Source: Phoronis australis (lineage: Eukaryota > Animalia > Phoronida). From it: a stretch of DNA of 64,000 nt. Both the position numbers and the translations under genes were made by a program. The notes under the pieces are model-generated. The model did no database searches and was not told the DNA's origin. It was given only the letters and a program-made list of their open reading frames with translations. Positions 1 to 64,000 of this stretch are shown one piece after another. Where the stretch lies: contig NMRA01000388.1 in the NCBI GenBank assembly GCA_002633005.1, forward strand, positions 1 to 64,000, given 5' to 3'. Within the stretch, counting starts at the first letter, position 1; each line of letters opens with the position of its first letter.

Positions 1-159
1 TATTGCGACACTTCATTTTATTTTTTAAGTATTCCTGACAGAATTTGAAATGGGACCAAGTTATCCGACTATTACCGCGACTGTCTACAATTTTCAAGGA
101 CACGATCCACCCACTTAAAATGAGCCCATGGCTTAATGCCAAACATAAAAAAAATTTAC

Positions 160-289
160 CTGTCGCTGGCGTGGTTGTTTTTAAGAACCTTGCATTCCAT
201 GCAAGTGCTTGATGACCCTTCAGTATGGCATTATTGAAACATTTCGTGTAAATTTGCCTAAAACCTAAGCGAACTATGGAAGCCGCCAT
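160..289 (-). CDS. PDHX: First coding exon of a nuclear-encoded mitochondrial protein, probably pyruvate dehydrogenase complex component X (rest of gene lies left of the window)
   Basis: ATG at 289 (context AAAAATGGCG) reads MAASIVRLGFRQIYTKCFNNAILKGHQALAWNARFLKTTTPAT-G into a CAG|GTAAAT donor (phase 1). It is Arg/Lys/Ala/Leu/Thr-rich with no Asp/Glu, as for a presequence. The symbol is inferred from the known head-to-head PDHX-APIP arrangement in vertebrates and the recalled MAASWRLG start of human PDHX; no lipoyl domain is visible in the window. Confidence 0.55.
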
Positions 290-750
290 TTTTCTTTTAG
301 CACAGTGACAAAAGTTCCACAAAATTCAAACATGGACCTCTGGCCAACTACTTCTATTAATAGAGTGATAACAGCTAAATTTTATTTAAATAATTAATCA
401 CTGTGTTTAAAGTTGTCAGACTTTCTTTTATTTTCGGCAATTTTATTGTTGGTCTTGAGATTAACTAAGAAAGGTCACTGAAGTTCAAGACACGAGTTGA
501 CTGCATGCGAGTTCACTCGAGAGCCGTGGGCCAGCTGAGTCCGTTGACAGACCGGAGCAGGCCTCTGTCATCCGTCCTTTACGTTGCAGTAACCAATCCT
601 GGCATCATTGAATACCAGTGACAAGTGACTGGTGTCAATCAATTCGAGGTCTAAAAAAGCGAAAGGAATCCAAACAGACGGAATCTGAAATCAGTTTGCC
701 AACTGATGCAATAATACATTGTATTGATAATTGATATAATCTGAATTATT
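282..750. promoter_or_regulatory. Probable bidirectional promoter between the PDHX-like gene and APIP
   Basis: Divergent start codons at 289 (-) and ~751 (+) are ~460 bp apart. A YY1-type GCCGCCATTT motif at 282-291 overlaps the minus-strand ATG, and 490-600 is locally richer in GC/CpG. Confidence 0.5.
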
Positions 751-795
751 ATGGATGTCAGCAGGGATTTATATGTGGACCACGATTATTCATTG
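751..795 (+). CDS. APIP: APIP exon 1 (best candidate)
   Basis: [15 protein letters not shown] then TTG|GTGTGT donor, phase 0 as exon 2 requires. An alternative candidate is 1184-1285. Confidence 0.5.
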
Positions 796-3700
796 GTGTG
801 TACCGGTGTGAATTTCATCGAAAATCAGTTTCGCACTATATTCTGGTTATGTGGAAAATTCACCTGCCCACAGTCGATATCAAACTCGTGTCGCTGGCAC
901 AGGAGCTAGAGTCCTACGCCAACTGTGGGTCAGATTGGCCAATTACCAGTAGACAGCTCAGTAGTATTGGCAAAAAAGAGGCCTGTATTTGACTGCACAC
1001 TTTAGAAACTTAGCCCATACTGCAGCTGTGCATACTTCGTCAATAGATTTATACACAGGTCGCGATCATAGACAAAATCTTGATATCAGTTATAATGGCT
1101 GGTCTAACTTAGTAAGTGCGGAGCAGGGCAACTACCAAATTAGCGATGACCTCGGGACAATAAAATACTGGCTGAAGTAATAGATGCAAATAGGCAAGTT
1201 TCGAGAAAGGGAAGCAGAAAAAATGAAGTCCATTCATCAAAAGCACAAATGGTCACTTGTCATTCTTTTGATGCCGGTATTAAAGGTAATGGGTTCTTTT
1301 TCTGATAATAACCACATGTGGAGATAATCTGACTTGATCTCTGTAACATATAGTACATGCTGTTGTTCCCTTGTGAAGGAGATGTTTGGGTCAGTCCTAA
1401 GCAATTTGTTGTAATGTCTGTTTTATACTATTGTTTTATTACAGGACCACCCCCGAAACTTGATCCCAGAATTATCACGCTTGTTTTATGACCTTGGTTG
1501 GGTGACTGGTACTGGCGGAGGTGTCAGTATAAAACATGGGTAAGAATGAAGTCAACAGAGTGCGTCATATATCTTATTGAGTCAAAATAATATAATCAAT
1601 ATTACCTGCTCGTTATATACAATATGTTACGGCAACATTGTGAGGATGGCGGTAGGCACATTCTGTAAAAATGCTGCTGTATACCTATGGGTTTGGAGAG
1701 GTATGTTTATATTATACCAGGTGATGTAGATTTATCTGTTTCAGTATTTCATCGGAGATTAATTGACTGACATACAAAATTGGCACTTTGTAATTAATAA
1801 TTCGACTAAATATCAATTCGGTAGTACCATCAAAACGGAATTACAGTGTGAAAAATACCTGTACTTTTCAGACATCTACCTGTGACAAGTACTTGCTCAT
1901 TTAGGTGCTCAATGCCCAAGCTTTACATTGAAACAGGGCGGCACGCAAGTCTAACAGAGGATTTGTGGAATATGCAATACTGGTCATATTTATAATGAGA
2001 TTCATTTAGTGTCACTGCCCTGTCTTTGGTGATGGGTGCAGAAATTTGTTGACGAATACGACAGATGATGCCAGAATAGTAAGATTATTTCGAAGCCATG
2101 ACATTTGAGAAGTACTGAAAAAGCCTGACGCTATACATTTCAAGAGCAACAGTGCTAGAGCTGAACTTTTATCATTGTAAAGTTGTAATGTAAACTATAT
2201 TATAAGTCCAAGGCCTAAGTAAAATAAACATTTCTGATTTTTATTTATGCTTCTCAAATTTCCTAGTTGTGAAGTTGACTCAAAAATTCAAAATTATCAG
2301 TTGCTGATGGTTCACTATCTGTTTGCTAAATGTTCAGTTGTGTGATGCAAAAAGTGATGAATTTTTTCTTGTGTGTGGTTCACTGCAAAAACTGAATTAG
2401 ATTCACTAAAGAGTGAATTAATCATTTTTATGACACGCTTTAATGTAGTAATTGATCAATCGTTATTTGCTTGATCAAAGCAAATTATCTTTCACTGAAA
2501 GATGTTAACATTTTGGATGACATTTTTATAGACGTTCATATTTTTTGAAAATTATCTCCACGAAAAAAGCAGTGTTTTCATTTACCAGTAAATACTGATA
2601 ATTTACGACACTTAAGTCAGACTGGAAATTCTTATTTCTGTATATAAATTGTTGGAGCAATTAAATTGATTGCAACTAATCTTCCCACGAGCCAATTAAA
2701 TGTTGCAAATTTTTAGCATTTTTTCTCTTAAAGCAATAAATTGAGAGTTAAAATGCCTTTGGAATCTAAATGCCAACATTTGCAAACTTGACAGCAAAGT
2801 TTGATTGCACAATAATAGCACATAAAGCAAATGCTAGGCATTTTACTATTTGTCTCATTGTTAAAAACATTTCTACAGCAAAATTCATCCAGTAACACGT
2901 GTTCGGGCAATCTTGAACCAGCGCCACTTGTGCTGTTGCGGATAAGTATTTTAATTACAACAAAATTAATATTTTGTGCTGTATTATGTTCAGTGCCAAG
3001 TTTCTTCATGTCTCAATTTATTTTCATTTAACTATGGATAACTTTAATCTATCATCCCCAAATAACATGTGAACTTATTAACTCAGACCTCACCTAAACA
3101 TCTGTTTCTGGACGAATTTTGCTGCAGGACTCGCACATTTAGTGTACCATCCGACATAGGTCATGTGTCACTGTCTCGATTTTCATCTGAGAAAGTCAAC
3201 TTAAATTTAAATGACGGCCGAATTTCCAGGGACCAAAATTTAATCAATCAGCTGGTCAGTGTTCAAAAACCCAGCAGAACCTATGAAAAGTTGCAGCTTT
3301 ATTATTAGATTTTTGTGCAACAAATAAGGTATTGATTGGTATTGAGTGACTGAGATAAATAAAACTAATTTTGGGAAATTCTGCTTTGAGTTTACTGTTT
3401 CTTGTAGGCATGAAATCTTTATTGCGCCATCTGGTGTCCAAAAGGAGAGGCTTCGACCAGAAGATCTGTTTGTGCAGACAATCAGAGATGAAGATGTCTT
3501 AATACCTGCGCCACATAAGAAGCTAAAGAAGAGTCAGTGCACACCATTATTCATGAATCCCTACACCATGAGAAGTAAGCTGTTTCTCGCTACACATTCA
3601 TGTTATACAAACTCTTCTTTCCAAAGATTTCTGTGTAAGCCCAGTATATACCTACCTGGTGGCAGTTTGTAGACCAACTGTTAAATCCAAATGTTTTGAT

Positions 3701-6700
3701 GAGTTTCTGTTGTAGTAGTGTTTTAGGCCACTTCTGATTAGAAGCTTTCAAAAATTGTACTGTTAAAGCATTTGTAACTTTATTTCCACTTGACCTGTAG
3801 TGTATGTAATCATATTCACTATACCAGTATGCAGGGATGTACCTTAACGGTCGCCCAGCCACCTAAGGCAACTAAGTTTCAAGCCAAGTGCCTGCATTTC
3901 ACCAGTTCTGTTGTCCAGGTGGCTAGATTTATAATTAGCATTAATAACTTGTTTTCTAAACATTCCCAAAATCATGTTGACATTTACGAGCGAAGTAACT
4001 CCATTGAGTATTTTCCCATTAAGCACATTTAATACCACGACCATATTGAGGAAATTCGGTGTTTTCCGTTCTTATCCAGCTATGCCCTCGCAATTTCAAA
4101 GTCAAATTTGGATAAATGCGGCATTTTCCAGCATTTACTGTATAATACAAAGTCTATGTTCATTCACAACACATACATGCGCATAACTATGCCTATGCCA
4201 CTTCAAACGTACGTGAGACAATCGAAAACGTGTGCTCACTGTGCGGGGATTGAGAGACACACTTAGCAAATTGTTTAGTATATTGTGTGGAGTTTTGCCT
4301 TCAGGACGAACATTGCAAACACACAAAATGCAAATATCTCATGCATTATGAAGAAAGCTAGCCCTGTCAATCATGTTAAAAGTCTTGGACAGTGAACAGG
4401 TCGTCGGTCTACCGACACGTAGCATAGCATGAAATGCACCAATTTTCCAGTAAGAATTTTATTCCTGCACGTCACATCATACCAATTGAAAATTTCAGAT
4501 GGCAGAGACCCTATCAAAGTTTTTCTGTCGCACTCTATACAATAATGAGCTGTTGGTGTGTTATAAAAAATCTTTCCTGTAAAACTTTAATTTCGTGAGT
4601 TCACAGATATAGGGTCACACCAAGTAGACCTATGTACATACATCAATGGTTATACTTAAAACAATGCACAATCATTCTTTCATGTTGGTGCGGTGTCCAA
4701 AAAGAGAGGCCTCAACAAATAGTGGTTCGATAGACTCGTTACAAACCATTCGATAGACTCGTTACATACCATTCGATGGACTCTTTACATGCCATTTGAT
4801 AGACTTGTTACATACCATTCAATAGACTTGTTACATACCATTCGATAGACTCTTAACGTACCATTCGATAGACTTGTTACATACCATTCGGTAGACTCGT
4901 TACATACCATTCAATAGACTCGTTACATACCATTCGATAGACTCGTTACTTACCATTTGATAAATTTTTTACATACCATTTCCCTTTACTGTTAATACCA
5001 ATAAATTTCCAACATCACAGTCTGATCTAGAATCATGTTGGATTAAACTTGACAAACAAGCCTATTATGTTGGATTAAACTTGAAAAACAAGCCTATTGT
5101 GTTGGATTAAACTTGACAAACATGCCTATTGTGTTGGAATACAATGCTGCGGTAGTAAGCGAATCAGAGCTTTCGGTCACACAAAGGAATCAGCCTGTGA
5201 AAGGTTAAAAAGATAATAAACCCGGTTTTGATGATAACTACCAATCCTTGCTCTGTCAGGTGGCATCAGTCTTCCAAGTTAAAGGCCGGAATCAACTAAA
5301 AATTCGCATTCCCCATGTCAGATTGGGCATTGAAGTCCTTGGTGGATGGTCTTTTCCCACAGTTGCTGTGTAATTCACTTAAAACGTAGGTTACGCTTGC
5401 TCATTGAACTGACTTTGAAAGGAGTTTTCAGATTTCCCTCCAAACTTTTGAGGGTTGTCAAGGGTTTCAGAATATTAATTTGTGTCAGAGAACTAGATGG
5501 GAAAGTTGTCTTTAGTATCTGTTAATAGGCCAAAACCAGGTTTGGTATCATTTTAAGTCTAATTTCTCGTTTGAAGTTATTTGTGATACTATTTCATAAA
5601 AACCATCTTCATGACATTTGTTGAACATCGTTCAGAAATGGTAATAGTATTGGTTAGCGTTAGATGCGCTGTTTACAACATAATTGCTGAATTACGTGAG
5701 CTTATCAGATGCAAGCAGAAAATGAGAAAGCTGCACCATGTAAACATTGGTTTACCAACTTTCTCCGCTTGCTATCACTGTCTAACTGATAGCGACACGG
5801 CTGTAACCCGAGTTAGCGAGTTCCTGATCAGCGAAATCGGGAAACTCACCTCATAGCGCGGGAGCGTAACTTTGGAGACCTGGAGCAAACAGTGATTTGT
5901 TATTTTGTTTATTTTTAGTGAAGTTCATATTGCAGAAAACTGAAATATTTGACTGAATGCAACATGGCCGACTTTCAGTTTATAAGTTGGACTGTGGCAG
6001 GTGTACCAGGATTTAAGCAAGATCGGCATTTTTTGATTATTATAGGCTGCTTTTATTCTTTGAAAATAGCCATGATTCTAGTAATTTTTGTCAAGATGAA
6101 ACACGTATCTGAACTCTTAAACTGATTTCATTAGAATTCTGTAGTGCAAGAAATGAAGTTTTCCTTGAAAGGTTGATTTTCTCTCGACGACTGACTGGGA
6201 TCGCGACGGTGAACCATGATTGAAGCTGGCGCAGAATATGCAAGGCATTTTTATGCGCCCACATATTTATATGTGGACGCATTATGCCGTCATCTCCGTC
6301 TGTCCGGGCGGCGTCCGTCCGGCGTACGCTGCTTTATCTCCAAAACCCTTTGACATACATTCATGAAATTTGGCACATGTGTTCCATTCATGCATGGGAC
6401 GGCAGATCCGAGTACTGGTGTGCCCCCTAGTGGCAATTTTAGTTTTTTACGCTTACCTTTGTATCTTCAAAAGTCCTGAACGGATTTTCATGAAATTTGG
6501 TATGTAGGCACCTATTAGTGAGATGATGCTATCCTCCCGTTTTCAGATGGATTCGACATGGTTTGCGCCACCTAGTGGCCATTTTTAGTGTTTTCGAGTC
6601 TGTTTTTGTGCGTCCACCCCTCTATCAACCAAACCGCNATTCTAATGCTGTGCTAATCTCGTATGTTGGTAAATTTGTTTTTAATTCTATGTTTCTGTGG

Positions 6701-9700
6701 TGCTTTAAGCAACTGATGTATAGGATGTGCTTGTATTATGAAGATCACTCACATTTTGCCCCTAGCCTATTGAGGAGACAATGACCATGCCTTTCCATTT
6801 TGCAAAGTACAACATACTACATATATGCCCTCTACTGGCCACTTTATGGTACCAATAAACAACCCTAGAAGGATACCGTATACGGTGCAATTGTGGGCGC
6901 ATTCCAACGCTCTGCGTTGCTCTTGTTTATGTTTTTTGCACATTGATACTATCATTTTTGAAAATGAAAAATTTCGCAATATTGGCTGGATCTAATTAGT
7001 ATGTCACCAATTCAATTACCTTTCTTTGAATTCTCCTGCACAAAAGATAATTTATTTTTTTGAAAGGATAACTCACTGCATGGTTCCCTTGAACTTAAGT
7101 TATACGTTTTCCTTTTACAAATACCCTTTTCTTTCTGTTTATTGGAAACTGTATCGTTTTAAGAGTACTTAAATTTAAGGTCCACTCCACCTGTTGGGCA
7201 TTCATGTGATTGTCGTAACTATCCTTCAAAAATGTTGGTCCCTAAATTTTAGTTTGGGCTATTAGGATTTGAAAGCTGGTGGCCCAGTTGCAACTACCCA
7301 GTTTTATTTGAGGTATATCCTTGTAAAGTGGCTTATCTGAGACCGCCTGCTGCTGTAGTGAGCGTGTGACCTGTATGTGATTATAGTTCTTCATTATTAC
7401 AGTGCGTGTGGAAATTCCTAATTGCCTGCATTAGAGTCAATATTCTCATAATAAATGCCATTGACGTATGTCATGATGAAACAAAGAAACTCGTTACATT
7501 CTGTGGACTTAGGACTTTTCATTCTGCAATTAGTTTTAGAAAATTGTTTATTTGCCACTTCCTATGTGGTAATTGCATATTGCAGTCACGCAATAAAGGC
7601 TTAGCCATGTAGCAATTAGCACATCCCACTCCAAATTATCTCAGTGAGAATAGCAAGAGGTAGCCTGGCAGGGACAATTGTTGTGGCGTTTTTTAACATG
7701 TTTCGGAATGTCATTTAAAAAGAAACTGTGACAAGCTGTCAGTAATCAAAGTATTGGGAAGCAGTTGAATCGTTTACCTGCAAAGTGGCACCAACTTCAT
7801 CCCTCAAGATGGCGTATTAGTGGCACCGGGGTGTTTTGAATATGACATGTTACACCCCTACAAAGCACACCATTTTTCATGCATTTCCCATAGCTGGAGC
7901 TTCTTATGTCTACTAGTAGATACCACTGATGTTTGTATAATATAATATACTGTATTAAACTGTGACTCACTGATAAGCCATTTCTTCATTCTCTACTATG
8001 TGTTCATGATTGAAGTAAACTCGATGATGGACTTGTGCAGTGAAGTGTCGTAACACTGAAAATAGGGAATTTTAATGTTAAATAACCTTTCAGAGAGCAT
8101 AAGTCATTTTATACAGTCATGTTGCTTTTGTAAAAACATTTTTTGATGGAATGAGCCGGGAAACTGGAGATAGCAAATTTTGAAGATCAGAGCTAGGATC
8201 CCAGGTGCGGTGTGATCCGAACTACTTAGATGGTCTCCGCATAGCAAACACTAGCCTGTAATCAGAGGATTAAACAGGCCCCAGCTTTATGTCAGTTTGC
8301 CTAAATCAAGAGTTAATTCTTTTAAAGGACCATTCATGGTAGCTTACCAGCCAGACTGCAGGACGACTATAAAATCAAAATATTTATACAGCTTTGCACC
8401 AAGACTAGTTTCATAGCAGCTTTGAAGAAGCCTCCGCCTCAATTACTTGTTTACGTTGTTCTTGATCATTCCAGAGGCTGGTGCCTGTATCCACACACAC
8501 TCTAAACATGCAGTGATGGCCACCCTGTTATATCCAGGAACAGAATTCAGAATAAGCCATCAGGAGATGATCAAAGGCATCAGAAACTGTGTTAAAGGTA
8601 TGGTTGGCATTCCACATACTTTGTGGTGTAAGGCAATACCTTTTTTGCATTCCATTCCACTCGCTATGGAATTATTTGCAATGTAGTATTAATGTGGATT
8701 TTGACAGAAATTGGTATTTTTTTATAGCTTACCTCAGAGTTAATTGTAGTTTCCTTGTATGAAACATTTCAATTTTTATGCGCCCACACATTTATATGTG
8801 GACGCATTATGCCGTCATGTCCAGCCAGCGTGCGCTGCTCTATCTCTAAAACCCTTTGACATATTATGTTCATGAAATTTGGCACATATTTTCCATTAAT
8901 GAAAAGGACGACATGAGCGAACTTTCGGACAGATCCGACTACCGGTATGCCCCCTAGTGGCAATTTTACTTTTTTACGCTTACCTTTGTATCTTCAAAAG
9001 TTCCGAACGGATTTTTATGAAATTCGGTATGTAGGCACCTATTAGTGAGATGATGCTATCTTATTGTTTTTGGATGGAATCGAGGTATTTTGCACCACCT
9101 AGTGGCCATTTTTTGCTGTTTTCAAGTCTTGTTTTTGGTGTCCACTCCTGTATCAACCAAATCATTTGAAAATTGGTATATATGTTCTCAGTGTGAGGAT
9201 GACCTTTGATGATGGTTTCTAACTACTGTGGCGCCTCCTCGCGGTAGTTTTGTTTTGCGCCAATAGTTGTATCTCCTAAACCCACTGTAGAATCTTTACT
9301 AAATTTAGTAAATGTATTTATATGAAGATAACAACAGACGACGACTTTCAGGCGAATCCAACGGACACTGTGCCCACTAGTGGCAATTTCATTTTATTCC
9401 GTTTTCCTTTGTTTCTTTGAAGTTCCTTGACAGATTTTTATGAAATATGGCATGTTCCTGTTTTTGAATAGATTGTATGTTTTTGCGCATTCTAGTAGCC
9501 ATTTTTATGATACAAATAAATAACCGTAAAAGCACACCATGTGCAATGCATTTGTGGGCGCCTTTCAATGCTCCGCGTCGCTCTTGTTGTATTTCTAAGC
9601 GGTTGGCGGTTGATCAGAAATGTGTGTGTCGGTTAGTGAATGCAGTTGCTGTTATCTATATGGTCACATCAACAGTGGTTAGTCATACATGTAAGTCTAT

Positions 9701-12700
9701 CATCCATCCACTTGTTGTGTTTGACTTGTGGTTTTGAAAACCTTGTGGCCTGGGGAGTCTGCTTTGTTAGCAGAAAGTTTTGGTCAGAACTATCTGGTGA
9801 TCAGTTTCATATAAGTGTGAAAGTACATATTGAAACCATAACAGCATTGTTTTTGATGTTACATTAAGTAAAATGCAGGTCTCTGGTTATCTATGAAAGA
9901 GAATTTGTGTGTTGAATCACTGTTCTGCAGTTGACGTATATGTACTTATCCCTGGAGTGGTAGTACGGTTGCCACTTCCAGGGGTCCCTCATTTAAAGAA
10001 CCAGTTTTCTCCTTTGAATGACGATCATCAAACTGGTTCTCAGAACTCGGGTCCCCTGTTAGTGACTATCACCCATAGAGCTATAGAAAATGACATTAAT
10101 GGCCTAGCAACATGATATGGCTTTGTTCTCCATTCACTTCCATTGAGCAAAAAAAGGGGGAGGGGCCTGCACAGACTGGGTTCTAAAGCAAGTTGGATGT
10201 TATGTTTCTTCAATCGAAGTAAATGCCTTTTGCCAGGCTGATCACGTCACTTTATATTGTCTCATGGATCGTAAATACACTGAAGGGAAACAGTAATTAA
10301 CCTGCAAAATGTATTACTAAGAAAATCATGGAAGGTATCTATTTGTTTGCCTAAACATTAACAAAAATGGTTACGTTTCCCTTTACGGCGCCTTAGCCCA
10401 GTGAACTCGACGGTTCTTGAAGGATTCTTAAAAATTTTTTAATGAAATAACAAAACCTGATTTCTTCAAATGACTTTTGTATGGGAATTCCTTCAAGTTT
10501 GCGATGTTGTACCATTTGTATTGATTTTCCAGGAAAAAATTACAAGTATGATGAGATGCTTGTGGTACCTATTGTGGAGAATACACCTGAGGAAAAGGAT
10601 TTGAAGGTTTGTTCTAACCGCATTCTACAGTCCTAATAAGTGCACTCTGGAGTTTTTGTGCTTCCCCATTTAATCAAAGGACTACGGTAAAATATCACAA
10701 ACTTCGTTTAAAATATCATTTTTTTTTCATTTTTAAGGCCTTTTAACATTGAAGTAAATTCCCACGTTTTTTAAACCATTGTCTGATTGTGGGTATAGTA
10801 CAAACTGAACATGCAAAAGCATTTTACTTTAGTGTAACATTTCGTTCATGTAAAAACTTGTCTCAGGTTTAAGACATGGGCAAAACCTCTTGGAAATTTC
10901 GTCAAGGCTTGCTGAGGGATTTTGACGAAATTTCCAAGAGGTTTTGCCCATGTCATCAATTTGAGACGAGTGCAGAATTTGTTTTCTCACATGAACCGTA
11001 AAAATGACCTTTTTGCCAAAAAACTCGACATGTATAAAACTTTCAACCATATGACACAACTTTTGTAAAAACACGCTGCGCAATGTAAAGTAATTCAGTT
11101 ATTTTTGTTAATAGTTTTATTTTAACCTTAGCAATTGTAAATTGCATTCAGCTTTCGTAGTAAAAATTCAAGTTAGAATCTAATAAATAGTCTTTGATCA
11201 GAAGGTGTAATATTAAAACTCAAAAAAATATTTATAAATAAGTCAGCAAGGCTTCCCCGTGCGTGAGCACTGAATTGACCTTGGGACAGCACAGCTAGAC
11301 AGTCTGACCGAGTTTCTTGAGTTGGGGTTTGTCTCTGTTTGAATGAACGTGGATATGGAATTCGCCGCCGAAAATGGGTCCGTTTAAGAAGTTGTTTGCA
11401 TGTCCTTCCGACTGGGAATACATACAGTTGAGACACCCGATTTGTCAATCATAACCTTGTCACCTTCTTGGAATTCCGGCATTGTTTGGTTGGCGCACGT
11501 TTGGTTGTAAGTTATTCAATTAGTTATTTGTCATTATTCTTTACTAGATTGATGCACGACATCTCAGTTCGACTGTGCCTAGGAAATATCGTCATGTGAG
11601 ACTGGTGAAAACGCAAGTTTTTGCAATACCTCAGCGGCTTAACTCAATAAGACATACAGCTGCATTTTTCTTCATTTTTGGTATTTTTTGTGTGCCATTG
11701 ACACATTGTCTGTTACCGTGACAACCCATCTTTTACATCTAATTTCTAACCGTCCTATAAAGCAGCATTAAACTCGTGCTTTCTGTCATAAGTTTTTATC
11801 TATGGACCACTTGCTCAGTTGTGAAATTGGTCTCAAATTGTTCCTGAGTCGAAGCAAGTGTGATTTATAGGCGTGGAAGGAACTGACAGTTCAATAATTC
11901 TTCAGACTGAGGTCATAAAATTTTCATTCATGGCAATGACCTGAAATTGTATCGTCTCGACCAAATATTGAGTTCTATTTCCTACTGAAAAATGCCTAAA
12001 AATTGCCTTAATCAGACCCAAAAATTCCCCTCGAATGATTGAAAAAGTTTCCTTGTGGTTAGAATCAGTTTTAACTTGCACTGGCACGAGCTTCAGAAGG
12101 TTTTATTACTATGAAACTTCTCACCTGACAGTCAGGCCTTACCAGTGTTTATGGCCTTGATGTGGTGAACAGAGTCTGGTTCTATTAGTTTACCAAAAAT
12201 GTAGGAGTGANTCACATAGTATGGAGCAAAGAAAGTCGTTATGGGAGTCCTGGTGTTAATGCAGAAGCATTAGTCTTCGTTTAGAATCTTTATGTCCACT
12301 AGGGGCGTTGTATGTACATCTTAGGGCATTTCCAGAGTGCATTGTAATTGTGGTCCACCCCCGCTCCTAGGTGATTGTTAATTGGCTAAATATGTGTTAC
12401 CATTTTCATCTAACAAGGCAATCAGAGTACCGTTTTCATGGTTTTTTAGCTTGAGAAGTAATTTACAGCGCTCATTTCGAATATTGGTTTTCAACGTGTG
12501 ATGCTTTTTAGACTGAGGAATTGTTAGCTAGGTCATGCTAAAAACTGCAGTAAGTACATGCAATGTAAATTTAGTCAAGACTTTATGTTTACTCTATTCG
12601 TGTAGGTCTGTTGGATATTGTATGCCTAGTGTTCATTGTTTTAACTGTAACAGCTGCTTTGTGGTGGTTTCGTCAATGCGGGTTTGAGTCCCGTGTGCCA

Positions 12701-14218
12701 GCCGTATTGACAATTGGGTAGGCCTAACGTTTTGAGAACATTGTTTGGTTCTGTCATCTGACAAACTTTATTTATCGTTTTTAGATAACCGTCACTTCAA
12801 GAATAAATCTATTAAACGAAGCTGACGCGTTATACTATCTCCCACACTTCGTGACCCCCCTACTACTTAAGCAAGTCCAATTCCAAAAAAACAAGGGCTG
12901 ACGGGGTGGTCTTTAAACAGTCCACTGTAGTATAGATGCTTAGAAACAAGAACTATAGTTTTTGTTACTTACTTGAGCAGTGTCAGTTAAAGGTGATGAC
13001 TAGAAGTTGGGTAGGTGAAATTGGTTGCAACCGGGAGGGGGATTTCCCCTCGCCCAAAAATATTCTCTAGAAGGCACAGGAACCTGTCGCCTCAGGTAAG
13101 CAACAGCCCTGTCTGGAGACTTGCAGGCTTAGCTGTGTGACATGCCGGCATCTCATTTGACTCAGTATTTATTTTCACCTGTACAGGAGAGAATGGTCCA
13201 AGCTATGGAAGATTATCCAGAATCCTGTGCCGTTCTGGTGAGGCGACATGGTGTATATGTGTGGGGTGACACATGGGAAAAGGCAAAAACAATGTAAGCT
13301 TCTATGTTGTCATTTTTGTACGCTTTGGGCTATTTAATGGTGAATCGAATTTGTTATATTTCAATATTAGATCCATCTCTTAAAACAATAGTGTGATTTT
13401 GAATATCGTGCTATTGACTAACTCAACATATTGACAGTATGGCCATGTTTTGTCAGACTCGTGTTATAAAGCTTGGTGACCAAAGAAAAGTTTTTATTGG
13501 TTCTGGGCTGTTTTTTTGAAAATTGGTCGAGTACTTTTAGTTGTTCATATTTCCAAAACGAAAAATTTGCCTGTCAACTGAAATGCATTCTTTAAGTTCT
13601 GTTATCCTCTGGTGATCACATTGTAGCTGAAATGGGTAATGGGATTCTAGTGAGGGGCATATTTCAAAATGAGTGTGGTGCAGACTTGAACCAATTAGCT
13701 ATTTGTTGGCCTCATTAAGTTTTAATGAAAGAAGACCTGAAAACAATTGTTTAAACAAACACAGCATTGGGGGTAGAAATACACAGTAGACAAACAATGC
13801 CCCGGGGTACACTTCTACTGAAGAATGCCACCAAGATGCCATCTCCAGGGCCTCTTAGATTTGCCAGTGTTCACTACAGACCATTTAGGGCCAGGCTGCT
13901 GAAGAAGGTCACTTTTTGAGTGAGGAGACTTATGCTGAGATGCCAATTGATCTTGTCAAACTATGTCAAAATGTCTAGAAAAACACTTCAGTGGTGTCAC
14001 TTCAGTTGCTGTAGACGCTCAGACATTCTCCATTCAGCAAAATGCTCATGACCTGTATGATAAGTAGTGAGTTGTCAAGTGGGACAATATACAAGCTATT
14101 TTGTTGTTTTTATAGGTGTGAATGTTACGATTACTTGTTTGACATTGCGGTGCAAATGAAGAGGGCTGGTCTAGATCCGGATGCGTCGCCCACTTATCCT
14201 AAGGGTGCCTACATGTAG
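751..14218 (+). CDS. APIP: Methylthioribulose-1-phosphate dehydratase (APAF1-interacting protein, MtnB; methionine salvage), spliced gene, ~237 aa
   Basis: join(751..795,1445..1539,3408..3574,8475..8597,10533..10606,13187..13293,14116..14218); all introns GT-AG with compatible phases, 714 nt. Hallmark motifs: [77 protein letters not shown]. Confidence 0.95.
1445..1539 (+). CDS. APIP: APIP exon 2
   Basis: ttacag|[32 protein letters not shown]|gtaaga. Confidence 0.93.
3408..3574 (+). CDS. APIP: APIP exon 3
   Basis: ttgtag|[55 protein letters not shown]|gtaagc. Confidence 0.95.
4728..4980. repeat. Minisatellite, 23-bp unit (cgatagactcgttacataccatt), ~11 copies
   Basis: Head-to-tail copies with scattered substitutions and no unique spacers. 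Confidence 0.9.
5036..5137. repeat. Minisatellite, 32-bp unit (tgttggattaaacttgacaaacaagcctatta), ~3 copies
   Basis: Direct tandem copies at 5036, 5068, 5100 and a partial copy at 5132. Confidence 0.88.
6248..6927 (+). mobile_element. Helentron-associated non-autonomous element (HINE/DINE-1-like), copy 1 (interrupted by the N join at 6638)
   Basis: 5' TTTTATGCGCCCACATATTTATATGTGGACGCA hairpin, GTCC-type microsatellite, internal repeats, 3' subterminal TGTGGGCGCA plus the short hairpin CAACGC-tct-GCGTTG, ending CTCTTGTT in a T-rich site. Confidence 0.75.
8475..8597 (+). CDS. APIP: APIP exon 4
   Basis: ttccag|[41 protein letters not shown]|gtatgg; contains the HTHS metal-binding motif of class II aldolase-fold enzymes. 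Confidence 0.95.
8773..9587 (+). mobile_element. HINE/DINE-1-like element, copy 2
   Basis: Same 5' hairpin, internal repeat units and 3' TGTGGGCGC...CTCTTGTT end as copy 1. Confidence 0.8.
10533..10606 (+). CDS. APIP: APIP exon 5
   Basis: ttccag|[25 protein letters not shown]|gtttgt. Confidence 0.92.
13187..13293 (+). CDS. APIP: APIP exon 6
   Basis: gtacag|[36 protein letters not shown]|gtaagc. Confidence 0.95.
14116..14218 (+). CDS. APIP: APIP exon 7 (last coding exon)
   Basis: ttatag|[36 protein letters not shown] at 14216-14218. Confidence 0.93.
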
Positions 14219-15213
14219 TAAGCAGAAGACTATGGACGTTGGTGCTCGTCTGGTTGTTGCTTGCTTCAATTTGCTTTGAGTTTGTCATAATCACATTGAA
14301 TTCTTCAAGCGAGATCACTTTTTAATTACGGTACTCTTTAATTTCAGACAAAAGTACTTGCCAAAAATGTCCTTTTTTCATTTTCAGGGGCTTCCGCCAT
14401 TGTTGTGAGTCCTATTCTTTGATTTTGTGCTGCTTATGTTTCAGGAAAAATGGCGAAACAAAATTTTGCTCGGTGGCCATATTGTGTCCTCAATTGGTGA
14501 GATTTTACTTTTTTGGTTATGTTAGAAATTCTAAAATTTGGAATACAAGTGTCACTGTTCTGTGTTTAGGTGCTTCACTGCACTGCTACAGTTTTACTAA
14601 ATGCTGCTTGATGCCCACTGCTCAGTAGTGTATTATATTCTTTGTAAGTAGGCCACCGGCTCCTAGTACAAAAATGGAATTGAACACAAATTATGTAGAA
14701 ACCTTGATAAAAACAAAAGTTACCTAATTTTTCTTTACTGAAATCTGACAAAATGAAATTTCTGTTGTCCTCCATCCCATGTCGTAAACTGCAGTATTGT
14801 TACCATAAGTATGAGGTGTTCAATTTTTAATAATGGAAGGTTATAAGTACCTTGTGGGACATTACAACAGGAACACTACTATAGACTTGATTGAAAGCAA
14901 CAAGTACCGTAATTCTTTCTAATTCTAATTTTTCAAAGGCTGATAACTTCGCTACAAATAGTGAAACCTTACCAAATGTGTTATTACACCTACGCAGTAG
15001 GACTAAAATTTTACTAATCTTCATTTTTGTGATGAAATTTGACTGAATTAGAATTTCACTTGTTGGCGTAATTTGTGTTAAACACAAGACTTACCGTAAA
15101 AGGTAATTTCCTATACTGCAATAGACAGGTTTACAAGGTTATCTCCCTTGTGAGTTTGAAATTCTTGATAGAAGGCGTTGACAATTGTCAGCCATTTTAC
15201 AGTTACTGTCGAT

Positions 15214-15531
15214 AACAGATTAAGTTTGAATCTAATACTGGAATGAAAACTTACAAAAATTAGCGACGTTGTGTCCGCATCTCACGGACTTCAGCTTGGT
15301 TTGTGAGGTTATCATTATTCTAGCCAATTGGTGGCGTTTTGGCTAAACTGTGCGGCATTGACGACAGTACACCATCCCATACGTCAATGCCGCGCCGTTT
15401 AGCCAAAACGCCACCAATTGGTCAGAATAACGATAACGTCACAAGCCAAGCTGAAGTCCGTGAGATGCGGACCCAACGTCGTTAATTTTTGTAAGTTTTT
15501 ATTCTAGTATTAGACTCAAACTTGATCGGTT
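15214..15531. repeat. Long inverted repeat (foldback/MITE-like), ~150-bp arms with an 18-nt loop
   Basis: 15214-15363 is the reverse complement of 15382-15531 with scattered mismatches (e.g. ccaattggtggcgttttggctaaac / gtttagccaaaacgccaccaattgg). Confidence 0.93.
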
Positions 15532-16323
15532 TTCTTAACTGGATGTCTCAAAATTTTCATGCTTACTGTAGTAACTTTCATCATTTCTTATAAGTCCAGT
15601 TGAAAAGTATCAGTTAATTTCATCGAAAACTTGAATATGCACAACGCCGCTTAGTGATCGCTTGTTTAGTTTCTTTAAATTAGACTAAGGGCCAGTTTTG
15701 TCAAACCACAAACCTAGTCATAGCCAAGTGACATGTACTTTGTTTTGAATTTCATTCTGGCAATATTTTAAGCGCATTTGTCCTGACTATGAGTGAACTT
15801 TATGATTTTTAAAAAAATTGATCTCTGTCAGTTAAAACTATGATGTGTAATGTGAATTCTAGTCTGTCAACTCAAAGTTTGTGCGAATATTTGTACCTCT
15901 TGATAAAGTCATATTAATTTTATTGCCAGTCTGTTGTCAGGTAATGTTGTCTGGACTGCTCAAGACTGTCACTTGTCTCTGCTATTCAATCCGTTGTGGA
16001 CCACTAAGTGTAGAGGTCAAAAGTTTAAACTGTAAGGTCACTGAGGTGACTTAAAACAATGTGACGACAGATCAAAATACAGAATGTCAAAAATGTCCAG
16101 GTTTTACAAATCAAAGCCATATCACAACATTTGGTGTAATACTGAATGCATTTGTTAAATCTTATCAATAGATTTTCAGTTTTTACATTTTTAGGCTTAC
16201 AAATGAGCAACTTTGATGTCTGTTGTTATAAAATTTGTTTCATTCCAGTGTTAAATGAGCTCAACAATTTTACTTTGCCAAGGACAACTTTCTTTATCTG
16301 GTGTAGATTTCAAATGGAAATGC

Positions 16324-16329
16324 AATAAA
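16324..16329 (+). terminator. Candidate APIP polyadenylation signal
   Basis: AATAAA followed by T-rich sequence, ~2.1 kb after the stop; not verified. Confidence 0.35.
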
Positions 16330-17243
16330 TTATTTTGAATATTCAAAACCTTTCAGTTTTTACCTGAAACTCATTTGTTAAGGGTATAATTTAAGGTACA
16401 CTTTATAAATAAAAAATAATGAATTGTCAGATAGAACGAATTATACCAACCATGCCATGCTTGCGGCAGCTCAGTTTGTGTTAGTGCAACATTTCAAGGC
16501 TATGCATTGGTTAAAGCTGCAGTTGTCCAATTTAGCTGGCTAAAAAACAATAACTTCCCACACAATCGGTCTTGTAATATTGCTCGCTGTGAAAGGATAC
16601 TATTTCCATTATCAAAACAAGAACATTGAAACCATCGGCCACTCAAAAACCACTTCAGATTTTATTGAGGTTTGCCAACCCTAAAATTTGCGAATTCGTA
16701 AATGCCACTTGTACGCATTACCTATGAGTTGAATTGCTTAATAGTCAAATCGACTATAATTCCAGATCGAATGAACATTGAAATGTTTTAAACCCCAAAG
16801 AGGTTAGGTTGTGAAACAACATTGACCACTTAACAGAGCAATATGCAGCTTCAACTCACATTCAAACCCACTTCTCCATTCACAGCAGAAGCAAGTAAAA
16901 TGTACTAATTAAACTAAATCTAATTTGAAACACTCAGAGACTTTGTTTATCAAACAATAAATGTGCTTACATACTCTTATGGGGGATCATGTAGCAAGTT
17001 GTTTGGAATGTTTTTAACGGGTTTGGCGTCGTGCAAAACCACACACAATCACGCAAAAGGCGAATGTTTTGTGAGTAAGCTCAGAATGTTAGTCATGTAA
17101 CACTGGCAAAATGTCAGCTACTGAAATGACTGGTCAGCGAGGTTGGAATGTTGAATGAGATAGATTTCAGCGTTGCCATTCCATAAGCAAATTTTTCTCC
17201 TCGCTTGCATTTATGGAATGCACCTCTCACCGATTTACTGTTA

Positions 17244-17658
17244 GGGAGCATTCATTGTTAAGTAATCACTCAAGGGGAGGAGGGCGTTTGAAAAAGGCGA
17301 CGATTTATGATGGGGGAGGGGTGGTTCGACTCATGGTCATGTCATCCCAGTGTGTTCCTTAGAATATCTCCGTCACGGTATGATTTGATACTTGAAATAG
17401 TGTACTTGTCTGTTTAATTATTTCATTGCAATTGTTTCACCATTAGCAAATGCAGCTTACAAAAAAGACATTAGTTTGTCAGTAGAATTACAAAGATGAA
17501 ATCTCCAAGGAACTGTCGGTTCTTCCTAAAACAGGGATTGACTGTGATGGCGTAATTAAGGCTGGACAGGGGGGTCATATCATGATGACGCTCGATGACA
17601 AACGGGGAAGGCTGTAAAAAGTGGCAAATTTTGGATGACATAATATGTGAACTCTCCC
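17244..17658. mobile_element. PIF/Harbinger-like MITE
   Basis: Imperfect TIRs GGGAGCATTCA / TGAACTCTCCC, TTA on both flanks (3-bp TSD), G-rich subterminal tracts. Confidence 0.65.
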
Positions 17659-17772
17659 TTACAAAAATGTGACCACCACAGAAAGTGTTCCTGTTAGCTG
17701 TGTTCTTGCAATGTTAAAAATACTATTGTCCTGTTGTATCAAAACAATGAACATTTGATAATTTATGTAGAG

Positions 17773-17778
17773 TTTATT
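17773..17778 (-). terminator. Candidate polyadenylation signal for the distal SCUBE last exon
   Basis: TTTATT on + (AATAAA on -), ~1.8 kb past the 19568 stop; not verified. Confidence 0.35.
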
Positions 17779-19567
17779 ACAGGTCAATTATACTGACTAA
17801 AGTCACTTCAAATATACGCAGGCCATATTTCAATATTCCACGTGATAACATGTAATAGTGTTATTTTCATATTGTATTTAACTATCTAGTGTTATTTTCA
17901 TATAGTATTTCATTATCTACTGCTTGACAGTTATTTTAACTTAAAATAATCATCGCAGGTTAAGATGTAAAGTTGTCAAGACATAAACAAATGATCATCC
18001 ACCAAGAATCTGTTAGTGTCATTAAAACATAAAAGAGACAATAAACACATCTAGAGACGAAAATCAAATCTAAAATACAAAAACATGTTAAATTTTCTGC
18101 AACAGTGAAAGACCCAGTCACTTGTAAATGCTCCTTCTCATACGCTATTCACGCTAAGAATTACAGTCTCAAAACATTACGCACTCTGCCAAGTTTCCTC
18201 CGAATTGTGTACGTGGACACGGATCTCCTTTGACCTCCCAAACGTTTTCCAAGTGTAGGAAGGATTTCTCGGATTCAGCTTTCATGTTTTCTCACAAAAT
18301 GGTCAAGTGTCCTTGGATTGCATCTCAATGTGAATGTGTGACTGGGCTTCAATTAACTGCCATAAATCTTGTAACAGTTCTGAACTAAGGTTATGTGGGA
18401 CTTTATCTGGCAAGTTTGTGCATTTAGCAAAATGTCAACAAAACTATAGAATCTAAAATATAGATTTTCTAAAGTAGAAAACCTGAAGAATTGGATTTTT
18501 CACTTAATATCAATTTGCTGTTAATTGGGTCATGTGATATATCTGTAAATTAAATTTAAAAAAGAAATGTATATCCGCAATAAAACAATGGTATCAATAA
18601 AATGACCAAATTTATTTTGAGATAAATATTAAGTGAAATGTCAAAAATGTTAGTTTGTTTAAAGTGTTGTTTGATTTTGTTTTACATATCCAACTTTTGA
18701 TTCATATCTTTTGATACCGCTCATGCAAAAATGTAACATTTTGATTCCTTACAGTGCATAAAGAACAGTATCAGAAAGTGTCATTTGAATCTGATCTGCC
18801 ACTTCTGAGATATGATGTTTTCAACAAATTGGATACTTTTCTAGAGTCTCGTAAAACTTTAAGCATGTGTCAAGTCATTGATGTAACACGGAGAACATGT
18901 TTATGAATCATTCATTTAAACTTGCTACTTTACTAAAATTAAGCTAAAGCGTTGTTTGTTACTGAAAAGATCACCAAGACTTAATACTTTAACAGGCTTC
19001 AAGCGACATATAAGTACAGCCACAACTATCAAGCAATCCAACTCTGGTAGTTGGCCCAGAGCAATGCATAGCCAAACATGCAAGTGTATTCGTTTTCGAT
19101 TATTCAACTAAAGTTGCCGACGTATTAAGGTGCATGATGGATCTCTTCAGTATTAACAATCCCATAATACATTGCTCCATCTTTCACACTTAAATATTGA
19201 TTGGGTTTTAAATCAACTTCTAGTAGAAGCAGCTACTTACGTGCTCATGTGACAATCACATGACTTAAAGCATGGCTATGACTGGTCCATTGAAAAACGA
19301 AACAAATTGGATTCTATATTCAACCACTCTATCAATGCCCGAGTGTAGTGCTTCACGAAACACATAGTACTAAGTGATAGCTCAACACGAGTGACCATAC
19401 GACATGATTTCTATGTAAGCAAATAAATGTTAGATGCCTCTATCAACATTTAAAGGACACAATAACAAATCCACTCGCACAAGTAGCATAACTAAAAAAC
19501 TTGGAAAGATGGACCAATGTACACGGGACAACACTTGTGTCAATTACTAGAGAGATCCTACTCCCAA

Positions 19568-19708
19568 TTACGAGAAAAATCGTTGCACTTTTGACGTTAG
19601 CAGGCGTATGAACGATGACGGGAACATGGAGCCTGATACGTCGGCGTACTTGAGGTAATTATAGGGAGTGGCAATGACTTCCAACAGAGCTGCAAGCAAC
19701 TCGCGGTC
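19568..19708 (-). CDS. SCUBE: SCUBE alternative last exon T3 (most similar to the canonical SCUBE C-terminus)
   Basis: attttcag|[46 protein letters not shown]. Confidence 0.9.
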
Positions 19709-22700
19709 CTGAAAATAGATTAAGAATTGGTCAGAAAAGGAGGGAATATAAAGGCAGGGAGAACCGTATGGCACTGGCACCACCAAAATTGCCACTCTGA
19801 CCACAAAGCTCATCCCTAGGACCAGTGAACCTTTAGCGTCTTAGATCTGAGTGAATCACTGTCTTGCACGTCAGCTTAGCAGCTACTAACTTGTCTCAAG
19901 AGACCATCTTTTCTTGTTGTGTCGGAGTACCTTGGTCACAACTTACTTTCATACAATCGGCATGTTGTTTCTCAGAACTTAGAACTATAAGATCACAGCC
20001 TGATTAAGTTTTCTTTCTCCCAAACACCAATTCCTGGTTAACAGGTAGCACGTGATATGTAACCTTACACCTTAACCATTCCTTTAACAGTATAACACAA
20101 TTGTGACAGGTACTGAATTTTATTTGGCTCAGTTTTCACATCTTTCATCAAGTTGCGTTGTTGATGAGAAATATTGCAATTTCGGGCAACTTGGTTAGGT
20201 AAACATACTCATAATCAAGAACAAAGTACAAAATGACACAAAGACATCTGAGTGAACGTACATATAAAACTTTATTTCATAATACTTCAATTGCACGTGA
20301 TAAACTGAACACTTGTATATTTACAACGACTACGTCAGCAACATAATGTTTAGAGTCCCGTCGACACACATAGTTCCTACTCGTGAAAACAACTAGCAAT
20401 TATGACAAGTGACTATGTCATTTTAAAGTGCACAAGCACTCACAATCAGAAATATCTAATGTTAAGTACATAACTACCAGTTTCAACAGATTACAGAGTC
20501 AAATAACTGCCCACAGCTAATATCAGCTCATTACGGTGTTTTCCCGTTGCTCCCAACTTGTTTGATTCTATAGCCCAACAACAAGTTGGGAAGATGACCC
20601 ATGTAGCCAATATCTTACACGACTGATTAACTCCATTTGGACATTTATGGTTGGAGGGCCAGCTCCCTTTTGTTCAATAATTGCTCTTATTTCCAATAAG
20701 ATCAAATCTAGCCTGACTGGGCTGTGCTGTTAAAAATAAAAGTTAAGTTATAACATATCTGAACATAAACCAATAGCATTTCTGAATTCGTCAAAAGCGG
20801 ATCATGTTTAGTTTTTGAATGGCAAAATCGCCCAACTACAACCTAAGTTACAACAATCAATTCTTTCCGAACCTACCAATTTGCTCTGGGTTTGACCGAG
20901 TTCACACATGGTCTATAATAAGCCTGGTAGATAATTGGCCTGCCTGTTGTCATACCAGGCAAAAGACTGTGCTTGGCAGTTAACAAAGGAGCTATCTGAT
21001 GTTATCACACCCTCACAACCCTCTAGGTCTGGTAAAGTCAGTGACCGGGAGAACACCGTAATGTTACAGTTGGATGGAAACAATGGCTCAACGGCCTTGA
21101 AGTCCTAATATTGCGTGTAAGACAGTATACAAGTGTAAAAATTCCAAGTAAAAAACATTAAAGCATTTAATAAACCTGTTTATACTACATGTACGTATGT
21201 ATAACTATATTAACNATGTTTAGTTTTTGAATGGCAAAATCGCCCAACTACAACCTAAGTTACAACAATCAATTCTTTCCGAACCTACCAATTTGCTCTG
21301 GGTTTGACGAGTTCACACATGGTCTATAATAAGCCTGGTAGATAATTGGCCTGCCTGTTGTCATACCAGGCAAAAGACTGTGCTTGGCAGTTAACAAAGG
21401 AGCTATCTGATGTTATCACACCCTCACAACCCTCTAGGTCTGGTAAAGTCAGTGACCGGGAGAACACCGTAATGTTACAGTTGGATGGAAACAATGGCTC
21501 AACAGCCTTGAAGTCCTAATATTGCGTGTAAGACAGTATACAAGTGTAAAAATTCCAAGTAAAAACATTAAAGCATTTAATAAACCTGTTTATACTACAT
21601 ATACGTATGTATGACTATATTAACTTAATCTGCGTGTCACTGGATTCTTAGAAGGGACTGATGATTAGGAAAAAAGCGGACAATAAATTCTCTGTAAGAG
21701 CCTAACATAATTGTACTTTAAACAAATGTAAATCAACCATCCATCAAAAATTTTTTTGTTTTATGCCACCTACCATTTGAAAAGTGGTCTGAACTCTAAT
21801 GCTTACAAAGCTTGCAAAGAACTGACAGCACACTGCTCGAAAAGTATGCTTAATATTCTATATCAGTGTGACTGGCCAAATAGGCTGATATCGAGGCCAA
21901 GCACTATTGAGACTAAGCACTCATTTGCCACCAGGATGCTTTTGGTGCATAAAATGCATTGGCGCAACAAGCCAAGTTATTTGGCCTGCTTTTGAGGAAT
22001 AATGAATTTGTCCGTTATTCTTCAACCAGAAAATCACTACCAACTCAGCACAACTAATAAGTTGATGTAATGAACTATATAGCTTACCAGCATTACCAGA
22101 GATCAAACGTCTTATATAGCATTTTAAGTATTAATTTTAGACAGCCATATAGAACTTTATATTTGTAAGATCGTTTGACTTTTTACAGAGATTGCCTAAT
22201 TTCCAATAACATAATTTTTTTCACTTGATACTTGCAACTTCCATTTTTTATTCATAAGCAACTTTATTCCTTAGCTACAAACGTGTGTCTGGGATTTTCT
22301 TTCAAGGCCTTTCAGCCCGAGAACTCCATTGTCAAACATGAAAATGTCAACATTCCTAGAAAAAATGAAAATTTGATTTTTGAAAGTTGAGCTCTCAGGA
22401 TACAAGACCTTAAAAGAAACTCCAGGCATGCTTTTGTAGCTAACAAAATAGAGAAACAGAATTTGCAAGTTTCTTGCAAACAAATTCATGTTTTTTGAAA
22501 ATGTGATGATCTCATTAAAATGGTGATTTTTGAGATAAAAAACGCAATCATATGATTTTGAACACCTGGGCATTGCTTTCATGCACATAATATTCTGTGA
22601 CCATCAAGGATTTTAAAAACAAGGCATACAGTTTTATGGGTCTCTATTACTAGTTTAAAAGTTATTAAAGAAATTTAATCTGTGCTAACAGAAAGTAGCT

Positions 22701-25700
22701 TATTGCCTTAGTGGCCAAAATGAAAAGTTTTTGATAGATGGATGTATATGGCAGCTATGATGATAGCCTAATGACAACACTAATGCACAGCTAATTCAGC
22801 TGGAAGTATCTGTTTACAATAGTTAGCATGCTCCAATGGGTCATGCTCTTAATAGTAATTAAGTTCAGCTGTCCCTTGGCCCATCTGCAGGCCTCTCCCC
22901 AGTAACACCATGAGGACAAAGGTAAACATAAGACTAGACATATTTGACTTTGCTTTATCTTCTCATCTACAAAATACAGTTGGCAGAACCCAAGACCAAC
23001 GGTGGTGATAAAAAAATCAGTAAAAGAAAACTACAGAAATTCTTGGCTTATTCCATACAAATTTTATTGATAAAACTGTCATTTTTTCAAAACTTTAAGG
23101 GGAATTGTCTTGTTGCAAATTATAGTCACTTTGCATACTGTTATTATACAACATCTAGACAACATAAACCAGCTTGAAATAAACCTTCTTGGTCTTTGTA
23201 ATTGTTAGGGGATTTGGCTAAATTAAACTTCACTTGTCCGCCATATTGTGTGCTAAACAGGTCAAGAATTACTATACAGTAGATGCATTGCTGAATCAAA
23301 CCATGGCTTCCTGCTTCCTTTTGACATGTTTTATGCAATAAAGAACTCCATGAGGTGACCAGTCATTCATTGGCAATAGAGTACACAGTTAACATGCAAA
23401 ACCGATAGATTTCAGCCAAATCACACTTAATATAAAAATACTATTACTGCGTTAAAGAATAGCTATCACTTTTTCAAATTTTCCTACTTATTACAAATAA
23501 TGACCACCTCTGCATCAAATATAGAAATCTTGAAGGTAATTTACAACATAAAACATACCAAAGCAACAATCCGGAGGGTTTCTTTATCCTAGAAAGTTCA
23601 TTTGTTGACTCCATAAAATGCAATCATAGATTGTCAGTTTCTTCAATTTAGAACACAACATGGCAAGAAAATGGGAGTTTCATTTGGTCTAATTTCTAAA
23701 CAAAAATAAATACAAATAATTTTTTTATACAGCATTACCTATGCTTATACTCTGCAGTGTAGAATACAAACCGGCATGATGTCAAGCACATGTGGCGATG
23801 GAGAGAGCCACGGTAAAAAATGAGGGGCAATCATTTTGGGTAAAATGGGGATTTTGGCAATCATTTTGGGTAAAATTGAAGAACACAATCATAAACGGAC
23901 AAAACTAAGATTCTACACTACACCAACATCCTAAGACATAATACATTAAATACACATGAGCACCAAATAACAAGGTTATGTAACACTGTAACAGAATACA
24001 CACTTTCAACAGAGCCAGCACTTTGCTTCATTTACTACCCAGCCCATCTCTTAATACCACCATCACATTCCATGAAATCAGCCAATCAGAAGGCACTGAA
24101 ATAACTTTTGCATGTGAAAGCCATCTGATGACAAGCCCAACAATAAGCCAACATATATGCCATGCAGTTGTGAGACTGTTAAATCTAATTTGCGACAAGG
24201 CTTTGATCACGAAAAGACAAGTGATCATATATGACCAGTGTGCAAAGTGGCATGGCAAATACTTTTAAGCAATGGAAATAGATAAGACACGTTTTGCAAA
24301 AACTGTCCAATTCAGGTGCTGTCTGGTTAAAATCTACTTGACTGTGAATGTGGTATTAATGACACAGACAATGCTTTTTATACATTCACAGATATTTCAA
24401 TAAAACATTTATAAACAACAGAGTAATGTCTAAACTGAGTGCACATCATCCCTATAGATGAGACCACATTGCTTGTAAAAATATCCAAACCCATAGCCAG
24501 AGGGGCTCTAGGGGCAAAGGTCCCAGTAAAAGGAAAAGATATTCCAAGAAGAGATGTGACAGCGGGTCACTCTAGAACACGTAACCAGCAAAATTGAGTA
24601 CTGGTGACCACCAGAGGGTGTGTTCAAGAGTACAAGCTGTCTGTAAATTCCAAATTACATACCTCTACTCAGTAGCTGACTACGGCCTGTCATTTGAAAG
24701 ATCTTGAAGCGCATTTGTTGGATTTTACACATCTGACATTCATCAATCTCATTTTGAAATGTTACAACTTATGAACATCATTTTCATATTTTTCACAAAT
24801 GTGGCAGAAAATTTTCCCTTCACAACCTTATAATCACAAAATCTTTTGTCTGCACCGCAACTAAATACAACAAATGCACGCTTAATTCTTCTCAAAAAAC
24901 TTATTGACTTTCGGAGAAATTAAACCAATGAATGAAGAGCCTAGTTGTTCGGATTCATTCAGATACGTGAAATACTTAATGGGTGAGGCAGTTACGTCCA
25001 GAAGTTTGGCAAGAAGTGTTCTATCCTGTAACAGAATTGGGTCAACGTGCTAATTAACCACATGTAACATCCCATGTTAATTGGCCATACCCAGTTGTTT
25101 GCTTGCACAAGCCTATTTGTGACTGGATCATGTAAAGGGTCATGGCTTCCACACACAATGTGATTGTCTCTCATTAAGTTTTGGTTCTCTTCACATGTAT
25201 ACTTGAGTTAAAAATACACTATTAGGCCAAAAAACACAATTGGTTCCAGTCTTCCTTTTTTAGAAAGTTGATGTGAGGCACTGATGCGTGAGAGGCAGTG
25301 ACTTATTGATGGCAAATCATGAGGTGACTTTGGCCGACATAGCATCTAAAACCTTGCCTACATGAATTCGAGTGACTTTGGTAAAAAACGCTTGAAACCT
25401 CAGGGTGAGCCCTCTTTTCCGAGGCTTTTTGTTAACACATTGAGCGTAGACTTCAAAATGAGTTGGGGGCAAAGGCCAGAACCAACTAAACTTTTTAAAC
25501 CTCATCCACAGCAATTCTACATGGTAACTAGGATTCTCCTAGCTTCATTTCCACTACTGTGCCAAACCATTGATTATATGAAATCATACTTAGTAGAGTC
25601 TTGTAAAAGGTCAGTTTCTCAGAGCGTCGACAACATGTAAACAAAATACATCTGTTCGAGCAGGACACATAAGTTATCAGTGCATATTCAAAACTGATGA

Positions 25701-28700
25701 CAATTTGGATTCTATCAAATCTAAGAACGAAGGACCAAGTTGTAGCGAATCATTCATGTACTTGAAGTACTTTACAGGGGACCCTGTTACCTCCAGTAGT
25801 TTGGCTAGAAGACCTTGGTCCTGTAACAACAGTTTGTCAGAACACTGTGTATCCACACTTAATTTTGGTGATTCAACAAATTTTCCGTTTCTAGTGGACC
25901 TTCCAAAAGAACAAAATGTCATCCAGCTTAAAGGGGAATTCAATATTTTTGGCATTATCTATCTAAAAACACAAATCTCCAGTCGTTTTAGAGACCCATT
26001 TTCATTTGAATTACTATTTTCCTGGTCCTAAAATATACATGAAACAATGGTAAAACCATGAAGTTGTCCCAACAATGAGTTGCCCACATCTTGCCTCTTT
26101 ATTAACTTACAAACACAAAGTTTGTGTTTGATAGTGAGTCAGTCACTGTGTTGACTCGGTGAAAGCGAATGACAAATATGCATGGAAACTCAAGCTTGGA
26201 CGTGCTATGTTAGTTTACTATAGATACATCCACAGTTAATATCATGGACCCCAAGGGATGTACTTTTAGAAAGAAGAAGATAACATCAAACCACTGGCTT
26301 CCACTTTAAAAGTTTTCATTTGGTTTATGAAGTTAATGCTTTGTAATGCACTCAAGCTTACCTTAAATATCGCCTGGTGTTGTTCTGAGCTGTATAGACG
26401 GCCATCTTTCACTATGTCTTCAATAAGATTTTGATACTCCTCTGGAACCAGAAAATTTGAATTACATTTCTTATTTTTTGACATTTAATTTTGTAAATAT
26501 ACTTGCTATTGTAAGAGTGACATTGACAGATGACCAACCATGACTATTTAATAACACTGCAACAAAAAGATGACTGCAAATCTGTTCACAGAAATTGATC
26601 TATTGTATGACACAAGACTAAAGAATATCTATAGGGAAACGATGGGTTCACACCCAAATCTACAGTCAAAGTGCCTGAATTGGTCGCCGAGATCTCATCT
26701 TCTGAGAAGGAGATTCTAATCGTTCAGTCTATGAAATCCTGGTGACACCTATGATCTGCTGCTTGTGTGAAAATGCAGGCTGCAATTAATCAATGGAAAT
26801 ATTCAGATAAATAGTCTTTTTGGCAATAATGACAACCCAGTTTAATCATAGAATGAAAGAAAATCATTGAGCACAATGTGAGATGGCAATTTTCTTCCTT
26901 TTTATGATGAAACGCAAAATTCTTGCATGCAGTAACTTGGTACTTACCATCATATAAAACATATGGGATAGAAAATCCTTTGGCTGTGTTTTTCCCGTCA
27001 GATTTGAAAGTTATGTACAAGTTCCTGGAGCGAGCCACAAAGGCAATTGGTCTATCTGTTGACTCACAAGTCTCGTATGTCACCACTGAGTATTTTGAAG
27101 CTTAAAAAGAAAAGCAACACCAAAGTTGAATTCAGCAATGCCAAAATTGGCGGGCACAACATGTAAAATTATTTTTGTAGTCAGTGGTATCGCTGACATC
27201 TGTCTGTATCCCTTAAGTCCCATTAAGCAGAAGAAGTCAGTCACAAAACATTACAGCGTTTTCCCGTTGCTCCCAACTTGTTCGATTCTATAGCCCAACA
27301 ACAAGCTGGGAAGTTTACCCCTGTAGCCAATATCTTACACGAGTGATTAACTCCATTCTGGCATTCATGGTTGGAAGGCCAGCTCTCTTTTGTTCGATAA
27401 TTGCTCTAATCTTCAAAAAGATCTTATCTAGTCTGACTGGGCTGTGCTGTTAAAAATAAAAGTTAAGTTATAACGTATTTGAACATAAATTAATAGCATT
27501 CCTGAAATCCACGTCTAATGGTAATCATGTTTAGTTTTTGAATCGACAAAATCGCCCAAATGCAACCGAAGTTACGATAATCTATTCTTTCTGAATGTAC
27601 CAATTCGCTCTGGGAGGGTGCTCACATGTGGTCTGTAATAAGCATGGAAGATAATTGGCCTGCCTGTTCTGATAACAGACAAAAGATTTTGCTTAGCAGC
27701 TAACAAAGAAGCTAGATGTTATCACAAGTTAAGAACCCCTTTGTCTGGTAAAGTCACTGAATGGTAAAATGCTGTCATTAGTCCAGGAGCTGAGGTGAGA
27801 AGTATGCAGAGTTGATGGTTGAGAAGTAGCGCTTCAGAAACTGGCTGCTGAGTGAAGAGAACTTCTCTCATGTGGCATGAAGAATTTCCACTAATATACT
27901 ACACTATATGAAGACTTAAGTGACAGCACCTGCAGCAAATTTATCTGCCGGAAACGTGTATTAGTCAAATTCTGCGACATCTTGACCTTGCCTTTGTATG
28001 TGGCTCACTTGGCTGTATTGCATGTACGTAAATACTACTTACGCGCCTTCCGCATAATTAGCTGGTCACCGCATAAATCCTTGGATTCTAGGAATATCTC
28101 AGGAATAACAACAAGAATACGACGACCTTTTCCTGGCTCAATCCTCCACTTGCAATCAACATTGTTAGGATAGTTGCCTGGGTAATTTGGACTTTGAATA
28201 AAGCCTTGAAAACCTTTAAGAAATCCGCCACATTTTGTATCTGCAATAGAATACAACAAGGGTCAGAACCTTGGTTTTGACCTGTCCACAACTTAAGCTC
28301 AAATTGACGACTTTCAAATTACATTCCAGCATCAAATCATTGCTTTAAGTGAAAAACATCACAGCATAAAAGTAACTTTCACACAAAAGATAAGGATGGC
28401 ACAAATATTGATAGTAAACAATAGGCAGCTACCTTTGCAGTAGGAGGTATTAAGAGCACCCTCTTCATCTGTAGTTGTCTCCCCTGGGCAGTCTATACAG
28501 TAGTCAAGGCCTGGCAGTGACTGGTAGGTTCCGTGAGGACAAGAAGCACATCTACGCAAGCTCTTATCATAAAATTGTCCTGGCTTGCAGCTTTCTGCCG
28601 AGCAATGAAATCAAAAGCACAATTAATGTCTTTCACGTAATTTCTTTGTAAATCAGTAAACTACAAGGAATATTTATGTGTAAGTCGCATTAGATAAAGA

Positions 28701-31700
28701 CATTTTTACAAAAATCATTTGAAAAGAAATATGCACAAGATTTCAAACTGAAGAAAATCAAAATATGAGAGGTTACAGATCTTTTGTCACGTTCAATACT
28801 GAAATTTTTTAAAATAAATACAGAACGGTACGATGTAAACATTAACAAATGGCCATGATAATTTGAAAATATATTTATACTGAGTGCTGATTCTGCAATG
28901 AGTCGAAAACTTCTCTAACTTCCGAGGTTCAACAATCTGAAAATAACACCAAGCTCTACTACAATCACACGTCTACTTAAACAAGTAGGTCAATTCGTCT
29001 TATTTGATGACTTGATTTTTTGTGATTCGCAAAAGTAACCTAACATTCGACGATAACCATGGAGTGGAACTGGATGTCCCAAATAGCCACACAGAAGAAG
29101 CAGCACTCAATATAGCTTTTAATTATCCTTCGTCTATTAAAAAACCTCTCAAGCAGCCCAGTGAAGTATCACAATTCCACAACGGCATGTCTACCTTGCA
29201 CTGCGCAGTCCTGGAAGCTTTTTGCTGCTGGAACTCTGGTGGAGACTCGTGGACCACAAGAAATACAGTGTGTCCTCCCATACTCAGGCTGGTACTGGCC
29301 CCGAGGACATGGCATGCATTCCTCAAATCCATCAGAGGAGTAGTATCCAGGCCTGCACCGACCTGAAAAAACAACATCACTGGTTCAGATTAAGTAATGT
29401 ACGCGTGCTATGACAAGGGTGAGGGGTCAGGTTAAACATCAACAATTCCCAGGCAACACCAGCCTAGGTACCATATGCTTTCTGTTGTTAGGATGGAAGA
29501 GTGGAGTGCACGCCCATCCAATGTTATTTCAAAAATGAAGTCAGCAGACAGCGTTTCCTCAACATACTTAGGGCTTGAAGGGAGTCACTATTGGCTCAGA
29601 ATATTGCAGACTCCTTGTAATGATCATGGGTGTCCCTCACACACGATAGGCCTTTTGAAATTGACATACAATGTCAGTGAAAGCAGTTCTTTGTGAACCC
29701 TGCTCTAATGAATCTGTCCCAGTTGGACTGTGTAACTAAACACCCCTCATGATGCTGACGGACTTTCTCGCTCTGGGTTGTCCGACAAAGTCCACTGAGA
29801 CAAAGACGCCGAGTAATTCTGGAAAGCATGCAGTAACCTGGAGTCTTCCTAAAAAGCCAGATTTTGCAAGCTATGTCGCCGCGTGTTTTTGACGGGACCA
29901 AGTGATTTGGATGAATTTCTCGCCATGAGTTAGTTATTGAACGATCCCCATAAATACCATGTGACAAATCTATGGCTTTGTCATTAATAACACGCACTCC
30001 CCACTGGCAACTGAACTGTTACTGCGTATTGTTAGGATGCAAATAGAAAGCTGTTGCACCCGCATTCGCAATTTTTTGTGGCCACAAAATTCGACATCTG
30101 ACCACGCACTCGGAGGGCACAAGGGTGACTCGCTAATACTTGCTTCCCGCCGTTTCGCACACTCTCGACATTGTAGCTGTTTCTGTCTACTCACTGTTTG
30201 CTGTACAATTTTAAAGTTAATCATGTTTCAAAATAAGAATAGAAGTGGCAATTGGTTGTCGAATCCCTAATGCGGTACAGCACAACGACATCTTGTGTTT
30301 TTTACGATGAAGCTTTAAAGTTAGTACAGTGGAATGTTAGTCCTGTCAAGTGACAAAGGTGGCACTTTGGTAGGGTAGGTTGTCACGCTGATCTAAAATA
30401 TTTTCCGACCACAAACTAGCCGAGTCCAGACTAATTACCTTAATGTGAAAGCAGCTTATTATTTTGTTTCCTATTTATGCTGACCCATAATTGTTTATAG
30501 ATGAATGGCTAGTTTTTTTTAACTGATCAATACTTAATTGCCTGATAGTGCTCAACAGGAAGTGGGTATTAGGATCAGCCTGATAAGCAGTGGTGTACAG
30601 GATTCAAGTCACCCCATAGTGTTGCTCAGGCAGGTTAAACAGGACATATTAACAAAGTAACAGCAGTTGCAACGAGCGCACTAGTCTCAACTGTTGCAGT
30701 TCTCAATTACAATTTTTGCCAACCCATCCCTGTTCCCCAACCCAATCAAAGGAAGCTGGTCATAAAAAGCCACGCGCTGTGGTAAGTGCATAGTGTTATC
30801 TCAACATGCAAGAAGCATTCATAGTTGTTAGTTGGGAAATGCCAGGTATAGTACTTAATGATCCTGCAGTATAGACTAACAAATGACTTATCTTTACCTT
30901 AAAATTCCAGAAGACTAGCTATCAGTTTGTTTTTATTCACACCACAATGAAATATAATGCAGAAAGGACGATGAAGTTTCGCCATAAGTTAAGTTTAGTA
31001 CTTTTTACCAAAACAGACAACCAATCAGAAAATGTTAAAAGCTCATTATCTCATCATCAGCTCAAGCAATCTAACTCAGTGCTGTCTTGTGATGCATATT
31101 TGATGATGACCTCTAATCCACACACATGCCTTACAGGGAGCTATTTTCAGTATCATGAACAGGATTGAATTGCTGATAGGAACGTTTATCTCAACAACAC
31201 AATGGCTACATACAGACACACACGCAAACCCACATGCACACACACACACATATAGTAGTCCGCTGAATTCAAAGGCCAGCACCCAAAATATGTGTAATCC
31301 ATGCACTCAGTGACAGAAATGCAGTCATTTTAACACAGACTGCATGCCATGTAAAACAGAAGTAGCATTTCAAGTTCTATGCAGCAGACATCACATCACA
31401 ATACTTTGAAAAATGAAAAAATGCTTGGCTTAACTGTAGTCAACGTCCGTGTTTGTGTTGCGAGTACCTACCTCCGCACTGAGACAAGTTCCGAGCCCCC
31501 TCTATGCCAGTCCCATCAGGACCAGGGCAGGGTCGGCAGGTCTCTTGTCCCTCCTTGTCTTGATATGTACCCACAGCACAGTCCATACACGTGGCTGATC
31601 CCCGGTCATAGTAAGTACCAACACTGCAGGCAACTGTAGAAAGATGAGATAGTACACATAAATTGCAATGACATCTTGGGCCACACTGAAGGTTTCCGAT

Positions 31701-34700
31701 GTACCTTGAATGCTTTGGAAACCCTAATAATTTTCAAAAAAATATGGACTCAAAAAACACCGAGGACACACTTTTAAAACACAAGCCAGAATAATGCAGA
31801 GATACTTTTTGTATAAAACGTCTACTAGGCACAGTTTTGTGGTAGACCGACTCAAGGGTCTGCAGGCCATTGAAGGACTGTCTGTCAAGACAAAATTGTG
31901 CCATTTTTTGAAATTCTTGAGTGCTTCAAATTCCGAAATTCTGATCAACGCATCTCACTAATTCACTAAGAGTACTTCCACCAGCAGCCACCAGATGTCA
32001 CTCACCACATCGATCTTTCACTAGCACCTCACCAACATGACAGGTTAACATCAGAACGCTGGATGGCTTGAACGACTTTTTGCTTACTTCATAGTCTTTG
32101 TCATAAATCCTGAAGAACAGAGAAAGTAATCTATGTTCTCTCATACCACACATCTATCAATCAGTAACGTCTGCCATACTCGCTACACCACATTTGAGTG
32201 TCATCTCTCCAAAGAATGCAATGAATGAGGGAGCACTTCTTGCTTCTTGAGCAGTACCAGTAATCCTACCTGAGGCTTGTTGAGCCAAAATACTAGGTGG
32301 CTCGTGTGCCTAAAAGTATCCCATAACAGAGCTCTTATCTGAATGATCCGAATAACCCCCATGAATACAGTCAATTTTGATTAATGTCACAAATGAGAAT
32401 GTACAACTGCACCTGCAAATTATAACAAGCAGACATAAAAACAGACTCAATAAGTCGGCCAAAAAGGATGGTTCCATTTTTGAACACCAGAAGGAGTGCT
32501 AGTCAACCTTTTTAATACATAAAATGACCATCCAGATCAAGTCAAATTAATTAGCCTGAGTTAATTGTTAACGAACCACTAGTTCTCAATAAGTCCAGAA
32601 AACACTTGTAATCTGAGACAGAACACACTGTGGCTCACCTCACATGGAACTTCTCCTTGTTGATAGATTTCCGAAGCATCCTTAAGGTCTTCTTAATTCG
32701 TCTCTCCGTCTTCTTCCGAACACACGAGACATCACAATGGCCTGGACAGAGACATGCATGGTTTCAGCTTACCGACAAGCGCATTGAGGGATATTCGACA
32801 AACACATTGCCAAAAGTGTCCTTTTCTATTTTCATTCGGCCTCTAACATTGGTGCAATGCCCACAGTTTTGCAAATATTTTGTCATTTGAAAGCTACATT
32901 GCACAAGATTAAAATGGCAACACAAGATTAAAATGGCCATACATTCTGATGGGCATGAGCTGTCTCAAACATCTCTTGTGGTGATTTTCCTATGCTTATC
33001 TTTCAACAGACTGTATTTTTAATCATTTTCATGTTTACATCATTGATAAAAGACTACTTTCACCAACTCAACTCTCCTTTTTATCTCTGGAAACAGAGCT
33101 TCACTGATGCACGTTCTGTGTTGCATACGGACATATGCCGAACATAAAAATCTCTTTTAAAAATGGACCAATGAAATTAAAAAATTCCCTCCACCATCAT
33201 GTTATTTCCTAAACTGGTTTGACTTCACCATTATCTGTATTAGGAATTCCTGAGGACATGACAATATGTACTTAAATCCATTGGCATACGTTTGAAGATT
33301 TTTGCAAGGAGGTTCATTTTGGAAGAATTACCATGGGCTTATACTTATAGCATTAGAAAATGTAATACGGCTAGTATGACTCCAACACATTAAATATATT
33401 TTTTCTAAACAGCTTCTCAATGACAGAACAAATGCACACTGGGTCAATACACACTTGACAGTTAGTACATTAGTTATCATGACCTTACAGAGCCCCCTGA
33501 CACAGTATATTGATATTTGATATCAATATCAATATATTTGATATTGTGATTTAACTTGGCTTACTGTCAGTGAACAGAAGTCAAGTATACAGCCGCAGGA
33601 CACGAATCTCAAAATTAAACAGAGTAATCAATGATTATATTCTTTGCACCAGTGCTAGCAAACACATGGGCTTAAATGATAAAACCACCAAAGTGTGTAA
33701 ATAGAGACCCTGTCTGTGTGATTAACACCTTAATGGAAATTATAATCTCTAAACAGATTTTATTGCTAAATTTTACTAAATTCACATGCTCGCAATTAAT
33801 AACAGATTAGTAAAAAGCCATACACCAAATTCTACAGTCTTCTACTCTCAGAAAGTACATGCTTTGCTGAATCAACACCAAATTCTACAGTCTTCTACTC
33901 TCAGAAAGTACATGCTTTGCTGAATCAACACCAAATTCTACAGTCTTCTACTCTCAGAAAGTACATACTTTTGCTAAATCAAAACCTACAGTTTTCCATA
34001 AAATTTGCTAAATACACATACTCGTTCATAGGGCCCTACATAACCTTAGCAACAAAGGTATGTAGTAACTATATAGAACTATTAACAAGCTACAGACATT
34101 ACCTTTTCCTGCTGGATTTTTGGGTCTCATTTGCAGCTCAAACTCAGCAGTCATTATGAACTTCTGATCTCTCAACTTCAACCGTCTCATCTTCCTCCGT
34201 CCAGAGCCACAGTAAATGTCGACACCGTTGACGTCGCAAAGTTTCTCCGTACAACGGTACTTGCTGTGACCTGATTTTCAAAATCATGAAAACTGACTTT
34301 TAGCTGTTTTTTTTCAGGATACTGGACACAAAAAAATGTTGGTGACCAACAATTTTAAAACGAAACATGTGAAAATAAAAGTACTGTCGGTAAAAAATAT
34401 TTGTTTTAACCGCTCTCCCAGCCTTTACAATTAGGCACATAAAATGAACCTTCAGTCACTAGCCTGGTCTACGACCAGCTTACAACCAAAATAAATGAAG
34501 TCGTATTCTTGTTTTGCTTTACTCATTAAATTTTGAGTGAATTTTGGCAGGCACAGACGTGTTCTAAGAATGTCCAAGCTATCATAACACCTCAATTAAA
34601 TGAGCTAAGGACCGACAGGAATCTTTCTCAGATGCATTGTGCTTTCGAGATCCTACATAGAATTACCTTCATGTGACAGGGCTCATAAAACAGGGCACAA

Positions 34701-37700
34701 TTCCAGCCAGGATTCCTTTGAATCCAAGGTAAAAAGACCCAGGTGACACTGAATTACTTTACAATTTTGTAAAAATTCAATTGAAAATAATTGGGCAAAA
34801 TTGTTATTTTTAAACATTTTCCAAAAGTTCACTGCATCGACCCAAAGTACTCTAAATTTCACCATGACAACTGCGCAGTGGTAACTCTACTAGTAATGGA
34901 GTAAAATTGTGTGGTAAGTTTTTGTTTATTGTTTGATGAATTTGACAACATAATTCTCATAGTTCTGCTGTATTGTGTTCAAAATATAAAGAGTTTTACT
35001 AAAGGCAAATTTTTCTATCTCAAATTTGCATAAGACAGCTACGTTTCACCATTTTTTAGTTATTATACCAAAGTACTACTAAAGCTGTTTTACCTGTGAG
35101 AATTTTCTTCAGATTTATCTGAAAATTATCCAAAACGTGCGTTTTGTTCATTCCATTGTGATACTGGCACTGTGAAGTAATGAACACAAACTGAGCCTTC
35201 CTCCGAAACGCTGGCGCTCGAACTGAGTCTAAAAGTAGAAAGCAAAAGAAAACTTTAATTCGCCGCTTCACCATTGCTTGCAAAGGTTAAATTCGCCACA
35301 TCATTGTTGTTTGCAATGCAGGAGTGAGGAATCTTTAACACAAAAAACAATAAAATCTGCACAAAACAGACATTTGCCAGCAACAGGTTAACCATGATGC
35401 TGCCTGGTTGTACTGTAAATTCCAATGCAAATTTACTGGTGCATATCTTGAACACTTGGATACTGTAACTACATGGCATCAGGGCAATTGATCTCAACTA
35501 AAGAAATCCTTTAATCTAAATCAGAATGGTCAACTGAATGAGAACTTGTACTACATGAGCTCTCTGCACTGTCTCCATTCCAGCATAGGAGTTAAGCTTG
35601 ACTACGTTCCCAAATTACCTGAACAGCTAGGAAGTGTTTGTAAGGCTTCGCTCTGATGCTCTGGTTTCCACATGTAGCTGGTGTGGGCACCACATTCTGT
35701 GGTGTAGGATGGCGGTTGTGACACAAAATGCGCCTGGTTGATACACGACACTGTACACCGCTGCACGCCTCTCGAGACCACACAGGATAAAGTGGCTTTA
35801 GCAGGGGTCTTCAGGGGTTGGCACTTCCTGTCAATGACTGTGCACCAGAAATAAACACATTTTGATTATTTACTTTAAGGTAAAAGTCAAGATGAAACTG
35901 AATTTAGTTTTTATTGGCTACACTGATGTTTACATTTACAGACAGGCATGCCAGCTTCGATAAGGCTTTGCTTTAAAACAATCAATAACCAACAGCCACC
36001 ATCTCACAAACAAGAAGTCCCAGAAATAAGCACTGAGTGACATTACAGACTTCATACAATATGAACTATTGGACAAGAAAAAATTACTAGGAGTATGAAA
36101 TCACTACATCTTTAGATGGGTTACTTACTTTCACAGTCTTTTTTATTTGGAAGCAGTCGGTATCCATGGCGACAATAACAGGAGAAGCTGCCATTTGTAT
36201 TCTTGCAACTGTGCTGGCATCCACCATTGTTGATGGAACACTCATTGACGTCTGAAAAACATATGGCATCTTAATGTAAACTATGACTTGGAAGACACAA
36301 CTGTTTGCAAACATAATCTCCTTTCAGTGATAAATCTCGGGAACTGTGTGTGTTCATGTTAATTAGATTCCTCAAATCACATTTCTCAGTTTATGGTATA
36401 TCCCTGTGCTTTAATGCTAACACACTCAGAGATATTAGATGTTTTGTGGCCACTTAGAGCCATAGATGATGCCTTCATGTCTAAAATGTAACTTTCCAAT
36501 GTTTTTACAAACTCTGAAAACAAAGACTTATGACCGGTGGTACGTCAGTTTACAGATAGAGTCTGTATAACGAGCAACGTCGAGCGTTGAAATGCGCCCA
36601 CAAATGCGTCGCAAACGGTGTGCTTTTAGGATTTATTTTTACCATAAAAATGGTCACTAGATGGCGTAAAAATGTACAATCCATCCAAAAACAGGAACAT
36701 GTCGTTGCTTCTTTAATAGAAAACTATTCACCATATTTCATAAAAATCTGTCTAGGAACTTCAGAGAAACAAAGAAAACGTAATAAAATGAAATTGCCAC
36801 TAGGGGATACAGCATTTGTTGGATCTGACTGAAAGTCGTTGTCGTCCCTTGTTAGCTTCATATAAATACACTTACTAAATTTAATATAAAGATCCTGCAG
36901 TGAGTTTAGGAGAAACAGCTATGGGCGCAAAACAAAACAAAACTACCACTAGGAGGCGCCACAGAAGTCAAAGTCACCATCATCAAATGTCCTCTTCACA
37001 CTGAGAACATATACGCCAATTTTTAAAACCAACCCTAAAATGATTTGGTTGATAGAGGGATGGATGCCACAAAACAGACTCAAAAACAGCAAAAATGGCC
37101 ACTAGGTGGCGCAACATACCTCTATTCCATCCGAAAACAGGAGGATACCATCATCTCACCAAAACTTTATAAAAATCTGTGGAGAACCTTTGAAGACACA
37201 GACTGGTAAACGTAAAAAACTAAAATTGCCACTAGGGGGCACACAAGTAGTCAGATCCATCTGAAAGTCGTCGTCGTTTGTTGTCAACATCACATAAATA
37301 GACTTGCTAAATCTAGGAAAGATCCTGAAAATGGTTTAGGAGATACAGCCATGCGCGCAAAAAAAACAAAACTGCCACTAGGAGGAACCACAGTAGTCAT
37401 TGTCAGACGTCCTCTTCATAGAACATACACGCCAATTATCCTGATAGCAGTTTGGTTGATAGACGGGTGGATGCCAAAAAAACAGACTCGAAAACAGTAA
37501 AAATGGCCACTAGGTGGCACAAACTACGTTGAATTCATCCAACAACGGGAGGACAGCATCATCCTACTAATAGGTGCCTATATACCAAATTCTATGAAAA
37601 TGCGTTGAGGACTTTTGAAGATACGGTAAACGTAAAAAAATAAAATTGCCACTAGGGGGCACACCGGTAGTCGGATCCGTCCAAAAGTTAGCTCATGCCG

Positions 37701-40700
37701 TCCCATCCACGAAAGGAACACATGCAAAATTTCATGAACATATGTCAAGGGGTTTTGGAGATAGAGCACTGGACGTTGGACAGGCGAAGATGACGGCATA
37801 ATGCGTCCACATATCAATACGTGGGTGCATAAAAAACAAGTAATGTCTTGGCATTTTAGTGAAACAGGCCCTGGCCTCTTTAGATTAAAAGTAATTTCTT
37901 GGCAACTCATACTTTGTACACCAACAGCAGTATGTCTGGTAGTCAAGTGGGGAAAGGTTGGTTCCATGACCAAACACTAGACGGAGTGACAAGTTATTGC
38001 CCATCTACTTTGACCAAGATGTTCACTTTTATAATAATATCCCCATGGCAACAGATTAATTTCACCTACATGACAGGAAAGCGTGAAACATCAAAAAAAT
38101 AAATTGCACCAGACTAATAATGATTTCCTACACATTTACTAATTTCATTGAAAACACATTTAAACTTTTTGTATGATAGCTTGATACAGTCACTCGTAGT
38201 GTTGAAATTCCAGCTGCTCACCAGAAGGAAGGGGATTGGTTTTCAACACAACGAACAACTCTATATTAAGCTTTCAAATAAAAGGTTTAGTCGTGTTTTC
38301 AATGAAGTTTGTGATAACGAAGGGCTGCTCATTTACTCTTTTGTATAATTCTTATTTTTGTAACTTGGACCACAATGAAAATAATTTCCAGTCATTCCTC
38401 GGCAACAGTCACTTACAGGAGTCTGCAGGATTTTGAGAACTGGTTTTCTTTACTGAACAACAGACATTAGACTAGTTCTGAGCTTCTGGGCCCCTGTAAG
38501 TGACTTCCTCATATTTCTGTATTATCCAAGCCATTCTTCACTATACCTTTACTGTCTTGTGTTGTGTTCTATGTGTGCAATGCGCTAATTGCGAATGTTG
38601 ATGTCATGATGGCTGAACCAAGAACATGAACATTTCATAAACTCTGTGCATCGGCACGTCTGACTTGATACGTACCTCCACAGTGAGTGACGCCATATTG
38701 TTCATAGCCTTTCTTACATCTACACTCGTAGCTACCTGGAGTGTTCACACAAATCTGATCACACGTAGAGTTCATGGAACACTCATCAATGTCTGGAAAT
38801 GAACAAAAAATGATGACCATAAAACAGCAGTCATCAAAATCGTACAGGAAGACCCCTCAAACGTCAGGGGATCGGCAAAGTGGAAAATCAAAAATGGACG
38901 CCAAAGCGACAGTTAATTGCATCCAATTTCAATAGGGTTTGAGCTACAGACAAAACACATGTTGCGTTGTGAATTTCATGTTGATGAGCAAAGAAATGAG
39001 ACAGTTACAGTACAAACAAAGCAACAAAAAAATTATGACAAAGCAACAAACTTGGTGAAAATTCTTGTCAAGCAAAAATACGCTCACATAAATCTAATCG
39101 CATGTTGTAATATGCTGGAAAAAACAGTTCATGGAACATTGTTCGGCACAAACCATTAGGCCACCATGATGCTAAATTGAGACCATTATCACTAGTTGCG
39201 ATTTAGTCACACACTGTGCAGCAGATTGGGCTGCCTCTTCAATGAAAATAAAAGTGCAATACCAGACTGCAAGACATTTAGTTTGAATTCCATGAACAAG
39301 AGCAATGCGGAGCATTGAAATGCGCCCACGAATGCATCGCAAATGGTGTGCTTTTAGGGTTATTTGTTTGTATCATAAAAATAGCTACAAAACGTACAAT
39401 CCATCCAAAAAAATGGGAACATGCCATATTTCATAAAAATCTGTCAAGGAACTTCAGAGAAACAATGGAAAACAGAATAAAATGAAATTGCCACTAGTGG
39501 GCACAGAATGCGTTGGATCCGCCTGAAAGTCGTCGTGCTCTGTTGTTATTATATCTTAATACAGCTATGGGCGCGAAACAAAACAAAACTACTACTAGGA
39601 GGCGCCACAGTAGATAGTCGCCATCATCAAACGTCCTCTTCACACTGAGAACATTTCAATTTTCAAAACCATCCCTTGAAGGATTTGGTTGACAGAGGGG
39701 TGGACGCCAAAACCAGGGTTTGAAAACAGCAAAAATGGCCACTATGTGGCGCAAAATACCTTGATTCCATCCCAAAACATCTCTTCAATAGATGCCTATA
39801 TTCAAATTTTATGAAAATCTGTTGAGGACCTTTGAAGATAGAGGTAAACGCAAAAAACTAAAATTACCACTAGGGAGCACACCAATGGTCAAATCTGTCT
39901 GAAAGTCGTCGTTGTCCATTGTCAACACCATAGAAATACCCTTGCTAAATTAAGTAAAGATCCTGCAAACTGTTTAAGAAATACAGTCATGAGCATAAAA
40001 AAAACCTGCCAACAGGAGGCACCGCAGTAGAAGTCGTCGGAAAATCATCGTCAGCCGTCCACTTCATAGTTAAAACATACATGCCAATTTTCACAATTAT
40101 CCTGAAAGCGGTTTGGTTGATAGACAAGTGGACGCCAAAAAACAGACTTGGAAACAGTACAAATGGTCACTAGGTGGCGCAAACTAGGTCGAATCCATCT
40201 GAACTTGGGGAGATAGTGTCATATCATTAAAAGATGCCTGTATGCCAAATTTTATGAAAATACGTTGAGGACCTTTGAAGATACAGAGGTAAACGTAAAA
40301 AAAATAAAATTGTCACTAGGTTGCACACCAGTAGTCAGATCTATCCTAAAGTCATTGTCCTGCGTTACTAATATCATATAAATACACTTACTAAATTTAG
40401 TAAAGATCCTGCAAATAGTTTAGGAGATACAGCCATAGGCGCGAAAAAAAATTGCCACTAGGAGGCGCCACAGTAGTTGAAGTCGTTGGAAAACCATCGT
40501 CAGCCATACACTTCATAGTAAGAACATACATGACAATTTTCGCAATATCCTTCGAGCGGTTTGGTTTATGGAGGGACGGACGCAAAAAACAGACTCGTAA
40601 ACAACAAAAATGGCCACTAGGTGGTACAAAATACCTTGAATCCATCCGAAAACAAAAGCATAGCGTCACCTCATGGCCTATGTGCCAAATTTCATGAAAA

Positions 40701-43244
40701 TCGGTTGAGGACCTTAGAAGATACAGAGGCAAACGTAAAAAACTAAAATTGCCACCAGGGGGCACAGCGGTATACGGGTCGGTCCGAAACTTGTCGCCCT
40801 CTGTCGTCAACCCCATAGGAACAAACCTGCCAAATTTCAATAAGCTCTTACAAGGGTTTAGGAGATACAGCCGTGGACGCCGGACGACGGATGCCCAGAC
40901 AGAGATGACGGCAATATGCAACCACATATAAATATGTGGGCGCATAAAAAGTACATTTTACGATAATATTACACTTATTCATCAAAACATCATTAGGCAG
41001 TACTGAGACTTGTCCACTCATAAATGCACAGACCAGCATTTATTAATCAAGACTTTCACTGTCAAAATTTGCTACTCACAGCACTTTGTACTTCATTAAT
41101 GGGTTCATACAAAAACCCGTCGTCAAAAAGTCTGTTCATCAGGAACACTGACCTAAAACCTTTTTGTGTGGCGCAATGCAATTACTGTTGATTTTTCCAA
41201 CACTGGCTTCAGAAATTGAATCACTTGCCAAAAAGTCAGATTAGGATCATTTTCACCAGAAGAACTTACTACCATAAAAATTTGGTAATAAATGTGATTA
41301 AGTTTTGGTTTTTAGGTACCCGTTAATGAAAGTACCCAGTAGTTCATTTGGTTTCAGTAACTTCTTGAACCATGGGAGATAATTGGCCTGTCACCAGTAA
41401 TGTCAGACAAAACACTATGGAAACGCTTAATTATAGATTGGTGTTTGCATTTAGCCTCAATTTAAAGACTGCAGTGGTCTGGAGTAGAAGCCGAATGGAG
41501 CATTTTTGAAATGTCGTTCTGTGACCCGACTCAAAAAGCAGAATTCAAACAAGTAGCAGGAACAGCATAACATCTGTCGAATAACTCTTTACTGTTGTGA
41601 GAGGACAAAAGCAACTTTCACTTGACCCAATTTATTTCAAATTCCATTGTCCAAGCCGGGCCAAGATGACAAAGACAAAACGCCATTTTTTCATTCATTT
41701 ATATTTTGTGATATTGGACATCTTTCAGTAATCATTTAAATATTACGATTAAAAAACGGACAGTCGCCGCACAAATAAAAAGTTCATGTTCATTCAACGT
41801 TTGGTCTATGTTTTACACATCATCAGGATAACTATATACAATAAGACAGCAATTCAGTGCTGACATTCCAGTCAAGTAACATCCATGTAGTGAAATGATA
41901 GCAGCAAGAGATACAGGCAATATTAGTAGTAAGGTCACTGAGCTCTGCATGTTATTCAGAGAACCAGCAGCATGCTGGTCCTGAACGGCCAATGATTTTT
42001 TAATGTACAGTAATTCCTTTATAGGTTCTTGACAGATAACACTAAATGAATTGGCTTGGTAATTGAAGCTAACACAATGCTTATAGATGTTGCTTTTGTC
42101 TGAGGTGTGATGTTCTCTCAGCCTGTCACAGAGGCTCACTCTGTGTCAGTCCAATATAGAATTCCTTGCAGTTATCACATTCAACCTTATGAACAACATT
42201 ACTATTGTTTAACAAAGGGATGGGTGACTTCAGTTTACACAGCATAATGGAAAGTTTAGGAAGAGGTTTGAAAACAACTATCAGCTCAACAGCTAGGTCT
42301 ATGCAATGCATAAACAAGATAATTAACGTTTCAATCTTATACTATTTCGCCCAGTGTAACCAAGAGAAAACTTTTTTATCTCAGGTCCAATAACAGCTAC
42401 GTTATCCACCTCATTCATTTTTGAAAGGAAGTGCCTTTTACAGCTATTCAAAAAATTCAGAGGGTAACCATTGGCACGCAATGGCTGAAAAATCCTAGCT
42501 ACGTCACTATCAAAATTTAAATGGGTAGAACAAATTCTCCAGGCACGGTGTAAAAAGCAATTGACTATAGACCTATCTTGTATTGGATCGGCACAAAACT
42601 ATCAAATTTAAGATAAAGACCAGAAAAAACTGGGTTTATGACACACAGATGAAACAACGGTGCTATTTCACATTTAACCAAGACATCTAGAAAGGGTAAA
42701 CACGACTCGAGCTCAGATTCACTGGTGAAGTTGATGGACGGATGCATATTGTTCATGTGATTGAAAAAGGAGTTGACTGAGTTCTTGGATAAAAACACAA
42801 CAAACTTATCGTCCGCTACCTATGCCGATTAAAATTGTGGTTTACAGTTTGTAGGACAACTAGCCAGAGCCTCAGTCTCAAGACTGCACATGAAAATATT
42901 AGCCAAAACTGGGCCCAGGGGTGAACCCATGGCTACTCCATCAATCTGACCATAAAAGTTTAAATATACCACTGCACAAGAATGGTAATTTGATGACACA
43001 ACAACCACAAAGAAGTCATCTCAATACCTTAAATCTCCACATTCAAGGCTTTGCTATTCAAAACACACAGAGGGTAATAAAACAGTTATCTTCTCAACCA
43101 CAACCCTAAACCCTTTGTTAAACTGCCTTTACTTACACAGGCCAACTGGGACAGTTGTATGCCTTAAGTCCCATTCACACACAGCCAACCCTTGAACAAC
43201 TTTCACTTGTGCAACTTACCCCACTTTTAAGTGAAGTGTCCACA

Positions 43245-43284
<40 letters not shown>

Positions 43285-46200
43285 CACACATTCAATAACC
43301 TTAGGGTAAGGCTGAAGATGTCACTCTGTGCATGACAATGGACACCTAACGCGAATACGGCACGCAAAACAAAACCCGTGTGTATGAAACCGCGGCTGAT
43401 AAAATTACTTTCGCCTTACTCGAGGTTTGCGGCCATAAAGGATTTAGAAGTGGCGCAAATTACCGTATAACAAGTTACGCCACCTCGATAAGGTGGAGTT
43501 AAGTGTCACAAGCAGAGTTAAGTTGCACTAACTGAAATAAAGTCCAGACACCCTCAAATCTAGGGTAAGAATGCCATGTACGATGATGGCTTACCTCAAA
43601 ATCCAACTGCTGCCTCGTGGTTTGGTAATTGGCCCTATTATGTTGCACACTCAGCAGAATTAATGAGGCACATATTATTGCAATACTAAAGAACTGTTTT
43701 AGCTTGCAAAAATCACATTTCTTGTCTAATTTTCAAAATTCAAAAACCTAATCATGTGTGCTTTTCACGAACTATTCAAATACGCTATTTATGAACTTTC
43801 AAATCAAAAATTTGAAAATGCTATTTTCTAGAGAATGATTACATCAGCACACATGGTGTCTTTGATCTGAATCTGGTGTGCAATCTCACCTAGAGTGTCC
43901 ATGTAGTATTCTTTTCATGAGTCTGTGTGTGGACGACACTTTAGAGCAGGCTTCACCAAGAACTACTTTCACTGACCTAGCATGTCAATTTCAAAAGGCC
44001 TATTGTGTGAACGACAACCATGATTTACAATTGTCTGCAAAATTCTAAGCCACTATGTGTACTACTTACCCCCTCTAAGCTCAAAATGATGCTAGTCACA
44101 ATCACCTGCCGATGGCGCTCAACATTTATACATAAAAGAATCGTCACCTACGGTAAAGTCGCGTGATTTTCGGACGGCCCGCCATTTTCGACCAAGAATA
44201 AATATTTCCGAAATGAGTTTTTCATGGTCCACGAAATTCGTACAAGGTCCAAAAACTGTTTTTCAATGATCCTCGAATTTCGGACAATGTCATAAACGTC
44301 GGATTTTTGTCCCGCGACTTTCGGACAAGGAAAATTTTAGAAACGCTAATTTAGGATCGACGCAACTCCCGTGTCACTAAAGCGTTCAACGGATGATTAC
44401 TACTCGATAAGGCTTGAATCTGAGAATTGGGGTAACGGGCTTTGTAATTTTTACCTTGTCTTGACGATGTCATGACCGTTACTCGATTGTCTTGCGTTTA
44501 GCTTGAGTTTGGCGCTTTAGCTATGAAAAAAGTCACCGAGTCTCGCATGACGAAAATTTCTGATGAAAATACAAATGGGAAATACACGGAAGGCTGCAGT
44601 TTTTCGTTGTAGCGTAACATGTGCTCTGGTTTAATTAGACCGTGTTGTTCAACTTCCGACTGTGACATTGAACTTGCACGCCTCAACTTGCGTGTTTACG
44701 AAGCGTTTTTATTTTTAAAACGTCCTGGCCTTTGCAAATGCCCTTGTTAGTGGCTAAAATCTCCCGACGACGTGTCTGGATTTTATTCTTGACGTGATGA
44801 GAAATATTTTTTGTTTAGGCCCCCATACACAATAGGTCACAGCTAAGTATGTCCGTAGGATATCGCGCGTTCAAAGTAGTGTAGATAGTGAACAGCAGCA
44901 GCCGAATGAGACGGAGCCAAAGTAAAACTGGTTAAAAATCAAACATAGCGCAAGGCCCAGCACTCAGAAAGGGGCGCGGCGCACACGCAATTGTTACAGA
45001 GACATTGCATCCCTGTCCTATGTTGTGTAAGTGCCGGTGTGCTATAACACATATCAAAAACTAATGTACATCCACGTAACCACGTTTCACTACCCTTACA
45101 AATTGTCTGTTGCTCTCTGATAAGCATCGCAGATGCAAGAATCTCGCTAAAGAAGATAGTGTGATCGTGTGCTTCGTTTGCAATGCCTCACCATACGTCT
45201 CGACGTCTTAAGTCTAGCGTGTTCGTGAGATTCTCACCCTTGCGCCCCCGATCGCAGACTAGGGTAGAGTTCAGTAGCTGTCTTGGGAAATACAAAAATC
45301 TAGCCAAAATCACGCTTTCAATTAAAAAACACAATACATCACGTAATTTCATGAATTCGTGCTTTTTAGCGAAGTTCTAGCGTTACGAGCTTAACCCCAG
45401 ATGTAAACCTAAAAAGATTTAACTTGCGGCGACCCAATTTTGCTTGCTCATCCACTGGTCTGTGTACTTGTGGTCTTGTTAATTCACATCCTAGCTGTAC
45501 CGTCTGAGGTACAACACCCTGAACTCCATGGTGTCCCGAGATTAAGATGAATCCCGACAAGGACACCGGGACCCTGTGGCACTCTCTGTCTGCGGCGACT
45601 AAGAAAATCCTCCACCAATCATTTCGAAAAATGACAAGTCAGTTGAATCAGATTTGGTAGTCGTTGCTTCTTGTGGTCCTAGGGGTAGGCTAACAAGAAT
45701 ACAGGACCTGGAGTCCGATGCAACGGGCCTGGAACCTGATAGGTGTTTCCGACCGGAGTTCCATATCTACTTTCCACAGGACCTTGTCTTCATGTCTATG
45801 TTACCGCCTTCAGTTGATAGTTTTGAGACAAAAAAGAAACGTGATCTTAAACTACAGACCATGTTTTTTGTATTACTTAATATAGTTTTAGAGGCATTTC
45901 AGCTGTAAGTGTGTTTAATTGTGTTGACTGTTACATTGCTAATTATTATTGTTCTATTTTTACCCGAGGTGATGCCTTACTTGCAGCAAGGGTAAATAAT
46001 TTTGGGAAGTATTACTAGCGATTTCCGTATATAAGTTGGGGAAACCAAACGTCTTATGTAAAAATACACCAGGGCCTATACTCAGCAATGCCGAATACAC
46101 GAACACAGTATAAATACTGTAGCTCACCCTAATTATATCCTAGTGGGAATAGCATTATTTTTAGATTTCAAGCATGCATTTTTATTCTCAGATATGCATC

Positions 46201-49200
46201 CCAGGTATATTTTAGGGAAAAATTTAAGATACGCAAATTGGCCATATATTCTCCTGGACTTATATACGGAAATCTACGGTGGATCTTCTTAAACCTGTCA
46301 ACCATGAAAATTTCATTGAGACAGTTTTGTTCTACTAACATGTTCAACTAACATTCCGTTCATGCAAGTCGGTCAGTACGTTCGCATTTAAGGCGTTATT
46401 GCAACAGGTAAGTGTTGTTTTGATTTTTGTTTGGTGTTTCCATATTTTATTTTGTTATGTATTCCTGTCTTCAGATAGTCACTGTTATTCTTCAACAACA
46501 TTTCTGTACTTATAATGAGACTTCAGTAAACTCGCGACTGTTCATACTTTAAATGTTAGCAGAAGTGTGTAATGTCCATCAGCAGAGACCTGTGGGAAGA
46601 ACTATTTTCCGTAACTGTAGCAAATATATGACGAAATGAAATGAAAACGGTCGACATAGATGAATTGTAATTGGTTAAATATACATTAAGAAAGAAAATT
46701 AAGTATATAAATAGTAGAATGGTACTTGAATTGCCTGGTTTACGTCCTTCATGAGTTCACCTGTCCCAAATTGAGTGCTTTCGTTTTTCTTTTCAGGTCG
46801 TCACTAGTCGATTCTTCTAACAGTCGTGATCTGCCCAGTATCCTATTGTATCAACGTGCGCAACAACGGTCTTGGCAGGGGGTTGCACCTAGTAGACTCC
46901 CTTAGAATTAGTGGCGCAAAATCGACATTGGTGTGCAACAGGAGGCCGAGGGGGGGGGGTGGCGGCGTAAATTAGTAGTGACTGACGGAGACTGAGCTGC
47001 GCGAAATTGGTGACGACCGTGGACGGCGCTAAACTGGTGACGACCAGAAGAAACGGCCCTGTTATCTTCCACGCAGATTACCAGAAAATGTTAACGATTA
47101 TCAGTTTCATTTCATCCACAAAAAGATTTCACAAGTCAGAGTTTTCACTGTGGTTAAAAACGTAAGCGAACCCAGATGTGTTAGGTCACCTCAGTTGCAT
47201 GAAGACGCGCCAGTGTATCACTGAGTTAACATCGGGCGTTTCAAAGGCTGTGGATGAGAAAGGTTTTAATTGTAAAAAAAACGGTTGGGTGAATTTGATG
47301 TTGGTAGCATTTGAAATTGCATTTGCTTTCTAGACAACGCCCTTATATATACAATATGTTAGTTAATCGTGTCTTCAGCCGCGCAGCACTGTACTAGTCG
47401 ACGCATTCCCATCGTTTGCCGCAGTAGGCCTAAACATGTAGAACGACAGCGCTTCTTCAACAATTCAGACGACTACCAGGACGACAAATGGGGATCACAA
47501 GTCGATGAGAAACTACTCGTTTTATTATCATGATTGTCTTTGTTATCTATTTTGGGTAATTGTTCAATCGAAGTTTTCATGTTGAAACTGAGCTTTCAGT
47601 TAATATGGAAATAAATGTGTCAGAGTTAACTTGCGTTTCGGTTTGTAACCAGCAGACAATGCATGGATACGTTTAACAAACATAAATATATGCTATGTTC
47701 TTGTCATTGTTCGTCACTTTCTTCATTGAACTCGTTCCCACATCCATTACTGTTACGTTTAATGCAAAATTCGTTAAAATTGAGAAAGCGCATGTTTTGA
47801 TGGTCGGGAACCCTCTTTGTGCGCCGAATACGCAATTCCAGCATTTTATTGGGAAACCATGCGTTCACAGCGCAAACTCGACATTTTTGTTATTGAGAAA
47901 ACGCATTTTTACAAAAGAGAATCGGTTGTCTAACGTTTCATGTGCGTCAACAACGCAAACCAGACCCACTCATTGAAAAGCCCATATTTGTCACCAGGAA
48001 GACTCTTCGCAACGCAGCCCGATATTTCAAGTGGGATAGCGCAGTTTTGAAAAGATTCCGTCACTTGCGGAGAACGGTTTTTGAGCATCGGCAATGCAAG
48101 CCGAATATTTCATATTGAGAAAGCACATCTTTGAAAAGAAGAACCAACACTTGTTGGGAACGGTCTTTGTGCGTCGACGGCGCACATTTCTTATTGGGAA
48201 AGCCAGATTTTCAAAAATTAATCGCTCAGACCATTTGAGTCTCATTTACCTGCAATTATACTGCTATCAAATGACCGAGCCAGCATTGTTGATACTACGA
48301 CCGCTCATCGAAATAATGTACACCCACGAAATTCGGACACTAGCGGAAACCCAAATTTGGAGGTCCGCCAAATTCGGACACCACAAAATGATATTTCGCG
48401 AGATTCGTCCAAGAATGAATTTTTTCTATTGGAATTAATTTTCAGTGTCCGAAAATCACGCGACTTTACCGTAGTGCTTGTTTCAATACAACACCACTCT
48501 GTCAAAAGTTGCCTAGTCACAGCTTTACATCACTTGAGATCTGTACAAACTTCACCAATCAAGTTCAACCTACTGAGACTAGAATTTACAATAATCATAG
48601 AGCTAGATCAAGTACATCCACCTTAGGCAAAAGATTTCTTCGTTTAGTCTCAACTCTAAATGCGCATATCAATCTGAAGCGTTCACGCTGTCATTTGCCT
48701 CACATCATGACTTGCACGCCAATTACCTACCTCACTGAAGATGTTAAGTTGAACGAGTTCATCTTGGTTGAAATAGTCATAAATGAACCGAATCCAAATA
48801 ACTTTTTTCGGGGTAATTTTTAATCTAACCTCCAGGGGGATGGCACAATCTTAACTTTTTACGAGAAATTCAATATCAGAAGCCAAACAGTTTAAAAATC
48901 ACTAACTTGAGTGAATGATACTGCAGTTTATTGCAACCAGTGTTTTACAGCTTAAGTCCTCGCCAACGCCGTAATTGCAGATTCAGTGTTGGTGATCAGG
49001 AGAATTGATGACGCAGCGATTCTTGTACAAATGTATTGACAATGTACAAGGTGCAGTGAAATGTGCAGAGTTTGTGATGGCTAAGTTAAAAGTAAACTCA
49101 CCTGTACAGTTGGTGTGGACTGCTTTAAAGCCTGGTTCACACAGACACTGGTAACTACCCATCATATTTTGGCACTGGTGGCTACAATGCCCATTGTCAA

Positions 49201-52200
49201 CTAAACATTCATCCACATCTGCAATGAGTTAACAACATTTCATTAAAAGATTGTAACAAGAACACTACTGTAAGAAATTAAATCAAAACTAAAACAGTAT
49301 TACTGCTAGACGTCATAGTGCTAATTAGGTAAAGTTCTTGAATTCCATTTAGCTCATTTATCTATGACACATAATCCACCCAATATCAGTCAAAACAAAG
49401 ATGGCACTGTTTGGGACTTTAAATAACAGAGCAAAGAAAATCTTTGCTTTTCATTTCATTCTCACAATTTATCCAAAACCTGTTAGTGAAATACCTCATT
49501 TTGACTAAGAGCATTAAATGTATAGCAAAAAGGAAAAGGATTTCCTGTGGAAACCAACACCGAAAACTGCAGACGGATAAATAAGTTCTTCCTTTGGTAA
49601 TTCACAACCAAAGACTTTTTTAATTTAATCTCAGCACAAAGTAATAGACTGAACTATCTGCTTGACCTCTGTTGAGGTTTGCTTCAGGCAAGCGACACAG
49701 GGGGAAATGAAGAGATCAAAAGACAGCCACAGCCTGCTCACAGCATACCTGCTGTGACAAGCTGTGGGGAACCATGTTCAACCAATCAGCTGTCAAACTT
49801 GATCATGACTGACATTTTCAATCATGATGCTCTGCTTGGACAGAAAAAAAGCGTGGGGGAATTCCAGTATTTAGTAACAAACGCCAATCTTAATTGGGTT
49901 GACGCACTGGTTTACAATCGCAGACAATCCAAAGAATGGTCGGTATTAGACATGCTTTTGAACAATTTGGCCTTTGCACTCAAACTAATTTGCAAGGCTA
50001 CAATGGGTCAGAATAAAAATTGAGGAACCTGTACTGGCAACACAAGCAACGTAGTATAAAGAGAGGATTGTTCTGAAACATGACTACGTTCACATGTAAT
50101 TCAAAATCAATTCTCACCCACAAAAATACAACAAATATGAAGACACAGATAATTACATTCCGCAATATCTATAAAGTCATGTAAACGCTGAAAAGTATAA
50201 AAGCAAGCACTTTCGTTGAAAGACAACTTTTAAAAACCAGATTGGAATAACTTTGAATTAGAGAATAGTACGTAACCACAAAAACGTGATTGAAGAACTG
50301 GGGCTTGTTCCAAGTAACTGACTTAAGTTCATTTTTTACTTAAGTTTAAGATTTGTCTTAACTTCCAAACTTTGACACTTCCAAATTCGGTAAGTAAGTC
50401 GAAATTAGGACAAAACTCATGTCAAACACTTAAGTCAAACTTAAGATCTCTTTCTTGAATTGGTTTTGAGACAAATTTAACTTTTATTTTAAAATTTACA
50501 AGAATTTAAGATTTGTCTTAGCTAAGTCAGTTTTGTTGGAACGGGCCCCAGGGTTATACATTGCAGTGACTACTAAATCAAAATTTGTTAATGTTCCATT
50601 ACACATGCAAGAAAGAAATGAAAAAGTACAAGCTATACTCAGTAAACAGATAACTTCTTTTTTCTTGATAAGATTGTAAATGGCCAAAACTATTATAATC
50701 TTCACATAGAGGAAGATGCTTGCTTGATTAATCGCTGCAGCTGGTTTTCAGTTAAAGCAATAAAACACTTAGACCATGTAAAAATTAATTATTATCCAAT
50801 CAATGACGTGGTAATGAAGTCTCATTTTAGACCCATTTTGACTCAGCTGTTAATAGGTTGGTTAGAAATAACTAAAGCTTTTTGAAACTTTTAAAAGAAG
50901 ACACCTCTACCTAATACATACAACAAGGGCAATAAACTCTTATCAATTCTTATCATCTCATCAAACACCAATAAGGTTGCAATAATGATTCATCATCCCC
51001 AACCATAATCACCAGTACTGTCCACCCACAAGCAATGTGTCATACCTTCATCAATATACCAACACTGGTGGAAGACATGTGCCTGTGTTGCCTGTTTACA
51101 GCACACTCTATCAAGCTCTCACTGTAATTGTCCAGCCTCCACAGAACAACAACAATGGACCACCAAATCAAGCCATCAAGAGACATAACGTTATTTTGTA
51201 TATTTTTGTTAGATGTCTAGGAGCAGATAATCAACACTTATTTTACATATTTTAGTTGGGTGTATAATAGCAGGTAATCAAGAGAAATAACGTTATTTTT
51301 TGTATTTTAGTTACTAGGAGTTTTGATAAACAGCCAGTTGTTGTCCTTTAGAGAATGGATAAAAGCACCATGAGACTGACAGAGTGTGCATAAATGTAAT
51401 GCATGAAAGAAAGTCCAAGTTGGGCTAACTTTGCAGCATCAGAAGTAGTTAACTTTCAGATACACTGTTCCTCAAAATGCTGTTAGGAATTGCTCTTAAA
51501 TTGATTCCGTTTTGCAAAAGGGATTTTAGCAATTTTTATGAAAAAAATAAAAAATTCCATAAAACAGCAACAAAATGGTAACGATAAATGTTACATTTGA
51601 AAAAAAATCAAGAGAATCAAATTCTACAAGGGTCAATGCTTTCAGAAACTTTCCTTATAAAGTTGTAAATATAAAACATGAGGTTTAGTGCCCACTAGAC
51701 TAGTGAAAGTAATTTGCCAGCTAACTGAACAGAAAATTGCCTGTCACAGTTTTATACAAACTAGAAATTCCCCAATTCTGGACAAAAACAATTGCTTAAA
51801 CTCCACTTTTACATTTTTCAAAGGCTTCTTGCTGTGAATGCCCAAAATTTCTCGAAACATTGACAAATGGTAGCTAGGCTCCAGGAAATTGAACTGAAAA
51901 CATTCATTCCGTGCTTTATATTCTTCATGAAAAATGAGAAAACGTAATTTCACTTGTCAGCTATATTGTCCAAGTAGGTGAGGTTTTACCATATATGCAT
52001 CACTTAGAAAGTAAAGTATCAGACATCATTGCAATGAGATACTAAATATGGCGCATTTCATGACAAATCATGTCTCATTGACCTTCACATGAGAAATAGC
52101 AAAACAAGGCCAAACTGTACTAACCTAAGCATGTTTTGCCATCGTGATGAAGCACGTATCCTCGTGAACAACTACACACCGGGCCTTTAGAAGTATCAGT

Positions 52201-55200
52201 ACACCTGCTGTTGCAACCGCCATTGCTGACTTCACACGTTGCTATGGAAACATCAAACATCACTATGACGACAGCAAGAACAAAAGGCAGGGCACTTCTC
52301 AACAGTTGCATTGAAACACTGTCACCTAATTCCATTGAGAGCAACTGAGAATGAGAAATCGCAGAACATGTCGGTAGGCTTCTTACTGACAAACCAATCA
52401 GTTACCGTCTGCGCGGACAATAGATGTGCGAGACAACCTGCCGGGCTTGGTCGGTTTTGTAGCAAGATGCTGGGTATTCTTTGAGATAACCGTGAACAAC
52501 TGGTAAATTGGAAACATATCATTGGCATCATGGCTATTCAAAACAGCACATGCTGTCTAGTCGGCTTAAAACAATAGAGTTACAAGCTGTGAGATTGGTA
52601 AGATAATCTCCAAGTTTCCTCAAACCCATCTTCCAGTGTGTAATACATCAAACCTGTAGGTGATAACTGGCACAACCCAGGTTTTAAAATTTAAGTAATT
52701 TAAGTAAAAACATATTTCAGTATATAAACACCAACACACACACACTCACACACATTTTTATCATACTCTACAAGAGCAGAAAAAACTAATGCTCGACATA
52801 TCTTAACAAATTCTGTTGCCACTGGTAGGTTTCAGATGTGAAATACAAACAAGTTATTTCACAGTATCAAAGCAACCATAATTCTAAATCAAATCTCACA
52901 ATTTTGAGTATATTTCAAAATTTGGAAATAATCTTTTGAACAGCTCACATGTATATTGTGCATACATGATAAGAAAAGCATTTTTTTGAAGTCAAATGCA
53001 CTCACTCTCGCCAATTTTTAATGTCAAAAACATTGACTCAGGGGTTTGATCACTCAGATCTCAACTCGAACAGTACACAGAATAAGTAGATTTAGGAGCT
53101 TGCAGAGGAATTAAGAAATTGGGGAATTTCATCTACAGCACTGCTCTCATATTTCTAATGCATTGTGGGAACGTTGTCAACTCATACAGTGACATACAAA
53201 ATTTGGAGACATATAAACAATATGATGGGAAATAACTCTTGTCATTTGCATGTGGCACAAATGAAAGCATGGACCTACTTCAACCTACTTTTATGTGGCA
53301 GCAGTGGCAAAAATTAGAAACTCCACCCATTTCATGGCAACTTAATTGTGCTTCATTATTAGATTTGTACAATTGCCGCACTAGTCAAGAAACCTGCTCA
53401 TCAGGAAATCTCATGTAAGTGTGAAGTAAAGCAATTGCCGCATTAGCTATGTCGTAACAGTAAGACAACACTGAGATATTGTGGGTTAAAACTGGTGGTT
53501 TTTCGAAATGTTTGGCTCCTGAAATTGAATTCCACATAAAAAATTGTGTTAGAACTAATTTTACCCATAGAAATAAGATGAAAATTAGCAAAAATGGATG
53601 CGGTAGGTTTCCATTCTCTGGTACCTGAAGATGGATGGTTTTAGTGACTCTTTGAACAGTGGTAGATAATTGGCCTGCGAGTTGTGATGCCACACAAAAG
53701 AGCACGGGAATGCTTAATGTGTAAATTGGTGTTTGGACTAGCCTTGATTTTGAAACCGCTGTACATTTGGAGTTGAAACCAAGTGTGAGGTTTTGTAACT
53801 GAAACTATTGAAGAAAAACAAAAGATTGAAAGAAATCATCAACACACAAATCGAATAAATACAGATTATTAGTATGTATTTTGCGTGAAAGATTCTTGAG
53901 GCACGTGCCATCCGATCATAGTAAAGTTGAAATTCATCACTTAAAACACAAATTATGAATAAGATTATAGTATGTCATCTGTGATGTCACCAGATGTTTA
54001 GGAGCCGAAAAACATCCCACACTGTATTTCAAAAATGACAGCAGCACCACAAATGAAATCCTTTGCAATGATGTTACTAAAGAATGAAAAAAGTAAAATG
54101 TAAGAAGGAATATGAACAAGCTTTAACTGTGCTCTGCCTAAAGCAGTACAGCTGGAAGCAGGTTGGTTGTAAGACCAAGTACTAGATGGAGTCACCAGTT
54201 GTGGACTTTACAACAGAATTATATTTCATCCAATGACAACAGGAGAGCTATTGCAGAACATACCTAAGCAAGTCTTTTTGTCAGAATCCAGTCTGTAATG
54301 AGCAGCGCAGGAACACACAGGGCCATTTCTTGTGTCTGTGCACTTGTGGTGACAACCACCGTTGTCATATTTACACGGTTCTACAGTCACATTAAAAGGC
54401 ACAATGCATATGAGACTATTCAATTGTGCGGACACATATGAACTACATTTTGACAAATGTGAAACAATGCATCACTTTTGTCAACATGCACTACCAGGAG
54501 GTGGAAATGATTCCATGACCGTGACTCTAAATACCAGATATCTAAACTCCACACCCAGGGACTAGATTAATCACCCAGACCTAGGTGTGGGTTTGGAGTT
54601 CGGTCACTGGATAAGAAGTATTTTGGTGCAAGTGTGGAGTTAAGGGGCATGGTATGGAATTACAACACTGTGGGTTTTGCCTTGGCTGGTCCAGAACTAG
54701 ATTTGGACTAACAAAGCTACAATTTAAAGCCCCCCCCCACTACAGATGAAAACATGGTTTTCTTAATTAATTTAAAGATAACCAATTTGAATAAAATAAG
54801 TTCAGCAAGGATGGCGCTTTTCTAAGATTTTTTCCAGATGCGGCAAAAGCTTGTGCATTTCTAGAAAGTGCCAGCTTTCAAAAATGTACAACTGAAAATT
54901 TATTAGATAACCATCAAAACTAAGATCTATAAAAGCTAAAATCTATTCTACATACTAAGAAATTTGACCACTTTAGAACACTAATATGGTGGACAGCAGT
55001 AACATTTCGCTGTCGGGCCACAGTTACAGTTTTGTGAAACTTTCAACTTGTAATAAAGTACTCATTAAAGGTCACATAAAGTGTTGGTTTGACAACCCTC
55101 ATACTTACTGACACATCTTTTTCCATCAGGATGCAGGGAGTAGCCCCGTCTACACACACACCTCCATTCTGAATTGTACCTACAGCCTTGAGTGCAACCG

Positions 55201-58200
55201 TACTTGTTCCGACAGTAATTGTGCAGATAGGCTGAAACAACGAAAGGTGTTCGTGACATGGACGAAAAGGAAATCTGGGTCATGTAGTTAACATTTAAGA
55301 GCACAGTGGTAAATGATAACAATAATAAATAATTATAATAATCTTGAAAAATGATAAGGTGCTTGCTTTGGTGAAACCACATAACACGTACGAACGCACA
55401 AGTTTGCAAAATTTACAAAAACTCTGTAATGCATTGCACGTAAGAATGTTACCAATTAACAAAATCACAAACTATTATTTTTCTGCAGAACTATATTATT
55501 TGTAGTTTCTTGTCATCTCCTTGAAGTCCTATACTTACATTCCACGCAAGTCTTTCCATCATTTTCCAGCTGAAATTTGGGGTTACAAGTGCACTCGTGG
55601 TAGCCAGGATAATTGACGCAACCATGACTGCATCCACCATTGCTAATGGCACATTCGTTAATATCTGAAAATATTGTATGTGTGGAAGAAATTAAAGTGT
55701 CTTTTCATATTTTTGAAGTTGAGAAGTACACAAATTTGACCAACTTATTGGTCTATCAAATTCTAGTAACAGAAATCTGATGGTTACAGAATTTTCAAGC
55801 AATGATTTCTATGGTTTCAACAGATTAAAAATGGTAAAACTTCAAATCTGAAAGACCAAAATTCCAGACAAGACTCTACAGAACTCGTACACAAATCAAA
55901 AAACACAGTCTGGCACTTTGGAAATTATGTTCTATGAGAGACTGCCTGCTCTTAAAGTACCTATCCTGGAAAATAAAAAATGCAGACATGCTTCTAATTT
56001 TCAATAATACAGCTGCAATCATGTCTCAATTAACTTTACTGTGAAGGTAACAGTTTTAAGCTTATGTATCACCTTATCAACAGGACGACGAAGCCCCTGC
56101 ATTCAGCCAAATATATACAAAACTATTGACATTTAAATTTGTAAAGTCTATATTTACTGAATGTAGAGAGCCTGTGAAATTTGATATTTGGCTTGATATC
56201 AATCTGCCATTGACTGGTCACATGGCCATTTCTTTTTAGTAAAATTTAGTAACAAATAAAGGCACATTCATAGCAAGACAATAGCTTCAATAACAGAACC
56301 AAATTAAGTTTGATATACATGGTCAAGATGAAACCTCAAAAACACTGTTAGCGTAGTTTTCTAAATCACGTTACTTTGTTTTTAGCAAGTTTAATATTTT
56401 TTTCATAAAAGTCCTATATTTCGTAGCCTCTTTTGCAAAATTTAATCATTTCAAAAACAATTCCCAACAGAACAAAGAATAGTATCTGCAAGTTTCATTT
56501 GAATCCAATCCTGAGACATTTTCTGAGATGAGATGTTCCAAAGTTAGTCAAATGTAGGCATTTTAAGGGTCCTAAATAATTTTAAGTTTCACACAATCCA
56601 GCCAAAATTTTGCACAAAATGTGATACATGAGTTAACATAGGCACCACTTACCTATGCAGTTGAAGCCATCTGGTGCCAGCTTAAAACCAGGGTGACAAG
56701 CACAGGAATAATTGCCAATGGTGTTTGTGCACATCTGTACACAATCTCCATTCCTGTAGGAACATTCGTTGTAATCTGAAAATTTATAGCCTCCATAAAT
56801 ATTTTACAATTGCAATTCCGTGAAGTGATAATCTGACAAGCTCAGCAAGTATCCCCCAGTGTACTTGAGAACGTTGTTTTTTTTCTTTTTCTCTTGCTTG
56901 AACAAAAAACTAGGAATGTCTCATGTGCTCATTGACGACTAATATCCCCCTTTAAGACCCAAAATCAAGCGCACAGGGCCTACTGAGGCAGAGAAACACA
57001 ATTGGGCCCTTCCAGTTTTTGCTGAATACTTCCGGCTTCCATCTGTTTACTTTACGCTGATGGATTTTGAATACATGCTCGGATGAGGCAAGGTGACTTC
57101 GTGGTGATCTGCGATTTTTACAAGGTCACCGAACAAGAGCAAGCAATAGCTGTTCACATTAAGTCTCTAAAATCGCCTTTTATTTTCAATTGTTTTCTAT
57201 TCTGCAGCATTCCCTTGTTATATTTAGACTGCCTGAGCCAATGCATGACAGTAGTTTTTGTTAGCTTTATTTGGTTGGCTAGGAAAGATGAAATAGGTTT
57301 CGTTAGCAAGGAATCTCCATTGCAATTGCCCGGGTTTTGTCGCCTTTGGCTCAAAGTTGCAACAATGCAAACTACATATTCTTGGGCTATTTAGCCTCGC
57401 TTACGTCACTTGTCAAGAAACACAACCATCAGTTGTATGTTACTTCTCAAGAGGTATGCACCATGAAATATTCTCATTGTCTCCTGGTTTGTTAATATTA
57501 TGTCACTTGGAACTATGCTAATTCTAACGATAAACATGACTGTCTTAACAATTAAGACATAGAAAGATAAAACTGCGGATGAATCACAAATCGAATCATG
57601 CTTTCAACTCTCAAATAATTTCAGTTAGAGAACTCATCTGACACTATTCTGAGATTTTCACCGCAAGTCAACTACATCACAAGAATTACAAGTAATTTAC
57701 TTTAGACTCCTAACTTAGAACTTGAAATCTTAGTTCTCTGAAAGGTAACACCCTTAAAGAAGCATTTTCACATTCTCAAAACCATGGCAACTACATAACG
57801 TACCTCAGTTAAGAGCACAATTAAGCACACCATACATTAGCGAAATTTTGCCGTCTCATTCTTTCAATGCACCAAACATTAAACTGGAATACTTATCATA
57901 TTCAGGCTCTGTGCACCATGACTGCCACTAAACAATATTCTGAAAGACTATGTGGACATTCAAAATAAAATTAGTCTTTGACAAATGAAAAAGGTCAACT
58001 TTATTTTGACCGAAATTGGTAACATGTTACCATATCATCAGAAGGGTTCATGGTAGTGAGTTGGTTCAGTGTTTTTTGACACTTAAATTTTGTGATGATA
58101 TAGTGCCAAATCATACAAATGATAATTGATAATAAAAATAATTAAATAGAAGATCATGGATTTGGATAAATAAGTCTAGTTTTAGAGATACTAGGCAACT

Positions 58201-59881
58201 GGACAGTTAAATGCAGAAATGCGCAGCACGGAAAAAAACAAGTAAAAACTGCAGAGCGTATATAAGTTGATGCAACAGACAAATCTTCAAAATAGAAACT
58301 GCTCAAGTGTTGTACCATACAGGTTCTTCAAAAGCTTGTTCCAACGACTGCTTTTCATCCCATGCACCAAAAACATGAAACTCTCACATCAATCAAAAAT
58401 GTATTAGTGCTCAAACAATTGTGAGAAAACTGGCTTAAACTAAATACCAAGTGACATCATTAGATTTTGTGTTGGGTTCAGCGATCAAGCCAGTAAATAA
58501 TGGCAAACATATGGTTTGGCAAGACAGCCACCTCTGTGCTCCACTTCACCCCTATCATTTCATTACCACCAATCTATTTTTCATTCAAAAATATAATGTA
58601 ATTTCACACGTGTGTTAAGATCATGACCTCAAGCGTCTGAGACAGGTGAATCGGACAACATTCTAGTCAATGCAATCAAATACAAGGAGACTAGTCAAGG
58701 AATCAGCAATAAGGCAATCTGAAAGTTATTCCCTGGGAGACAACAGAAAATACAATTCTTTCGCTGCAGTCTTGAAGCACACAGCCTTCAAATGTTTTAA
58801 AAAATGTTTTAAGCACAAGCTTATGCCAAATTCCAGGTTATGATTATGTTGGCAGTCTAGGAAGTGGCACAGTTGGCAAAATACAATTGTGGAAGGAGAA
58901 ATGACTTTTCTACATGTAAAGAGTATTCTGTTCATGTTCATAGACCATCGTGGGTAAATATCAGGGAATATAGAAAGGTAATCGTGGTATTTTGGGATGT
59001 GGCATTTATACTAGGTTCACATAAGCATAGGCATATCTGGCATATGATATAACTTTGCCCGAATATACCTAGTAGTTAACAATTTCACCACCACCCCTTC
59101 CCCAGGTTGCCATCAATTCTACGCCCCTGGTCATGACCAATTCCCCCAGTCATCATCACCAATTTTTACTTCCCAATAAGGGACACTGGTCAGATATAGC
59201 AGTCCCTGATTGCGAGAACCGGTTTCATCCACTAAGTAATGGGCCCGTTATTCAGTGATAGCCTGGTTCTCTGAATCAGGGACCGCTAAATTCGACCAGT
59301 GCCCCAATAGGGCCCCCCAGTCATCACCAGCGAACATGCTAACAAAACACTAACATTTTAGCCAGTTTATGAATAAGGTGTAACTCCCCTCAGTGTCCCA
59401 CTCCCACTGAGACAGATCTACGTTAAATGAATTACCTGAATAACTGTGATGTCCTTAGGCAGATTGGGCTACACAGACCCACGAAATTATACGAGATTTC
59501 AAGCCCACAAATTTGATTGCATGTAATCAATGAAAATACAAAAAGAAAATAACACCTTGAATCACAATGTCAGTACCCACGAGACATGTAAAATTTGGTC
59601 AATGGTGTCACTTTTACCTTTTGTTCAGTCATTTTTAAGTAATGAACTTTGAATTTTACGTTTACAATAAATACGACTACGTCTACGAGTGTAGTCGCGG
59701 ACGGGCGAATCGTCAAATTCATGTTCGCTTTCAGTTCACGTTACTCAACACAAATTCTTACCTTCACATTTGTATCCATTGCCATAGAACCCGTTTTTAC
59801 ATTTACACCTATATGATCTTCTTGTGTTAATGCACTGCGCGTTCTTATCACAGTTATGTCTTCCCAGTGCACATTCGTCAA
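19568..59881 (-). CDS. SCUBE: Signal peptide, CUB and EGF-like domain-containing protein (SCUBE family), spliced, ~958 aa visible; 5' signal-peptide exon not located
   Basis: 20 phase-compatible GT-AG internal exons plus a last exon give the canonical SCUBE order: 9 EGF, spacer, 3 Cys-rich repeats, CUB, C-tail. Diagnostic segments: [68 protein letters not shown]. Confidence 0.95.
20534..21058. mobile_element. TA-flanked MITE (Tc1/mariner-type target), copy 1
   Basis: TA|CGGTGTTTTCCCG ... CGGGAGAACACCG|TA terminal inverted repeats; a diverged full-length copy lies at 27254-27774. Confidence 0.8.
20804..21624. repeat. Near-identical ~410-bp tandem duplication split by a single N (probable assembly overlap)
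   Basis: 20804-21214 is repeated at 21216-21624 with only a few differences; N at 21215. Confidence 0.85.
24882..25025 (-). CDS. SCUBE: SCUBE alternative last exon T2 (not in the ORF track)
   Basis: ctgttacag|[47 protein letters not shown]. Confidence 0.8.
   Translation of the reverse strand, partial: DRTLLAKLLDVTASPIKYFTYLNESEQLGSSFIGLISPKVNKFFEKN
25677..25820 (-). CDS. SCUBE: SCUBE alternative last exon T1
   Basis: ttgttacag|[47 protein letters not shown]. Confidence 0.8.
   Translation of the reverse strand, partial: DQGLLAKLLEVTGSPVKYFKYMNDSLQLGPSFLDLIESKLSSVLNMH
26362..26441 (-). CDS. SCUBE: SCUBE penultimate exon
   Basis: [27 protein letters not shown]|gtaagc, ends in phase 0. Confidence 0.93.
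26948..27100 (-). CDS. SCUBE: SCUBE CUB domain exon 2
   Basis: [51 protein letters not shown]; the acceptor is the less common AAG. Confidence 0.9.
27254..27774. mobile_element. TA-flanked MITE, copy 2 (inside the CUB-domain intron)
   Basis: Colinear with 20534-21058 over its whole length; termini cagcgttttccc / ggtaaaatgctg. Confidence 0.8.
28043..28240 (-). CDS. SCUBE: SCUBE CUB domain exon 1
   Basis: [66 protein letters not shown]. Confidence 0.94.
28433..28594 (-). CDS. SCUBE: SCUBE Cys-rich repeat 3 exon
   Basis: [54 protein letters not shown]. Confidence 0.92.
29195..29362 (-). CDS. SCUBE: SCUBE Cys-rich repeat 2 exon
   Basis: [56 protein letters not shown]. Confidence 0.92.
31472..31633 (-). 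CDS. SCUBE: SCUBE Cys-rich repeat 1 exon
   Basis: [54 protein letters not shown]. Confidence 0.92.
32006..32109 (-). CDS. SCUBE: SCUBE spacer exon e
   Basis: [34 protein letters not shown], phase 2-1, restores frame. Confidence 0.85.
32639..32741 (-). CDS. SCUBE: SCUBE spacer exon d (basic helix)
   Basis: [35 protein letters not shown], phase 1-2. Confidence 0.9.
33823..33990. repeat. Minisatellite, 53-bp unit, ~3 copies
   Basis: caccaaattctacagtcttctactctcagaaagtacatgctttgctgaatcaa at 33823, 33876, 33929. Confidence 0.9.
34103..34270 (-). CDS. SCUBE: SCUBE spacer exon c
   Basis: [56 protein letters not shown]. Confidence 0.85.
35094..35228 (-). CDS. SCUBE: SCUBE spacer exon b
   Basis: [45 protein letters not shown]. 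Confidence 0.78.
35619..35837 (-). CDS. SCUBE: SCUBE spacer exon a
   Basis: [72 protein letters not shown], phase 1-1. Confidence 0.82.
36129..36251 (-). CDS. SCUBE: SCUBE EGF9 exon
   Basis: [41 protein letters not shown]. Confidence 0.92.
36569..37835 (-). mobile_element. HINE/DINE-1-like element, copy 3, with expanded internal array
   Basis: Reverse complement of the copy 1/2 termini; ~8 internal units each with a CCACTAGRNGGC-like core. Confidence 0.8.
38676..38792 (-). CDS. SCUBE: SCUBE EGF8 exon
   Basis: [39 protein letters not shown]. Confidence 0.93.
39295..40950 (-). mobile_element. HINE/DINE-1-like element, copy 4, with the longest internal array
   Basis: AACAAGAGCAATGCGGAGCATTG...TGCGCCCAC at one end and ATATGTGGGCGCATAAAAA at the other; ~10 internal units. 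Confidence 0.8.
41790..42990 (-). mobile_element. Decayed, 5'-truncated Penelope-like retroelement (RT plus GIY-YIG endonuclease), pseudogenised
   Basis: RT motifs [20 protein letters not shown], (V)[53 protein letters not shown], followed by GIY-YIG-like [27 protein letters not shown]; stops and frameshifts present. Confidence 0.88.
43240..43290. repeat. (GCAC)n / (CA)n microsatellite
   Basis: cacgcacgcacg... run. Confidence 0.9.
44151..48471. mobile_element. 4.3-kb non-autonomous DNA transposon with perfect 25-bp TIRs and TA target duplication (Tc1/mariner-pogo-like)
   Basis: TA|CGGTAAAGTCGCGTGATTTTCGGAC ... GTCCGAAAATCACGCGACTTTACCG|TA; subterminal (A/T)TTCGGACA repeats at both ends; CpG-rich interior; no transposase ORF recognised. 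Confidence 0.88.
46014..46280. mobile_element. Nested pogo/Tigger-like MITE inside the 4.3-kb element
   Basis: Inverted ends GATTTCCGTATATAAGT / ACTTATATACGGAAATC(TACGG). Confidence 0.65.
49102..49218 (-). CDS. SCUBE: SCUBE EGF7 exon
   Basis: [39 protein letters not shown]. Confidence 0.92.
50298..50551. mobile_element. MITE with GGGCCC-type inverted ends (PIF/Harbinger-like)
   Basis: ctggggcttgttccaagtaactgacttaag ... ctaagtcagttttgttggaacgggccccag; internal cttaag repeats. Confidence 0.65.
52125..52241 (-). CDS. SCUBE: SCUBE EGF6 exon
   Basis: [39 protein letters not shown]. Confidence 0.92.
   Translation of the reverse strand, partial: QRVKSAMAVATAGVLILLKARCVVVHEDTCFITMAKHA
54264..54380 (-). 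CDS. SCUBE: SCUBE EGF5 exon
   Basis: [39 protein letters not shown]. Confidence 0.92.
   Translation of the reverse strand, partial: NRVNMTTVVVTTSAQTQEMALCVPALLITDWILTKRLA
55109..55231 (-). CDS. SCUBE: SCUBE EGF4 exon
   Basis: [41 protein letters not shown]. Confidence 0.9.
55539..55664 (-). CDS. SCUBE: SCUBE EGF3 exon
   Basis: [42 protein letters not shown]. Confidence 0.92.
56653..56775 (-). CDS. SCUBE: SCUBE EGF2 exon
   Basis: [41 protein letters not shown]. Confidence 0.92.
   Translation of the reverse strand: MTTNVPTGMEIVYRCAQTPLAIIPVLVTLVLSWHQMASTA
59179..59305. repeat. Short foldback/palindromic element centred on GGGCCC
   Basis: gggacactggtc..tagcagtccctgatt..gagaacc is inverted as ggttctct..aatcagggaccgcta..gaccagtgcccc. 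Confidence 0.75.
59762..59881 (-). CDS. SCUBE: SCUBE EGF1 exon (Ca-binding type)
   Basis: [39 protein letters not shown], phase 1-1. Confidence 0.9.
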
Positions 59882-62160
59882 CTGAAATGAAAATGGCAGA
59901 TTGATCGTAATTTCAGCTCTCTTTTTTAGAAGAGCTCTATTCTATCCTACAACGAGATTACTTGAAACCGGCTAATTAATTCTCCTTGGTACTGTATTTG
60001 ATACTAATTGATATTGGTTTGTGGCCGATGTTAACATGTTGTGGTCATCATTTGATATTTCCTATCACACGTCTATTCCGGCAAAAGTAATTGCCGCGTT
60101 CAGTTTTTAAATGAATAGCTGTGTACACTACTGCTGGTCACCAAAAGCAAAAGTTGGGAACCAAAAACTTTATTTTAACCTCACTATATAAATTCGCGCT
60201 ACTTCACCGAGGAAGAAGTTACGTCAGACTGTCTGGGGATGCCGATTAAACCTACTGATAATTTGTTCGCGATAATTGTCTCAGTGTAGATTCAATGACT
60301 GGTTCCCTAAGGCGATCATTCTAGCAACTCCTAGGTAAACTACCTACCTGGTATTGATTACATGCGCTAATGGGATGACCTGGCTTAAAGAAGTAAGATT
60401 TTGGGCAAATATTGATAAGCTCGTAATAGTTTCCTGCTACGTTATTGGATCGCTGGTCTCTTGCGTATACTCCTCGGGTAAAAGTGTTGAGCGGAGGCAG
60501 ACTAAATGACGGCATGCCTTGTTAGTTTTGATCGATTTGTGAGATTGACAAAAGAGGCTTTTCCAACGGATAGATATTTTAGTCAAAAGGAGGGGAGTGG
60601 CAGAACAAGTCTGCAGGAGACTTCTTTAACATCCTGAACGTGACGTGTTCGTGCTGTTTGCTTTGAAACACACAAAATATTATCATCAATAAAGACCAAC
60701 ACTATGATATTCAGTTTCGGGATGGAGAATTTTGTGCACAAGGTGGTTTGTCATAGCGACATCAGAAAATACATATAAATGGTGGTCTGTTTAGAAATCG
60801 TGAACAAAAACACTTAAAATATATAAAGTCATTAGCCAAGTGTTCTTCACGTTTTGTTAAGGAGACATTAACGGAGAGAAAATGATTTTCTGAACCAGCT
60901 TCTTCGCCGACGGAATCAAATTAGTGTAATTCACAACTTGACGATCTGCTGACGAGCTACAACCCACATGACGAATGGTAGAGTATTTTAAACCTGGCCG
61001 GCCTTGATTTCAGTGAATGTTCAACAGACAGTGGCGCGAATCAACGATTTGTAATGAAATCACACAAACACAAACGTTTTTGTTGTTCTGTTATAGCTCT
61101 GGTCAAATCTGTTTAAGAAGTCTATTCCACGCAGCAATAACCTCAACATGTCTTTTTTCCGGTCGTACAATCGACAATGTCTCTATACTAAATAAATGAA
61201 AGAATCATTATATCACAAGGGAACATGAATTTCTGTTTAGCTGCTTCAGTACTAAACGGTTACTAAAGTGAAATGAACGTTCAGATTATATTTGACGTCT
61301 GTAGAAAACAGTATAAAGTATTTAGTTTATTTCTGGCGTTCCAAATATTTCCCGCATCAGTTCGAAATCAAGAAACAAATTCAAATTTAATAAGAACCGG
61401 TATCACCAAATATATACAACTGTCAGTCCTACTGGCGTTCCACAGTGAATTCTATACCTCACGGTAGCTCACTCCCCGGATTTGATCTGATCCCAGAAGT
61501 AACAACACATGAAAATACGTACGTACATACATGCTGACACGATTTCAACTGAAGACAACGTAATAAGTTTAAAATTACAAAGAATAGGTAAACACACAAC
61601 CCAGCTAAAACAAGAACTTGTATACCATCAAAAACAACCGTTTGCACTTACGTGTAAATCTTATAGGCGCACCTAGGTGTAAATTACTTGAGTTAAAATA
61701 TCGCACTATTTCAGGTAAGGCGCAAGGACCTAAATACGGAGAATGAGGGGGGGAAGGGGGAAACAGGCAGATAGAGGGGAGGGGAGAGAACGAAGGAGCA
61801 TTTACAATAAATATTCAGTTTGTAGAACACAAAGCAAAACAAGCATTGTCATAAATTTATGCGTCAGAGATGCCCAGAGGTAAACGTTGCTTCAATGTAG
61901 ACCAGAGTTAAAAATACATGTGTGCATTAATTATCGGGTGACTAGCAACAGTGGCGAATGATTGGATTTTCCGCGAAAGTATAGCCTGACATGCCATCAC
62001 AGTTAAGTATTTGTCATCTTAATATCCATGCCTAAAAATTTTTAACTTTTGTGAGCAATCAAAGCAGGTTTTAATTTAAACGCTAGTAGGCCTATATTTT
62101 ATCTCATGTAACCAATCCGTGCTCTGTATTTTAAACAACGAAACGCGCGTTTTATTTCAG

Positions 62161-62263
62161 ACGAACAAATGCAGTGGTAGTCGCAGTAGCGGAAGAAGTA
62201 GCAGTAGCAGGCGCGAGAGCGGCAGCGGTAGCGGCGGCAGCGGCAGCGACAGCTGCAGTAGTA
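62161..62263. repeat. GC-rich degenerate (GCA/GCG/GTA)n low-complexity island
   Basis: gcagtagcggaagaagtagcagtagcaggcgcgagagcggcagcggtagcggcggcagcggcagcgac in AT-rich flanks. Confidence 0.7.
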
Positions 62264-63402
62264 CGTTTTATTTCATATCATGAAAAAATACAATATTGAA
62301 TTAGAGAAGGCCCTGTGAAGGCTAGTCAGGGCCTAGTATGCACTCAGATGGGAAATTCATATAAGAACGTGTTACTTCAGTGACATGTGATGACTCGCGT
62401 CTGAACCCCATTGTCGCCCACGTATTGCCCACACCCTCACGTGCCGGGTATTTTGTTCATGCAGCTGAGAAGCTAGTCTGTTCGATTGAGCACCAATGGC
62501 CTAACAAGTATGTAGCAGTGTCTGCCAACAGGAGCACCTTTAGTGTTAAATTTGTTTGCCTTGCATAGTTGAATGCCAAATTGTTGTTTAATTGTCACTC
62601 AAAATTCTTTTGAATATTTAGCTGTTTTGATTTGGGCAGACGACATGACGTTCTTTCTGGAAGGAGGCAGACGATGATTGTACAAGCATGTGACGCGGTC
62701 ATTACGAATACCGCGCGTGTCCAACAGGGTTGGCTTTGAAGTTTTGGACACAAACTGCAACAAAGGGCATAAATCAGGGAGCAGACGATATTCTAAAAAT
62801 GCCGGATGTTTCAAATTATGACGGAGGGACGATAGGTCATTCACACTGAAATGACTTATGGCTCAAATAGATGGCTACGTGTACCTTTAGACTACCGTTA
62901 GCTAGTCTTGCTCTTATTTTTTCTATAATCATTGCATTGACAGTTTTAGGAGATTACAAGTATTTTTATTAGATTACAATTTATTTTAATTAAAAATTGC
63001 AACTCAAGCGATCGCACTGTACTAATGTTTCAAATAGGAAGAATGCCTTATTTCCTTGTCATAATTAAAGTTAAATACCAGCTCTTGTAATCAAAAGCTT
63101 TGTTATGACTAAATGCCACTAAACACTAAAATTTACTAAGATTGGGGAAATTTGAGCGAAACTAACTATTTTACGGTTTTGTTCTCAATCTGTTGGCATG
63201 GTAACAAAACGAGAGAATTATAATGAAAGGGATAGAAAATTCGGAATTTACATTATACTAAATAGATATCATAATGTAAATTAATGTGTTTTATTAAAAT
63301 AAAGCACATTAATTCAATAACAGAATGATCACAAGGCCGAAGAAAGGGCATAATTTGATTAGTTCTGGTCCTGAGCCCATGCAAAGCACCATCGCTTGCC
63401 TG

Positions 63403-63803
63403 GGCCCGGTCTCTAATCTTTGTACTCGAAACGAACTCGAAACTATTTTTGGCAATTTCTCTGCTCCTTTTGTGCGAACTTAAGATAATTGGTTATCAGA
63501 CTGTGCTCGAATACATTATAGTTTATGCATAGGAATTTCTAGTTCAAGTTTGCCCTTGAAGACCCTTATATTCGTGCTACAAACTCGAGTAAAAACTCGA
63601 AATTTCGAGTTCAAACTCGAACTTATTGCTTTAATATTGGGTTAACAAACTGTGAACTAAGGGCAATAAATTAGCTACGTAAGTTATTGTGTACTTGAGC
63701 ATAGAATAATAGACACTTATCTTGAGTTCGCCCAAAAGTAGAGTAGAAAATGCCAAACCTAATTTCGAGTTCCATTTTGAGTAAAAAGATTGGAGACCGG
63801 GCC
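63403..63803. mobile_element. PIF/Harbinger-like MITE, 401 bp
   Basis: CTG|GGCCCGGTCTCTAATCTTTGTACTC ... GAGTAAAAAGATTGGAGACCGGGCC|CTG; 3-bp CTG TSD; internal aactcgaa repeats. Confidence 0.82.
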
Positions 63804-64000
63804 CTGGTGATCCAACGGTAGCGGTGACAAGTATACACTACACTGTAGTTGTCTTATGATAATCGTGCTAAAAGCATTATACGGACATGCTGGGTTGTGA
63901 TGAGGACATGGTCCCGACCATTGTGTTACGCTGCAAACAATCACGCGTTTTACTGCAATTTCCCTCAGTTCCCAGTCACAGTCTCATCATGATTATTTAG

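What the first reader, a model, noticed from the sequence alone, without database searches (positions are those of the whole stretch)
19568..26441. SCUBE has three tandemly duplicated, mutually exclusive last coding exons, giving three alternative C-terminal tails
Seen: after the penultimate exon (..HQAIFK, phase 0, 26362) there are three homologous exons, each with a pyrimidine-rich CAG acceptor, an Asp first codon, 46-47 codons and its own stop. T1 (25820-25677) is [48 protein letters not shown]2 (25025-24882) is [48 protein letters not shown]3 (19708-19568) is [46 protein letters not shown]. Because each contains a stop, only one can be translated per mRNA. Established: vertebrate SCUBE1-3 end in one conserved tail (recalled as [35 protein letters not shown]..), and the C-terminal CUB region of SCUBE2 is needed for release of lipidated Hedgehog. 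Inference: this invertebrate gene diversifies the post-CUB amphipathic tail by exon duplication rather than gene duplication, which could tune ligand/lipid binding or membrane association. I do not know of this being described.
Basis: partly seen in the sequence, partly recalled or inferred. Interest (0 to 1): 0.9.

Follow-up and report, generated by a model that had tools for sequence, protein, structure and literature searches.

The report
Three alternative tails for invertebrate SCUBE
An invertebrate gene for the secreted signalling helper SCUBE carries three old, intact copies of its last coding exon; RNA reads show the standard copy spliced in and likely also the two extra ones, so one gene probably makes proteins with three different helical tails, a known way of diversifying proteins that database records also show for amphioxus SCUBE.

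Summary
A full SCUBE gene on the minus strand ends in three homologous phase-0 exons (T1, T2, T3), each with an AG acceptor, a branch-point-like motif and its own stop. T3 is the family-standard tail, and 5 RNA reads join the penultimate exon to it. No T1 or T2 junction reached the tool's 3-read listing threshold. Support for them is indirect: purifying selection between T1 and T2 (dN 0.36, dS about 1.6), and sense-strand depth that steps up at both acceptors and falls just after T2. T1 and T2 probably share one 3' end. The swapped exon is predicted to supply three helices of a small post-CUB helical domain. T1 and T2 keep an N-glycosylation motif that T3 lost. An amphioxus RefSeq isoform carries its own second tail, probably from a separate duplication. 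A role in Hedgehog or lipid handling is untested. Duplicated C-terminal exons are a known class, and this scan noted them before in other genes. I found no paper on it for SCUBE.

The parts
36124..59912 (-). Nine EGF-like exons of the SCUBE gene (outer bounds of the reading frames; splice sites not resolved; signal-peptide exon not located)
   Evidence: Nine separate frames each match Pfam EGF-type models; tblastn with SCUBE orthologues
32638..35865 (-). Spacer-region exons (approximate)
   Evidence: tblastn hits at 35835-35611, 35229-35095, 34274-34095, 32736-32638
31472..31640 (-). Cys-rich repeat 1 exon (upper boundary approximate)
   Evidence: Pfam Ephrin_rec_like E 1e-13; RNA joint 29360>31470; GT-AG resolved
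29195..29362 (-). Cys-rich repeat 2 exon
   Evidence: RNA joints on both sides; tblastn
28433..28594 (-). Cys-rich repeat 3 exon
   Evidence: Pfam Ephrin_rec_like E 1e-12; RNA joints
28043..28240 (-). CUB domain, first exon
   Evidence: RNA joints 28240>28433 and 27100>28043; tblastn
26948..27100 (-). CUB domain, second exon
   Evidence: RNA joints; weak Pfam CUB match on the fragment
26362..26441 (-). Shared penultimate exon, ending in phase 0; predicted to encode the first helices of the post-CUB helical domain
   Evidence: RNA joint 26441>26948 in X2 (7 reads), X3 (1), X4 (9); models of orthologues
25821..25862 (-). T1 acceptor region: CTGAC at -20, CAG; alignable with the T2 acceptor back to -42
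25677..25820 (-). T1, alternative tail (47 aa + TGA); most diverged copy; keeps the N-x-S motif
   Evidence: Sequence; selection; depth step at the acceptor; junction inferred from X3 depth arithmetic only
25026..25067 (-). T2 acceptor region: TTGAC at -20, CAG
24882..25025 (-). T2, alternative tail (47 aa + TAA); keeps the N-x-S motif
   Evidence: Sequence; selection, and two synonymous variants in X1; depth peak and X1 contig 24814-25024; junction not seen
24810..24834 (-). Inferred proximal 3' end shared by T1 and T2 transcripts; weak poly(A) hexamer ATTATA at 24834-24829
   Evidence: Summed depth falls from 16.9 to 3.9 to 1.1 across three runs, and the X1 contig ends at 24814; no poly(A) tail reads listed
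19568..19708 (-). T3, family-standard tail (46 aa + TAA); strongest pyrimidine tract, CTGAC at -26; lost the N-x-S motif
   Evidence: 5 reads in X4 run from the penultimate exon into T3; 82% identical to the Aplysia tail

Best explanation
One SCUBE gene has three competing splice acceptors after a shared donor at 26362; RNA shows T3 in use, T1 and T2 are likely used less often and probably end at a shared poly(A) site just after T2, and each choice is predicted to swap three helices of a small helical domain behind the CUB domain, which would change its surface (charge, glycan site) rather than its fold. History (inferred): the tail exon duplicated once to give T3 and a T1/T2 ancestor, which lost one codon and duplicated again. 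Choice (inferred): cleavage near 24820 removes the T3 acceptor and forces T1 or T2, while read-through lets the stronger T3 acceptor win. Each exon ends in a stop, so only one tail is translated per mRNA, and no dedicated exclusion device is needed. Function (inferred, about 35%): the tails tune binding to partners or membranes, possibly lipidated Hedgehog as for vertebrate SCUBE2.
For: Shown: intact acceptors, frames and stops. The penultimate exon joins T3 in 5 reads of X4. Selection: T1 vs T2 pS 0.66, pN 0.28, dS 1.58, dN 0.36, Fisher p 1e-4, bootstrap pN/pS 0.27-0.65; differences at codon positions 1/2/3 are 15/10/28 of 47. A neutral copy at d=1 keeps an open frame in 12% of runs without indels and 0.03% or less with them, and keeps 18% amino-acid identity on average, against 49% (T2) and 40% (T1) to T3. 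Both X1 variants in T2 are synonymous (identities from the alignment). The four columns invariant over 46 rows (P, Y, Y, K) include T1 and T2. RNA depth, summed over three runs: 1.9 in the intron before T1, 7.2 from T1 to T2, 16.4 over T2, 3.4 after it (rough p 0.02, 0.03, 0.005). In X3, depth falls from 2 to 0.06 at the T1 acceptor, which is 4 bases, or 2 reads x 2 bases; X3 has no depth in the intron bins from 25884 to 26345 and only one partly laid read, which fits two penultimate-to-T1 junction reads. Structure: the tail exon maps to three helices (pLDDT 88.5, pLDDT 80.9). T1 and T2 share a one-codon deletion and 10 residues against T3 and pair in the tree (support 85).
Against: No penultimate-to-T1 or penultimate-to-T2 joint was listed in any of 4 runs (threshold 3 reads; about 18-19% of each raw run was read). 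The X3 inference rests on 2 reads that may be one molecule. X2 has no read over the T1 acceptor bases. Unspliced reads occur at 26082-26345 in X2 and X4, and sense depth of 2-16 continues from 24450 to beyond 21700, so retention of the last intron explains part of the signal. The depth tests were chosen after seeing the data and rest on 4-20 read pairs. The X1 contig holds no penultimate-exon letters. dN/dS measures selection since the split, not use today. T1 replaces residues that are invariant or nearly so in the 42 other tails (F to V, A to G, V to L) and has lost the basic charge of the last helix. No T1- or T2-like orthologue was found.
Confidence: 0.72

Rival explanations
1. T1 and T2 were functional once but are now unused or nearly so. 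Only T3 makes protein, and the RNA over T1/T2 is a retained last intron.
For: Only the T3 junction was listed. Unspliced reads lie behind the donor, and sense coverage runs through most of the last intron. T1 has a long branch (1.75 against 0.34 for T2).
Against: Acceptors, branch motifs, frames and stops are all intact at dS about 1.6. Depth steps coincide with both acceptors. The X3 pattern fits T1 junction reads. Both X1 variants in T2 are synonymous.
Confidence: 0.13
2. T2 is a working alternative tail, while T1 is a relaxed copy whose use mainly gives a weak or regulatory product.
For: T1 has 7 lineage-specific changes against 3 for T2, several at conserved hydrophobic positions, and net charge -1. 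X1 has a contig over T2 and none over T1.
Against: 7 against 3 is not significant (p 0.34). Most T1 changes are conservative. The only junction-like depth signal is for T1 (X3). A filter leaves some contigs out, so the T1 gap in X1 proves nothing.
Confidence: 0.13
3. T1 and T2 are assembly artefacts or chance look-alikes.
For: The last intron holds one N-linked 411-bp near-identical tandem block, so the assembly is imperfect nearby.
Against: T1 and T2 are 62% identical to each other and about 50% to T3 in DNA. Independent RNA reads match the stretch at 99% or more. Orthologous proteins hit both with E of 4e-5 or less.
Confidence: 0.02

Closest known systems
C-terminal tandem exon duplication-derived substitutions (Martinez Gomez et al., PMC8373072; passages read)
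   Same: Homologous duplicated 3' coding exons swap the C-terminus through alternative poly(A) use. The paper counts 77 such human events, some with three or more C-termini, and in PRKCB the conserved residues anchor the arm while the variable ones cluster on a helix.
   Different: SCUBE is not named in that paper's main text (0 occurrences; supplements not read). Here two of the three copies seem to share one 3' end, and the protein is secreted.
Branchiostoma SCUBE RefSeq isoforms XP_078669577.1 (P0153) and XP_078669578.1 (P0156)
   Same: Identical up to the tail, with 18 differences inside it. The swap starts just after the same exon boundary, so this is the same kind of second tail in the same gene family.
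   Different: Two tails seen, not three. The second amphioxus tail groups with chordate tails (support 93) and has the chordate loop length, whereas T1/T2 are one residue shorter than T3, so it is probably a separate duplication. It is a database prediction, and I did not see its genomic DNA.
Vertebrate SCUBE1-3 (review PMC10214685; section 9 and passages read)
   Same: Nine EGF repeats, spacer, three Cys-rich repeats, CUB and a conserved tail. T3 is the orthologous tail.
   Different: Vertebrates have three genes, and the review mentions no alternative tail ('isoform' 0 occurrences). Function in lophotrochozoans was not found in my searches; one review calls the family vertebrate-specific (PMC9222137, passage read), which the database records contradict.

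Membership tests
SCUBE | N-terminal signal peptide | not tested
   The first coding exon was not located; the first EGF exon lies at about 59880 and the 5' end may be outside the window
SCUBE | Nine tandem EGF-like repeats | tested here: met
   Nine separate frames with Pfam EGF-type matches
SCUBE | Spacer, then three Cys-rich repeats | tested here: met
   tblastn; Pfam Ephrin_rec_like on the two repeats scanned; RNA joints
SCUBE | One CUB domain followed by the conserved tail | tested here: met
   T3 is 82% identical to the Aplysia tail
SCUBE | Promotes release of lipidated Hedgehog or binds growth factors | not testable with these tools
   Vertebrate literature only
C-terminal tandem duplicated exon substitution | Exons homologous to each other, in tandem in one gene, same phase | tested here: met
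C-terminal tandem duplicated exon substitution | Each copy intact and under purifying selection | tested here: met
C-terminal tandem duplicated exon substitution | Each copy spliced to the shared upstream exon in mRNA | tested here: inconclusive
   T3 seen directly (5 reads); T1 inferred from depth in X3; T2 junction not seen
C-terminal tandem duplicated exon substitution | Choice made through alternative poly(A) sites | tested here: inconclusive
   Depth drop after T2 and a weak hexamer; no poly(A) tail reads; T3 3' end not examined
Docking-site/selector RNA-pairing clusters (Dscam type; mechanism recalled, not from a call) | Intronic docking sequence that pairs with a selector before each exon | tested here: inconclusive
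   No pairing beyond shuffled controls; no related genomes for a covariation test

The most novel reading that the evidence does not exclude
The post-CUB helical domain is SCUBE's specificity module, and distant animal lineages (this lophotrochozoan-like animal and amphioxus) independently duplicated exactly its last exon to make switchable versions. Here the copies split ancestral features: T3 keeps the basic amphipathic last helix but lost the glycan site, while T1/T2 keep the glycan site and lose charge. Natural tail swaps would then show which part of SCUBE handles lipidated Hedgehog, and how invertebrates get from one gene a diversity that vertebrates spread over three.
Probability: 0.22. 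Interest if true: 0.68.

Novelty: new member of a known kind. Interest (0 to 1): 0.42.

Why it matters
The SCUBE tail is very conserved from molluscs to vertebrates, yet it has no Pfam model, no solved structure, and no assigned function in the papers I could read. A gene with three natural versions on one backbone, plus an amphioxus parallel, gives ready-made swap constructs to test what the tail does in secretion, cell-surface binding and Hedgehog or BMP handling. The splicing mechanism itself is ordinary.

Tried and rejected
No whole genome is held for this window, so T1/T2 could not be sought in sister species. The run search listed no holder on record as RNA; the raw-read runs came in by species label. 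Homologue searches for T1/T2-like tails found none: the profile search returned only Aplysia among 1375 candidates (a weak search, since it missed known relatives), and 0 of 272 fetched proteins carry the T1/T2 signature. The ESM Atlas gave no usable hit for T2 or for the Lingula helical domain. The PDB sequence search found nothing. Fold searches with the helical domain gave no clear match: Foldseek best E 2.5; VIA-align best Z 5.6, rmsd 3.3, 70 aligned, with HRDC-type bundles at Z 4.4-4.9. That is a common-arrangement level and shows neither kinship nor a new fold. The CUB-plus-tail model matched CUB domains only. RNA docking/selector pairing was no better than shuffles. The tree placed the animal only loosely: nearest row Lingula at 62% over 309 columns, no well-supported group, quick method, and several arthropod and priapulid rows badly trimmed. 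The AU test does not reject a clade of T1, T2 and the second amphioxus tail (p 0.19), nor T1+T2+T3 (p 0.46). P0215, with six tail-like stretches, is a repetitive spurious-looking frame and was set aside. I recalled that Wierbowski et al. 2020 tie lipid-dependent SCUBE2 function to a C-terminal helix; the paper is not held, and the recalled mutant name had 0 occurrences in the 15 listed papers, so I do not use it. No complex prediction was run.
Full report
OBSERVATION. The gene is a complete SCUBE apart from an unlocated first exon: nine EGF exons, spacer, three Cys-rich repeats, a CUB domain in two exons and a penultimate exon. RNA reads confirm five junctions among the last six shared exons. 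Resolved to GT-AG, these give one open frame ending in phase 0 at 26362. A tail profile finds three copies in the window and no fourth. The animal is not named. Its SCUBE is nearest to Lingula (62% over 309 columns) without a supported grouping, and its tails resemble lophotrochozoan ones, so I call it lophotrochozoan-like.

ARE T1 AND T2 FUNCTIONAL? DNA. T1 and T2 differ at 15, 10 and 28 of 47 first, second and third codon positions; pS is 0.66 and pN 0.28 (dS 1.58, dN 0.36; Fisher p 1e-4; pN reached pS in 0 of 5000 bootstraps). Both comparisons with T3 point the same way, with synonymous sites saturated. In simulation a neutral copy at d=1 stays open in 12% of runs without indels and in 0.03% or fewer with them. 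Both acceptors keep a YTGAC motif at -20 and align to -42, while the flanks beyond do not align. The two variants that run X1 shows inside T2 are both synonymous, a small sample. This shows long purifying selection. It does not show use today.

ARE THEY USED? RNA. Four runs were laid: X1 (contigs, RNA a guess) and X2-X4 (raw stranded reads of one study, about 18-19% of each read). In X4, 5 reads leave the penultimate exon and continue with T3's first 30 letters, so T3 is spliced in. No T1 or T2 joint was listed; listing needs 3 reads from 2 starts in one run, and the upstream junction itself had only 7, 1 and 9 reads. The indirect signs are these. Summed sense depth is 1.9 in the intron before T1, 7.2 from T1 to the T2 acceptor, 16.4 over T2 and 3.4 after it. 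Rough tests on estimated read pairs give p 0.02, 0.03 and 0.005, chosen after seeing the data. In X3 the depth goes from 2.0 to 0.06 at the T1 acceptor, which equals 2 reads times 2 bases, with nothing in the intron beyond and only one partly laid read. Two penultimate-to-T1 junction reads, possibly one molecule, account for that. The only X1 contig here spans 24814-25024, from T2's first bases to the point where depth drops, but it holds no letters of the upstream exon. Against: X2 and X4 have unspliced reads behind the donor, X2 has no read over the T1 acceptor, and sense depth of 2-16 continues down to 21700 and beyond, so retained intron or longer 3' UTRs contribute. T3's own depth and 3' end were not examined.

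ARCHITECTURE. There is no AATAAA or ATTAAA between T1's stop and 23068; only weak variants lie between T1 and T2, and ATTATA sits at 24834. With the depth profile, the simplest reading is that T1 and T2 are two acceptors of one composite terminal exon ending near 24820, with T2 inside T1's 3' UTR, and that T3 is a distal last exon. Exclusion at protein level follows from the stops. I found no docking/selector pairing above chance. Acceptor choice by competition and proximal cleavage is inferred.

PROTEIN. Models of a vertebrate CUB-plus-tail and of the Lingula post-CUB region give a compact helical domain of about 75 residues. The penultimate exon supplies the first helices and the tail exon the last three. 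The window's own isoforms were not modelled. No fold match stood out. T1 and T2 keep the four invariant residues and most of the hydrophobic pattern, but both change an Ile to Thr (hydrophobic in 42 of 42 other tails) and an Ala to Lys, and both shorten the loop before the last helix. The last helix has net charge +3 in T3, +2 in T2 and -1 in T1, and hydrophobic moment 0.61, 0.44 and 0.42. An N-x-S/T motif at tail position 23 is present in 40 of 65 distinct tail segments fetched, including the named mollusc, annelid and brachiopod tails except Aplysia's, and absent from the chordate, arthropod and Priapulus tails. T1 and T2 keep it and T3 has Asp there, which suggests that the copies divided ancestral features. 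Whether the site is glycosylated is untested. The human SCUBE3 disease variants p.Arg929* and p.Arg929Gly (PMC10214685, passages) fall, by my count from the review's CUB boundary, in the first helix of this domain. That suggests the domain matters but says nothing specific about the tail exon.

RELATIVES. I compared tails within 20 multi-member clusters at 90% identity. The lists were incomplete for the large clusters: 15 of 104 for Branchiostoma, 15 of 90 for oysters, 15 of 24 for Mytilus. In 1 of the 20, Branchiostoma, 1 of 15 listed isoforms (P0156) has a second homologous tail on a body identical to P0153 (0 differences before the tail, 18 within). The other differences were between species, were single residues or were non-homologous ends of partial models; one unnamed Logan cluster had two tail types that also differ upstream and in length, which I read as two species without testing it. 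In a 48-column tree T1 and T2 pair (85), T3 sits with Lingula (83) and the second amphioxus tail with chordates (93). Loop length agrees with separate origins, but the AU test does not reject a shared origin (p 0.19). Annotated isoforms miss rare exons, so single tails elsewhere are not proof of absence.

LITERATURE. Ten searches of the held library. 'SCUBE' with 'exon duplication' gave 0 papers, and the four-term search with 'alternative splicing' and 'amphipathic' gave 0. I read passages of PMC10214685 (plus its section 9), PMC4873810, PMC8373072, PMC9222137 and 10.1101/469239, and saw the others as search listings only. No supplements were read; the gene table of PMC8373072 could list a SCUBE. 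Subscription papers, including the main SCUBE2-SHH biochemistry, are not held. Earlier notes of this scan hold no look-alike of T2 and no SCUBE gene finding, but several other genes with duplicated last exons; I did not check those.

VERDICT. A real, old and selected triple tail in a SCUBE gene. It is a new member of a known class, with a database parallel in amphioxus. Use of T3 is shown, use of T1 and T2 is likely, and the functional meaning is open. Interest 0.42.

Noticed in passing
window 20529-21063 and 27249-27760: Two copies (84% alike) of a roughly 530-bp element with 18-nt terminal inverted repeats, MITE-like; very high RNA depth on both strands shows it is a high-copy repeat.
   Followed up: partly
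window 20804-21624: A 411-bp tandem duplicate, 98.8% identical, joined at an N; probably an assembly overlap artefact.
   Followed up: no
window 21700-24450, minus strand: Sense RNA depth of 2-16, highest toward 21700 in X4, inside the last intron. It could be a long 3' UTR of T1/T2 forms or retained intron; its end lies below 21700.
   Followed up: partly
P0153/P0156, P0022, P0036, P0021, P0007 clusters: Brachiopod, annelid, mollusc and amphioxus SCUBE records come in long (about 1170-1235 aa) and short (about 980-1030 aa) forms; the long amphioxus forms carry about 230 residues ahead of the first EGF repeat. Whether the window's gene has this part is unknown.
   Followed up: no
window 3346-3669, plus strand: A frame that by recall resembles an exon of methylthioribulose-1-phosphate dehydratase (APIP); seen, not tested.
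   Followed up: no
window 41816-42598, minus strand: Broken frames inside a SCUBE intron that by recall resemble a retrotransposon remnant; not tested.
   Followed up: no
window 6247-9588 and 36572-40950: A dispersed repeat family of 70-80% identity with several copies, some in tandem.
   Followed up: no
window 63399-63807, 15211-15534, 10856-10971: Long imperfect palindromes, probably foldback or MITE-type elements.
   Followed up: no
P0033, P0034, P0035, P0219, P0220, P0213: SCUBE orthologues are annotated in damselflies, a mayfly, a cricket, a shrimp and Priapulus, although a 2022 review calls the family vertebrate-specific.
   Followed up: no
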